Shown here piece by piece: positions 1 through 64,000 of a DNA stretch of 64,000 nucleotides. Every line of letters starts with the position of its first letter. Within the stretch, counting starts at the first letter, position 1. The notes beneath the pieces were generated by a model. The model was not told where the DNA came from. It was given only the letters and a program-made list of their open reading frames with translations, and did no database searches. The stretch comes from Octopus bimaculoides. Its lineage: Eukaryota. The DNA is taken from contig NC_068987.1 in the NCBI RefSeq assembly GCF_001194135.2, forward strand, positions 64,817,162-64,881,161, given 5' to 3'. A program made the position numbers and the translations under genes.

Positions 1-319
1 ATTTCTTTTGGTTTTCTTCCTAGATAAAGAATACGAAACAACACTACTACAACAGAAAATAATGATTTCTTAAGGCTACAAATATTTTGGGGGCGGGGAT
101 ATGAGCGAGTAAACTAGTCACAATACTTGGTTGATACTTATTTTATCAACCTTAGTAGAATGAAAAAGTAAGTTTTTATTATTTCCCTCCCCCAAATATA
201 AGGTAGGCTGTCAAACGTTTGATTGTCAGTTATAATCCTTTCCTTGCACTTACATCACTCTGACTCTGTAAATGTAGATAAATAAATTAAAGGGTGATGT
301 TGATAAATATCTTGTTGCC

Positions 320-1135
320 ACCATTTCATGAAGAGGTAGACTAAAGTACAAAAAAAAAAAAATGCTTGAGGAGTATGAGGAAAAAAATCTTAATGTTTCA
401 CAAAATGAATGACCAATACAAGGAACGTAGTAAATCACCAGCTGGGGCAAATAAGCAATATGAAATACTGCTGATATTCAATGTACTGTCAAACAAAACT
501 GCCAAAAATAATAATGCAAAAGAGTGATTATAAAAATAACTAAACCTGAGAAACACTACAATATGCAGACATCACAAACCTCTTAAATGTCCAAGAAAAT
601 TGTTACAACTGGCATTTTGTTCATGTCCATCATAAATGGTGGATGGATGAAGGTGATGTAAAACTGTGGTTGGAGAAATATGGCCATAGTGTTAAGAAGG
701 TTTTGTTGAAGAAACCAGTGTTACCAGCGTGGGATCAATTTCAAACCCCACAAAAGAGAAGCAACAAAGGAAGAAAAAAAACCCTTAAGCAATTATAAAC
801 TAAAAAGTCAATATCTCCTGCAGTTTAATATTGTAGTTACAACCATCAGACATTTCAGTCAACAAGCTATTGAAATGTTTTACACAAGAGTGGAACCTGT
901 GGATGGTTGCTGGGAATATCTGGTAAACCCCAAAAGATGACCGAAGCAACCTACAACTGCAGAAGTATGTCTGTTGGTGAAGTCATCATGAGCAACAGTC
1001 AAAGTAGACATAAAAGAATGTGAAATCTGAAATGCAATAAATGAGATTAAAGATGAACTTCTCTATGAAAATAGTGTTAAGGTAGAAACAGCTAGACATA
1101 GTGACACTGACGTAGATGGCAGCAGTGATTGATGT
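320..1135 (+). mobile_element. Decayed pogo/Tigger-type (DDE_1) transposase remnant
   Basis: Frameshifted pieces LEEYEEK, LIFNVLSNKT, HVHHKWWMDEGDVKLWLEK...LPAWDQFQ, LQPSDISVNKLLK...QEWNLWMVAG and PTTAEVCLLVKSS follow the order of pogo-family DDE motifs (GWMD, LVWDQF, LQPLDVSINKPFK, RPTIAEVC). Confidence 0.8.
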
Positions 1136-1819
1136 GTTAACAGACACTATATTTACCAGAAAGTAAACTAAACATGCTATTTCTGACATTATCAAGAAAT
1201 ATATTTCACATTAAAGGTTAGTCTTAAAGAGATAAGCTCTCTCTCTTTACCGACTTTTACTCTCTCACACACCCTTTCTTTGACTATAAAGGAGTTATGG
1301 ATGCACTACACTGCATCTCTGCAATAGTGGAGATCAGTATGGTGCCCAGGTAATCAGGACTTGGTAGTACTTTTGAAACTACTTACATAGGTAATTGAAA
1401 CATAGACATGCATTATGGTCTGTAGTGAGTATGCCTTAGTGATGTACTAAATTTTGTTTAATGCTCTAAATTAGATACCTTTACAAAATAAATCTTAGAT
1501 TATATGATCATAAATAGTCAAACACATTTTTCCAAAACCAAACATTGCTAATTATAGGGTGGTCTTATGACCTTGGGTACACAGAAACTATGAAGATTTT
1601 TGCATACATCATTCAGTACATCACCCTTTAATTTATTTAATTTCATGGCTCACTTGAGTTATTACACTTAGTTCATTTCATTTTCCATTAAATTTAAGCT
1701 ATGGACCCATGAAAAAGAATCAATAAACATGAGGTCTGTCCATAAAGAAACTGTACCTTTAAAACAGAGCACCAGCAAGGTGTTATGATAGAGTATATAC
1801 TATATATGGTGACTTTAGT

Positions 1820-2040
1820 GGAGACACATGGCTTAGTGGTTAGGGTGTTGGTCTCATGATCATAAGACTATGGTTTTAATTCCTGGATTGGGCGATGCAT
1901 TGTGTTCTTGAGCAAAACACTTTATTTCACATTGCTCCAGTCCACTCAGCTGGTAAAAATGAGTAATCCTGTTATAGACTGGCATTCCATCCAGGGAGGA
2001 ATATATACCAGAGAAACTGGCCCTATGCTCTTTATGGAGT
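1820..2040 (+). mobile_element. Decayed tRNA-derived SINE (related copies ~16795..16900 + and ~22560..22712 -)
   Basis: Head ggcttagtggttagggtgtt...aattcctgg with A/B-box-like motifs, followed by tgtgttcttgagcaaaacac shared with the other copies. Confidence 0.6.
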
Positions 2041-2199
2041 AATGTGGACTTAACAAAGGTAACTTTGACATTCTGTCTAATAACAGTTCCAGTCATATCA
2101 GTTTGTCACTGATCCACTGGTGCTAGAGATAATGTATGTTCAGTGCACGTGGTGATTTGTTGCAAGTTGAAGAATGAAGAATTTGGAAGAGTAAAGCAA

Positions 2200-4060
2200 A
2201 TATGTTTGTGTGAAATTCTGTTTCAAATTTGGAAAAACTCTTAAAAAATCTGATACCCTAAGTGGTTCACTCATAATTGCACAGTTGTTCAGGCAAAAAG
2301 CAAAACCAACAATGTCCAGCAAAATTTATCTCCCCACCCCAAATGGCATGTACCCTTACCCAGCAACACAACTGAAAGTCAACTATCCAAACTGTGTAAG
2401 ATGATTATATGATTATATATAGTACAACACTCAAGCTATCCTGCCTTCTAAACTGCAGCAGATTCTTTTGGTTCCTTGCCAAAAGGATTTCCACCAACTT
2501 TGCAGAATCCTCTTTCTCTCCATTTCACAACAATGATGGTTCTATGAGAGCAATACTCCTGCAAAGAAAGTCTCCACCTTCACTGTCTGTTTTGCAGTCA
2601 TCTCCACATTGCATGCTCCTGGCAAATCTCCTCCAATTTTATCCTTTTTCACCCTTTTATGTCTACCATCTTGTACACACACATGCCAAAAGCCAAAGTA
2701 CCTTTGGTCACTTCAAACCAACAAGGCTGCCAACCCTGACAGTGTCCAAACTTTTCACACAAACACTGGATCCCCAGAGCTAATCTCTATACTCACCAAA
2801 CTTTTCAATCTTTTCTCCTCTACAGAGGAAACATTCTCAAGAAAGGCAACTACTCTGACTCAGCTAACAATCACTTTATCACACTTCTAATATCTCTAAG
2901 GTAAGGGATGCAGCTGTTAACAATGACATCCTCCAACGTTGCTCTCTTTCTCTCCTTATTGACCACCAGCATGGTTTCTGTAAAGCCAACTCCATTTGTG
3001 ACCTACTCTCCTTTATCGCCCACCTGTAGGCTCTTCCTTTGGAGAAATTTGGTGAAAATAATATTGTCATCTGATATTTGCAAGCTTTTTTTATTGTCCA
3101 GTGCATGAATCTCCTTTCGAAATTGCCTGCCAGTGGGTTCCACCAGTCTTCCAATTTTGGGGATTGGTAGCTTTCTATCAGGTCACTATTGTAGTGTGTG
3201 TTGACAAAGGTGTAACAAAGAAGGCTTCTCTATGTATTGGAAAATAATTTGTTACAATAATGGGAAGTCCCTCATTCTATCAACTTTGGCAAGCCCCAGA
3301 ATCCAAATTTGTCCCTTACTTTCTTCCTTGACTCATTTTCCAACACCTCCAACAAAACATGCTCTTACAGATGAACCCACCTTTCATTCTTTCCTAACAT
3401 GCATCATTCACTCACAACCTAGACCTTACATAACAAATCCTCACTGATTCCATGACCAGAAACTTCAAAAAGCATCCTTCATTGACTATATACCATTCTC
3501 TTTCAAGAAAACATCATCACATCACATCCCTTTCATTATGAACGCCTGCAAAAATCACTCCAATTTGTGGTCCCACTGCCACCAAGGATTTCTTTTGACA
3601 AAAGCACATCCTTAACATAACTAGAATTGCATCCCAATGACTGGCCCTTCTCTTCAATCCCCTACACTTATTGACACTATGCTAAGCTCAGATGAGACCC
3701 ACAATAGGATATTACTCTCACATATGAGACAGTGCTACTGCACATATAAACACCCTAGACAACATCTTGAAAAAGGTTATCCAACTGATCAGCAAAAAGG
3801 CATTTATATACAAACTCCAGCTTGTAGTCCACAGGTGTGCTGACTCCTCTCTTATCACTACTATAATGGCTTTTGCTCCATGGAGCTAGTAGAGCTTATG
3901 CTACCTCTTCCTATTTTCATCACCCTTTCTGTGTGCAACTCTGCAAGTCTCACACTAATCATTATGCCACATCTTTTCTTTCCAGAATGTCAGATTTCTG
4001 GTATTCTTTCCTCGTTTATATCTTTCTTGGTCACGGGCACAATCCCTTTCTCTAGCACCA
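2200..4060 (+). mobile_element. Decayed CR1/L2-group (jockey superfamily) LINE reverse transcriptase region
   Basis: Fragments PKWFTHNC, FWFLAKRISTNFAESSFSPF, NKAANPDS...ELISILTKLFNL, LIDHQHGFCKANSICDLL, SINFGKPQ, HALTDEPT (decayed YADD) and YHYYNGFCSMEL are in canonical order with many stops and frameshifts. Confidence 0.8.
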
Positions 4061-6185
4061 GCAAAATAACAAAAAATTCAGGAGTTTATCCAGACAGCCC
4101 AGATGTCAACAGAATTATAGCAGAACTTAACCATTCTCTACAGATTCTTGAACCAAAGTTAAAAATCAGTAATTATAGAAGACAGTGCAGTGAAAGGTCT
4201 TTGATCAGATTTTGTTTCTTGAAAACATTAACTTTGCCTTTCGTCCTTTCAGGGTCGATAAAATAAAGTACCAATTGAGAGCTGGGATCGGTGTAATCGA
4301 CTAAACTCTTCCCCACAAAATTTCAGGCCTTGTACCTAAATTAGGACGGATTTTTAATGGCATTGTCTTTGAGGAAGGTATTCACGACACAATATTATTT
4401 GTATCCTGTATAAATCCAAGGGGTTGTCCCTCCTTAAGAAAATCAAAACTGATAAATATCTTTTGCAGAAGCAAAATCTAATATTTTTCTTAGCAGCAAA
4501 GAGAAAGATGGGAAGTTGAGCCAACCAAGGAGTCTCCATTCAGTCACATTGACCCGCTAAGAACAGCAACCAAATCTCCGTTATAATACACCTTACTGTC
4601 TTAGAAAAGAATTCATTGATTAATGAGTTCATAGGTTCACTGGGACTGGGGAAAAGACAGCATGGCCACGGTTGAAACGTCCTTGATCAAAAGTTTGCCC
4701 AACGAGGGCTGACTTGGAGCTAAAAAACAACAGGGGACACTAAGCCAAAGAGGCAGCCTCTGTACAGTCATTCGACCTCCAAGAAATAGTGACAAAATTC
4801 TGCTAAGCCACATCCTTCCGCCTTAAAAAATTAAAGACATTGGGAAAAATTGTTCCAAATGTACAAAAAGAGATGTCATAGCTAGAATAACTTAGATCAT
4901 AGAGCTTGCTTAGCTAGGGATGTTCTGGGGTTAAACCACAATTATGAAACGCTGAAAAATAAAAAGAAAGAGACGCTTTGATGGAATTAGGGGTAGTCGT
5001 CTATTGTGTTCAATAATAACCAAACTGAAGAGAAGGATGCGGTGACATCTATGTTTTTCTTAATTAATAAAGCACTATAAAAGCTGAATGAGGGAAGTTA
5101 TGAAAATATGGATTTATTAAACAGTCATATAAACATGCATTTAAGCAATCACATAAACATTATTAATATTACTATTAAACAATTACGTAGAAGTCTTACT
5201 GTCAGAAATGTGCAGTTAACAAAATGTATATTTACAATATTTATATCTAAATGTATCGATAAAATATTGACTCTAAAGATATGGTTAATAATACTTCAGA
5301 AAATTTATAATCTTAATAATATATGTACTAGTTAAACAATTATATACCGATACTATGAAAAGATGTTCTTAAGGGCAAAATGGTTTTGATGTTTATGTTT
5401 CTTTCTTTCTCAATAACAAACATTAAAAAGTTTTTAAAAAATAAAGAAAAATTACCATTAATTCGCTTCGTTCAGAAAATGCCGCTTTAATTAGAAGTTA
5501 ATGAACGAGTCGAGTTTGCGTAATTAATTATTGGTTCACTGAAATCAGATCCAGAATTCGATATTGTCATAAGTAGATATATATTGGTAGGTAAGAGTTT
5601 GTTGGAATATATAAAATGTTTGTAATGTTGCTATATCAACCACTTCTCGCGACGGCAAGTAGCATATAGCTATATACCCCCAGTTTTCATGTTTATAAAC
5701 CAATGTTTGTTGCTATCAATGCTAAATATTATTGCTCTTAATACATTTCGTACGTCTTACTATTTAAGTCAGCGACGAAACTTTATCAATTCATTGAGCG
5801 TTGAAAAAAATAATTGCTTGATTTTATAAAATTTCTTAACTCAGTCGAAAGTGGCGCTTCCTGAGTCGTTAACAATAAATAAGAAAGGGGAGGTAACTCA
5901 AAGTTTCTCCCTCTGTTTCAATCTTTCTCTCCCTGTCTCTGTCTCTCTTTCTCTCCCTGTTTCTGTCTCTCTTTCTCTCCTTCTCTTCATGTACCATGCC
6001 TACAGGCGTTGGCGATTATAGATCTCGATGCTAAAATATGATGATTCGTGATTTTTCTTGGGAAAGATAAGCAGTGGTTATTCGTTACCGTCGGCAGGTT
6101 TATTTACATTTTACTGTACTAGCCTCCCGCTTTCCCGAGCTTACTCTTGAGACAAACGACCTAATTAACCTTTAGTCAAGGAGAC

Positions 6186-6412
6186 TCATTCGTATTGGTT
6201 TCAAATTTTGGCACAAAGCCAGCAAATTGAGAGGAAGGGGTAAGTCGATCACATCGATCTCAGTGCTCAACTGGTACTTATTTTACCAACCCCGAAAGGA
6301 TGAAAGGTAAAGTTGACCTTGGCGGAATTTGAACTCATAACGTAAAGACGAACGAAATACCGCTAAGCATTTTGCCCGGTGTGTTAACAATTCTGTCAAC
6401 TTGCCGCCTTTG
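6186..6412 (-). mobile_element. SINE family A copy (tRNA-like head, central domain gcctttcatcctttcggggtcgataaaataagtaccag), CpGs well preserved
   Basis: Reverse complement of the ~220-bp unit repeated at 50.4-56.6 kb, with a B-box-like GAGTTCAAATTCC. Confidence 0.85.
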
Positions 6413-6414
6413 GG

Positions 6415-6817
6415 AGACTTGAGCTAAACCTAATCATTAAACGGGCCCTCCCCTCAGTTCTGGAGCCGTCAGGGTTGTTCAGAAGTGATGGAAAGAGACC
6501 AGATGGTCTTACCCTCTGTCCTTGGGNNNNNNNNNNNNNNNNNNNNNNNNNNNNNNNNNNNNNNNNNNNNNNNNNNNNNNNNNNNNNNNNNNNNNNNNNN
6601 NNNNNNNNNNNNNNNNNNNNNNNTTAGAGGTAGGTGCCTCATTTGGGATTCCATAGTCTGCGACTCCTTTGCTCCCTAACACATCCTGGATGCTGCAGTT
6701 AAGGGGAGGGTCACCACTTCTGTAGCCGAATGGAAGAAAACCTTGAAGTATCGGGACCTGACAGTGAACTATCTCTTCCAACCTGTGGCATTTGAGACGT
6801 TCGGAGGGGCTGGGCTA
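6415..6817 (+). mobile_element. CRE-like non-LTR retrotransposon fragment: restriction-like endonuclease (PD..D) domain
   Basis: [35 protein letters not shown] [N gap 6527..6623] LEGRCLIWDSIVCDSFAP*...AEWKKTLKYRDL...FQPVAFETFGG matches the KRPDG-x-PW-x-WD RLE pattern of CRE-clade elements as recalled. Confidence 0.75.
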
Positions 6818-9800
6818 CTAACTGCCAACGGTTAACGTTGTCTTGTCAACGTTGGCAGCTCGCCTCACCGAGGCGTCAGGTGATGCCCGTGAGGGCGCTT
6901 GGCTTTCCCAACGCCTTAGCCTCGCCATCACCCGTAGTAATGCTGCGAGCGGGCTGGCTTGCTTCAGTAGGTTCCGTTAAACCTTGTCGTGTGCGACTAG
7001 TTGCTGTGACGAAAAAAATTGGTAAATTTTTACAATCACCAAAAACCAAAAAATTCCCCACAATACAGTTTTAACAGAAAAATTTGGAAGAATTAGATGA
7101 AAGTTCTCCGGTAATTTTCTTTCATGTAAATAAATGTTTACGTTAATTAAAAACAAAAAAATCATATTGACATCAAAGTATATCGACTTGTGTGATATAA
7201 TGTCTAAAGTCAGACCCCCGCGTCCTGTATGTCTTTACAACCTGATCATCTTCTGCTATTTGATACGTAAGTGCCAGAGAGAGCCTAAGAGTTATGGTGG
7301 CCATACTCACCAAAATGCTTGAACAATGGAGCTGAATCTTCACCAACGGATGCAGTTTAATGTCTTATCCAGGGCATCATAGTTATTAGATGGTCAAAAG
7401 ACACGAAGCAATGAACAAGCTTCTAGGTAGTTTCTCGGTTTACTAGAAATAGTAGTTACTGTCTCTTGAGCCACATCATAATAGTTGAAAGAAATGACAT
7501 CAGAAAATATAGTTTAACAAAATTATGGGATGGTCACGAGTGGAATGTATTTAATTATAGGTCTGCTCAATCAGAAATGACTTGTGGCTAAACAACCACA
7601 GCAAAATGACATATTTCGTTTGTGTGGGAGAATATTCGTTGTTAGAAAACTCATTCTTTATCTTTTATATTTTACTTGTTTCAGACCTTGCTAGGGCATT
7701 ACCTTAAAGAGCATAGACGAATAAATCGACCCCAGTACCTGTTTTTTAAAGTATGGTACTTATTCTAATCGCCTCATTTGCCTAACGGCGTAGTTATGCA
7801 GACGTAAACAAACCAGCGCCGGTTGTGAAGCGGTGGAAGGATCAAACACAAATACATAGACACACGTACAACGCATATATACGACAGGTTTCCACATATT
7901 TTTCGTTTACCAAATTCAATTTCAAGACGTTGATTGGCTCGGGGCTATAGTAGAAGGCACTTGCCCAAAACCACATGGTTGCAAAGTGACTTATAATCAA
8001 TAAAATTACTGGATAACAAGAAATTAATGGTGCAGTTAGAAGACCCAGTTGCTACGTATGTGGTAGTTGTAGTGGATTCGATCCACAATAGCCAAATTTC
8101 ACGTAACAGTTCAACAGAACTTTTCTCATGGTGGAACAATGGTTTTTCTGTGACAGTAGTTTTACATTTACCAGATTGCCTTAGCTAGGCTGAAATAATA
8201 TCTTCACCACTTGATCCTTCTAACCTCAAAAGCTAGAATTAAGATAACAAGTACCACCAACAAACCATTGTTCTCAACGACATGCCTATCCTTCTGGATA
8301 GTTATAAAAGCAAGAACCCCCAAGCAAAAATCAGTTAGTCACTTGCTAACAACTCAGTTAGTGACAACTCGAGTAAGAGAGACCGATGATCAATTAGGGA
8401 AACGGACCACTAGAATCATGGCCACAAGCAGGCAACCGCTAAAGACAAACGGCCAGAAAAAAAAGAAAGTTTATAGTCGGCGACTATGCGAGCCAACGTC
8501 CCACACTCTCTCAGTTTTACTAACTGACTTTCTCTTCTCTGCACATTACCATATCTCTCTCTATGGTTTACTACTACAATAAGAACATACAGGCCGAAAT
8601 TAACTTTTTTACTTCGCATGCTCTAGGATTTTATCACCTGCCCGTCGAGGCAAGGTATATTCAATATAACGGTAAATAAATATTTCCTTAAAACTTCATG
8701 CATTGTTCATCTTTCATCCTTACATAATGAAGAATCTCAACCATCTACAAATATCAACCGTTTCATAGTAAAGGCGACTTGGAATTATTCTTTCCAAAAG
8801 ATGAAGGTAAATGAAAAGAAAAAGGAGAGTGACAGACAGCATTAAAAGCAGTGCTCTACGTTTAATGTGGCCACACGTATGGATGATAAATGAAAAATGG
8901 TTTGATGCGTGGAAGCCATGGTCTTCTCCTGTGCGTTGCCTCCTATCTGCTACTGGTGTGTGATGAGAGAGACTAGATCACTTCTTTACTGTCCGACGTC
9001 TTGGCGAGAAAAGAGAAAGAGATGAGTCTCTGAACCTTAATGTTGCTTATGCCCTCTATTGGCCAGCGTGTTTAAACCTGCTGTCAAGCGAGGTAACTGC
9101 ACCTACATATTCATTAAATAAATAGCATATGGTCTAAGTCATCATTTGGTCGGGTAGATGATGATAGACATCTGTTGATGCCAGTGAATCTGGATAGAAG
9201 AAAAGGTTGTTCTGCCAATTGACTTATTCAGAAGTGATGATATAAGGTGGTACCGGTGCCAGTCAGCCGTCAATGAAATTAAACTGCAAATCGATGGATT
9301 TACTTCCGAATCATAGGCACAAGAATATAACAGCCTGAGATATTCGCTAGAATAATCTCTACAACTGCGTTCCTTTGACAAAATGCTTTTCAGTGAAATC
9401 TTATGGACTTACTAAAATTGCTTGAGCGTCAGACAAAATTTCCCACAATATTTAATTACAGCTCTCTACTGTCTGGGCTCTAATCCCACCGAGGTTAACT
9501 TTGTCTTTCATCCATCTGAGGTCGATAAAACAGTCAAGCGATTGGCTATTCGTAAAATGTATCTTAGAATAATAAAATAGATTAAGAAGATTAAGCAGTG
9601 TTTATTAGCGCTATGTTTAATAACGAGTACAGTTAAAGACAATCGGATATATTTAACGGTCTTTATTGGTGTGGTTGGGCACATTAATCCTCTAAATTGA
9701 CGAGTTTTGTTTACCGTCATTCACTAGCCATAAAAGAAGCTTCAACTTCAGTAATTTTACTGACTTGTTACATATGTAACGCGCAAAAAAATTGTTGTAA

Positions 9801-9854
9801 TGCAAATAAAAGCCTGTCCTGAACTCGCTTGTAAAACGGAATGACCTACTAGTT

Positions 9855-10241
9855 TGTAGTGAACCCTGGCGGTCACATTCTGGAAGCTTCCGGTTAACGT
9901 GGAAGTCGGGGACTTCTGGTTTATCCCTTATATAGAGGAAGGAATTTCTAAATTCGTGCCATTCAGTGCCTGTTGATTCTTCGACATGCATTGGGTCAAG
10001 CCGCCAAATACATACCAGCTCGCGCACACATTCGCCTCACTTACTTGGAGATATGTGATTGCAAACGTGCGCGCAAGCTGGTGTGTATGTGGCGGCTTGA
10101 CCCAATGCATGTCGAAGAATCAACAGGCACTGAATGGCGCGAATTTAGAAATTCCTTCCTTTATATAAGGGATCAACCGGATGTCCCCAACCTCCACGTA
10201 AACCGGAAGCTTCCAAAATGTGACCGCCAGGGTTCACTACA
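9855..10241. mobile_element. 387-bp fully palindromic (foldback) MITE with TGT..ACA termini and AGTT target-site duplication
   Basis: Left arm tgtagtgaaccctggcggtcacatt... is the reverse complement of right arm ...aatgtgaccgccagggttcactaca, pairing almost to the centre (~10048). agtt flanks both sides (9851..9854, 10242..10245). Confidence 0.9.
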
Positions 10242-10318
10242 AGTTTATAACTGAAGGAAAGTTTTGTATTTATCAGTGTTTATCGGGCAGTGATGTGCTT
10301 TTATATGGACATCACAGC

Positions 10319-10349
<31 letters not shown>

Positions 10350-10596
10350 TACAGTATGTGCGCGCGCACGTAGATATATTGTAGTATGGTGTTCTTCAAT
10401 CAGAAATATGGATGTCACAAGGAATACTAGATTTATTATTAATTACAATTTCAGAGCGGCGAGCTGGCAGAACTGTTAGCATGCCGGGTAAAATCAACTT
10501 TGCCTTTCACCCTTTCAGGGTCGTTGAAATCAGTACTAGCTCCTTCAAAACTTCAAGCGTTGTGCTCTATAGTAGATATGATTATTAATTACAATT

Positions 10597-11454
10597 AAAT
10601 TTCTGGATCTTTATGATTTGACGGGCAACACTTGTTTTCTTAACGAAACACTTTCAAACTTGGGATACTGGTAGAATGTGTCATATAAAACAACTTCTTC
10701 TCTTAACCTTCTTAACAAAAAATTGTACATCGCAAGTTATTTCATGTTAAAGTTGTCGTATTTCTGTAATTTCAACCAATCACTGACGTCTATTCAGCTG
10801 AATACAGTTAGTGCTGTTCGGTGTCAAGTGTGTTATTCCCTGTTTAATTATATCATTATTCCCTAGTAAGGGTTTAGGGTTCGGGTTTTAGGGTTAGGGT
10901 TTTAGGGTTATGGTTATGAGTTATAGGGTTAGAGTTAAGGTTATGNNNNNNNNNNNNNNNNNNNNNNNNNNNNNNNNNNNNNNNNNNNNNNNNNNNNNNN
11001 NNNNNNNNNNNNNNNNNNNNNNNNNNNNNNNNNNNNNNNNNNNNNNNNNNNNNNNNNNNNNNNNNNNNNNNNNNNNNNNNNNNNNNNNNNNNNNNNNNNN
11101 NNNNNNNNNNGTCATAAATAACAGTGACAAACGAAATATATACCGCTGATAGTTGTTGTTGACAACGGATAGTTTTTGTTGACAAACAACGGCACTAATT
11201 TTATTCAAGGGAAAAATCCCGTAACACCGTTGTTTACATTCCACGGCGTAATTGTTTTCACCTCAATAGACGTCAGTGATTGGTTGAAATTACCGAAATA
11301 TGACAATTTTTTACATGAAATAACTTCGAATACAATTTTTTTTTATCTGTTCTATAACACAAAATATACAAGTATTCGAAGTTTGAAAGTGTTTCGGTAC
11401 CAAAAACATTACATAAAAAAATGTTTTCCGTCAAATCATAAAGATCCAAATTTC
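10597..11454. mobile_element. Non-autonomous element with ~200-bp inverted arms enclosing telomere-like repeats
   Basis: 10605..10800 (ggatctttatgatttgacgg...aatttcaaccaatcactgacgtctatt) is mirrored at ~11265..11447 (aatagacgtcagtgattggttgaaatt...ccgtcaaatcataaagatcc). N gap at 10946..11110. Confidence 0.8.
10869..10945 (+). repeat. Degenerate interstitial (TTAGGG)n-like repeat
   Basis: agggtttagggttcgggttttagggttagggttttagggtt..., running into the N gap. Confidence 0.8.
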
Positions 11455-11861
11455 TTACAAATCACACATTAAGGAGAGTATACTCGATTTAACCGACTTT
11501 AATACATAATTAATCAATGCTGTATTGTGCAGTGTCCTTCGTACAAACAAGTGAAGTTTTAGACATTCACTGCTTTTCACTGGTTTAAAGGACTAACGAA
11601 AGAGAAATATATCTGCCAGCGATGCACTTACTATATAAACAGAAGCAGAACTCAACTCTAGACTCTCTTTCTCTCTCTCCTTGGCAGACATCAGCTAGAG
11701 ACAGAAGTGGCCGCTGCTTATTCTTTTGTTAGTATAATCCAAGACACATTTTATTAGAATGAGATATGAATTCGCCGTATCTCGATTCCAATCGACAACA
11801 TATATTGATTTCTGATATTCTAGGAACAATTTCCAACTCACATTACACCTGACATTCACAA

Positions 11862-11890
11862 CGCGCGCGCGCGCACACACACACACACAC
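11862..11890. repeat. (CG)6(CA)n alternating purine-pyrimidine tract
   Basis: cgcgcgcgcgcgcacacacacacacacac read directly. Confidence 0.9.
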
Positions 11891-12494
11891 TTATGTAGCA
11901 TATATATTGTTATTTTCGCAACACATTTGGAAGACAAATGTGTTGCAAAAATATACACATCCATATTATACTCAATACAATTTACACATTTGTACTTGAA
12001 TATCGTTACTTCTCTTTGTATTTATCATGCTACATTAGATCTAATGGGCTCTTTTAGATTTAAAAACCCATTAAATTTCACTGAATCCCGCTGAAATTAA
12101 TGAGATCCTTTTAAGTTTTTGGGCCTCTACAAATTATGTGGATCCCCAAGATTGAATGGGGTCCTCTTTATTATGTTATTATGTTTTGAAGTAAGAAGTT
12201 CGTATGGGCCCCACCACCTGTAAATTCGGCCCTGGTTGTAAATAAAAAGAAATTACACACATGCATGCGTTTCCATCCCACGCCACAGTTCCATTCAGAC
12301 ATATTCGGTGAAAGTTCGTTTACTTTCCCACATTTGAAAGACTTTTCAATATGAAACCGTTCGGTAACATGAATTGACTTTTATCAAACTAGATTTACAA
12401 TGTATATATATGTAGCAGAAGTGATTTACACTATCATTGTGTGAGATGTTTTCATTTTGACTCGTCTAGGCTTAAATACCTCAATATCGGCTCC

Positions 12495-13671
12495 ACAAGG
12501 TACGAAAAATATTCCTCCAGTAGTTCTGACCTCGTCTATAGAATTCATATTTTTTCCGTCCAAATGACTTTGAAGACTGGGGAATAAATGGTAATCAGAT
12601 GGGGCAATGTTCGGCGAATATGGTGGGTGGGGCATCGTTTCCCATTCAAACTATTCCAGCCTTTGGAACGTCATCCTCGCAGTATGTGACCGAGCATTAT
12701 CCTGATGAAAGAACACTTTTCGTCTTGAAACCAAAGATGGTCGTTTTTCTTCTCGTGCTAACTTAAGCTGCTCAAGCTGCTCGCAGTAGATCTCCTTTGT
12801 AATCGTTTGGTTTGGGTTTAAAAGTTCAAAGTGGACTAAACCTTTCATATCCTNNNNNNNNNNNNNNNNNNNNNNNNNNNNNNNNNNNNNNNNNNNNNNN
12901 NNNNNNNNNNNNNNNNNNNNNNNNNNNNNNNNNNNNNNNNNNNNNNNNNNNNNNNNNNNNNNNNNNNNNNNNNNNNNNNNNNNNNNNNNNNNNNNNNNNN
13001 NNNNNNNNNNNNNNNNNNNNNNNNNNNNNNNNNNNNNNNNNNNNNNNNNNNNNNNNNNNNNNNNNNNNNNNNNNNNNNNNNNNNNNNNNNNNNNNNNNNN
13101 NNNNNNNNNNNNNNNNNNNNNNNNNNNNNNNNNNNNNNNNNNNNNNNNNNNNNNNNNNNNNNNNNNNNNNNNNNNNNNNNNNNNNNNNNNNNNNNNNNNN
13201 NNNNNNNNNNNNNNNNNNGCCAGTTCCTCAACAGTTACGATGGGATTTTACTCCAGCAGAGTTTGCAGGGCATCCTCGCTGAGCTCTACTGATCTTCTAG
13301 GACCAGGCTCGTCTTCTCGGCTATAGTTTCCAACTCGGATTTTCTGGAACCACCGTTGACACTGGCTTACGCCTATTGTCCGATCACCATATACTGCATT
13401 AATATTCCTCGCATTTTGCGTTGCGTTGTTGCCTTTATTGAACTCATAAAGCAAAATATGCTGAATATGTTCCTTTGTCACTTCCATTATAGCTTTGAAA
13501 AAATAATTGTTAAAATCGAACTGCACTCTTCAAAATTTGCACTAAGAATAAGCACAAGGTAAAATTACTACCTGCTTTTACAGCAAGTTGATGCACGTAG
13601 TTTATTCCGTCCCCCTCCGACTTTTTGTTCAGGTAATTGAAACAATCCGCATTAGTTATAGGATGACCCAA
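12495..13671 (-). mobile_element. Mariner (DD34D) transposon, inactivated, 3' end truncated, N gap 12854..13218
   Basis: TIR-like ttgggtcatcctataactaatgcggatt at 13671..13644. N-terminal HTH MEVTKEHIQHILLYEFNKG...CQRWF. Catalytic region HQDNAR...YSPNIAPSDY has 34 residues between the two D and an in-frame TAG at 12653..12651. Confidence 0.93.
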
Positions 13672-15264
13672 CACACACACACACACACACACGCTGATGT
13701 CACTTGCATTCATATTTTCTACAAGAGTAAAGCAAACTTGTCCCAAGTAGGATGTGAACTCAGAGCATTCAAATACCAACTTAATGTATGTGCTATGGAG
13801 TTGCAGTATGCAGGAGGTACACATGCCTGTGAATTCCTTACGGATCGAAAACACGACGGATTATTTCGATCGGATGGGTACTTAACATTTTCACTCTAGC
13901 TGCAACTCAAATATTACGATGCTATATTTTTGTTTACTACTCTACCGGTTTCAATGAAGTGTATTATTTATAGAACATTGACTTTTATGTTCATATTGAT
14001 ATTTCAAGTCATAGATAGTGAATGTCATCGCAGTTGTTGAGGTGCTCAGTTATTGACACAGTTCTCACTGTGTTTTCGTCTCCTTTTATCGATTGTATTA
14101 TTTTCACAAAGGAGGATGGTTATAATGTCATGGCAACAAGAATCGCTTTGGTATTTAACATGAAAGACAAAAAAAAAAAGTTTCATTATTTTAAAGCACT
14201 TCCTTGTTTCAACAATTAAATGGCGAATTGTTAAAACCTCCTCAAGTAGAGCAAAGAAAAGTACTATTTTTGCTTATGTGAATTAAAGTTAGGGTGCAAA
14301 GGTTTCCGGGATGGTTCTTAAAATGAAAGAATGATTAAACAAACAGACGAACGAATCATAGAATATGTTGCAGTATGCAGTATGTTGCTTTAGAGTTGTC
14401 TCCCTTTATATTAAGCTAATTCTTTCTATTAATTAGAATATATTTATACATTTATTCATATATTCATATTTAAAATGTGTAAGCAAAAAATATATGTTAA
14501 TGGAATATATTGATGTATTTCACCTTTATTAATTAATTTATTTATTGACGATCAATATTTTGTTCAAAATCAGAAATTGACTTAAATAAGATGCAATAAT
14601 AATATATTATTGTATTAAACAAAAACAAAATAACATCTATGACATAAGCGACCTCGGCTTAGCTTTAACCATGTTTAATGTCGGAACGCGTCTCCATACA
14701 AATAAACAACACCGAGACTAACCTAACTGTTTGTATGTTTGTGCAATAACAAATCATGTAAGTAACTATCTTTAATTACTTAGTGTACACACAGTATTTA
14801 TACTTGAACAAAATGAAAGTCACAGGCAGTATATACGTATGTATGTCCGGTTTCTTTTTCGAAGTAAATTGGTCAATCCCCGCTTAATGACAAACTCCGA
14901 CACAAGTGGACATGAAAATAGAAAATAAACACAGAAAAAACCCATAACAAACGAAAGACAAAGAAACTTCGCATCGGACAGAATCACTTCGAGTTATTAT
15001 TGCTTTTTGAATTTTTCTTCTACGATGTATGTTATAATTTTTTTTTAATATCTTCATTTGTTTGGTTTCGTCAGGTGAAATGTCTTGTGTACTTTTAGTT
15101 GGCTTGTAATGTTTTGTTGGGTGTTGTCTTTGTAGCCGATAAATAACTCACTGTTGTGATTATTTTTATTATTTAATTGATCCGGATAGCAACACAAACA
15201 CCAAATTCAATGTTAAAGAAAACGTAGTAATTGGACGTATATTATACAAACATATGTACGCATA

Positions 15265-15636
<372 letters not shown>

Positions 15637-16719
15637 TCTAATCTCTGATTCGCTTTCTGAAAAATAAAAGTTTTGGCGCAAGTCGCTCATTGTAATCATG
15701 GATAACGTTATCAAAATTAGGGGTTTCCGAATTCTTTAATTGCTTAATGTTATCAACCGGGTTTTACTCTCGAAAAGGCCTTAAACATGATTAAAAGAAA
15801 CTGTTTCCGTTGTACATACAATATAAACACACATTGTCATTTAAGGCATATCAGCCGCAACTATCCTGTCTTTTTTTTTTTTTGTCAAGACAGTCGGATG
15901 TGTGGGATTTCATAATTTTACTGTTATTCCAAGTAGTTCAACCTACTGCGTATGGGCTGTTTTTATTGTTGCTAAGCCGTAGGCTAATTCTGATCGAGAA
16001 AACCTATAATAAAAAGCGTCCCAATCATGACCATCCTGTCCTTTTGTATATCAGGTACTACATTGTTGTTGAAAGTGTCCTTTGTCTAAGATTGTAGCGT
16101 ATGTGATATGAAGAGATTTTGGCTGCTATTTCTTGCAATTCGAGCGACTGCGCAAACGCTCCATTGCTGACTCGGATTTATTTTAGTTATTGTTTATATT
16201 CGCAGATCATTTCTGATTGAGCGGTCTTACGATCAAAGGTATTCTAAGCATCATCACATCTATTTCTCAGCCAGTGAGCAGTTCACACCATCTAATGTAT
16301 CCTTCACGCACACCCGCATCATCATTATCATCATCGTCAGCGTTGTTTTAACGTCCACTTTTCCATGTTTGAATAGGTCAGACAAATTTCGTTGAGGTAG
16401 ACTCACTATGACTGGATGCCCTTCCTGTTGCCAACTCTCACTCGTTTCCAAGCAAGATAGTGTTTCGCCATGACCAAACATGTTTACATGGAAGGTTGGA
16501 AATGATCAATACTACTTGCACGATAGTGACATGACACTCATTTACAATTATTGCATGAAATCAAGACACACACACACACACACACACATAAGCTTCTTTC
16601 AGTCTCCATCTACCAAATCCACATATAAAGCTTTGGTTAACCTAGGCTATAGTGGTAGTCACTTCTCTAAGGTGTACCTGAAACCACATGGTTGGGAAAC
16701 AAACTTCTTAACCACATAG

Positions 16720-16770
<51 letters not shown>

Positions 16771-17825
16771 TGTGTGTGTGTAGCTGTGTGGTTTAAGTAC
16801 ATGGCCTAGTGGGTAGGGTATTTCACTCACGATTACGAAATCATGATTTTGATTCTTAGACCAGGTGGTGCATTGTGTTCTTGAGCAAATCACTACACCT
16901 GTAGAGACAATGTCAATTTGATGGAGAGAGTGAAATAATCTGCAATCCGAATTTTGATCATTATATTTTTAAAAAATCATCTGTGTAGTGTTATTTGACA
17001 AGAAATTGCAGAACTTTCATCTGTCATCTAATGACATGAGAGTTTATGATATATATGTCTTTTCTGGAATGTTGGATCTCGAAGCAGCTGATGCTATAAA
17101 TAATAGCATGTAGATATTGGGTTAAAAAGCCCTTAAGAGAGACAGTCAAAGGCTGCCCATCAACAATATATATATGTTCATATTACTTGCTGGGTCTAGC
17201 GGTAGGGACTGTGCCCTTGACCTTTACAGCCCCTCTAAGAATAATGATGTTGCTGCTGTTAATGGTCTACTTGAGCTGTTTCAAGTTGGCAATTGGAAGA
17301 AAGTTCTGAGAGTCTGGACACAGTATGGGTGATGAAAAGAGAAGAATTGGGTGTGTATGAGAGGAGGTGGCATAAGACCAGTGAGTAGCACTAAAAAAAG
17401 GCAGAGAGAGGGGACAGCATACTGGTGGGAAAGAAACTAGAGCTTGTCTGTAAGTGATTTTATACCAATCAGTCAAGTGGCTTTTCTCTAGGTGTGGTCT
17501 AGAATATTTTTGTTTGCAGTACAAAGTACAAGAAGAGTGAGGAGAGCATAGACCTTCTCATCTAAGAGGATCATTATGGGTGTAGGGTGAGCCAGAAGCA
17601 CATGATAAACAAGGTTGTTGAGCAAATATAGTGGCTCTTTGCGCTTATACACACACACACATGTATGTATATATGTTGAAATCATCAGTGTATTTTGCTA
17701 TTCTTTCATCAGTTATTAATAAGAAATTGGTTGATGACTCACACAATTGCTACATATACACTATTTTTGTGTGTATATACATACATACACATAAATATGC
17801 ATGTGTGTATATCCATACATACAGA

Positions 17826-17877
<52 letters not shown>

Positions 17878-19149
17878 GCACAAGTGTGGTTATAAGCCCA
17901 GATGTAGCTGTGTGGTTGAGAAGCTAGCTTTCCAGCCAAGTGGTCCTGGGTTCAGTCCCACTGTGTGGTACCTGGGATAAGTGACTTCTACTGTAGCCTA
18001 GGCTGACCAACATCTTGTGAGTGGATTTGGCAGACAGAAACTTACAGAAGTCTCTGGTACATTGTGTGTGTGTGTGTACTTATGACCTGTTCATATCGAC
18101 ACTCACTCACTTAAAATGTTAGCAACATCAGTTTGGTGAAATGTGTTGCTATTTAAAGATAGATTTTAAAGAGTAAAAATGACATCAGTTTGCTTGTGCA
18201 CTTGTGTTATAAAACTGGAAAGGGGGCAAGTATCAAATAAATTAATATAATGTATACATATAGATACAAAAGCATATTAAAATGTCAAATAAATACAGAA
18301 TTCTAAGGAAAGTGTAGTACAACAATTCACCAAGGGCTAAGGAATGTCAAAAAGGTGAATCACCTACTCTTCTACTGCTGCCTTCTGAGAGAAGCCAGAA
18401 TGTTGAACAAATTAATAACCTCAGCTTCTCTTTGATACCTACCTTTTTTGTTGTAAAATTTATCCATGGCAGGACACTCTCTCTCTCCATCTTTGCTTTC
18501 AACAAGTGATAGTCAAAGAATAGGATAAGGAGTGAAAAGGACCCATTCATGTCTCTCCTTGTCTGAATTTTCTTTCAAATTTCCTTCTTGTCTTTATAGC
18601 TGTTTATTAAACTTCATCAGAACTGACTGCACAGTATTTACCATATCATTGGTCCAGGTTAACAGCACCACATGGCCCTTGGGTGCTTTTAGCTGAATCC
18701 AGTTCATTGGAAGCATTTGATCTAAGTCTATGATTGTCCTTCCCCCCTTTCCACCATTCTGGTAGTATCCCAAGATAGTCATGGGTGTTGCACTTTCTTT
18801 TTTGACTAAGCATTTGAAAAGGGTAAAATACCCAGAATCTCTTAGGTCATAGTAGTACTTGTCCTCTACTAATCCTCTCTATAATATTACTCTTATTCTG
18901 TTTCCAACTGCAAGTAACTGAGAACATTGTCAGGCATCAGCCTACTAGGCTTCACTCTGGCTCATACCTTAGTCTAAGCCAGTCATGGTCAAACTGCAAC
19001 CTGCAGGACTTTCTGAATGTCATGCCTAATGTAAAATTACCTTGAATGCTTTTAGTAGTACAACCTGCCTGGTGACGGGCCATGTCTTTTGAGACTTATT
19101 TCTTGAGATCTGCAGCCATACAAGAACACCACCTTGAAGAACTTTTAAT

Positions 19150-19490
19150 TGAACGAATCAACTCCAGTACTTACTTTTTTTTTAGCCTGATACTCATTCT
19201 ATTAGTTCCTTTTTGCCAAACCGCTAAGTTATGGGGATGTAAACAAGCCAACACTGATTGTCAAGTGGTGGTAGGCGACAAACACAGACCCAAAGGCATA
19301 CACACACACACACACACACACACATATACGATGAGATTCTTTCAGTTTCCATCTACCAAATCCACTCACAAGGCTTTGGTTGGCTCTAGGCTATAGCAGA
19401 AGACACTTGCCCAAGGTGCTACATAGTGGGACTGAACCCAGAACCATGTTGTTGGAAAGCAAACTTCTTACCACATAGCCACGCCTACAT
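19150..19490 (-). mobile_element. SINE family C (tRNA head, CORE-like ccttgggcaagtgtcttc, internal CA/TA microsatellite). Other copies: ~7670..7970, 17885..18060(+), 23400..23780, 23850..24290, 28550..28705(+), 38640..39075, 39520..40140, 40690..40830, 42245..42570, 63465..63760(+)
   Basis: Recurrent blocks ccaaatccactcacaaggctttgg, agaagacacttgcccaagg and gactgaacccggaaccatgtggttg. The CORE-like segment resembles octopus OR-type CORE-SINEs as recalled. Confidence 0.85.
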
Positions 19491-20269
19491 TTTGTGTACA
19501 AATTCTACTAATTTTGTTTTACTTTCCATCTTTCAGAGGGTTTGTTGTTTAGCTCCAAGTCAGCCTGAATAGAGGAGAATTGCATTGAACAGTGTGTTCT
19601 TTGTATAAAATGGTAGAGTAAAATTTGGGGGAAATTTAGCTGCTATATTTTGCAGGTTAAATAACCACATAGAGGCTCTTTTGTTAGTTTGTAAAGTTGT
19701 TGCTTAGACCCAGATCAACCTTGAGTAAACAGACCCATGATAAAAGGCATTCCATCCATAGTCCCCAATTTTTTGGAGTATCTAGGACTTCACTATTCAT
19801 GTGTATCTAGGACAACACTATTCATTGTGTCCCTTGTTTTTCACAGGTGGTAGGGTGTCATTTGAGAGATTTGGCTCCACAGATCACAGGTTGTCCATGA
19901 CTGGTGGAGATGCTCCCTCATTGGCTTGTAGCTTGAAGAGTCATGGAAATGTATATCAGTAATATACAGTAGCTAGTTTGATGGATTATGCCTCTCCTTT
20001 ACAAAAATAGTTAGACTTTGTTGTCTCATAAAAAAAAAATTCTTATTGGTTACCTTTTAAAGTTGACACAGTAGAAAGTAAAACTAAATATATATTATCT
20101 ACATTTCCAGCAAAGTATAAAGTTCAGTATCTTGTTTGATTATCATGTAATACTGATCCTGCATTCAAAACTTGCTGTAATTCACTTAATATTTCATTCT
20201 TGCTTCCCTATACTATGTCAGTTGACCATTCTACTTTTATTTGATAGCGTAATGATAATAATAATAATA

Positions 20270-20910
20270 ATGATTTCAGATTTTGGTACAAGGCCAGTAA
20301 GTTCAGGGGAGGGGGTAAGTTGTTTACATCGACCCTAGTAATCGACTGCTACTTATTTAATTGACCTTGAAAGGATGAAAGGCAAAGTTGACCTTGGTGG
20401 AATTTGAACTCAGAACGTAAAGATGAATGATATGCTGTTAGTAATAATAATAATTATTTCTGAAATTTGTGGGGAGGGGACTAGTTGATTATATCAGCCA
20501 CATTACACAACTAATACTTATTTCATTGACCGTGGAAGGATGAAAGGTAAACTCAACCTCAGTGGGATTTGAACTGGGAATGTTATGATGAATGAAACAC
20601 TGCTAAACATTTTGTCCAGCATGCTAACAATTCTGCCAGTTTGCAACCTTTAATAATAATGCTTTCTATTATAGGCCCAAGGCCTGACTTCCTTTCTACT
20701 ATAGGCACAAGGCCTGAAATTTTGGGGAGGGGGCTAGTTGATTACATTGACATCAGTGCTCAGCTTATACTTATTTTATCATGCCCAAAATGATGAAAGG
20801 CAAAGTCAACGTCAGCAGAATTTGAATTCAGAACTTAAAGATGGACGAAATGTCGTGAAGTATTTTATCCAGCAGGCTAATGATTCTACCTTTTGCTGCC
20901 TTATTAATAA
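20270..20910 (-). mobile_element. Cluster of 3-4 SINE family A copies separated by (TAA)n
   Basis: Repeated aaggatgaaaggcaaagttgacc...gaatttgaactcagaac units at ~20370, ~20540 and ~20790, with taataataa spacers. Confidence 0.85.
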
Positions 20911-21332
20911 TAATAATTGAAATAAAAAAAGGCTGTAGCAAAATGTGGGTCAGCTGACTGGTGTTGCGGACACAACTTGCTGGAAACTCATTTTGTCTGT
21001 ATTGTCATTTTTCAACATAACTGTGTAATTATTTCAAAAAAGAATAATACTTTGGCACCTTTTCAAGCTATACTTGAAATCATTTGGCAATGAGGAAGGC
21101 CTCTATGTGATCTCTTTAGCTGCCAGCAAAAAAGAAATCAGTGAAAATCTTGAATTTTCACCCTATCATTAGAAAAAGAAGAAAAAGGACATATTGAATA
21201 GTGTAGATACACAGGATAACCTCAGAATATCTTTGACCATTGGTCAACTCTATAACAGCTGACCAGTGGTTAAATGACAACATGTAAAGCCTTCTGGGGT
21301 TTTTTTGTTTGTCTAGTCTTAACCAATTTCCT

Positions 21333-21541
21333 TTAACCCTGTCAAATTTAATATTTATTTATAAACATTTTTTTGAATTAATCAGGCATTTATTTGTAGT
21401 TTTGAGATTTTGATGGTATGGCTGTTTATGTTTAGAATGACATTGTAGGGTTTGTGTTAGAGGCAAGGTTTTGACATTTTGAACATTGATCAGGAAGAAT
21501 ATTTGGGCTGGATATGTCCAGTTGAAATGCTAAAGGGTCAA
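21333..21541. mobile_element. piggyBac-type MITE family, decayed copy (opposite orientation to the 25058 copy)
   Basis: ttaaccct...aaatgctaaagggtcaa, with internal tttagaatgacattgtaggg shared with the other copies. Confidence 0.6.
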
Positions 21542-23804
21542 TCCCTTCCTTTTCACAGACGTCTAAGAAGTTACTGAGTCTCTATTGACTTATATCTCTG
21601 ATATGCTGATTAGAAGGTCATAATTTCAATCCGTACTACATCCATTGTGTCTGTAAACTTGATCCAAGTCTATGTTTACATTCATTCAGTAACTTGTATT
21701 AGGAAATAATATATGATCAAGTACTATAAGCTTTACATCAACTGTTTTGCATGCAGATGTCCATATATGCCACAAATATTACATCCATGAAAAAATGAAA
21801 ATATCATTATCATCTAGTGTCCGGGTCTTAGACATTATTTGAGGCAGATTTTCTACAGCTGGATGCCCTTCCTGTTGCTAACCCTCACCTGTTTCTAAGT
21901 AAAGTAATATTTCCCCATGCCAAGACATGTTCTCGCAGAATACCGGAAATAAATGACACTGCTTCTATAATAGTGGTGCTCATTTATAACTATCATATGA
22001 TGTCAAAACAAGGAGACACACACACACACACACCAACCAACCAACCAGGCTGCTTTTTTCTACTTCTCATTCTTTCTTTATCTAATTTGCTATTTCTATT
22101 GTCTAGGTCCAGTCTGCTATTTCACCATTTTTATTCTTATGTTTTATTTATTTCTTCCCTATATAAGCAACATACAATGTAAGTGTGCACCTTTTGAAGC
22201 AAGTGTGATGAAATGGCACTCTAATGGGTAAAACAGCAAATATTATGTCACTTTTCACATGGAGTTTTTATGTACAATGGTCTTAAAAACAAAGTGGTAT
22301 TGACAATTGTAACTGGCTATTAAAGATGTGCTAAACTTTTTCTTTGTCTTATTTGAATTATGTGTGTATACATATATAAAGGGTAAAACTCTCACTTTAG
22401 TCATGAATGACCATGTGATTGCACGTAGAAAGTTACTCTCTGAGGCACAAGTCCAGTCAAGGTTGTTTATGGAAGACCAACAGTCACTCATGCATACCAG
22501 CCTCCCCTCTTCATGCCACCAATGGAAAGGCAAAAGCTGACACAGCTTGGCACTAATGATATCAACTCATTTGTGCAGCTAATTGAACTCGAGCAATGTG
22601 AAATGAAGTGTCTTGCTCAAGAACACAACACACAACCCGGTCCGGGAATCAAACTCACTACCTCATGGTTGTGAGCCTGATGCTCTAACCATTGAGCCAT
22701 GTGCCTTCACCATGTATATATACATACATATACATACATACATACGCATAATCTCTCTCCTGTCTTTCCCCTACCAACTGTATCCTTGCTATACTATTGA
22801 TCCCTTATATACCTATGTTTCACCTTTCATAGCATTCCCTTTTTCCTCCTCTTCCCACCTTTGCACATTCATGTACTTCTTGCCCACTAGCCATGTTCAA
22901 TCTTATACCACTCCATTCACATTTACCACCTTGTACCTTGAGGTTATGTCCTGGCATGTCACCACCATCTTTCTTTCTCTCTCTCTCCCTTTTTTTCTGA
23001 CTCAAGTAACAATATATCTCCTCTACAGAAAGACACCTGTTTCTGTCCCTTTATCACAGTGTAACCTCTCACCAACTGGCACAAAGCCAACTCTCTCAAT
23101 ATCACTCCCCTGTTTCAGTTAAGAGTATTTTATCTTGCAAGTTACTTGGTGACCTTGCAGGTGCTGGTACCACATAAAAAGCATCCAGTACATTCTGTAA
23201 AGTGGTTGGCATTAGTAAAAACATCTAGCTGTAGAAACCATGCCAAAGCAGACAGTGGGGCTTGGTGCAGTTCTCTGGCTTGCCAGCTCTTGTCAAATTG
23301 TCCAACCCCTGCCAGCATGGCAATTAAATGATAATATCCACACACATGTATACATTTATAAATATATATGCGTGTATGTTTATAAATATATATATGTATT
23401 CTCCTTTACTCTTACTTGTTTTAGTCATTTGACTGTGGTCATACTGGAGCACTGCCTTGAAGTGTTTTTAGTTGAACAAATTGACCACAGGACTTTTTTT
23501 TTATTAAGCCTAGTACTTACTCTCTGAATCCCTTTTGCCAACTGCTAAGTTACAGGGACATAAACACACTAACACCAGTTATCAAGTGGTGACAGGGGGC
23601 AAACACAGATATAAAGATGCACATAGATATATACATATAGATATGATGGTCTTATTTCAGTTTCCGTTTATGAAATCCACAAGGCTTTGGTTGGCTTGAG
23701 GCTAGAGTAGAAAACACTTGCCCAAGGTGCTACACAGTAGGACTTAACCCGGAGTCATGTGGTTGGGAAGCAAGATTCTTACCACTCAGCCATGCTTGTG
23801 CCTA

Positions 23805-23841
<37 letters not shown>

Positions 23842-25057
23842 TTTTATTCTTTTACTTGTTTCATTCATTTGACTGCGGTCATGCTGGAGCACCGTCTTTA
23901 GTCGAATCAAATCGACCCCAGGACTTATTCTTTGTAAGCCTAGTACTTATTCTGTCAGTCTCTTTTGCCAAATCGCAAAGTTACGGGAACGTAAACACAC
24001 CAGCATCGGTTGTCAATGTTGGGGGACAAACACACACACACACACACACACATACATATAATATATATATACATATACATATATATGACGGGCTTCTTTC
24101 AGTTTCCATCTACCAAATCCACTCACAAGGCTTTGGTCGGCCCGAGGCTATAGTAGAAGACACTTGCCCAAGNNNNNNNNNNTCGGCCCGAGGCTATAGT
24201 AGAAGACACTTGCCCAAGGTGCCACACAGTGGGACTGAACCCGGAACCATGTGGTTGGTAAGCAAGCTACTTACCACACAGCCACTCCTATATTATTTAA
24301 GTATGGTAAAATCCAGCAGCAAGTTGGAAAATTTTTTGGTATTATTTATTGAATAAATAATACCATAAAATTTTCCAATTTCCTGTTTTGTTACATATAT
24401 ATAAAACATATTTAATGTATGTGTGTCATTATACTTTAGAGCTACATGAAACAAAATCTTCTCAGAAAGTAACACCAACAGCAACTTACAATATCCTACC
24501 GAATAGTAATGATATAACTATACAACCACTTTAATGTATAGTAAAGATATAACTTTCCAAACACTGAACAAAATATTGTCGACAGGGAACCCGTAGCTGT
24601 CAGTTGAAATACATTATTAATTAATACAATTACTAATACACAATACACTACATTAGCATCAATTGTCCTCTTAACACACCATACAAACAATAGACTGTAT
24701 AAATTTCTCCTCCTACTTGGCAGTTACTGTTGTTGTACTGCTGCTATTGTTTTGTAATCGGTTAGGTCAGCCACAATTGAGCAGACTTGATTTAGTAACC
24801 AGATAAATGACTTGAAGAAACTCATCATGTCATATACATGATATTGTCATTCAGTTGAAAACTATACTGTACTGTTCTGACATAAGCAGTAAAATATGTG
24901 GTGCAGTGTTACATTCCGGGTATGTTGGGCTCTCTCTGCTATTCAGCCTGTTTCCATGTGTGTATGTATGTTTGTTGTTGTTCTTTAGCTCGAAGAAAAC
25001 TATGGTTGAGTAGACCTATGCTCATAGGCATTCCAGCAATGACCACTGTTAGCTGTT

Positions 25058-25285
25058 TTAAGCCCTTTAGCATTTAAATCAGCCATGTCCATCCCAAATA
25101 TTCTATCTATTTTATGTTCAAACTGGACGGATCCTGTCTCTCTTACCTATCCTACAATGTCATTCTAAAAATAAACAGTCAAAATATTGAAATCTCAAAT
25201 CTATGATATAATGCAAAATTAATTCAAAATGATGTAAATAAATAAGCATTATATTTGACAGAGTAATCTGAATGCTAAAGGGTTA
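25058..25285. mobile_element. piggyBac-type MITE (TTAA-CCCTTTAGCATT...AATGCTAAAGGG-TTAA family)
   Basis: Terminal inverted ccctttagcatt / aatgctaaaggg with TTAA-like flanks. Confidence 0.75.
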
Positions 25286-26590
25286 CTGTTCCTTTTTGAC
25301 TCTTGGAGTTAAGCAACATCCACTCTTTTGTAAACATGTGGATCAGGTCTAGTTTAGGATGACTTCCTTCTACCAGTCTTTGAGGCCCTGAAAAATGTCA
25401 CAGGCATTGCCCTTTCACCTCTAAGTTACGAAGAGAAATTTTCAAAAAACCTCACATTATCTAATGTCTCCTCTTATTTAATTCTGTAGGGTGTGGTTGA
25501 GGGACATTTGGTTGCTATTTCTAGCAGGTTGAACGACCACAATGGCACCCTTGTTATTTCATATGGCAGCCTCACCAAAAACCAGTGTGGTTCATGAAGC
25601 ACCTAACACTGTTGTGTATAAAAAATGCATTGTATATCTTAGGTGCACACAATTACACTAAAGAATAAGAAAGAATTGTTGACATGTCAGACTCACATTC
25701 TGAGTTCAAATCTTGCTGTAGTCAACTTTGCCTTTTGTCTTTTTTGCGGTAGATAAAATAAAGAACTAGTTAAACACTGGTATGTTGGACTCTCTCTGCT
25801 ATTCACCCTGTTTCCATGTGTGTATGTATGTTTGTTGCTGTTCTTTAGCTCAAAAACAACTATGGTTGAGTAGACCTATGCTCATAGGCATTCCAGCAAT
25901 GACCACTGTTACATGTTTTAGTCCTTTAGCATTTAAATCAGCCATGACCATCCCAAATATTCTATTCCACTTTCTCCCTCCACTCAAAATTGCTGGATTT
26001 GTGCCCAAACTTGAAAACTATAATCTTTCATCTTTTGTTTTAGTCATTCGACTGCAGTCATCTTTGTTTCTTTCTCTCTTCTCTCTGTGTTTTTCTCACT
26101 CACACGTATTCTCTCTCACCCTCTGTAATAGTTTCTCTCTTTTAGTCTATATCTGTTTCTTTCACACACACACACATGCACACTCTCTCTCTCTCTCACT
26201 CACTCACACAAACTATTTACATTTTTTCCTCTATCGAAAAACGTTGTGACAGATGAGGAGATGGAGGAGGAGAAGTAAAGAACCACTTCCTCACTTTGCT
26301 TCACTGTTTCTTTCTCTCCCCTCTCACTCTCTCATTGGCATTATGAACAGACATACAAATACACAGATATCAGCTAATATATAAATATAGATGTGATGTT
26401 GTGGTGTGGTAGTGGTAGCATTAAACGCTGCTTATGATAGTTGACTTATAGAAAGATTATAATGTTAAATTTTTGTAATGCAAATATGCAAATGAAAATA
26501 AAGTTTATTTGGTAGCTGAAAGATTACAGAATTTTCTGATACTCCATATGCCAAAATTGGCTATTAAGTTTTTGAATGCATAAGGAAAAA

Positions 26591-26629
<39 letters not shown>

Positions 26630-26659
26630 AAACAAGTAAAAGAGTATACACACACATCA

Positions 26660-27134
26660 TCATCGTCATCACTATTTAATGCCTGTCTTCCATGCTGGCA
26701 TGGGCTGGAAGGTTTGATAGGAACTGGCCAGCTGACTGGACTACAATTGTCTGTTTTGGCATGGTTTCTATGCCTAAATGCCCTTCCTAATGCCAACCAC
26801 TTCACTGGGTGTGCTGGGTGCTTTTTGCATGCTACTGGTAGGAGTGCATTTTTGTAGCATTGGCATGAATGCAACTTACGTGGCACAGGCACAAATGCAT
26901 GTCACATAACACAGGCACCGGCAAAAGACATGCCTGTATGTGTGGATGGCTGTGATTTTACTTAGGTTGGTGTGTCTTTTCAAGTACAGCAAATCTCCAC
27001 AACTCCCAGACCCTTGTCATTTCTTCAGCATCTAAAGATCCTTTCTCACCACTTCATCCCAAGTCTTCTTGGGTTTACCTCTTCCACAGGTTCCCTCCAC
27101 AATTAGAGAGTAGCACTTCTTTAAACAGCTGTCC

Positions 27135-27140
<6 letters not shown>
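26660..27140 (-). mobile_element. RTE-clade LINE 3' end plus 3' UTR (repeat family B). UTR-like copies at ~16320..16450, 21840..21900, 23160..23330(+), 31880..32050, 32745..33115(+), 40165..40312, 43395..43670, 62520..62700
   Basis: Minus strand of 26990..27140 reads DEDSCLKKCYSLIVEGTCGRGKPKKTWDEVVRKDL (RTE ORF end), contiguous with the ggcattaggaagggcat...catgctggcatggg-(GAT)n tail. Confidence 0.8.
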
Positions 27141-27229
<89 letters not shown>

Positions 27230-28307
27230 ATATGTGTGTAAAAATCATTGTTCACTGATCAAATTTGACAAGACTGTTTTGCTGATGAGGTTCAATAAGG
27301 CTGAAACATGTCTTATTATTTTATTCTGCATTCTGTTTTGCACTTTCTTCCTTATAATCTGACCGTGGAAATTGTATTTTGTCTGTCACTATATCTGTGG
27401 GTTTAGATTTTCTGTAAACTGCTGAAAATGACACCTCACTTTGAGTATGCATTCTCACACTGAGTAAAATGATGGTAGGGTCTAACAAATGGCTTATTTA
27501 GACAATCACCGGAGGAGGTGCATTTTACAAGTTGGACATATGATAATGATTACACAATACGTCATCAATGTACTATGAGTAAAAAAGTGTGGAAACAATC
27601 GTAGTGATTTCGAATAATGCCTTCCATTCTTATAGACTGGCCATGCTGGGGCACCACCTTGAGTATTTTTAGTAGAACTAATCGACTCCAGTACTTATTT
27701 TTATAAGCCTGGTACTTATTCTATTGGGAAAGTCAGGGCTGTACCAGTTTCCATAATTGGTTTTGGCTAGATTTCTACAGCTGGATACTCTTCCTAATGC
27801 CAACTCCACTGAGTGTACAGGGTAATTTTTACATGGCACCATCACCAGTGCCTTTTAAGTGGCACTAGTACCAGTGTATTTCATGTGTCACCAGCACTCA
27901 CACTAATGCCACATGTGACACTTTGGTTTTAGGATCTCAATTCTGGTGTAGTGGATGGGTCTTTCATCATCACCAACATTTAATATCTACTGTCTCTCCC
28001 ACTGCCTCCTTTATTCTTACTATTCAGTTTTTTCTCACTACACTACTTCCACTGCAAGTAAACATATCAGTCCTTTCTGATGAATGTTTCCAGCTGAAAC
28101 TTTAGATTTAGCCTTCTTCCTTATGATAGCATTATTCACTTCTATTTTTGAAATTCTTGTATTTATTATTTGCCAATATGGACTGTCTCTGGTTTCCTTG
28201 GATTCTTTTGTTTAGCTTTAAAGTATTGCAGACATTGACTTCTACAATGGCAGCATCAGACTTATTCATAATGCCTGGTTTTATTGAAAAGTCTCTCTCT
28301 CTCTCTC

Positions 28308-28369
<62 letters not shown>

Positions 28370-28755
28370 ATTGTGGTGTGATATCAGTTTATGTCAAGTA
28401 TTTCATTGTAAAAATGCATTGTATTTCTCTGTAATTATGTGAAACCACACAGTTATTCAGACTGTGTAATAAAATCATGTCACTCAAATAAAGGATGAGA
28501 GAGGGATAATAATAGAATACGAGGTGCATCACAATTGTAATATGCATGATAGGTGTAGGTGTGGCTGTGTGATAAGAAGTTTCTTTCTAACCACTTGGTT
28601 CCGGGTTCAATCTCACTGCATGGCATCTCAGAAAGCATCTTCTACCGTAGTCCTAGGCCAACCAAAGCCTTGCAAGTGGATTTGGTTGGCTGAAACTGAA
28701 AGAAGATGGTCATTTCCATTTCCACCTCAAGGCCACTCTCTTCTGCTGCTCTAGT

Positions 28756-28884
28756 GACCCAAATACCTGGCAGACAATCACCAAAGACCACCTAGAGTGG
28801 CAGCATCTCATTGTGAAGGGAATGGACCAGATGGAAAATAACAGACTTCAAGAGGCAGAGATCAGATGTCAAAGACACAAAAAT
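28756..28884 (+). mobile_element. RTE/BovB-like LINE C-terminal fragment
   Basis: DPNTWQTITKDHLEWQHLIVKGMDQMENNRLQEAEIRCQRHK resembles the recalled DPxTWExLAxDRxxWR...KR end of BovB-like ORFs. Confidence 0.55.
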
Positions 28885-29189
28885 ACATACATACATACAC
28901 ACACTCATGCATACATACACACATACATACATACAAACGAACAAACAAACAAACTATCTTAAATTAACAGCCACAAATCTTGCAAATAGTTACCTAGGGT
29001 TTTCTGGTTGAAATTATAATTTATTCCACCATTTATCAAACTGAAAGCAAAACCGTTTGTCAGTTGATTTTTGAGTAGATAATGTTTAAACAAGAGAGGA
29101 CAAAAAGAAAAAAAAACACAAGGGAGATAAACCACATTACAATAATTTGATGTCAAGCAGATATAAACCAGATGTTAACGGTTTACTAA

Positions 29190-29675
29190 GTACGTACTTT
29201 TAAATTCTGATAAGATATATTTTTTGAAATGTGGTCATAAAGAAAAAAATCACATTCCTCAAATTTATGTATTTGTTGAAGGCTCTCAAGTGTTTTGACA
29301 AATATAGTTTTTCAACATTGATACAGTTTTTCAGCATTTTAATAGATACAGTTTTTTTTTTTAACATTTTCTAGACCTGCTAATACAGAGTCTGGATTTA
29401 GCAAGGATTCTCCATTTGATATTGAGATTGGTTCTTTCAAGTTTCCAGACTAAAGCTGAAAGGGTTGAATACCTCTTATCATGGTACCTAAAGTTCAAAA
29501 GATGGTTGTTATATCTAGATTTAAATTTTCTTTCTGATGCTCTGATAATACATTTGATATTTGTATGACCATTGTCATAGTTTGCTGAAACCTGTGCTTC
29601 ATAAACAATGTGGAAGATATATCGCACTCCTGTCCTAGAGGACATTTAGATTTGTCTCTGCATGTGCACCCGAGA
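29190..29675 (-). mobile_element. Penelope-like element fragment: GIY-YIG endonuclease / C terminus
   Basis: CTCRDKSKCPLGQEC, IVYEAQVS...CIIRASERKFKSRYNNH...STLSALVWKLERTNLNIKWRILAKS...RKC and PHFKKYILSEFK form the PLE Cys-rich plus GIY-YIG pattern, frameshifted. Confidence 0.85.
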
Positions 29676-29806
29676 GAGAGAGAGAGAGATGGCTGTATGG
29701 CTAATAAATTTGCTTCACAATCACATGGTTTCAAGTTCAGTCCCATTGTGCAGCATCTTGTGAATGAATCTGGGAGATGGGAACAGTAGGAAGCCTGCTG
29801 TATAAT

Positions 29807-29841
<35 letters not shown>

Positions 29842-30224
29842 TGTGTATCTGTGCATATGTTTGTATGAACATGTTTGAATGTTGACAACCTGTAGCTTTG
29901 GTTGCTGGAAGTTGTAAATTATATTTGCATTCCTTGTTGACAGTATGACTGATCATGCTGTGCATTAAAAGATTTGTAAAATAATAAATCCCTCACTTGA
30001 AGACAGAGGTAAGGGTTGGTGGTAGGAACAGCATAAAGCTGTAGAGTCAAATACATCTGTGTCTAATTCATGCTAACATGGATGTGATGTTAAATGAATA
30101 ATTGAATACATACACACTGGATCTTGAATGTGTGTGTGTGTGTGTTTAGAAAATCTGCCTCAACAAATTCTGTCTGATCCATGAAAACATAGAGAAGTGG
30201 ATGGTAAAAATGATAATAACACAT

Positions 30225-30257
<33 letters not shown>

Positions 30258-30390
30258 TTTTGTGTTAGAGATTCAAGATGAAGATGGTTTTTTTGTCTGA
30301 TTGTTGAATCAAATATTTGACTGTATGGTGTATTTGATTATTAAAAATATATAACTTTATTTATTCATTTTTCTTTTGTAGAAACTCATT

Positions 30391-31126
30391 ATGGCAAGTG
30401 GAGAATCTAGCCAGTCTTCCCGAGTACCCCCACCGAGACCTACCCCGCCAGCTAAAATACTATATAAGAGGTTTCAGAAGCTCTTTAAAACATCACTGCA
30501 ACTTGCCAATGAAGGAATTGTATTTGATGAGATTGGAAAAGCTAATGATGCTATTAATATGTACACAATGTGCCTTGAGCACATCAAGTTCAGTCTCGAT
30601 GTTGATCTTGACGATCAATACCTGTCAACAGATGAACAAACATCTTACCGAGACATGCTTCACAAATTGACCAAGACAAAGATGCAAGTCGAATCACGCC
30701 TTGATATGCTGAACGTTGTGAATAATACCGCAACCGACAGTAATTCAAATGTAATGAGTCCACCTTCCTATGAAGAGGTCATGTCCGGATCTTTTGTTGG
30801 TGCTCAAGATGGAGCAACTGCTTCTAGAAACACTCACTGTGCCAACCGCCGTGTCTCACAGAATGCCACGCGGATATTTTTCATACCAGAAGGTGTACAG
30901 CTGCTCTATATAACTCCGGAAGGTTATGTCACAGCTCCTTCCTATCCCACTGCCCTCAACATATATCGCATAGATGAAGAAGACACCAGTGAAACTGCCA
31001 ATACCACACCTCCCGCTTTCTTACAGGTTGGAGAATGGCTCTATCCACTCTTACCTGGAATTTCCCCAGTCTTACATGCTTCATATGGAGCGTATATATT
31101 CCCTGACATGCTTGCACCAAGAGAGG
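30391..31126 (+). CDS. SPART: Spartin coding exon 1 (MIT domain, PPSY motif, start of central domain)
   Basis: Acceptor ttttcttttgtag ends at 30381, ATG at 30391, 245 codons open, donor G|gtgagt at 31127. PPSY is at 30760..30771. Confidence 0.95.
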
Positions 31127-33923
31127 GTGAGTATCAGTAGTTATTTTTATTTTAATTCATTTTTCTTTTTACTCTCTTTTTGCTCAGCAAACTTATTCCT
31201 ACCACCATTCTTTGATATCTTGTTCATTTCTGACGTCATTAGTATTACTGTTACTATTGTCCAACGTATGCTAGCATGGAACATGGACATTAAATAATGA
31301 TAATGGTGGTTGTCACAAATAGTATTCATTCATCATCATTTTAATATCCACTTTTCCATGGATCAGATGAAACTTGTTGCGGCAGTTTTTCTACAGCTGG
31401 ATGCTCTTAAATGTCTATTTCTCCCTAATCCTTTAAACAATAAACAGCTTAGTGACCAAACATGTTTTCACAGCAAATTGCAAATGAAGACACTACAATG
31501 CACACGCACGCACGAAGGACTTCCTGCAGTTTCCACCTGTCAATTCCACTTACAAAGCATTGATCAGCGCAAAGTCATAGTAGAAGACACCTGTCCACAG
31601 TATCATGCAGTAGGAAAAAGTCAAAATGATGCTGTAAAGCAAGCCTTTAGCCACACACAGCCATGTTAGTGTCCTCAATATTAACATTAATCACATCACT
31701 ATTATCCATTTTTAAACCTTTCAGTTTCTAATTTCCTGTCAAAGTATCATTTCTGTTGTTGTAGTAGTTCTGTTAATAATAATAGTCTCTGCTCTCTCTA
31801 CAACACTCTGACTATTCTACTAACCAAGACCGAAAACATTACAAAGAGCATCAGCCTACCTACATCATCATCATCATCATCATCATTTAATGTCTGTTTT
31901 CTATGCTGGCATGGGTTGGACAGCATAACAGGAACTGGCAAGGCCAGGGGCTACACTAGGTTCCATGGTCTGTTTTGGCTTGGCATCTATGGCTGGATGT
32001 CCTTCCTAATGCCAGCCACTCCACAGTGTGTACTGGGTGCTTTTTAAGTGACACCATCACTAGTGCTTTTTATGTGGCACCAGCACCAGTGCTTTTTACA
32101 TGGCACCAGTGCTTTTTACATGGCACCAGCACCGACACCAATGCTTTTTATGTGGCACTTTGGTTTTAGGATCTCAGTTCTGTTGTGGTGGGCAATACAG
32201 ATTCCACATTATTATCATCCTTCTCCATTATCTTTATCAACTTCTCTAGCACTATGAACTTTTCTTCATCCTTTATTTTCACTGACATGACCACCACTCA
32301 CCATGTCCTCACATCCTCATCATTATCATTTGTTACCATCTCTATCACATACAACTCCACATTCTTCATTCTCTTTATCATTACCTCTACCATCATCACC
32401 ATCATTGCTTGCCATACCCTTGTATTGTTACTGCCACCAATACCACCATCATCAACATAACCTCTGTATATCTACATTCGCATGGATCAGCCATAGAATC
32501 CATGCCAGAAGAGAAAATGGAGCCAGGTGCAGCCCCTGGCCTTACCAGCTCCAGTGAAATCATCCAACCCATGCCAGCATGGAAAACAGACATTAAATGA
32601 TGATGATGATTTTCCATGCTTGCATGGGTCAGACAGAATTCATTGAAGCATATTTTCTAAAGCTGGATGCCCTTCCTGTTGTGAGCACTCACTCATTTCA
32701 AAGTTAGGCTAAGATAGTAATTCCCCATGGCCTGAAATTGTTTTTTATGGGAAACCATTTGCGCGTGATCGTCACCAATGTTGCCTTCCTGGCACTTGTG
32801 CCAGTGGCACATGAAAAGACATTCGAGCGAGATCGTTGCCAGTGCCGCTGGACTGGCTCCTGTGCAGGTGGCATGTAAAATACACCATTTTGAGCATGGC
32901 CGTTGCCAGTACCACCTGACTGGCCTCCATGCCAGTGGCACGGTAAAAGCACCCACTACACTCTCAGAGTGGTTGGCGTTAGGAAGGGCATCCAGCTGTA
33001 GAAACTCTGCCAAATCAGATTGGAGCCTGGTGTAGCCACCTGGTCCACCGGTCCTCAGTCAAATCGTCCAACCCATGCTAGCATGGAAAGCGGACGTTAA
33101 ACACCGATGATGATAATGGTGTCCTAATATTTTTCTGTTATGTTAAGTGATGAGATGAGCTGTTTTTCCATATTTATATTTCTTGATTAAGTTATTATTA
33201 GCAGAGTAAACATTGGCCATTGACCTTATAATCTGTTTTCAGATCTACCTCCAATGTTTTGGTTGTTACATGGGAAAATAAGATGTGTGTGTGTGTGGCT
33301 GCATTTTATGTATGTGTAAGATTGAATATGTGTCAATGTATTGTGTAAAAGTGCCTGTGTGTATACTATGTGTGTGTGTGTGTATGCATGATGGAGTGAA
33401 TATGGTGTGGATGTGTGTATTGTATGTGTTTTTATGTGTGAGAGAGTGTATATGTGTATGATTGCATATATTGTGTGTATGTATGTGAGAGAATGAATAT
33501 TTTATGTATAGGTGTGTGTGTGTGTGTGTGTGTGTGCATACCTTTATATATCATCATCATTTTACCTCTACCTTTCCATGCCTGGATCAGACAAGAGTAT
33601 GTCAGGAGGTGCAGAAGTTTCTGTGGCCAGATACTCTTCCTGTCACCAACTCCCACTTGTTTCCAAGTGGGGTAATAATGTCCCAGTCTGTCAAACAACA
33701 AACGACCTTTGCATATTTATATAGAGAACTGGAAACAAATGACAAGAGGTGATTAAACTTTTAGTTTCACAAAGATTGCACAACATGCCAAGACATGTCA
33801 AGAAGATATGCTTTTGTGGTGGATGCAAGCAAATGAAACTACTGTTAGCAAAGCCATTGTTTAAAATCAGTGTGTGAATATACTTATGGATGAGGGAAAT
33901 AGGAACTCACATGCACACACACA

Positions 33924-33954
<31 letters not shown>

Positions 33955-36900
33955 GCGCATGACTAATTTCTTTCAGTTTCTGTCTAACATATCTATTCAC
34001 ATCTAGTAAGCGAAGGGGCCAGTATATAAAGGAAAAGAAGAAAACAAGAACTACACGCACAACAACAGAAATTGTAAAAAACTTACTCTCTTCCCTTTTT
34101 TTTCTCCCTCTTGTCCATGTATCCATTAAAACTCAATATGACTGAACTTTCAATAATGTACATTTGTTATATCCTTCGCCAAACATTTACTTTGATATTA
34201 ACTATCCCTGTGAAACTCATTGAATTCTGTGAACATTTGATCATTTGATTGCTTAAACATGTCTGTCTGATTCCTATTTAATAATTTTAAATCCTGTTAA
34301 AATCCTCTTGTTTTAAATATATTTATACCATTGATAGACAAAAAATTGTTGAAACTAGTTTGGTATGTATGTGAATAAATCTGTTTACAACAACTACATG
34401 TTTTTCAAATTCAGGTGTATTTTCAAACCCCAAAACAAATTCTCCTATATTTTTTCTTGTGTGAGAATACACCTCCCCCCCACGTATATATATACTGGAA
34501 CTGAAACTGAAACAACACTGTTGGAAGGCAGGTTTAGAGAAGGCACAAGCCAAAACTACGTGTCCTTCTGCTCCATCGGTCATTTGAAGCTCAGACAGTG
34601 TCACGTGACCGTTAGCTGGTGCTGGCTGCTGGAGCCTACTGGCAAGTATTTACAGGAAAATTTGGCATGATGGTCATTTGCCCGCTGACATTCGTTGACG
34701 CTGCATTGAAGAAACAAAAGAAAAAGGAAGCAGAAGAAATGCACTCAACACCAGAGCTGAAGACACCTCTGAAAGGGGAGCTCCGCCATGTCAAAAACAG
34801 TAGAGGAGTAGGGGCTGAAACCAGATATGGTTCCTCCTGATGATGTCTTTCGCCATTGGATCCTATAAAGGAGCTGTTGTATGAAACGTGGTTGGAATCC
34901 TTACCCTCATATATATATATGCTATGCTATGCTTCTGTGAGTGTGTATTGAGCATATTCATGTTTTTCAAGAAAATAAACAGCATCTAACCATATTGTTT
35001 ATAATATATATATATATGTGCATATAAAGTTGCAAGCTGGCAGAATTGCTACTGCACCAAGCAAAATGCTTAGAGGCATTTTGTTTGTCTTTATGTTCTG
35101 AGTTCAAAATCTACCAGGGTTGACTGTGATTTTCATCCTTATGGGATCAATAAAATAAGTACCAGTTGAGTACTGGGGTCAATGTAATTGATTTACTCCC
35201 TCCCCTGAACTTGCTGGCCTTGTGCCAAAATTTGAAATTAATTTATATATGCATATGTGTGTGTGTGTGTGTGTGTGTTATGCCAGATGTTACTTCTGTA
35301 ACATGGTTTCAACTTAATATCCATGAATTTAGATTTGGTGATCTTCAGTGGACTTTTTTGGTTGCTGGTGATGCAGAAGACAAGATTATGGCATGTCATG
35401 TGGTACATTACATCACCACTGCTCTGTGTTGCCTTGGAATAAGATTATCGCAGTATTATCACAGAATATATTTGGCTTTGTACTCTGCTTTTGACCTCCT
35501 TCTCTGTTTTTTTTAGGCTGTTCAGTTGGTCTTATATTACCAAAATCATTGTCTCCGGAGGAAAAAAAGGAATTTGAAGACTTACTTTCAAACCTCACAC
35601 ACCTTGAACGACAGCCCCGTGCTGAAAGACCTCGAGTTTTGGACCTTGGGGAAAAGAGTATTAGTCAGGAAGAGGAAGAAAAGACCAGTACAAAAGTCGC
35701 CAAGGGTATAGAAAAAGGTTTGGGATGTTTGTTTATTTTTTGTCTTTTCCCTTCTTTTCACTGCAGTATTCTTACCATATATGTTATATCTGTTACGCAA
35801 TTATTAGAAACTTTGTTTGTAACTTACTCTTAACCTCTCACTGTGATTACTGGTAGAACCTCATTAAAGTTTGACTAAATGGTTCATGTGAGCTGTCTGA
35901 ACTGTATATAGTAAATGGCTAAATGTAGGCTTAGGGATTGTCAGTGTTATTAGTGAAGGTCCATTAGGATTTTATCCCCAGTTCTTGTTTCATTATCTTA
36001 ATTCTCATGAGACATAATAAGGCTGTGCTGGTAGAAGTATTTGTGAAAGCTGCTGTATGCTGATACCATAGCTCTTGGTGTTGAAATTGATCAAGGAATT
36101 TATAAAGAATCTTTGAAATTAATGACAATAGATTTTTACTGAAGGGCTTGAAAGTAAAATATAGCTCTCATTAAAGTGGTAACTAATAGTTGGAATCACT
36201 GAAGCTGTAACAGTATCTGGGATATGGATTCCTTTGATATGCATGAAAGGTATATCATCATGAACAATACTGTTGTCATTAGAATGAATTAATGCATTAA
36301 GTATACACTGACAGCACATCTTGGACTTCTTTACATATAGCTCCAATAATTGTTGTTGTTGTAGTTGTTGCTGTACTAGTTGCTTCTGCAACTCCTGTTG
36401 CTGTTCTTGTTGCTTTTGTAACTGTATTATAGAAGCTAATAGGTCTTCCATCATTTAACAAGTTGTATCACAAACAAACTGTTAAATAAGCTACGTGAGC
36501 TTTGAAACCCTAATCGCCAGATATTGTGTCCTCCATCTACAAATGTCGTGGTACTGCCATGATATTGTGACGGATGGTTTAGATACACTGTACCAGTGTA
36601 GCAACAGTAAACAAGATAACGATGCAGCTGTAATAACAACATAATGATCCAACAATCTCGTCACAAACCAACAATCAGTATTTCAAACAAACTAACCAAC
36701 CGACACCTTCCGACTTCACTGCAAACTCAACTTGAGCTAATACAAATTTTACTCCGACTGCTATTATTTATATTGCTTGGTCCAGTCTATTTCTCACTAG
36801 TGGGTGTCGTGACTCTCATCACAACAGTTATCATCAACAGTGTTTTCTTTACTGTATTATTCTTTCAGTTGCTGAACTCATTGCCTGGGGTCTTGGTAAA

Positions 36901-38874
36901 GGAGCAGAACATGGTACAGCACTTCTTAAGAAAGGGTCTGAACAAATTATTTCTCACATAAGTCCAGCTCAGCGCAAAGCTGTTGATCCAACTGCTCAAA
37001 AAAGTGCTGAGTATTTAAGATATGCAACACATTCTGCTGTGAGAGTTAGTGGCTATGCCTGTAAGTAATTGTTTTTTTTTTTGGTCTTTCCTCCTCTTTC
37101 AACTTTTTCATTCTACTCTTGTTTACCTTATATTTCATACTTCACATTTTACCATAACAAGGTAAGTTGTTATGTTTACTGTGTAAGTTAAACAGAACTG
37201 TTATACTGAAGTGTGGGATCATATTTTTTGGGAGAGGCCACTCTAGATATGACATACTTTTGCCTGTTCTGTTGTGAATAACGAAAACATCTGGTATTCT
37301 GGTTGCTCTTGTTTAAGTGGAAATCATTCTAAACTTAGTAATCCTGTATTTATTGTTGCTATATAAGTAGTTTGGTCTCCAATTTAACCAACAAAGTTGC
37401 TTAATGAGGGAGATTTTGCTGTTGTCTTCAACTGGTCAAACAACATTATAGACAGCAAGTTAATGAAGGAGCCTCTGTGTAGTTGTTTGACCTATTAGAA
37501 ATAGCAGCTAAATCTCTACAAAATTACATTTAGCTGACTTCAAAATAAAGATATACTAAAAAATGGGTTGTAGTCGGCATTATTTTTTTATTTTGTTAGT
37601 TCTATTAGGGTTGATCTGGGCATTGAACAGAAGCAATTTGATAGAAGCTCCCTTATTGGTTTATGAAAAACAATGATCTTTGTTTCAAACATAGACAGAA
37701 GTTTTTAACATTTCCCAAAATCCCTTAATCTTGTCACAATATAAGGGTTGCCAATTTAGCATATTTTATGCTAGATCTAGCATTTTTTTTCAGCATTTAT
37801 CAGAAAATTTTTGAATCTAGCATTTAGCAGGGAAAATAGCAGGTTTAAAATTTTATTTAGCATATTTTTAGCATTTTTCTTGGATCATGACATTTCCACA
37901 ATAGTTTCCCTTTTTTTCTTCTTTTTCCTCCTTTTCCACTTTCGTTAATGTATCTTATAGTCAAATTTTAGTACTATCGGCTATTATTGAATTTTTCTTT
38001 CACTTTCTTGAAACTTCAAATAAAAGTTTATCAAAAGGAAGTTTATCAAGTTATGAACTTATATTTTTATTAATCATTCGATTTATTTTCTTGCTTCCCA
38101 CTACATTATAATGAGCAAAGATAAAACAAAGTTGTACTGGCAAAAATTCTGAAAGGAATGACTTGTGATGCCAGCGTTTACTAAGTGGTTGTGTGAAGTA
38201 CCTAGTGACCAATCTAAAACACATTGCAGATATTGTAGATGTAATATGTTGGCAAAATATTCTCTTTCAGTAAGCCACTTTGAAGCAAAGAAACATAAGG
38301 CATCAACTCCACAGCAAATGATTCCTCATACCAATCTTATTAAAACCAAAAATGATAAGACATCTATGCTTGAAGCAGATTTAGTTTATTTGTTGCCACT
38401 CATCATTTAATAGCTGTGATCACTTAATAAAGTTATGTAAGAATTATATGTCTGATAATGATATTATATCCAAAGTGATGTTGCATTGTGCAAAATGTGC
38501 AAATATTGTGAGAAATGTTCTAGCTCCATATTTTGATATAGAGATTTAATTTCTGATACAGGAGATAGAAAATTTAGCCTGTTATTAGATGAATTCAATG
38601 ATATATCAAATTCCAGTTTAATATCTTCTATCTTTTACTTGCTTCAGTCATTAGGCAGTGGCCATGCTGGGGCACAACCTTGAAAATTTTTTAGTTGAAT
38701 CTATCAACCCCTGTACTTATTTTTTTAAAGCCTGGTACTTATTCTAGCAGTCTCTTTTGCTGAACTGCTAAGTTATAAGAATGTAAACATACTAGCACCA
38801 GTTGTCAAGTGATGGCGATGGTGGAGACAAGCACACACACATGTGCGAGCGTGCACACACACATGTGCGAGCGT

Positions 38875-38909
<35 letters not shown>

Positions 38910-40324
38910 CACACATACACACGAGTTTCTTTCAGTTTCTGTCTACCAAATCTACTCACATGTCTTTGGTCAGTCCAAGGCTATAGTAGAAGACACTTGC
39001 CCAAAGTTCCACCATTGGGACTGAACCCAGGACCATGTGGTTGGGAAGCAAGCTTCTTACCACACACCCAATCCTGTGCTTATGTTAAAGTTATTTTACT
39101 AAATTTCTTTATTTACAAACTTAGCTGAAACAAAGCCCATGCATTTCAATAGAAATATGGTAGCAAAAGGGTTAACAGCATCCTCAGTTTTTCAAATACC
39201 TTAACCTTAGATTCACACCTGCCCAACTATACCCCAATTATTACCTAATTCAACTGATTATTTTTCAGTTAATAAAAATGTTGTTAAATATTTCATTTAG
39301 TGAGCAAACTTGGTGATGCTACAATGGCTTTTGGTCGTATTCTTGCACCACACTTGAAAGAACAAGGGAAAAAGATTTTACCGAAGTCTATTACAAACAG
39401 CTCAGAGGCAGCTTCTAATTTTGATGCTGCTATTGAAATTGCTTCAAGTGGTATAAAAGGTAGGTGTACAAATTTTGACATGTTTCTCTTTCATAAACGT
39501 AACACATTATGGTTTTATCTTTTACTTGTTTCAGTCATTTGACTGTGGCTATGCTGGGACACTACTTTGAAGGGTTTTAGCTGAACAAATCAACCCCAGG
39601 TTTTCTTTTTCTTTTTAAGCTCGGCCCCTTTTTGCTGATCTGCTTAATTATGGGGATGCAAACATACCAGCACTGGTCGTCAAGTGGTGGAGGGGAGGAA
39701 CACAGGCATAAAAACACATGCACACAGATGTATATATCTCTTTTAGTTGTTTCAGTTACTTGACTGCGGTCATGCTGGAGCACCACCTTTAGTCAAGAAA
39801 ATTGATCCCGGGACTTATTCTTTGTAAGCCTAGTACTTATTCTATCGCACTCTTTTGCCGAACCGCTAAGTGAAGGGGACATAAACACACCAGCATCAGT
39901 TGTCAAGCAATGCTAGGGGGACAAACACAGACACACTAACATACACACACACACACACACATATATATTTACATATATATGATGGGCTTCTTTAAGTTTC
40001 CATCTGCTAAATCCACTCACAAGGCTTTGGTTAGCCTGAGGCTATAGTAGAAGACACTTGTCCAAGATGCCACACAGTGGGACTGAACCAGGAACCATGT
40101 GGTTGATAAGCAAGCTACTTACCACACAGCCACTCCTATATATCATCATCATCATCATCATCATCATCGTTTAACGTCCGCTTTCCATGCTAGCATGGGT
40201 TGGACGATTTGACTGAGGACTGGTGAAACCGGATGGCAACACCAAGCTCCAATCTGATTTGGCAGAGTTTCTACAGCTGGATGCCCTTCCTAACGCCAAC
40301 CACTCAGAGAGTGTATATATATAT

Positions 40325-40384
<60 letters not shown>

Positions 40385-40652
40385 NNNNNNNNNNNNNNNN
40401 NNNNNNNNNNNNNNNNNNNNNNNNNNNNNNNNNNNNNNNNNNNNNNNNNNNNNNNNNNNNNNNNNNNNNNNNNNNNNNNNNNNNNNNNNNNNNNNNNNNN
40501 NNNNNNNNNNNNNNNNNNNNNNNNNNNNNNNNNNNNNNNNNNNNNNNNNNNNNNNNNNNNNNNNNNNNNNNNNNNNNNNNNNNNNNNNNNNNNNNNNNNN
40601 NNNNNNNNNNNNNNNNNNNNNNNNNNNNNNNNNNNNNNNNNNNNNNNNNNNN

Positions 40653-40692
<40 letters not shown>

Positions 40693-43600
40693 ATACACAT
40701 GACAGGCTTATTTCAGTTTCCATCTACCAAATCCACTCACAAGGCTTTGGTCCACTCAAAGCTATAGTAGTGAGACTGAACCTGGAACTATGTGGTTGGT
40801 AAGCAAGCTTCTTACCACACAGCCACGCCTGTGTCTTTAGCAAATTTTGTTTTTAATATTTAATATGAAGCAAAATGTATGTTTGATTAATAAATAAGTT
40901 AGATTACTGATTACATGGTAATCAGTACAGATTTTATCAAGGTTTATCTTAGTTTTCCTTAACTAAAAACAAGTTCTATTCTTTTCTTTCTCACTTGAGT
41001 TATTAATCAGTTACTCAATTGAGTCATTAATGAATTATTTTAGCAAAATACATCCTAATAATTTAAATTTTCTATACTATAACTCAGTACTGCAAGCAAT
41101 CTATAATCATTGAAGGTTTCACTGGTTTGTAGTATTGAATTCAAGTTCTTCTATAAGTTGATCTTGGTTAGAGTTTCCAACCTTGAGGTTTCAATTGTTT
41201 GCCTAACTGAACTTCTTTGCTTATTGAATTAGCATATAATTGGTTGAGTATTTTATAGATGTGTACCTTTTAATATAATTCTCGGGTGCAATCAGCATGT
41301 GCCATTTTAATTACAGGTACAATCCATTTGGCAAGGTTCTACATGGTTACTCACTACCCAGGTCAACTTGAGGCTGTAGAAAATAGCACTTGCTTAAGTG
41401 TTCAGCAGTGGGATTGAACATGAGACCTTGTGTTTACAAAATGAACTTCTTAACCCATTCAGCTATAGTATGCCTGCCAAGTACTCTTATAGGCTTATAT
41501 ATATATAGTAATAACAAATCACTTCACGACTCAGGAGTCCAGAGTTTTGTTGTTGAACCTGGGTTCTGGGTGTTATTATTGCTGTTACATTGTCTTGTTT
41601 GCAACAGTTCGTCACATTATGGTCATCACATATTATGGTCATCACAAGCAATGACAGTCCTTTTATTTGTTCTGGAATTTCACTCTTCACTAGAATTTTC
41701 TTTTCATTGCATTTTTCTGGCATACACTTCAACATAATATATAAATGTAAACATTCAAACGTCATCACTATCTTTCCAAATCCTACTGCATTTCACATGG
41801 AATTTTCAGTCCTCTAATGTCATCTTGGTGTATAAGTCAACCTATCTTTATTTGGATCTGAAAAATGTGGATGGTACAACTTCCAAGAGTTTCTCTGTTT
41901 CTTTCTCTGTACTTTTGTTCCTCTTTTCCCCATCTTTCTTTCTCTCAACCAGATTACTGTTCTTGATTCCCTTCTCTTGATTATTTCAGGTTTTAGTACT
42001 GTCTACATAGGCTTAGAGGCTGCAGCTAAATTCCTTGCCAGAGGCCTTGCTAATGAGACTGTCCACATTGTAAATCACAAGTAAGTTCAATATTGATTTT
42101 ACAATATGTGTCACAATTTTGTATTCTTATTATTTGACAATGTATAAATATCACAATACCTGTTACCTTAAGGCAAGAAGGTAAATATTTTTTTTATAAC
42201 GGTGTAATCTTATAATGTCTGGAGCACAATTTTCAAGGGTTTAGTGAAATATTCCGACTCCAGTATTTATTTTTTAAGTTCACTACTTATTCTGACAGTC
42301 TCTTTTACTGAACTGCTAAGTTATGAGAACCTAAACAAACCAACACTGGTTGTTAAGCAATGGAGAATGGAAATGTGTTTACAGATACACACACATACAC
42401 TCATATACAATGGGCTTCTGCACAGTTTCCATCTAACAAGTTCACTCACAAAGCATTGGTCAACCCACTATGGTAGAAGACACTTGCCCAAGGTTCTGTG
42501 CAGTTGGATTGAACCCGATATCATGTGGTTACAAAACAGGCTTCTTAACTACACAGCAATGTCTGTGCCTATCAGTATTTATTTTTGCTAGCTTCAGTCA
42601 TTGGACTGTTGCCATGCTGGGGTATTACCTTCAATAGTTCTGTCGACCCCAATATTTATTTCCCATCTGCTACATATATTAACAATTTCTATGTATTGAG
42701 CTGCAAAGTTACAAATCTTACATGAAGGGATGCAGCTCAACTTACTGGTTTATACCAGTATACATAAACCCAAACACACACACACACACTGCACCAATGC
42801 ACCACCACTACCACCATCATCATCCATTTGTTTTTCCATACTTCTGTGAGTTGAATGGGACTTCTCCACTCTTTCCACTTATTATAGTCCCTTGTCATGT
42901 CCTTCTTGAGGTTGGGCATCTCAAGAATAAGTTTCACCACTTCTTCCATGTCTTTCTCAACCTTCCTCTTCTGCAGATTCCTTCAAACTTGGTTTATTTG
43001 GCATTTCTTTACCCAAAAGTCTCCCTTCATACATGTCACATGTCCAAAACAGCACACTCTTCCCTTGCATTCTATTACTGATTCCCTTTATGCTCTGCTT
43101 TTCTTTCAGCTTATTTGTACTCCATCATTCATACACATTAACGTTGCACATCCAGAGGTGCATGCTTGTTCTGTTTCTTTCCAGCCTTTCCTCTTTCTCT
43201 GCATTCAATGCCCATGTCTCGCTATCCTACAAAATATCACTTTTTGTACTCAGACATCATACAGTCTTTCATTCATTTAGGGTGAGGCTCCTTTGTTAGA
43301 TCACAATGAAAATAATGAAAGTAGTACATTTTAATATATCATACTTGGGCCTGGACAGCAGCTTGGCAACAATATCTCATCATCATCATCATCATCGTCT
43401 TAACGTCCGCTTTCCATGCTAGCATGGGTTGGACGATTTGACTGAGGACTGGTGAAACCAGATGGCTACACCAGGCTCCAATCTGATTTGGCAGAATTTC
43501 TACAGCTGGATGCCTTTCCTAACGCCAACCACTCTGAGAGTNNNNNNNNNNTCTACAGCTGGATGCCTTTCCTAACGCCAACCACTCTGAGAGTGTAGTG

Positions 43601-44374
43601 GGTGCTTTTACGTGTCACCCGCATGAAGGCTAGTCAGGCGGTACTGGCAACGGCCACGCTCAAAATGGTGTATTTTATGTGCCACCCGCACAAGAGCCAG
43701 TCCAGGGGCCTGAATATAAATCGAAAACTCAAGTCACTTTTCCATGATTTTGTAGATATTAAGAGTATTGCATATCTTGATAAGATTATTGGAAATATGG
43801 AAGCATGGCATATGTTGTGTGGAGAGTCCTTCAGTTTGAAAGTTGTTCCTATAAAACAAAGGGAGGGATTATGTGCTAGTTAAGAAGTATATAAATTGTT
43901 GTTGTGGACCCTCTACCTCCCCCCAAAAAACAATGCATTTGAATGAAATTACTTTGTGATATTTGTTCCAACTGAGTTGCTCAAATGCTCTTGTCGTAAC
44001 CATTGACACTATTGTTCACAAAAAATTACAAAATAAAACAAAGTGTCACCTGATTGCTTTGTTAAATATTAAGAGTTTTATCAAAACTAATTGTGTTTTA
44101 ATTTTGTGTTTCTTTTTATTCTTTGACCAGGTATGGAACTGATATGGCAAAAACAACAGAGAACACGTTATATTCAGTTGGCAACGTTGCTATGACAACT
44201 AATAATGTAACTAACTTTGGTGCAAAAGCCCTTGCCAAAAGAGTGGTGAAGGATGCTGGTAAAGCTGTCATCATAGAACACAGTGACAAACCCTTGAGCA
44301 ATCCAGGGTCAGACACTGATAGTGATGCTAAGTCACCATCCCATGAGACAACCAAAAAGTCACCACTTGAGTAG
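30391..44374 (+). CDS. SPART: Spartin (Troyer syndrome protein homolog), 6 coding exons, 540 aa: join(30391..31126,35517..35717,36869..37060,39301..39459,41990..42080,44131..44374)
   Basis: Exon lengths 736+201+192+159+91+244=1623 nt. All introns are GT-AG and phases are compatible (1,1,1,1,2), with no internal stop. The translation shows an N-terminal MIT-like helical domain, PPSY, the spartin-typical LQVGEWLYPL...YIFPD and FEDLL segments, and a senescence domain (AWGLGKGAE...GFSTVYIGLEAAAK...KYGTD). Confidence 0.95.
35517..35717 (+). CDS. SPART: Spartin coding exon 2
   Basis: Acceptor tgttttttttag, reads (G)CSVGLILPKSLSPEEKKEFEDLL...STKVAKGIEK, donor G|gtttgg. An in-phase alternative donor gtatag lies 12 nt upstream at 35706. 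Confidence 0.9.
36320..36826 (-). mobile_element. Truncated Ty3/gypsy 5' end: LTR (36826..36522), PBS-like TGGCGA (36519..36514), start of Q-rich gag-like ORF (ATG 36454/36451)
   Basis: On the minus strand the LTR starts TGTTGTG and ends CACAATA (decayed CACAACA), contains TATAAATA, is followed after 2 nt by TGGCGATTAGG, then MEDLLASIIQLQKQQEQQQ...LLELYVKK. Confidence 0.75.
36869..37060 (+). CDS. SPART: Spartin coding exon 3 (senescence domain start)
   Basis: Acceptor attctttcag, reads (V)AELIAWGLGKGAEHG...AVRVSGYA, donor gtaagt at 37061. Confidence 0.95.
37743..38630 (+). mobile_element. hAT DNA transposon 5' fragment (BED-like zinc finger plus first catalytic D)
   Basis: Terminus aagggttgcca, then WLCEVPSDQSKTHCRYCRC...SHFEAKKH, then CDHLIKLCK...LHCAKCANIVRNVLAPYF and FSLLLDEFNDIS (hAT LLLDESxD motif). 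Confidence 0.8.
39301..39459 (+). CDS. SPART: Spartin coding exon 4
   Basis: Acceptor tttcatttag, reads (L)SKLGDATMAFGRILAPHLKEQGKK...IASSGIK, donor gtaggt at 39460. Confidence 0.95.
41990..42080 (+). CDS. SPART: Spartin coding exon 5
   Basis: Acceptor ttatttcag, reads (G)FSTVYIGLEAAAKFLARGLANETVHIVNH(K), donor gtaagt at 42081. Confidence 0.95.
42810..43290 (-). mobile_element. RTE-clade LINE 3' ORF fragment
   Basis: DSETWALNAEKEERLERNRTSMHLWMCNV...STNKLKEK and EEVVKLILEMPNLKKDMTRDYNKW match the RTE RT C terminus. Confidence 0.8.
44131..44374 (+). CDS. SPART: Spartin coding exon 6 (last, with stop)
   Basis: Acceptor ttctttgaccag, reads (K)YGTDMAKTTENTLYSVGNVAMTTNNVTNFGAKALAKRVVKDAGKAVI...KSPLE, TAG at 44372..44374. 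Confidence 0.95.
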
Positions 44375-44983
44375 TGCTTGTTTAGAATATTCAATTGTTT
44401 AATAAGTTTTGAGAGAGAGAGAGAGAGAGTGAGAACTGTATATAACTAAGCACACCCGGACACACTAACACTCTCTCTCTATTTGATTCCTTTCTTTTTT
44501 TCTTTCTGTTTATCTATCTTTCTATTTATTTTACAGGCCTCGTCTATTGACTGACACTAACACACAAATGTGCTTCCATATACAAAGCAGTCACCCTTTA
44601 ATGCAAACACATGTACACATACATACACACATATTCAATTACTGAGATTTCTGTATGTTTTTGGTTCTTAAATTGTACCAATTACTGGAGCTTCTATATG
44701 GCTGTTTGACTTGTTCAAAATAGCAGCCAAATCTCCCACAAATTGGACCCTATTGTCTTTAAAAATATAATAAAAAGGAAAGGACACATTAGATAATGTA
44801 GTCCTAAACACATCAGGATGACATCATGGTTAGAATGCCTAGAATCATAATTATGCTTGATCGGGGCTTACCCAGGGCTAAAACATCAACTGGTTTCAAA
44901 GGTTCTTCTGGTGTTTTTAAAGGATCATGTTGTCATTATAATCACACACCTGTTAATATATTGGACATGCATATATATATATA

Positions 44984-45040
<57 letters not shown>

Positions 45041-45335
45041 GCTCCAACATTGCACTCGCTGTGATGGTGGAAACTAACTAGAAATAAAAAGGTGTTTTCT
45101 ATGTGTATATTTGGGTGTGTATGTGCATGTATGTATTTATGAATGTATATCTGGGTATGTATAAAGTACCTAACTCTATTTTATTCTTTAAATTTCCACA
45201 ATAAAGAATTAGCCAGCCTCAGTCTTGGAAGCAATTCTCTTTGTTGGAATTTAGACTACGGGATTGCACCTTAAAAGATGTATAAGCCAGTTTGTTGACT
45301 GGTTGTATCCTGTTGCATTCTGCCTAACTAATATA

Positions 45336-45552
45336 CAAGGGGGTGCTGAAAAGTTCCTGGCTTTAAGGGTATCACAAAAGGTTTGGTTGCTGGCCCAACC
45401 TTCTGAGTTCTTTTACAGGGCTTAGAAAAACTGAAGAACCATTGCAATAAGTGTGTGAATCTGAGAGAGGAATATGTTGAATAAAATCATAATTAGCTAA
45501 TCCTCCTGTATTTTCTTTTACCCAAAGCTAGGAACTTTTCAGCACCCTCTCG
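45336..45552 (+). mobile_element. Mariner-derived MITE with TA target-site duplication
   Basis: TIRs caagggggtgctgaaaagttcctggcttt / aaagctaggaacttttcagcaccctctcg, TA on both sides. Internal GLEKLKNHCNKCVNLRGEYVE* is a mariner C-terminal remnant. Confidence 0.88.
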
Positions 45553-47314
45553 TATATTGTTACTTTCACTACAGTGTTACATTTAAGTGGTTAGCACTAG
45601 GAATCATCATTCTGTACCTTCTTTACCAAACAAATTTATAGTAGGACCAACACACCACCTATTTTAACACTATCACTATCACCACTTAGCCCTTGGGTAC
45701 TTTTAGCAGAGTTTATTCCCTACCAAGCATTTAGATAAAACCCTATGTTAATCATTCAGATAAAGTTGCTGGTTATTGACCAGACCAGTTTCATCAATCT
45801 TGAAGAACGTTCAAAGGTCTAGTCTCTGCTCAGCTTCCCTGGCTAATTTTATATGTATGTATGTATATGTATTTGGTTGGTATTTTTTGAAAATGCTGCT
45901 TGGTTTAAAAACCACCTCCTGGTGGACCCTGGGTGCCTTTACTGGAGTTCATTCTGCTATTGTCAACATTCAAACTCTTCCATTGGTTTTTTTCTTCCCT
46001 ACCCCCACTATTTCTCCTTCCATAAATAATCAGGCTAGCTATCAGCCACCTCAATGTCACCAGTCATGGAAGGTGCCTGAAAAGAAATGAGTTTGATTTC
46101 TTTGCTATAGTTTCTTAAAATAAGTTAATCAATGATATGCAAATATTTCAAATTTGTCAATGTTTAAAAAGAAACAACAGAAAAAAAACGCTAAAATCTT
46201 TATGATTTAATCTTTTTCATTTTTTGCTTGGTGTTTTTTTATTATTATTTTACTTTCATTTATATATTTATTTTTCTCTGAAGACTTTTCACTTTTATCA
46301 ATTTGAAATGTCAAACTGTAAGATCTAAAACAAAAAACAAAAATTGCAAAATTCATAACCAAAGAAAAAGCTAGAAATTCAAAAGAAGTAAAGAAATATA
46401 AATAAATAACTATTTGGGTATATTTAGTGTGAAAATAGCCCCAATTTTTGGAAAATGGTTAGGAATATAACCTAAAAAAAAATCATCAGTTGGTAAGATC
46501 TTTTCCTGTAGAAAATATTTTTGAAGGAATTGACTAATCAACATTTGGGTATTACAAGAATTCTCAGTTAGAAAGGAAAATAACTTCTATATCATTACAC
46601 TACTTTCATTATTTCTAAATTTCTAATTAAGGAGCTTTTTTTGATTAAGGAGTGGAGGAAAGGGATCCATTTTACAGTCAAGAAACTCTTATGAAACCAT
46701 ATCAACCATTCTTTATTTTGTCTGATCTAGCTTGATCTTGTTTGTCAGGGAGCTGTTATCCTATATTCCACATGATATGAATGCATTTATATTTATATGT
46801 GTGTGTGTGTATATATGTGTGTGTGTGTGTGTGTACTATGGTCCTGTGTAGTTGAATCTGACTTCTGGTGCCTCCGTGGAACATCCATGTCCACATGGCT
46901 TTCCTGATACATTACGGAAGTAGTTTATTATTACCCTCTTCTGGAGTTCAATATATATTTCCCAGATGGCTATACACATACACACATGCAGATACACAGA
47001 CACAGTATAATTTGCGATACACACTCACGCACACACTTGTGCACACCTCCACTATAATTTGAGAAACTAGATTTTTCACAGAGTGCTTTGCATGCTCTAT
47101 GCAGAAGTAGTGTTCTTCCTAGTGCTCTATAGCAAATTAATTAATATCATCCAGAAGTCTGATGATTGATGTTGAGTTTTTAAGACTGGATATTATGAAA
47201 CTTTAAGTGACCAGATGATTTGAGAAGTTTCTGTAATACACAAATAGGTGTGTATGTGTATATATTTGTTTGTTTGTATGTATGTATGTGTGTGTGTGTA
47301 TGTGTGTGTGTATG

Positions 47315-47345
<31 letters not shown>

Positions 47346-48956
47346 GCACATACATACTGTTTTAATTGTAATTTGTTATATATTAATATTATTGATTTGT
47401 TACAAATGAATTTTGAAATTTCCTGAAAATGAAATTTATTTGCATTTGTTGAAAATAATTTTTGCGGGTAGGGAATGGAAAGAGTGGGCTGGTTACTTTT
47501 TCATTGATATTTTTACTATCATTATTGATATTGTTGTTATCAGTGTCATCTTAAACTGTGACTTTTATATATATAATCTATAATTGAAAGGTGAGTGAAA
47601 TAATATTGACGATTTGATCCAATGATCAGAACTGATTGCTTGACCTGGTAACTTGATCTTGTGATGTGACCTAACCTGATGTGATGATTTTCACATAAGG
47701 AATTGGTCTCATGTTGCTTTTACTTCCTAGAGACAGTTTGTGGTGGAAAATGTTTGATAGAGTACCAACCTACTATTCAAAAGAATTGTTGAATGTTTGT
47801 ATTCTATCATTTCAATTCTGTTGTTTTGTGTCCTTGGTAAAGACATTCAACAATAAATAGGACTGTTCTACTTTACTGTAAGTAGATGGCATTATGAGGT
47901 GTAGTTTATGGCTGTCAGAAAATAAGCAAGATCATTATAAAAGCTATGAGCCTTTTGTTAATTTGCAGTACTAAGTTCAGCTCATCCTCATGTTGCAAAA
48001 TATGTGAGAGCCTGGTATTCCAATACATAAGGAGAAAAAAAAAGGCAGAATGTATCTCAACTTGTTGACAATTTAAAAACTAGTGATAACCACTGGCATA
48101 CTGTGACAGTTTTTGGTAAAATGACAGTGAATAAAAGGAAATATGTGATTATATATTTCCATACATATAAATGTGTGTGTGTGTGTATGTATGTGTGTGT
48201 GTGTGTGTGTGTGCACGCATGAGGGATTTCATGGTTTCCATGATTAGTATTTCAGTTGTTCAATCAACAAAACTACCTGTTCATTGAATTTACACTTTAA
48301 GTGACTGAGTATTCCACAGACAGTTGTACTTTTAACATAATCCTCATGCAGAATCAGTGTGAGAACTGTGACAAGGCCGGACCTTTTGAATTACAGATAC
48401 AGTCTATCTGATGAGCTCTACTTCACTGTCACCAACGAGACTTGCTGGACAGTGGGATCAAGCCTGAGATCTCAATGATTGTGAATCGAAATTCTTAAGT
48501 AATTGGTCATGCACAGCATGGCCATATTGCAATGACTGAAACTAATAAAAGACATATATATAAATATATATGTCTTTTATTAGTATATATATGTGTGTGT
48601 GTGTGTGTGTGTACATATATATAGGAGGAATAAAATACTTTTGGCAGTGTACAGAATAGCACATTGGTAAAAAAATAACGAGGTTAGTCAGAAGATATGA
48701 AGGTATTGTTCCTTAGTTTATTTATATACAAATGCAGAAAGTTTCCAAATTTTCAAGGAAATGTAAAGGAATGAAATGAAATAAAGTAAAATATATTATT
48801 ACATTTAATAGTAGAGGCACAAATATTCTCAATTGTTAAATGAAAAAAATTGTTAAATGTAATAATGTAAACATTTTGTTTCATTTCATTTTCTTTGAAA
48901 ATTTGAATACGTTTTTGCACTTGTATGTTGTGTGTGTGTGTGTGTGTGTATATTTG

Positions 48957-48999
<43 letters not shown>

Positions 49000-51325
49000 N
49001 NNNNNNNNNNNNNNNNNNNNNNNNNNNNNNNNNNNNNNNNNNNNNNNNNNNNNNNNNNNNNNNNNNNNNNNNNNNNNNNNNNNNNNNNNNNNNNNNNNNN
49101 NNNNNNNNNNNNNNNNNNNNNNNNNNNNNNNNNNNNNNNNNNNNNNNNNNNNNNNNNNNNNNNNNNNNNNNNNNNNNNNNNNNNNNNNNNNNNNNNNNNN
49201 NNNNNNNNNNNNNNNNNNNNNNNNNNNNNNNNNNNNNNNNNNNNNNNNNNNNNNNNNNNNNNNNNNNNNNNNNNNNNNNNNNNNNNNNNNNNNNNNNNNN
49301 NNNNNNNNNNNNNNNNNNNNNNNNNNNNNNNNNNNNNNNNNNNNNNNNNNNNNNNNNNNNNNNNNNNNNNNNNNNNNNNNNNNNNNNNNNNNNNNNNNNN
49401 NNNNNNNNNNNNNNNNNNNNNNNNNNNNNNNNNNNNNNNNNNNNNNNNNNNNNNNNNNNNNNNNNNNNNNNNNNNNNNNNNNNNNNNNNNNNNNNNNNNN
49501 NNNNNNNNNNNNNNNNNNNNNNNNNNNNNNNNNNNNNNNNNNNNNNNNNNNNNNNNNNNNNNNNNNNNNNNNNNNNNNNNNNNNNNNNNNNNNNNNNNNN
49601 NNNNNNNNNNNNNNNNNNNNNNNNNNNNNNNNNNNNNNNNNNNNNNNNNNNNNNNNNNNNNNNNNNNNNNNNNNNNNNNNNNNNNNNNNNNNNNNNNNNN
49701 NNNNNNNNNNNNNNNNNNNNNNNNNNNNNNNNNNNNNNNNNNNNNNNNNNNNNNNNNNNNNNNNNNNNNNNNNNNNNNNNNNNNNNNNNNNNNNNNNNNN
49801 NNNNNNNNNNNNNNNNNNNNNNNNNNNNNNNNNNNNNNNNNNNNNNNNNTATATATATATAATATGTATGTGTGTATATATTATAATGTATGTATACATG
49901 AATGTAGATGCACATACGTGTCTGACTGTCTATCTATATATTTATAAACACATGCATACACATAATATTCCCCATCTGTCTGCACATACACACACACACA
50001 CACACACACATGCATATTCTCTCTGTTTCAATTAGTACATAGTCAAAATTGATCAATCATTTCAAATTTAGAGGTTTATAATGCCTTCTATTCTAATTTC
50101 ATTTTCCTACATTTGAAAAATATGGGTTTACATTTTTTGCTATGTGGTGCGAAACATTACCATCTGCATGTGCATGCGTGTGTACATGCACACACATACA
50201 CACACACAAAAGCATGTGTATTTATTGACACAAATACACAAGTCCCTATATAAAGACTGCCAGATGCTAGATTTATTTTTTACCTTAGCACTTACACTCC
50301 TACTGCAGAAACTCGTTGTCCCTTCTTAATAGAACAGTTTCATTTTCCTCTCATCTCCAAATTGACTTCAAGCATTTTTTTTTTTTTTTTTAAACAAATT
50401 GACAAAATTTATTTTCTAGCAATACTTGTTCTGGCCCTTTATGCTCTGAGTTTAAGTTCTGCTAAGATCAACTTTACATTTCAACCTCTCTCAGGTCAAT
50501 GAAATAAAGTATCAATCAAGTACAGGGGTTGATGGCATTGATTAATCCCATCCCCTCAAAAATTGCTGGCCTTGTACCTGAATTAGAAATAATCATTATT
50601 ATTATCTTGGCCTTTGATATTGTCCTCCATGTCTTGAGCCCTTGTGGCCAATAAAAGAAATCAGTATTATTATTATTATTATTATTGTTAAGCTGGTAAG
50701 AATTATTAGCATACTGGGCAGAATGCTTGGTGGTTTTTTCCTCTAGCTCTTTATACTGAGTTCAAATGCCACCAAGGTTAACTTTGCTTTTCATCTTTAG
50801 AGGTCAATGGAATGAGTACCAGTTGAGCACTGGGGTCATTGTAATCACTCCCCTTTTCAAAATTGCTGGCATTGTGTCAAAATTAGAAACCATTATTATT
50901 ATTATTATTATTATCATTATTATTATTATTATGGCAATGAAATGCAGAATCGTCTCTTCTAAGTTCAAATTCTACCAAAGTCAACTCTGCTTTTTATCTT
51001 TTTGAGATCAATAAAACAAAATACCGGTCAAGTATTAATTAATGTTGATGCAATTGAGACTAACTTCCTCTCCTTAAAATTCCTGGCTTTGTGCCAAAAT
51101 TTGAAAGAATTTTTTTTTATTTATTTGTGATTGTAGTGGATGGCAGAATTGAAAGAAACTCAGAACAAATGCTTTGCATTATTTGTTCTGGCACTTTTAT
51201 TTTCTGAGTTCATCCTTTAGAGGTTGATAAAATAAAGTAGCAGTGAAGTGCAGAGTTTATTGTAAAAACAACAAACCTTCTTTCCCCCAAGTTGCTGGCC
51301 TTATATCTGAGTTAGATTAAAACTA

Positions 51326-51401
<76 letters not shown>

Positions 51402-51408
51402 TATTATT
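51326..51408. repeat. (ATT)n microsatellite
   Basis: Long, nearly pure ttatta run read directly. Confidence 0.95.
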
Positions 51409-51649
51409 TTCTTTAAGGCAGTGAGCTGGCAGAATTGTTAGCACACTGGGTGAAATACTTAGCAGTATTTTGTCTGTCTTTATGTTGTTCAAATTCCACC
51501 GAGGTTGACTTTGCCTTTCATCCTTTCGAGGTTGATAAATTAAGTACCAGTTGCGTACTGAGGTCGATCTAATTGACTGCCCTCCCCACTAAAAAAAATT
51601 TCAGGCTTTGTACCTATAGTAGGAAGGATTATTTATTATTTTTATTTAT

Positions 51650-51898
51650 CATCATCATCATCATCATCATCATTATGCTAGTACATGCTAATTTAGATAG
51701 CAGGTAGTTTATCTTGAGGTTTGGTGACAACAAGTCTCCTCAAATCTCAAGAAATTTTGTTAGGCTTCTTGCAGAATACAGGATGGTACTCTTCTGCAGG
51801 TCAACAATGTGAGCTTCAATTCCAATTTCTTTTAAACTTTTAGGCAGCATTTTGGGTGTTGTACCAAGTGCACCTATTACTACGGGAATAATTGTTGT
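51650..51898 (-). mobile_element. R4/Dong-like non-LTR retrotransposon 3' end (RLE C terminus, short 3' UTR, (TGA/TAA)n tail)
   Basis: TTIIPVVIGALGTTPKMLPKSLKEIGIEAHIVDLQKSTILYSARSLTKFLEI* matches the recalled IPxVIGALG...LQK...RILRKVL end of R4-clade ORFs. Confidence 0.75.
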
Positions 51899-53109
51899 TA
51901 GGGCAAAATGCTTAGTGGCATTTTGCCTGTCGCTACATTCTGAGTTCCAATTTTGCCTTTCATCCTTTTGGCATTGATTAAATAAGTACCAGTTACACAT
52001 TAGGGTCAACGTAATTAACTTAATCCCCTTCCCCAAGCTGCCCTTGTGACAAAAATTTGAAATTATCATCATCATCATTATTATTATTCTGGTGGTGGTG
52101 GTGGTGGTAGATTGATGGAATCATTAAAGTATCAGACAAAATGCCTTGTGGTATTTTTTCCAACTCTTTATGTTTTGAGCTCAAATCTCTCCAAAGTTAA
52201 TTTTGCCTTTCATCTTTTTGGGGGCTCAATTAAATAAAGTTACCATTCAATAAATTAAATAACGTTACCACTCAAGTACTGGAGTTAGCTCTATTAACTA
52301 TCACTCCACTCCCTTGAATGCCTATGTTACGAAAAAAAGTTATTATTGTTGTCTTTTACTAAAAGAAGCAGATAGCAGAATTGGTAGAGCATCAGACTAA
52401 ATGCCTTATTTAGTATTTGTGTCCTTTTATATTTTTGTGTTCAAATCGCACTGAGAATGACTTTGTTTTCCATTCTTCAGAGATTGCTTGTGTAGATACC
52501 AGTTTAGTACTGGGGTCAATTTAATAGATTACACCCCTCTCTCAAAATTTGTTTCCTCTTACCTATTTAAGAAGTCATTATTATTGTTTCTGTAGTTGTT
52601 GTAGAGGTGGTGATGGCAGTTAGTTTTTTTGCAGAAACGGAAGATCCTTTAACTAAATGCCTTATACAGTTTAATGTCTTCTTCCTGTATCCTCAATTGG
52701 AAGCCAGTTTGGGGTTGACTTTGCCTTTCAGACTTTAAGAAGGGTCGATAAAATAACTCCCAATAATATACTAGGGTTCATTTCATTCATTCATTCAAGT
52801 TATTCATTCATTCAATTATAATGACTCCCATATGAAGAAAAAAAAAAAAAAGTCCTATGTCCAATAAAAATATTTTATTGGAGTAAATATTCTATTCTGT
52901 AGAAGAGGAAATTCCTGGCCTTCAAGAATCTGTTAGATTTTCAAAACATTGAAAAATTCACCTTATTTGGTCAATTTTGGACAGTGCATCTTTTTTCTTT
53001 TTCAGCATTTCTGCATTTGCATTCAGATCTCTTCAGCTAGTCTTTTTTTTTTCTCTCAATTATTTTGTCTCATCAATTTTTTCACTTTGGTTACTTATTA
53101 ATAAGAGAG

Positions 53110-53370
53110 TTCAATGTCAAAGAATCTGCTAGGATTAGCTGCCAAATTCCCCTCAACTGATTCACACCCTACCCTCTCATTAAAAAGAAAAAAAGGATCA
53201 TATTGGATTATATGAGCCTAGATATGAATATGATGTATCTATCACCAAAAAAGATAAATAAGGAAAAAAAAAAAAATGTGTTGGAAGGTTATGGCTTGAA
53301 TGCTTCGATCATAGGTCTGCTTGAACAGAACTGACCTGGAGCTAAAGAGCAACAACAACAGTCAATAAGC
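53110..53370 (+). repeat. Unclassified interspersed repeat family D (other copies ~4520..4940, 7400..7600, 19500..19860, 21050..21280, 37440..37630, 44690..44890)
   Basis: Shared blocks ctagaaatagcagccaaatctc, cacattggataatgtagtcctag and tttgatcataggtctgct...ctgacctggggctaaac. Confidence 0.65.
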
Positions 53371-56300
53371 TTTGTAGTATGTCCTCTCCTCAACTCATAC
53401 ATATTCTTTTCTACTCTAGGCACAAGGCCCAATATTTTTGGGGAAGGAGTCAGTTGATTAGATTGACTCCAGTACACAACTGGTATTTAATTTATCGACC
53501 CCGAAAGGATGAAAGGCAAAGTCGACCATGGCGGAATTTGAACTCAGAACGTAAAGACAAACGTAATACCACTCAGCATTTCGCTTGGCGTGTTAATGTT
53601 TCTACTAGCTCGCTGCCTTACATATTGATGTAATAATAAGAATTTGCTTGGTTTCTCCTGCTGCTTTATTTATTTCTTTTCATTCCTCAATGAGTCAGGC
53701 AGCCATCTCGGTAATCCATATATTCTGTTTTTGAATTATTTCCTAAACTCTGTCTCCTGTCTGGTGGTTTTTGTATTAAAAAAAAATTATTCAAAATCTG
53801 AGAACAACTTTTTGTTGACTTCTAAATTCATTTCATTTGTCTGGTTGTATATAAGAGCAATTTTGTTATTGTTGCTGTTGTGAGTTGCGGATTGGCAGAA
53901 TCGTTAGAGTGTCTGGCAAAATGTTCCAGTTCTGAGTTCAAATATCAGTGAAGTCAACCTTGCCTTTCATCTTTTCAGGTTGATAAAATAAAGTACCAGT
54001 CAAGTACTGAGGTCTGTGGCATGGACAAACCTCCTCCCTTCAACATTGCTTGCCTTATGTCTAAATCACAAACAATGGCAGCAAGCTGGCAGAGTTGTTA
54101 GAGCTTCAGGAAAAAGGCTTTGTGGTATTTGTTCCAACCCTTTACATTCTGGGTTCAGATCCTACCAAGGTCAACTTTACCTTTCATCTCTCTGTACCAG
54201 TCAAGTATTGGTACCCGTAGTATCAACTAATCCTCTACCCTCAAAATTTCAGGCCTTGTGCCTATAGTAGAAAGGATTATTGTTATTATTATTATTATTA
54301 TTAGGGTTGTGAGCTGGCAGAAGCATTAGAATGCTGGACAAAATGCTTAGCGGCATTTCGTCTGTCTTTATGTTCTGAGTTCAGATTCTGTCAAGGTTGA
54401 CTTTGCCTTTCATCCCTTCAGAGTTAGTTAAATAAGTACCAGTTGAGCACTGGGGTCAGTGTAATTGACTAACTCCTTTCCCCAAAATTTCAGGCCTTGT
54501 GCCTATAGCAGAAAGGATTATTATTATTATTATTGATAAGACAGCAAACTGGCAGAATAGTTAGCATGTGGGACAAAATGCTTAGCAGCAGTTTGTCTGT
54601 CTTTATATTCTGAGTTTGAATTTCGCCAAGGTTGATTTTGCCTGTCATCATTTTGGGGTCAATAAAATAAGTACCAGCTGGGTACTAGGGTCGATGTAAC
54701 TGACTGTCTCTCTACTATAGGCTTTGTGCCGATAGTAAAAAGGATTATTATTATTGTTATTATTGATAAGGTGGTGAGCTGGCAGAATTGATTGCATGCC
54801 AGGTGAAATACTTAGTGGTAATTCATCTGTCACTATGTTCTGAGTTCAAATTCCGCTGATGTCAACTTTGCCTTTCGGGATCAATAAGTTAAGTACCAGT
54901 GAAACACTGGGGTTGTTGTAATCGACTAGTCTCCTCTCTGCAAATAGCTGCCCTTGTGGCAAAATTTGAAACCATTATTATTATTATTGATGTTGTTGAA
55001 GGCAGCAAGCTGGTAGAATTGTTAACATGCTAGGCGAAATGCTTAGTGGTATTTCATCTGTCGCTACATTCTGAGTTCAAATTCTGCCGAGGTCAACTTT
55101 GCCTTTCATCATTTTGGGGTCAATAAATTAAGTACCAGTTGAGTACTGGGGTTGATGTAATCGACAATCCCCCCTCCACTCCAAGTTCAGGCCTTGTGCC
55201 TATAGTAGAAAGGATTATTGATGTTGTTATTGCAGGGCAGTGGATTCACAGAATCATTAGAGGGTTGGACAAATAAACTTGTGAATTTTAGTTACAGACT
55301 TTTACATTCTAACTTCCAATCCCACTGATGTCTTCCGAAGGTTGATAAAATAAGTACGAGTTAAGTACTGGTACTGATTTGATCATCTTTCAACTAACTC
55401 TGCACACTCGCAACTTTATGGCCTTGTGCCTATACTAGAAATCATCATTATCATTACTATTATATGCATTCTCATTTGTATGGTAGGACACAGCAAATGA
55501 TTGCATTTCAGGACAAATTGATACTAACATTCTTGTGTACCTATATGCCAATATATTTTGTACTGATATAACCTGGTCTTTTTTACCTTAGATCTTTACT
55601 CTTCGAAATAATGCTAGTTGTTTCTAACAAAGTACATTTTATTATTGTTTTTATTTGTTTTCTTTGTTAAAAAGATTTTGTCTTCTAAGTATCCGTTTAA
55701 GTTAACAACCCATCTAAATCTGTTACAGATTTTTCTAAGAGATCCTATATAATTACTGGTATTGCATCTGTCTTCTTTACAGACTATATTATTACAATTT
55801 TTACGATTGAGATCCTGATATTTTACATTTTCTGTTTGCTTGTTTTTGAATTATTATTATTATTATTATTGAGCTGGCAGAATCGTTAGCATACTGGATG
55901 AGATGCTTAGTAGCATTTTTCCAGCTCTTTACATTCTAAGTTCAAATCCCACTGAGGTCAGCTTTGCCTTTCATCCATTCAAGGTTGATAAAATAAAATA
56001 CCAGTCAAGTACTGGGGTTGATGTAATCAACTTGGCTCCTCCCTTAAAAATTTCTGGCCTTGTACAAAATTTGAAACCATTTATTATTATTATCATCATC
56101 ATCATTATTATTATTATTATTATTATCATCATTATTATTAAGACAGCAAGCTGGCAGAATCGTTAGCACACTGGACAAAATGCTTAGAAGCATTTCGTCC
56201 GTCTTTATGTTCTGAGTTCAAATACCACTGAGGTTGACTTTGCCTTTCATCCTTATGGGGTTGATGAAATAAGTACCAGATGAATACTGGGTTTGATGTA

Positions 56301-56649
56301 ATCGACTAGCCCTTCCAGCAAAATTTCAGGCCTTGTGCCTATAATAGAAAGTATTATTATTATTATTGTAATCAACGTAACCCCTCCCCAGAAATTGCTG
56401 TCCTTGTGTCAAAATTTGAAACCATTATTATTATTATTATTATTATTACAGTCACTAACATTCTTTAGGAAGGTATGAATGTCTCTTACTCACATCCATG
56501 TTCTTCCTCAAAAAATTTTAGGCTGTGTGCCTATGTCAGAAACAAGTGATTATTGATCCACTTTTTGCCCACAATAAATATGCAATGTGAACAATATAAA
56601 CAGAGCCAGGTCACTTTGTTACTGATTGGCCTATGTATTAATTCTCTGT

Positions 56650-56776
56650 TTCACACAAACACACACACACATGTATACACACACATACACATGTATATAC
56701 ACACATAAATATATATGTGTATGTATAGATATATATGTATACATATGAATATGTATACATACATATATATATCTAT

Positions 56777-56823
<47 letters not shown>

Positions 56824-57245
56824 CACACACACACACATATATATACACACACACACACACACATAAATATACATACATGGAGCCCTCAGTCCAACCATCC
56901 AACCCATACCAGCATGGAAAGTGGACGTTAAACGACGATGATGATGATGATAGTGATATCTATGTATACATATATATAATTATATATATAATATATATAT
57001 ATATGTCTATGTATACATATATATTTATGTATGTATATATAATATATACTTATATGTCTATGTATGCATATATATATATGTCTATGTATACATATATATA
57101 TTCATACACACATACATTTATATATAGACATATATAAACACATATAAACGTATACACAACACATACATATATTTATATATACACACACACATACATGCAC
57201 ACACATATCTATAAATATATATGTTTGTACATATATATGTATATA
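56650..57245. repeat. Compound (CA)n/(TA)n/(TATG)n low-complexity tract
   Basis: Read directly. Similar tracts lie at 16725..16780, 17825..17872, 27140..27230, 48920..49870 (with gap) and 59720..59900. Confidence 0.95.
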
Positions 57246-57587
57246 TAACAGGCTCTCTTTTATTGGACTCAAACTTCATATCCCTTACATTCCAAGTAAC
57301 TGCAACACACATTGCACAAAAGAGAGCCTGTTCTGGTGATTTTTTTTTTCCTATCCTAGATTGGTACTTTCTTTTAAATGTCTTATATGTATATTTAAAA
57401 TATATAACTATTTATTTATAAGTTGTAATTATATATAGTTTTGTCTGTGATGAATTTTGTAAAAAGGCAAAAAAAAAAAATTACAAATGATGAACTTGTA
57501 ATGTCTGTACAGAGATTTTTGTTTTAAATAAATAAAAAAATGATATAATTATAAATAAGTAAGTAAATAAAGTAAATCTAATATGTG

Positions 57588-57631
<44 letters not shown>

Positions 57632-57679
57632 TATAGATATATGCTTGNNNNNNNNNNNNNNNNNNNNNNCTAATATGTG

Positions 57680-57723
<44 letters not shown>

Positions 57724-57943
57724 TATAGATATATGCTTGCATATATATATACATATACATATATATATGTTTGCATATATATGTTTGAATATATATGTAT
57801 AATTATACATATACATATATATATGTTTGCATATATATGTTNNNNNNNNNNCATCACCATGGTTAAAGGGTCATCAAAATATTGATGATGATGATGGTCT
57901 CTCACACACACACTGTTTGGATTTTATGTGATAGAAATGATTC

Positions 57944-58001
57944 TTACATTATTTACATTATTTACATTTGACGTCAAATGTAAATAATGTAAATAATGTA
58001 A
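57944..58001. repeat. Perfect 58-bp palindrome centred on TGACGTCA
   Basis: ttacattatttacattatttacatttgac | gtcaaatgtaaataatgtaaataatgtaa, 29/29 complementary. Confidence 0.9.
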
Positions 58002-58274
58002 ATAATTCCTCATCTCTTAAATATAGAATTGAAATGATTCTTGTCTCAATGTATCAGGTCCCTGTGTCAAATTGTCTGTATTTCTGAGATGAGTTATTGC
58101 AACAGTGAACATGTTTTGGTGCCATATATTTAATATACATATGTAAACATCTTCAGGTGCCATATATTCAGTATATGCATGTAATTTCTCAGTTACAATT
58201 ATGAGACTTAAAAAGAATTCAAACTCTGCAAATTAAAATCAAAATCCGGTATATGCAATTGAGGCAGTATTAAA

Positions 58275-58496
58275 TTAACCCCTTTAGCATTTAAACCGGC
58301 CATATCTGGCCAAAATATTTTACCAGTTTTATGTTCAAACCTACCAGATCCTGCCTTTCACACATACTCTACAATGTCATTCTAAAAATAAACAATCACA
58401 TCATCAAAATCTTGAAGCTATGAAGTAATGCATAATCAATCCAAAACAATGTAAATATATAAGCATTACATTCTGAATGTGATGTTAAAGGGTTAA
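58275..58496. mobile_element. piggyBac-type MITE, same family as 25058..25285
   Basis: ttaacccctttagcatt...gatgttaaagggttaa with TTAA at both ends. Confidence 0.75.
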
Positions 58497-58662
58497 AATA
58501 GCCATCTATGCATTATGCTTAATGTATATACATTGTTGAGAGGCCAGTTATTGCAGTATTTGTCCTGAAGTAACATTTCTTGAGAACCAACACATCCATA
58601 AGAGATGTTAACTCAAGACGAACATCACGGTAACTACCTATTGATAGTATATTACGTCTGCT

Positions 58663-58917
58663 AAGCTCACCATCATCAATTCACCGCAGGAAAATTCACT
58701 ATCATCAATTCACCACAGGAAAAGTTCATAGTCATCAATTCACTGCAAGGAAAGTACACCATCATTAATTCACTGTTTTTTTTTTTTTTTTTCAATAAAA
58801 TAGTTTTTAATTATTAACGGTAAGATACTATGGGTATGTTTTCTCAGTAAACTTTCCTCGCGGTGAACTTTCCTCACTGTAAACTTTCTTCCATGGTGAA
58901 TTGATGGCAGTGAACTT
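58663..58917. mobile_element. Foldback-like element with tandem subterminal repeats
   Basis: Left: four ~28-30-bp units catcaattcacc(g/a)caggaaaa(g)ttca. Right: inverted units gtgaactttcctc... and ggtgaattgatggcagtgaactt. Confidence 0.6.
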
Positions 58918-59848
58918 ATTTGTAATCATAATGTGTATACATTATGATACATAGATGCCTATAAAAGTAAAGATTCTGAGTTGAATTCTAACCAAGGAGT
59001 GCATTTGTTTATAAATATTGGTATACAAAGTCAAAATGTAGTGTAGTGAACAAATATATAAAAGTCAAGGTTAATAGATTGATTTGTTGTGTGTGTATCA
59101 ATTTTGACAGCTGGCATCAAAGACAAGCAGCTGTTATTATAATATATATTAAGGTGGTGAGCTGGCAGACTTGTTAGCATGCTGGACAAAGTGCTTTGTA
59201 GCATTTCGTCTGTCTTTATGTTCTGAGTTCAAATTCTGCCAAAGTTGATTTTTGTCTTTCATCCTTCCTGGATTGATAAAACAAGTACCAGTTGAGTACT
59301 GGGGTTAATGTATTTGACTCACCCCCCTAATCTGAAATTGCTGGCCTTGTGTCAAAATTTGGAACTGTTATTATGTGTGTATGTATATTTATATATATAT
59401 ATATATATATATTTATTTGATCATGTTGTATCAAATGTTCATAGTATTAATGTCTTTTTTTTTTTAATTTGAAAAAACAAAAAAGCAATGAAAGAATAAA
59501 ACAAAACTCAAGATGAATCAGGTACACTTACATCGGTGTTAGACAGAGCATCCAACCATAGAAACTAAACCAAAAAAAAAAAAAAAAAGAAACAAACAAA
59601 AAGGTAAAAGAAAACAAAAGGTATGAATGAAGTTTAGTCCTCTGATCTGTTTAGAAGAGCAGTAACTCTGAATAAGAATTGAGTTCCAATCCATGTCAGC
59701 ATGGGATGTGAATGTAAAATATATATATATATATGCACACATAGTGTGTTGTGTGTGTATATACATACATATATATGTATACACACTGTACATCTGTATA
59801 TATATATATATGTATATTTATGTTTGTGTGTGTGTATACACTGTGTAC

Positions 59849-59894
<46 letters not shown>

Positions 59895-62800
59895 ATATAT
59901 GTATTTGGTTCCCTTAATTTGCTAAAGATTCAAATAGCTTTCCTATAATGTTTTAAAATTAAACTTCTTTTGAAGTTTTCAAAGAAAAAAAAATATCAAG
60001 TTTTTTATTTAATTTAAAGCATCTCACTGCTTTTTATAAAAATAATAATTTTTTTCATATTCTTGAATATATGTTGAGCTGGTGAAGTGACTATGTGGTT
60101 CAAGAATTTGGATTATCAATTCATGGACTGTGAGTTCAAATGCCTTTTAGGACCATTTTAAATTTGTTTATGCAAATATATCATTTTCTTGTTTTTAAGC
60201 ACAAGAAATGGCTGTGTGGTTAGGGAGTTGTTTTCACAACCATGTGGTTCCAAGTTTGATCCTCAAGTGCAGCACCTTAAACAAGTATCTTTTACCATTG
60301 TTCTTGGGTTAATCTATTGCTTGTGAATGGAACTTGGTAGAAGGTCATTAGAACTACATGGTTTGGAGTTCAGTCTCACTGCTTTGGGCTAGTGTTCTTT
60401 ATTATAACCACAAGTTGGTTAATACCGTATGAGTGAAATTGATAGATGGAAACAGAAGGAAACCTGTCATATATATGTACATGTGTGCATGCGTGTATGT
60501 ACATGAGTTTGTAATTACCCTTGTATTCACATGTGTGCTGATTGTAAACAAAAGCCTCATTTTTCATGCAGGTGTCGTTTGTTTGCAGCTCTTTTGTAAC
60601 AAAAGAATATCCAGGTTGTTTGTTGTTCAGTAGGCTGGGAGATTGGCAGGTGAAGGTTAGCATCAGGAAAGGGTTTTCTGTTAGAGAAAACTGCTTCAAC
60701 ATAATCTCATTTGACCCCTGCAAGCATAGAAAAGTAGATGTTAAAAGGATGGTGATGCATGCATTGTGAATAAATTTGGTAGATAACAATAAATTTGGTA
60801 GATAGAAACTGTATGAAGCCTGTTATGTGTACATGTCTGTGAGAATTCTTGTGAAGCATGTTGGATTTACTTCACATGAAAAACTTGGTGAGCTTCAAGT
60901 GGTGAGGTTTGTTGTCAATACCCTGTCAGCAAGTTGTCTGCTAGCTTTGTACTTTCCAAGATGTGTGGAATAAGAAATCTCTTAACTGAAAGGAAGGACA
61001 TCCACTTTTAAAATAAGATATAACTCAAAAATATGTATTCAGCTAACTCATGCTAGCATGGAAAAAAGGGACATAAAAAAGTTCAAGAATAGATTAACAG
61101 TCTATGTGTGTGTGTATTTACCACTGTCTATTGGCAAAGGATATTAACACGTGAGGAAACTGAAGAATTAGTTTTTATTCACCAACCTCTTGACATATTT
61201 GCACTGCATCAAATAGACCATGCTGGTGCTATTGTTCACCAATTACTATAGAGAATTAATAATATACATATACTCTAGCCATATGAAAAGGGTACTTATT
61301 GACTTAATCTAATACCTGGGTTAACACAACTATCTGGCTCTTGGGTGTTGAACATTTTGAGCCAGATCTCAATCTGTGAAAGTCATATTTTCCAGTATAC
61401 AAATCAATGTAGTATAACCATTCCAACATCATCTCTATTTTTCCAAATTCGGCTGAATTTTTGGTCCTCTAAGATCATCTTGAATAGGTTAACTTATACA
61501 TTGTGGTGTATAAGTTGATCTGTCTTGTTTTGCTGTAAATTCTGGTCTGAAAAATTTGACTTGTATGTCAGAAAATATGGAAATTCCTTCCTATCAGTCT
61601 AGGTGGCCTTGGAAATGGTCACGGGTGTTGCCCTTCCTCCTCTGATTAAACCAATTATAAAAGTTGTAGGCTATAATTCCTCTATGATTAACCAAAGAAT
61701 GTCCTTTAGTACAGTATTTAGTTGATTTATTTTAGTCACAAACAACAGAGTTGGGCAGTTACGTAATGCAATTCTTCAAACTATCTCACATCAAATCCTA
61801 AATATATGTAAACAAACTAAAATATTTTTGCATTCTAGTTTTCTTGTTCAAATACATGCAGAAGCCTCTGAGCATTCTCAACTTGCTAGAAAAAACAGTA
61901 AAATTCTTTTCAGATCATACCATATCAACTTAATACAGGAAGGACACATTATCAATTGTGGTCCTAAATATACAAAATGATGGGATAGTTAAGGTTGGAA
62001 TGGTTTTGATCAGGTGTTGGACCTTTTGATACAGCCTTCCCAAGACTGCCCTTGGTTCTATAGTCACAAAATTCAATTTTAAAGTGATCTATATGAAAAC
62101 TCTCAAAATTTCATGTAAATTTATGTTCTAAACACCAGGTTAATAATTATTATAATTATTATTTTATTTAATTTTTTATTTTCAAAATTAATTGAAATAA
62201 AGATATTTTGATAGAAATATGGTAACAAAACAGCTAAACAATACTAAAGTACAAGTTTGAGAGAGGGGTAGGAGAAAGGCTGTATGTATTTGTGTAAGAG
62301 CCATGCAAATGATGCATATATCTTCTGTCTCAAATTACTAGTAGTATTTCATGTGAAACAATTTTTTGTCATAAACTTTCATAAACTTAGTATAATTGTT
62401 GACAGGTGTGATGGCATTGGAAGTAGATAGGATTTGTTTCTGGGCCCAAATAACTCAAAAAACAATTACCATCATTCACACATGAAAATGGTCTTACATC
62501 ATAATCATCATCATCATCATCATCATTTAATGTCTGTTTTCCATGCTGGCATGAGTTGAACAGTTTGAAATCTGAAAGGTTGGAGGACTGTGTTGTGCTC
62601 CAATGTCTGCTTTGGCGTGGTTTCTACAGATCGTGCCCTTCCTAAAAGCAACCGCTTTGCAGAGTGTACAGGTTGCTTTTTTTTTTTTGTGGCACCAGCA
62701 CTAGTGAAGCCACCATGTAGCTTACAAGACTAAGATCTCTCTTTGCCGAGTAGGTCTATGGTAGAGGAGGAGGCAGCTTTATGCAAGCTGATGAAAGACT

Positions 62801-64000
62801 AGAGTATGAAGGAAGAAGCCAGAACAGGTTTTTAATTTAGAGGAAATACATGTGTTGCTAACAATTATTCCTTTAACTGTGAAATTAAACTTTGTGGTTA
62901 TTCCAGAAATGATGTTAAATATCTGAGAAAAAATAGAATTGATATTTTCTGCCTCAATAAACTTGACATATCTCAACAAAAAATAGTTCCGGACATGACA
63001 TATGTCAACAAATGATAGATTGATATATAAAACTGCTTTTCACAGTTTAGGGAAATTAAATTTTGAGTGAATATATCTGATTTCCACAGTAACAGGGGTT
63101 AATCAAATTCAACTGGGCCTCCATCAGAGGCATGTATTTCCTCCTATGTGGCCAACCATTGAACCCTTATCTACTTAAATGTTATTGCACTATATAGGTA
63201 GCACAGTTTATATTTGCAAATTGTTAAAGCATTCTACAAATTAAATGGTTGAGTAGGTATGGTGTTAGACTACCAGGTTATGAATCATGGGTTCAAATAC
63301 ACAGCTGTGCCATGTTTGATATATTGCTACGTTGTTGTGAAGGGTGCAATGAAAATCCATTGTCTTGAGCTATGAGCAATGTTAATGTGGTGGGGAAATG
63401 ATAGATCACATTTTACTTCTTTGATATGTCTGATTGTGTGTGTGTATGTGGATGTGTTTAAAAGATTGTGTATGTGTGGTAAGAAGTTTGCTTCCCAACC
63501 ACATGGTTCCTGGTTTATGTTCGTGGCATGTTGAGCAGGTGTCTGCTACCATAACCCTGGACAATGTGAGTGGATTTGGTAGATGGAAACTGGAAGAAAC
63601 TCAATGTATATATATATGTACACATCTATGTGTGTGTGTATCTGTCAATAAGTACCAGGCTTAAAAAATGTAAGTACTGGGGTCAATTTGTTTGACTAGA
63701 ACTCTTCAAGGCAGTGCCCCAGCATGGCTGTGGTCCAATAACTGAAACAAATAAAAGATATATACATATATATATATATATATATACACCAGGTTGTGTA
63801 TGTGTATATACATATCTATCTATCCATATAAATATATATATATATAAATCCTTTGGAATGTTTTAAGCTTCGTTAGAGATGATCCTAAGAAAACTTGCTC
63901 TATTCCTAAAAGCAATGCTAACTGATAAGTTTTATCAAATATATTTATTGCTAAGTAGTTTATTTCCCAATTAAATATTTGACTTTTCAATATAAATTTT

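What the first reader, a model, noticed from the sequence alone, without database searches (positions are those of the whole stretch)
9855..10241. Palindromic MITE carrying mirror-image, outward-facing CCAAT + TATA + ETS-like cassettes
The whole 387 bp folds on itself. Each arm keeps CCAAT (10102..10106 on +; ATTGG 9990..9994), TATATAA about 60 bp further out (10162..10168 on +; 9934..9928 on -) and CCGGAAG/CCGGATG motifs near the ends. That is the layout of a portable bidirectional promoter, lying inside the CpG-rich block. If transcribed through, it gives a ~190-bp hairpin, a potential ADAR or endo-siRNA substrate in a lineage known for extensive A-to-I editing. TGT..ACA ends with a 4-bp TSD are reminiscent of Ginger2/TDD-type transposons (inference).
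Basis: partly seen in the sequence, partly recalled or inferred. Interest (0 to 1): 0.7.

Follow-up and report, generated by a model that had tools for sequence, protein, structure and literature searches.

The report
Decaying fold-back transposon copy, promoter unproven
The 387-bp palindrome is real and looks like one old, non-coding copy of a cut-and-paste transposon, but nothing shows that its CCAAT/TATA/ETS-like motifs act as a promoter, so it is most likely ordinary.

Summary
Observation confirmed. Positions 9855-10241 form a near-complete palindrome: two 181-182 nt arms, 92% complementary, 15 mismatches, no indels, 25-nt spacer. As RNA it folds at -321 kcal/mol (z = -36). Every motif is at the stated coordinates. 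The ends are TGTAG...CTACA, flanked by AGTT on both sides. It lies in a CpG-undepleted block (5.25-16.5 kb; CpG o/e 0.87 against 0.22 outside; same G+C).

Best reading: a single, non-coding, fold-back (MITE-like) DNA transposon insertion with integrase-type ends (TGTNR, 4-bp TSD), as in Ginger2/TDD. It has been decaying since insertion; 7 of the 15 arm differences are CpG transitions.

The promoter reading is not supported:
- The mirror symmetry follows automatically from the palindrome.
- Motif positions differ between arms as often as the rest (2/26 against 13/155).
- One ETS-like site is lost in the left arm.
- A CCAAT-to-TATA layout occurs in 2-6% of 181-nt stretches of this window.
- The arms read inward give an equally good TATA + Inr-like layout.

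Copy number, an autonomous partner and an empty orthologous site could not be tested. There is no second copy in the window, and no accessible collection holds related DNA. Low interest.

The parts
9851..9854 (.). Left copy of the putative 4-bp target-site duplication, AGTT
   Evidence: The same 4 nt lie at 10242-10245. The chance of such identity at a fixed boundary in this window is 0.64%.
9855..10035 (+). Left arm (terminal inverted repeat), starting TGTAGTGAACCCTGGCGGTCACATT
   Evidence: inverted repeat I1; alignment: 15 mismatches, no indels. The first 25 nt are identical in both arms.
10036..10060 (.). 25-nt spacer, the loop of the hairpin; it is itself partly self-complementary
10061..10241 (+). 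Right arm (terminal inverted repeat), ending ...GACCGCCAGGGTTCACTACA
10242..10245 (.). Right copy of the putative target-site duplication, AGTT (AGTTT if read as 5 nt)
10102..10106 (+). CCAAT in the right arm; its mirror ATTGG is at 9990-9994
   Evidence: Both lie in the 49-nt stretch (9958-10006) that has no arm-to-arm mismatch; a clean run that long is not significant (p = 0.11).
10162..10168 (+). TATATAA in the right arm; its mirror is at 9928-9934 on the minus strand. On the opposite strand the same bases read TATATAAA (right arm) and TATATAG (left arm) pointing inward.
   Evidence: The adjacent position 9935/10161 differs between the arms.
10203..10209 (+). Distal ETS-like CCGGAAG; its mirror CTTCCGG is at 9887-9893. 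It is part of a small internal palindrome, GGAAGCTTCC.
   Evidence: CCGGA[AT]G occurs only 5 times on both strands of the whole window, and 3 of those are in this element.
10177..10183 (+). Proximal ETS-like CCGGATG. The left-arm counterpart at 9913-9919 is CTTCTGG (read as CCAGAAG), with 2 of 7 positions different.
9959..9968 (+). Inr-like CCATTCAGTG, 32-36 nt inward of the left-arm TATA; its mirror is at 10128-10137 on the minus strand
   Evidence: Read directly. Functional meaning is inference only.
5251..16500 (.). CpG-undepleted domain that contains the element (context, not part of the element)
   Evidence: CpG o/e 0.87 inside against 0.22 outside. The value is unchanged when the element is removed (0.87).

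Best explanation
This is one copy of a short, non-coding, fold-back type DNA transposon (MITE-like). It consists of two terminal inverted repeats of about 181 nt joined almost head to head. A DDE transposase of the retroviral-integrase type supplied in trans (Ginger2/TDD-like) would recognise the TGTNR ends, cut the element out and paste it into a staggered 4-bp cut at ...CTAGTT|TATAAC..., duplicating AGTT. These mechanistic steps are inferred.

Since insertion, or since the arms were last identical, the two arms have diverged by about 8.8%, mostly through transitions, and half of the differences are at CpG. That is the pattern of unconstrained decay.

The promoter-like motifs are either chance or remnants of the parental transposon's own TIR-embedded promoter. 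In the second case they would point inward, not outward. At this locus the element most likely does nothing. If a longer transcript ever crosses it, the RNA would form a hairpin of about 180 bp, as with any palindromic MITE.
For: - Palindrome, its size and its 25-nt spacer.
- Ends and duplication: TGTAG...CTACA ends with AGTT on both sides. Chance is 0.64% for the duplication and 1.1% for a TGTNR start at a fixed boundary.
- Published hallmarks: TGTNR termini, 4-bp TSD and 50-180 bp TIRs for metazoan Ginger2, including a mollusc element with 180-bp TIRs and a 252-bp non-autonomous family (PMC2836005). TSD is 4 bp for Ginger1, 4-5 bp for Ginger2 and 3-6 bp for LTR elements (PMC10045372).
- No coding capacity: the open frames have no Pfam match and no homologue.
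- Decay pattern: 11 transitions and 4 transversions, 7 of 15 at CpG, no indels, and motif positions no better kept than the rest. Mismatch clustering is not significant (p = 0.11 and 0.05).
- Other mobile-element debris lies in the same block: SINE-like repeats at 10.45-10.8 kb and a mariner HTH relic at 13251-13529.
Against: - Only one copy is seen. No second copy or relic exists in 64 kb, and no related sequence was found elsewhere, so multi-copy status, the core of the definition of a MITE, is unproven.
- These negatives are weak. None of the DNA collections holds this organism's genome, and short de Bruijn contigs break at palindromes and repeats.
- The target TAGTTT does not fit the RTATAY preference reported for Ginger2.
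- At 49% G+C the element is not A+T-rich as MITEs usually are.
- No autonomous partner was found.
- An almost loop-less palindrome could also arise by inverted duplication.
Confidence: 0.6

Rival explanations
1. The element is a portable bidirectional promoter: each arm carries CCAAT (-90), TATA (-30) and ETS-like sites that drive outward transcription from about 10195 (+) and about 9900 (-).
For: - The motifs exist with canonical 60-nt CCAAT-to-TATA spacing.
- CCGGA[AT]G is rare in the window (5 sites), and 3 of them are in the element.
- The element sits in a CpG-undepleted, presumably unmethylated domain.
- CCAAT lies in the best-conserved 49-nt stretch of the arms.
Against: - The symmetry is automatic in a palindrome.
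- Motif positions are mismatched at 2/26 against 13/155 elsewhere.
- The proximal ETS-like site is lost in the left arm.
- The layout occurs by chance in 2-6% of local 181-nt stretches.
- The inward reading gives an equal or better TATA + Inr-like layout.
- No recognisable exon or Pfam-matching frame lies within several kb on either side.
- The nearest gene start codon is 20 kb away, at 30391.
- There are no transcription data.
Confidence: 0.08
2. The element works as a hairpin-RNA locus. When transcribed through, it gives a duplex of about 180 bp that feeds Dicer (endo-siRNA or miRNA-like products) or ADAR (hyper-editing), as palindromic Made1 MITEs gave rise to the human mir-548 genes.
For: - The hairpin is extremely stable (-321 kcal/mol, z = -36).
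- The hairpin tip gives weak matches to hairpin-type miRNA models: mir-3149 at 43 bits, mir-1277 at 34.5 bits.
- There is precedent for palindromic MITEs becoming miRNA genes (PMC1784062).
Against: - All Rfam matches are far below the gathering scores of 81-100 bits, and nothing passes at gathering threshold.
- Both strands score alike, as expected for any palindrome.
- There is no evidence that the region is transcribed.
- The stem has accumulated 15 mismatches with no sign of compensatory maintenance.
Confidence: 0.1
3. It is not a transposon. It is a local inverted duplication (fold-back priming or template switching during replication or repair) of a unique segment of about 190 bp, and AGTT/AGTT and TGT/ACA are coincidences.
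For: - It is single-copy in the window, and no relative was found anywhere.
- The palindrome runs almost to its centre, with a partly self-complementary 25-nt spacer.
- Its G+C and CpG content are not far from the surrounding block.
Against: - The joint chance of a 4-nt flank identity (0.64%) and a TGTNR terminus (1.1%) exactly at the ends of the inverted repeat is of the order of 1e-4 to 1e-3, even allowing for a few alternative boundaries.
- Fold-back duplications are not expected to create flanking direct repeats (established knowledge, not tested here).
Confidence: 0.12
4. It is debris of an LTR retrotransposon. Two short LTR pieces with TG...CA ends lie in inverted orientation, and each carries a U3-type CCAAT/TATA promoter.
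For: - TGTNR ends and 4-6 bp duplications are shared with Gypsy-type LTR elements (PMC2836005; PMC10045372).
- LTRs carry CCAAT/TATA promoters that fire towards the CA end, which would match the outward reading (established knowledge).
Against: - Retrotransposition yields direct LTRs, not inverted ones.
- The inner ends of the arms show no TG boundary, PBS or PPT.
- No RT, RNase H or integrase frame lies nearby.
- Only 45 nt would be left for R-U5.
Confidence: 0.05
5. It is an assembly artefact: a false palindrome created by a chimeric join in a gapped draft scaffold.
For: The window is a draft scaffold with nine N runs totalling 1797 nt.
Against: - The arms differ at 15 sites, with a biological substitution spectrum of transitions and CpG decay.
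- There is no gap within 700 nt of the element.
- The flanks are unique sequence.
Confidence: 0.03

Closest known systems
Ginger2/TDD DNA transposons and their short non-autonomous derivatives (for example Ginger2-1N1_NV, 252 bp; Ginger2-1_LS of a sea snail, with 180-bp TIRs)
   Same: TGTNR...YNACA termini (here TGTAG), a 4-bp target-site duplication, long TIRs (published range 50-180 bp, here 181-182), small non-coding derivatives, and occurrence in molluscs (PMC2836005).
   Different: The target TAGTTT does not fit the reported RTATAY preference. No partner with an integrase-like transposase has been found. There is no sequence similarity test against any Ginger2 TIR, because no library was available. 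Here the TIRs make up nearly the whole element.
Made1 / hsa-mir-548 type palindromic MITEs (Tc1/mariner-derived)
   Same: The element is almost nothing but two TIRs and folds into a near-perfect hairpin. That family shows how such elements can become small-RNA genes when transcribed (PMC1784062).
   Different: Made1 is 80 bp with a TA duplication. This element is 387 bp with AGTT and TGT..ACA ends. No small-RNA evidence exists here, and the Rfam matches are far below threshold.
Solo LTRs of Gypsy-type retrotransposons
   Same: TGTNR ends, 4-6 bp duplication, and an internal CCAAT/TATA-type promoter layout (plus established knowledge).
   Different: An LTR is not a full-length palindrome. No direct-repeat partner, PBS, PPT or RT lies nearby.
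Ginger1 DNA transposons
   Same: TGTNR ends, 4-bp duplication and TIRs of 40-270 bp.
   Different: Ginger1 duplications are CCGG or CCGT in 99% of cases. Here the duplication is AGTT.

Membership tests
MITE (generic definition) | Small size (under about 800 bp), terminal inverted repeats and a flanking target-site duplication | tested here: met
   387 bp, 181-182 nt arms at 92% identity, and AGTT on both sides.
MITE (generic definition) | No transposase or other coding capacity | tested here: met
   The open frames across the element have no Pfam match and no real homologue. The three hits of the HMMER representative search are tandem-repeat translations.
MITE (generic definition) | High copy number with size and sequence homogeneity | not testable with these tools
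   There is no second copy or relic in the 64-kb window. The source genome is in no reachable collection. Metagenome, viral and prokaryote scans gave only one chance 20-mer hit.
MITE (generic definition) | A+T richness | tested here: not met
   The element is 49% G+C against 36% for the window.
Ginger2/TDD | Termini follow TGTNR...YNACA | tested here: met
   TGTAG...CTACA. Definition from PMC2836005.
Ginger2/TDD | 4-bp (metazoan) or 5-bp (TDD-4/5) target-site duplication | tested here: met
   AGTT/AGTT, which can also be read as AGTTT. This is a single copy only.
Ginger2/TDD | TIRs of roughly 50-180 bp | tested here: met
   181-182 nt, at the upper limit of the range (range).
Ginger2/TDD | Preference for the A+T-rich target RTATAY | tested here: not met
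   The reconstructed target is T-AGTT-T. This is a preference, not an absolute rule, and only one site is available.
Ginger2/TDD | An autonomous relative sharing the termini and encoding an H2C2 + DDE integrase-like transposase | not testable with these tools
   Of the frames in the 5-16.5 kb block that were scanned, only a mariner HTH relic matched Pfam, and the frames checked elsewhere gave no integrase.
Ginger1 | CCGG or CCGT target-site duplication | tested here: not met
   The duplication is AGTT; the rule comes.
RNA polymerase II core promoter (bidirectional) | TATA and CCAAT boxes at canonical spacing on each outward strand | tested here: met
   CCAAT 10102 to TATATAA 10162, and the mirror 9994 to 9934. 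The same layout occurs in 2-6% of local 181-nt stretches, and the inward reading is equally good.
RNA polymerase II core promoter (bidirectional) | Motifs conserved above background | tested here: not met
   Arm against arm only: 2/26 motif positions differ against 13/155 others. A proper test needs many copies.
RNA polymerase II core promoter (bidirectional) | Mapped divergent transcription start sites | not testable with these tools
   No expression data are available.
miRNA precursor families (Rfam) | Score at or above the family gathering threshold | tested here: not met
   No hit at gathering threshold. The best sub-threshold hit is 43 bits against a threshold of 100.
Tc1/mariner-derived palindromic MITE (Made1-like) | TA target-site duplication | tested here: not met
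   The flanks are ...AGTT and AGTT...; no TA/TA is compatible with the end of the inverted repeat.

The most novel reading that the evidence does not exclude
The element belongs to a mobile family whose TIRs each carry a complete outward-firing CCAAT/TATA/ETS promoter. Every insertion would then seed a divergent transcription unit and, when read through, a 180-bp dsRNA substrate for ADAR or Dicer. That would be a transposon-borne way of spreading bidirectional promoters and editing or siRNA substrates through this genome.
Probability: 0.05. Interest if true: 0.65.

Novelty: new member of a known kind. Interest (0 to 1): 0.2.

Why it matters
If it is what it looks like, it adds one more non-autonomous element to the catalogue of integrase-type (Ginger-like) DNA transposons in molluscs. 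It also gives a clean single-site example of TGTNR ends with a 4-bp duplication. That is useful for repeat annotation but not surprising. It would matter more only if genome-wide copies showed selective retention of the CCAAT/TATA/ETS columns, or if transcription starts mapped to the arms. In that case it would be a documented instance of a MITE distributing ready-made promoters or hairpin-RNA sources.

Tried and rejected
**Searches for further copies**
- Element frame +1 peptide (97 aa) against 5.8 billion predicted proteins: no candidate.
- The same peptide by full HMMER against 1.84 billion representatives: three hits, all tandem-repeat translations.
- A concatenated query against the same protein collection: no hit at E <= 1. 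It held all open frames of the joined empty-site flanks plus all element frames. It was meant to recover short contigs of the related species seen, which is 93% identical in DNA.
- Terminal 20-mer in JGI metagenome contigs: one hit in a G+C-rich bacterial contig, matching over 20-22 nt only, so chance.
- Two element strings in IMG/VR viral contigs: 0 hits. This gives no support for a viral-ITR origin such as a densovirus or Polinton.
- One element string in GTDB genomes: 0 hits.
- Six element strings in the full text of the paper library: 0 hits.
- The run accession SRR11869391 in papers, to name the related organism: 0 hits.

**Searches within the window**
- blastn with word size 7, an nhmmer profile of the two arms, and the terminal 22-mer with 3 mismatches: no second copy or relic.
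- Larger inverted or direct repeats around the element that would indicate nesting in another transposon: none.

**Families considered and rejected from the flank sequence**
- hAT (8 bp), Tc1/mariner (TA), PIF/Harbinger (TWA), piggyBac/Kolobok (TTAA), Mutator (9-10 bp) and Polinton (6 bp, AG..CT).
- CACTA: the CACTA/TAGTG motifs are present but in the wrong orientation.
- Ginger1: needs a CCGG duplication.

**Other checks**
- tRNA- or SINE-like origin: no tRNA.
- A recent octopus repeat annotation lists MITEs but no Ginger elements and no palindromic or fold-back family (PMC13282606).

Full report
**1. What is there**

Positions 9855-10241 are a near-complete palindrome. The repeat finder reports arms 9854-10035 and 10061-10242, 182 nt, 92% complementary, 25 nt apart. 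A global alignment of the left arm with the reverse complement of the right arm gives 15 mismatches and no indel. Eleven are transitions and four are transversions.

Folded as RNA, the 387 nt form a single long hairpin of -321.3 kcal/mol. Dinucleotide shuffles average -110.5, which gives z = -36.5.

The last has no intact mirror. The left arm reads CTTCTGG at 9913-9919, and two of its seven positions differ.

The boundaries read ...atgacctact AGTT | TGTAGTGAACCC ... GGGTTCACTACA | AGTT tataactgaag.... The first T of the element could also be counted with the flank, so the direct repeat is 4 nt (AGTT) or, ambiguously, 5 nt (AGTTT).

**2. Is it more than chance?**

- The palindrome is far beyond chance.
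- A 4-nt identity of the two flanks at this spacing occurs at 0.64% of positions in the window. A TGTNR start has a frequency of 1.1%. Both falling exactly at the ends of the inverted repeat is unlikely by chance, of the order of 1e-4 to 1e-3 after allowing for a few alternative boundaries.
- The promoter-like layout is not beyond chance. CCAAT followed 40-80 nt later by a TATA-like heptamer is found in 2.2% of 181-nt stretches of this A+T-rich window, and a looser version in 6.1%.
- The one motif that is rare is CCGGA[AT]G. It has five occurrences on both strands of the window, and three of them are in the element. The element is also the most G+C- and CpG-rich 400 nt of its neighbourhood.

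**3. Context**

- The window is a gapped draft scaffold with nine N runs totalling 1797 nt. It belongs to an animal genome rich in microsatellites and SINE-like repeats.
- A spartin-like gene lies on the + strand. Its first coding exon is at 30391-31140, and Senescence-domain exons lie at about 36.86-37.07 kb and about 44.1-44.25 kb.
- The closest database relatives of that exon are unnamed contigs. One Logan contig from run SRR11869391 is colinear with the window at 93% DNA identity. No tool named the organism.
- The element lies 20.1 kb upstream of that start codon, inside a domain at about 5.25-16.5 kb where CpG is not depleted. CpG o/e is 0.87 inside and 0.22 outside, G+C is the same, and there is a sharp edge at 16.5 kb. 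The value does not change when the element is removed. This is the signature of a germline-unmethylated domain in a mosaic-methylated invertebrate genome (inference). It is not a vertebrate-style CpG island.
- The block also holds SINE-like sequence at 10.45-10.8 kb, a telomere-like (TTAGGG-type) array at 10865-10945 next to a gap, and a mariner HTH_48 relic at 13251-13529 on the minus strand (E = 3.7e-19).
- No frame with a Pfam match that could be a promoter's target lies within several kb of the element.

**4. What it most likely is**

A 387-bp non-coding sequence made almost wholly of two long inverted repeats, ending in TGTAG...CTACA and flanked by a 4-bp direct repeat, has the anatomy of a non-autonomous cut-and-paste transposon.

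The end signature TGTNR with a 4-bp duplication (5 bp in TDD-4/5) and 50-180 bp TIRs is what Bao et al. describe for Ginger2/TDD. Their set includes a sea-snail element with 180-bp TIRs and a 252-bp non-autonomous family (PMC2836005). A later review gives 4 bp for Ginger1, 4-5 bp for Ginger2, 6 bp for Polinton and 3-6 bp for LTR elements (PMC10045372).

- Ginger1 is excluded by its CCGG/CCGT target.
- The Ginger2 target preference RTATAY is not matched by T-AGTT-T. That is one site tested against a preference.
- The open frames across the element have no Pfam match and no homologues.

The inferred mechanism is as follows. An integrase-like DDE transposase made elsewhere binds the TIRs, excises the element and inserts it at a 4-bp staggered cut. 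None of these steps is shown here.

**5. Age and decay**

- Arm-to-arm distance is JC 0.088 and K2P 0.089.
- Seven of the 15 differences are CpG to TpG or CpA changes, split about evenly between the arms. Both arms have therefore been losing CpG.
- If the arms were identical at birth, each is about 0.044 from the ancestor. With the calibration quoted for Octopus vulgaris (JC 0.09 is about 25 My; PMC13282606), that is roughly 12 My. This figure is inference and depends on the unverified organism.
- Mismatches are somewhat sparser in the middle of the arms: the longest clean run is 49 nt, and there is one mismatch in 71 nt. This is not significant (p = 0.11 and 0.05).

**6. The promoter claim**

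- The 'mirror-image cassettes' are not two observations. With 92% identical arms, any motif in one arm is expected in the other.
- Orientation is undetermined. TATATA is self-complementary. Read inward, the arms give TATATAG (9929-9935) or TATATAAA (10167-10160 on the minus strand), followed 32-36 nt later by CCATTCAGTG (9959-9968), an initiator-like sequence.
- An inward promoter is what one would expect if the TIRs derive from an autonomous element that drives its transposase from its terminal region (established knowledge of DNA transposons; inference here).

The sequence therefore does not favour 'outward-facing' over 'inward-facing' or 'none'. Transcription starts, editing and small RNAs cannot be assessed without expression data.

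**7. The hairpin-RNA idea**

The stem is real. At relaxed thresholds the hairpin tip matches a few miRNA-hairpin models on both strands at 26-43 bits, where the thresholds are 81-100. Nothing passes at gathering scores. Palindromic MITEs can become miRNA genes, as Made1 gave rise to mir-548 (PMC1784062). That is a precedent, not evidence for this locus.

**8. What could not be settled**

The decisive tests all need the source genome and its relatives. They are copy number, duplication length across copies, per-column conservation, an autonomous partner and an orthologous empty site. No available collection contains those genomes as searchable DNA.

All indirect routes failed. These negatives are weak for two reasons: the protein collections hold only called ORFs, and short de Bruijn contigs break at palindromes and repeats. 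Within the window there is no second copy or relic and no sign of nesting in a larger element.

**9. Verdict**

A transposon-like palindromic insertion with integrase-type ends is the best reading (confidence about 0.6, with Ginger2-like membership still a lead). A portable bidirectional promoter is unsupported (about 0.08).

The alternatives are a local inverted duplication (0.12), a hairpin-RNA source (0.10), LTR debris (0.05) and an assembly artefact (0.03).

This is a new member of a known kind, of low interest unless genome-wide copies or transcription data show otherwise.

Noticed in passing
window 5251-16500: An 11-kb domain where CpG is not depleted (o/e 0.87) sits in a window that is otherwise strongly depleted (0.22). 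G+C is the same and there is a sharp edge at 16.5 kb. It may mark an unmethylated intergenic or promoter domain upstream of the spartin-like gene.
   Followed up: partly
window 30391-31140 (+), about 36860-37070 (+), about 44100-44250 (+): Exons of a spartin-like gene. The N-terminal exon of 249 aa has 34-97% identical relatives, one of which carries Pfam MIT (PF04212). Two further exons match the Senescence domain. A related species' genomic contig (Logan SRR11869391) is 93% identical over 30237-31278.
   Followed up: partly
window 13251-13529 (-): A relic of a mariner-type transposase N-terminus (Pfam HTH_48, E = 3.7e-19) next to the N gap at 12854-13218.
   Followed up: partly
window 10865-10945: A degenerate telomere-like array (units such as TTAGGG and AGGGTTTTAGGGTT) abuts the N run at 10946-11110, 620 nt to the right of the palindrome.
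   Followed up: no
window 10440-10810, 9456-9530, 54222-55219, 55872-56366: SINE-like repeats containing GCGAGCTGGCAGAA..GTTAGCA. At 54.2-55.2 kb they form a 235-nt-period array of 4.2 units.
   Followed up: no
window 15267-15640: A long (TATC)n microsatellite of 93 units with a 32-nt higher-order period, inside the CpG-undepleted block.
   Followed up: no
window 10355-10372: A short CG-rich palindrome, TATGTGCGCGCGCACGTA, lies directly after a (TATG)7.8 microsatellite, 110 nt to the right of the element.
   Followed up: no
L003 2397-2418: A 22-nt exact match of the element's terminus in a G+C-rich bacterial metagenome contig (Ga0209131_1035441). It is a chance match with no similarity beyond it.
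   Followed up: yes

What the first reader, a model, noticed from the sequence alone, without database searches (positions are those of the whole stretch)
50410..56560. Self-renewing SINE landing pad: about 20 co-oriented SINEs stacked in (ATT)n tracts
Copies are head-to-tail with a ~220-235-bp period (seven in a row at 53880..55445). Neighbours differ in decay and alternate between two tail types (aaaatttcaggccttgtgcctatagtagaaagg versus aaattgctggccttgtgccaaaatttgaaacc), arguing for serial independent insertions rather than tandem duplication. Each copy ends in (ATT)n and the next starts in it, so every insertion would create the target for the next. The result is a dense block of Pol III-type promoters just downstream of spartin, which could act as an insulator or boundary. 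The single inverted copy (~53400..53620) could pair with its neighbours to give long dsRNA.
Basis: partly seen in the sequence, partly recalled or inferred. Interest (0 to 1): 0.7.

Follow-up and report, generated by a model that had tools for sequence, protein, structure and literature searches.

The report
SINEs stacked in their own tails
A 6-kb stretch downstream of a spartin-like gene holds 22 copies of one short retroposon, 21 of them pointing the same way, because new copies repeatedly landed in the (ATT)n tails of older copies; this is a clear example of a known kind of behaviour, not a new kind of element.

Summary
A profile built from the copies finds 38-41 matches in the 64-kb window. 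Of these, 21 lie in 50410-56560 (20 on +, one on - at 53401-53620), and I read one further 3'-end fragment at 50630-50664. SINE sequence covers 63% of the region against 3.7% outside it (P about 4e-12). The orientation bias has P about 2e-5.

The copies arrived one at a time; they are not a tandem duplication. Adjacent copies are no more alike than any other pair (p-distance 0.315 against 0.314). The tree is star-like and no repeat is longer than one unit. Two discrete 3' tail types are intermixed, and some copies are 5'-truncated.

Tail targeting is shown directly. All 16 (ATT)>=4 tracts in the window touch a SINE in the matching orientation. Copy #16 is flanked by a 15-bp duplication, ATTATTGATGTTGTT, whose 12-mer core occurs nowhere else in the window. 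The tag ATTATTGAT marks four successive junctions. A smaller array of the same build lies on the minus strand at 20264-20917.

Strict alternation of tail types is not seen. The insulator and dsRNA ideas remain untested. The behaviour matches known tail-directed retroposition (Alu self-insertion, (TAA)n-targeting Dong LINEs). I rate it a new member of a known kind, of moderate interest.

The parts
50416..50599 (+). SINE #1, 5'-truncated, old; short ATT/ATC tail
   Evidence: nhmmer (model positions 45-220)
50630..50686 (+). #1b: fragment resembling a SINE 3' end (GAGCCCTTGTGGCCAATAAAAGAAATCAGT) followed by (ATT)7
   Evidence: (family D9); missed by the profile
50689..50932 (+). SINE #2 (tail type B) with a 13-unit ATT tail that runs into #3
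50955..51113 (+). SINE #3 (type B), internally deleted, with a degenerate T-rich tail
51139..51316 (+). SINE #4, old, with an internal deletion that removes the B-box region
51326..51401 (+). (ATT)25, the longest tail tract, between #4 and #5
51414..51633 (+). SINE #5, full length, tail type A
   Evidence: 220 bits
51640..51899 (-). Unrelated minus-strand fragment: the end of an ORF, followed on its own strand by a (GAT)8 tail. It abuts the tail of #5 tail-to-tail and interrupts the array.
   Evidence: family not identified
51899..52069 (+). SINE #6, 5'-truncated, type B variant (TGCC..GACA hairpin)
52103..52315 (+). SINE #7, old
52370..52583 (+). SINE #8, the oldest (JC 0.30)
52629..52791 (+). 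SINE #9, decayed, with no recognisable tail
53401..53620 (-). SINE #10, the single inverted copy; full length, type A; short duplication AATATGT(A) at both ends
   Evidence: duplication read
53884..54075 (+). SINE #11; first unit of the tight run; almost no tail before #12
54075..54303 (+). SINE #12 (type A) with its ATT tail
54302..54534 (+). SINE #13 (type A; youngest in the run, JC 0.10) with (ATT)5 and then GAT
54536..54765 (+). SINE #14 (type A) with its tail; ATTATTGAT on both sides
54766..54997 (+). SINE #15 (type B; compensatory C-G in the 3' hairpin) with its tail; ATTATTGAT on both sides
54983..54997 (+). Left copy of the 15-bp target-site duplication ATTATTGATGTTGTT of #16
54998..55213 (+). 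SINE #16 (type A), inserted between #15 and #17
55214..55228 (+). Right copy of the 15-bp target-site duplication of #16
55234..55450 (+). SINE #17, old (JC 0.33); last unit of the tight run
55850..56081 (+). (ATT)7 followed by SINE #18 (type B, lacking about 10 nt at its 5' end)
56082..56360 (+). ATT/ATC tail of #18 and SINE #19 (type A; least diverged, JC 0.095)
56364..56448 (+). SINE #20: a 67-bp 5'-truncated type B copy sitting inside the ATT tail of #19, followed by its own (ATT)8
56503..56553 (+). SINE #21: a 51-bp 3' fragment, type A
20264..20917 (-). Independent mini-array of four insertions: a full-length type A copy, a 35-bp 3' fragment, a second full-length copy that lacks its tail module, and a 5'-truncated type B copy. 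It is joined and flanked by ATT tracts.
44123..44374 (+). Last coding exon of the upstream spartin-like gene (Senescence domain), in the same orientation as the array

Best explanation
The block is a pile-up of one family of non-coding retroposon (SINE). The unit is about 225 bp. It has a head with Pol III A/B-box-like motifs, a shared body, one of two 3' modules that each keep a small hairpin, and an (ATT)n tail.

New copies were inserted one at a time over a long period by target-primed reverse transcription.
1. The partner enzyme nicks the bottom strand inside an existing (ATT)n tract.
2. The (AUU)n end of the SINE RNA pairs with the nicked strand and primes cDNA synthesis.
3. The second nick falls 7-16 bp downstream.

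Each insertion therefore brings its own ATT tail and also duplicates the ATT-containing target. The number of landing sites grows with each hit, and every newcomer takes the orientation of the tract. That produces head-to-tail, co-oriented arrays of unrelated copies.

Shown here: independence of the copies, orientation, the association between ATT tracts and SINEs, and the target-site duplications. Inferred: Pol III transcription, base-pairing of the tail with the target, and the identity of the partner LINE. A (TAA)n-targeting Dong/R4-type LINE is a candidate only.
For: Independence of the copies:
- Mean p-distance of adjacent copies is 0.315 against 0.314 for all pairs; permutation P = 0.58.
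- The NJ tree has long terminal branches, and the nearest relative of most copies is non-adjacent or lies outside the region.
- No direct-repeat family exceeds one unit.
- Non-CpG JC distance to the consensus ranges from 0.095 to 0.33 with no positional order.
- Two discrete 3' modules, each also found at unlinked loci in the window, are intermixed.
- 5'-truncated copies (#1, #6, #20, #21) are typical of reverse transcription.

Targeting of ATT tracts:
- All 16 perfect (ATT)>=4 tracts in the 64 kb touch a SINE in the matching orientation.
- Sixteen of 38 hits have (ATT)2 within 25 nt upstream, against a 3.1% background (P = 7e-15). This holds for 12 of 15 copies with a complete 5' end.
- ATTGATGTTGTT occurs only twice in the window, immediately on each side of #16.
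- ATTATTGAT marks four successive junctions.
- The truncated copy #20 sits inside the tail of #19.
- The isolated copy at 10455-10587 has a 16-bp duplication, ATTATTAATTACAATT, that starts with ATT repeats.

Replication elsewhere: the same architecture occurs on the opposite strand at 20264-20917.

3' module: the hairpin is kept through compensatory changes (A-U in type A, U-A in type B, and one G-C to C-G), and the covariation score exceeds all 500 shuffles.

Literature:
- Microsatellite-targeting LINEs are known, including (TAA)n-specific Dong in a snail (PMC3812793).
- Dong-R4 has the most recently active LINE insertions in Octopus vulgaris (PMC13282606).
- Alu self-insertions occur in the sense orientation next to A-rich stretches (PMC2836564).
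- Dog SINE duplications begin with A4 and have a mode of 15 bp (PMC11699766).
Against: - No partner LINE with a matching 3' end is in the window.
- About six junctions lack a clean ATT tract, and #11->#12 has almost none.
- Several isolated copies (6193, 35026, 4228) sit in non-ATT sites, so the preference is strong but not absolute.
- Tail homing explains growth within a sub-array. It does not explain why four or five sub-arrays started within 6 kb.
- The GAT in three of the four tagged junctions could be part of the SINE 5' end rather than duplicated target. Only the #16 duplication is unambiguous.
- All evidence comes from one 64-kb window of a gapped draft assembly. No orthologous empty sites or genome-wide counts could be obtained.
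- The window's source organism was not established by any tool. My guess that it is an octopod rests on memory alone.
Confidence: 0.8

Rival explanations
1. Tandem amplification: one SINE plus its tail was duplicated by unequal crossing-over or replication slippage, and the units then diverged. This is how SINE arrays in bivalves and SINE-derived satellites in reptiles have been explained.
For: The 220-235-bp spacing is regular and TRF calls a 235-bp array. SINE tandem arrays attributed to unequal recombination are reported in a bivalve (PMC11481361). The same ATTATTGAT occurs at four junctions, which could also be read as a duplicated junction.
Against: Adjacent units are no closer than random pairs and are not sisters. 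There is no higher-order repeat. Neighbours carry different discrete 3' modules that also occur at unlinked loci. Ages differ up to three-fold between neighbours. Truncated copies lie inside tails.
Confidence: 0.04
2. Passive accumulation: the region is simply a tolerated dumping ground downstream of a gene. The orientation bias then comes from selection against nearby inverted repeats or against one orientation in a transcript, not from sequence-directed integration.
For: SINEs are reported to accumulate near genes in molluscs (PMC11481361). Inverted Alu pairs are depleted in human (PMC3215922). Several sub-arrays nucleated close together, which tail targeting alone does not explain. All copies but one share the orientation of the upstream gene.
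Against: It does not explain 5' ends that abut ATT tracts with base-pair precision, nor the tagged duplications. It does not explain why every ATT tract is tied to a SINE, nor the mirror-image mini-array on the other strand at 20 kb.
Confidence: 0.1
3. Assembly artefact: short-read assembly threaded through (ATT)n tracts and joined SINE copies from different loci.
For: The window is a draft with nine N runs. The 75-bp (ATT)25 tract at 51326-51401 could exceed a k-mer or read-overlap length.
Against: There is no gap inside 50410-56560. Most bridging tracts are only 12-21 bp and lie between copies that differ by 20-35%, so the junctions are uniquely spanned. The matched duplication around #16 would not arise from mis-joining.
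Confidence: 0.03
4. Selected function: the array is retained because its many Pol III/TFIIIC sites act as a chromatin boundary downstream of the spartin-like gene, or because the inverted copy yields dsRNA. This would add to the insertion mechanism rather than replace it.
For: A/B-box-like motifs are present in many copies. The inverted copy can form duplexes of about 190 pairs with sense copies, for example -286 kcal/mol with #16 against -77 for shuffles. tDNA and SINE insulators are known in yeast and mammals (my own knowledge).
Against: The copies decay freely, with non-CpG JC up to 0.33 and the boxes lost in most copies. Only 7-8 of 21 copies keep both boxes at consensus quality, and the consensus boxes themselves are imperfect. 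ARAGORN and Rfam find no tRNA-like gene. No expression, binding or conservation data are available.
Confidence: 0.07

Closest known systems
Alu self-insertion at A-rich stretches and tails (Levy, Schwartz and Ast 2010, PMC2836564); dog Can-SINE integration at sites beginning with A4 (PMC11699766)
   Same: In both, a SINE integrates by target-primed reverse transcription where the target matches its own tail, in the sense orientation. Duplications of about 15 bp start with the tail-like sequence. Pre-existing copies therefore attract new ones.
   Different: Here the tail and target are the trinucleotide repeat (ATT)n, not poly(A). The outcome is a run of up to seven complete units rather than mostly pairs. 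The partner enzyme is unknown.
Microsatellite-targeting non-LTR retrotransposons: Dong at (TAA)n, Kibi at (TC)n, Koshi at (TTC)n, Mino at (AC)n (Kojima and Fujiwara 2004, as reviewed in PMC3812793)
   Same: Both insert into a specific microsatellite in a fixed orientation. (TAA)n is the complementary strand of (ATT)n. Dong is known from a mollusc, and Dong-R4 is the LINE group with the most recent insertions in O. vulgaris (PMC13282606).
   Different: Those are autonomous LINEs, whereas this is a non-autonomous SINE. Specificity here is strong but not absolute. No Dong-like LINE, and no LINE sharing this SINE's 3' end, was found in the window, so the link is a hypothesis.
Tandem-like SINE arrays in bivalves (Scapharca broughtonii, up to 15 units; PMC11481361) and SINE-derived satellites in squamates (PMC10702118)
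   Same: These are also head-to-tail runs of SINE units in a mollusc genome, sometimes mixing families.
   Different: Those arrays were attributed to unequal recombination between target-site duplications. Here the units are unrelated in age and 3' module, and at least one carries its own duplication, so serial insertion is the cause.
Stringent SINE/LINE pairs recognised through a 3' stem-loop plus terminal repeats (eel UnaL2/UnaSINE1; Kajikawa and Okada 2002, cited in PMC4758252)
   Same: Both have a small conserved hairpin a few nucleotides upstream of a terminal short tandem repeat. Here the hairpin is kept through compensatory changes.
   Different: Recognition has not been tested and the LINE is unknown. 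The hairpin has only 4 bp and its folding energy is not distinguishable from shuffles.
Octopus tRNA-derived SINEs OK, OR1 and OR2 (Ohshima and Okada 1994), one of which is classed as a CORE-SINE (PMC4758252, PMC4824008)
   Same: Both are short retroposons with a tRNA-like head and a terminal simple repeat. If the window is from an octopod, as I suspect, they also share the likely host group.
   Different: I could not obtain those sequences. Identity with any named family is therefore open.

Membership tests
SINE (LINE-dependent short retroposon) | Short (80-500 bp), non-coding, many dispersed copies | tested here: met
   The unit is about 225 bp. There are 38-41 hits on both strands across the window. 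All consensus reading frames are broken by stop codons.
SINE (LINE-dependent short retroposon) | Variable-sequence target-site duplications flanking individual copies | tested here: met
   Duplications are 15 bp around #16, 16 bp around 10455-10587, about 14 bp around 35026-35240, and 7-8 bp around #10 and 6193-6410.
SINE (LINE-dependent short retroposon) | 3' terminal simple repeat, and 5'-truncated copies | tested here: met
   (ATT)n tails are present. Truncated copies are #1, #6, #20, #21, 20264 and 20653.
SINE (LINE-dependent short retroposon) | Internal Pol III promoter (A and B boxes) in a head derived from a small RNA | tested here: inconclusive
   TGGCAGAATCG has 2 mismatches to TRGCNNAGTGG. 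GTTCAAATC/T has 0-1 mismatch to GWTCRANNC. ARAGORN finds no tRNA in the window and a tRNA-like fold in the consensus only at the 80% threshold. Rfam gives no tRNA hit at E <= 1.
SINE (LINE-dependent short retroposon) | A partner LINE sharing the 3' end | tested here: not met
   No LINE with this 3' module is in the 64 kb. The only ORF-bearing fragment, at 51740-51899 (-), has a (GAT)n tail and a different 3' end. The rest of the genome could not be searched.
CORE-SINE superfamily (includes octopus OR1/OR2 according to the literature) | A central CORE domain of about 60 bp homologous to that of MIR | tested here: inconclusive
   Local alignment to a MIR consensus recalled from memory matches only the B box (z = -0.1 against shuffles). 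No curated CORE, OR1 or OR2 sequence was available.
Microsatellite-specific retroelement (Dong-type) | Insertions lie within one microsatellite type in a fixed orientation | tested here: met
   Sixteen of 16 (ATT)>=4 tracts are SINE-associated in the matching orientation. Twelve of 15 complete 5' ends have (ATT)2 within 25 nt upstream.
Microsatellite-specific retroelement (Dong-type) | Strict specificity (essentially all copies in the target repeat) | tested here: not met
   Copies at 4228, 6193 and 35026 sit in non-ATT sites and have their own duplications.
Satellite or tandem duplication array | Neighbouring units share ancestry (adjacent units most similar, higher-order repeats, uniform junctions) | tested here: not met
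   Adjacent and all-pair distances are 0.315 and 0.314, P = 0.58, and the tree is star-like. No repeat is longer than one unit. The 3' modules are mixed.
Pol III/TFIIIC-type insulator (tDNA or SINE boundary) | TFIIIC/Pol III occupancy and boundary activity | not testable with these tools
   Only motif presence could be scored. About 7-8 of 21 copies keep both boxes at consensus quality.
Inverted-repeat dsRNA source (like inverted Alu pairs) | Inverted copies close together within one transcript | tested here: inconclusive
   One inverted copy lies 0.3-1.4 kb from the sense copies. Predicted duplexes reach -286 kcal/mol with 188 pairs. Whether the region is transcribed is unknown.

The most novel reading that the evidence does not exclude
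Tail homing with duplication of the target may act as a ratchet: each hit adds one landing site. If so, this SINE family would build co-oriented arrays genome-wide. That would account for the SINE-rich blocks reported near octopus genes, and would give a serial-insertion route from dispersed SINE to satellite-like array. The resulting clusters of Pol III-type boxes could be bound by TFIIIC and act as chromatin boundaries or sources of multi-unit read-through transcripts, because neither the consensus nor the (ATT)n tail contains a T4 terminator.
Probability: 0.12. Interest if true: 0.65.

Novelty: new member of a known kind. Interest (0 to 1): 0.4.

Why it matters
This locus shows, base by base, how a microsatellite-tailed SINE can seed its own clusters. 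The insertion duplicates an ATT-containing target and adds a new ATT tail, so the pad grows with use.

- It offers a mechanistic, non-adaptive explanation for the dense SINE blocks described in octopus genomes.
- It shows that head-to-tail SINE arrays need not come from unequal recombination, the explanation offered for a bivalve.
- It warns that (ATT)n microsatellite markers in such genomes are mostly SINE tails.
- It predicts what the partner LINE should look like: an (ATT)n/(TAA)n-homing element with a matching 3' hairpin.

The functional ideas (boundary, dsRNA) remain open.

Tried and rejected
- Orthologous loci for empty-site tests. A protein search with spartin exon 1 returned only a 1.1-kb Logan contig at 98% identity and distant relatives at 58% identity or less. 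The exon ORF itself is not on record. No comparison was possible.
- More copies from elsewhere. Two scans of metagenome contigs with SINE patterns found nothing. A protein search with the open antisense frame of the SINE consensus found no candidate. A full-text search for five SINE sequence strings found one chance match.
- Naming the family. ARAGORN and Rfam at E <= 1 gave no tRNA or SINE model. The only Rfam hits were sub-threshold miRNA models on CA/TA microsatellite. Alignment to a remembered MIR consensus showed nothing beyond the B box.
- Body subfamilies matching the two tail types. I rejected this: body distances within and between tail types are equal (0.283 against 0.276, P = 0.9).
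- Repeats hidden in the spacers. BLAST of the spacers against the window found only microsatellite matches.
- Identity of the interrupting minus-strand ORF. Pfam gave nothing and PDB sequences gave nothing meaningful. I ran no further search on this side issue.
- The two other ATTATTGAT sites, at 47388 and 47521, are unrelated AT-rich sequence.

Full report
WHAT IS THERE. I built a profile from seven copies read off the sequence and searched the whole window with it. It finds 38 matches, 21 of them inside 50410-56560. Twenty are on the + strand and one is on the - strand at 53401-53620. A second-round profile built from 23 near-complete copies gives 41 matches, with the same 21 in the region. 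One more 3'-end fragment followed by (ATT)7 lies at 50630-50686, making 22 insertions in all. Units start at 53887, 54075, 54302, 54536, 54766, 54998 and 55234, and TRF reports a 235-bp period. SINE sequence covers 63% of the region against 3.7% of the rest of the window (binomial P = 4e-12). Twenty of 21 copies in one orientation gives P = 2e-5. No assembly gap lies inside the region. The block is not one array. It is four or five sub-arrays: #1-#5, #6-#9, #11-#17, #18-#20 and #21. They are separated by DNA that is single-copy within the window and by one unrelated minus-strand fragment at 51640-51899.

THE UNIT. The unit is about 225 bp and begins AAGGCGGCGAGCTGGCAGAATCG once decayed CpGs are restored.
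- Head: it carries an A-box-like TGGCAGAATCG (two mismatches to TRGCNNAGTGG) and a B-box-like GAGTTCAAATYCC.
- Body: this part is common to all copies.
- 3' module: there are two forms. Type A is TTTCAGGCCTTGTGCCTATAGTAGAAAGG and type B is TTGCTGGCCTTGTGCCAAAATTTGAAACC.
- Tail: (ATT)n.

Body distances do not separate the two tail types (0.283 within, 0.276 between; P = 0.9). So they are two 3' modules on one body. Both modules keep a 4-bp hairpin with a CUUGU loop. Its closing pair is A-U in type A and U-A in type B, and the #15 lineage has a G-C to C-G change at the second pair. The covariation score exceeds all 500 shuffles, and the hairpin appears in the predicted folds of all three variants. 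The hairpin is too short for its folding energy to stand out from shuffles. ARAGORN finds no tRNA in the window, and finds a tRNA-like fold in the consensus only at a relaxed threshold. Rfam has no tRNA or SINE match. The tRNA origin is therefore plausible but unproven.

SERIAL INSERTION OR TANDEM DUPLICATION.
- Adjacent copies have a mean p-distance of 0.315 against 0.314 for all pairs (permutation P = 0.58).
- The neighbour-joining tree has long terminal branches.
- The nearest relative of most copies is non-adjacent or outside the region altogether.
- No direct-repeat family is longer than one unit, so there is no higher-order repeat.
- Non-CpG Jukes-Cantor distances to the window consensus run from 0.095 (#19) to 0.33 (#17) with no positional gradient. 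In the tight run they are 0.18, 0.26, 0.10, 0.16, 0.18, 0.125 and 0.33.
- Types A and B are discrete, recur at unlinked loci in the window, and are intermixed. The order in the run is B-like, A, A, A, B, A, A. That is not strict alternation.
- Copies #1, #6, #20 and #21 are 5'-truncated.

Using the calibration quoted in PMC13282606 (JC 0.09 is about 25 My and 0.2 about 56 My), the pile-up would span very roughly 25-90 My. This is a rough inference, because the consensus comes from 23 copies only.

IS THE (ATT)n TAIL THE TARGET?
- Every one of the 16 perfect (ATT)>=4 tracts in the 64 kb touches a SINE copy in the matching orientation. Thirteen are in this region and three are in a minus-strand mini-array at 20264-20917. 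There is no free tract.
- Sixteen of 38 hits have (ATT)2 within 25 nt upstream of their 5' boundary, against a background of 3.1% (P = 7e-15). This holds for 12 of the 15 copies with a complete 5' end.
- Nine junctions are bridged by a perfect (ATT)>=4 tract that runs from one 3' module to the next 5' end.
- The strongest evidence is a tagged duplication. #16 is flanked on both sides by ATTATTGATGTTGTT (54983-54997 and 55214-55228). The 12-mer ATTGATGTTGTT occurs nowhere else in the window.
- The duplication starts with ATT repeats and extends 3' into non-repeat sequence. That geometry is what target-primed reverse transcription predicts when the tail pairs with the nicked target. It parallels poly(A)-tailed SINEs, whose duplications begin with A-runs (PMC11699766, PMC2836564).
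- The shorter tag ATTATTGAT sits at four successive junctions, 13->14, 14->15, 15->16 and 16->17. This fits three successive hits at one spot, each copying the tag. A caveat applies: the GAT could belong to the 5' end of some copies.
- #20 is a 67-bp truncated type B copy lying inside the ATT tail of the type A copy #19.
- Isolated copies have ordinary duplications. The one at 10455-10587, ATTATTAATTACAATT, again starts with ATT repeats.
- The mini-array at 20264-20917 repeats the whole pattern on the other strand. It holds two full-length copies, a 35-bp 3' fragment and a truncated type B copy, all joined and flanked by ATT tracts.

MECHANISM. The best-supported account is tail-directed retroposition that renews its own target. 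Each insertion duplicates the ATT-containing target and adds a new ATT tail, so the landing sites multiply. Orientation is fixed because (ATT)n and its complement (AAT)n differ. Three steps are inferred rather than shown: Pol III transcription of source copies, base-pairing of (AUU)n with the nicked strand, and the partner enzyme. The literature gives a candidate class. Dong elements target (TAA)n, including in a snail (PMC3812793), and Dong-R4 has the most recently active LINE insertions in Octopus vulgaris (PMC13282606). No such LINE, nor any LINE sharing this 3' module, is in the window. The preference is not absolute, since copies at 4228, 6193 and 35026 sit in non-ATT sites. It also does not explain why several sub-arrays started within 6 kb. 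A permissive region downstream of a gene may contribute to that.

RIVALS.
- Tandem duplication by unequal crossing-over has been proposed for SINE arrays in a bivalve (PMC11481361). It is contradicted by every relatedness test above.
- Passive accumulation with selection on orientation cannot explain the base-precise junctions, the tagged duplications or the tie between tracts and SINEs. It may still help to explain the regional density.
- Assembly error is unlikely for the tight run. Its bridging tracts are 12-21 bp and lie between copies 20-35% apart. The (ATT)25 tract at 51326-51401 deserves long-read confirmation.

THE FUNCTIONAL SUGGESTIONS. Only about 7-8 of 21 copies keep both box-like motifs at consensus quality, and the copies decay freely. 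The 'dense block of Pol III promoters' is therefore a sequence resemblance only. The inverted copy #10 could form long imperfect duplexes with sense copies if they were co-transcribed. With #16 the prediction is -286 kcal/mol and 188 pairs, against -77 for shuffles. Whether the region is transcribed is unknown. It begins about 6 kb after the stop codon of the spartin-like gene, which shows a Senescence domain, a homologue with an MIT domain and the same orientation as the array. Neither idea can be tested with sequence alone.

COMPARISON AND NOVELTY. The behaviour belongs to a known kind. Alu self-insertions occur in the sense orientation next to A-rich stretches (PMC2836564). Dog SINEs integrate at sites that begin with A4 and give 15-bp duplications (PMC11699766). 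Several LINE lineages home to microsatellites (PMC3812793). The particular points here are a trinucleotide-tailed SINE, runs of up to seven complete unrelated units, and a tagged duplication that records repeated use of one site. Papers on octopus repeats that I could read describe SINE abundance and clustering near genes but not this architecture (PMC13282606, PMC12988792). I could not test whether the element is one of the named octopus SINEs (OK, OR1, OR2). No tool established the window's source organism, and my impression that it is an octopod rests on memory. I rate the finding a new member of a known kind, of moderate interest.

LIMITS. Everything rests on one 64-kb window of a gapped draft assembly. 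Attempts to obtain orthologous loci or further copies failed. The partner LINE and the source organism were not established by any tool.

Noticed in passing
window 32574-32600, 33078-33104, 56909-56935 (+); 40167-40193, 62523-62549 (-): A second retroposon-like family ends ...CCAGCATGGAAAGYGGACGTTAAACGA followed by a (GAT)n tail. There are at least five copies in the window, and two of them lie 500 bp apart in the same orientation. This is another microsatellite-tailed element in the same genome.
   Followed up: partly
window 51640-51899 (-), with (ATC)8 at 51648-51673 on +: A minus-strand ORF end (...PVVIGALGTTPKMLPKSLKEIGIEAHIVDLQKSTILYSARSLTKFLEI*) is followed on its own strand by (GAT)8. 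It abuts the ATT tail of SINE #5 tail-to-tail. From memory it looks like the C-terminus of a LINE protein, but Pfam and PDB searches gave nothing.
   Followed up: partly
window 52070-52081, 56094-56105, 56127-56132, 55445-55460: Runs of ATC interrupt several ATT tails. (ATC)n is the complement of (GAT)n, so decayed ATT tails could become targets for the (GAT)n-tailed elements in the opposite orientation, as at 51648. This is speculation.
   Followed up: no
3' module of all copies, e.g. window 55183-55196 (#16) and 54950-54963 (#15): A 4-bp hairpin with a CUUGU loop is kept in both tail types through compensatory changes. The closing pair is A-U or U-A, and one lineage has G-C changed to C-G. 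It may be the recognition element for the partner reverse transcriptase.
   Followed up: partly
window 20264-20917 (-): An independent four-insertion mini-array of the same SINE lies on the other strand. It includes a 35-bp 3' fragment placed directly after a complete copy that has no ATT tail of its own.
   Followed up: yes
window 13248-13526 (-): An ORF matches the Mos1/mariner transposase HTH domain (PF17906, E = 3.5e-19). It lies next to an assembly gap at 12854-13218.
   Followed up: no
window 9692-10027 (-) and 9973-10254 (+): Two overlapping ORFs on opposite strands encode nearly the same peptide (RLDPMHVEESTGTEW.EFRNSFLYIRD...). This implies an inverted repeat of some element.
   Followed up: no
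window 56646-56878 and 50157-50224: Sub-threshold Rfam hits to mir-297, mir-466 and mir-3149 fall on (CA)n/(TA)n microsatellite, on both strands. I take them as low-complexity artefacts.
   Followed up: yes
window 6527-6623, 10946-11110, 12854-13218, 24173-24182, 40385-40652, 43542-43551, 49000-49849, 57648-57669, 57842-57851: Nine runs of N (1797 bases in total) show that the window comes from a gapped draft assembly. One 850-base gap lies only 560 bp upstream of the finding.
   Followed up: yes
locus L001 (Logan contig from run SRR11869391): A 1146-bp contig from a public sequencing run encodes spartin exon 1 at 98% amino-acid identity to the window. It probably comes from the same or a sister species. 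It is too short to reach the array.
   Followed up: partly
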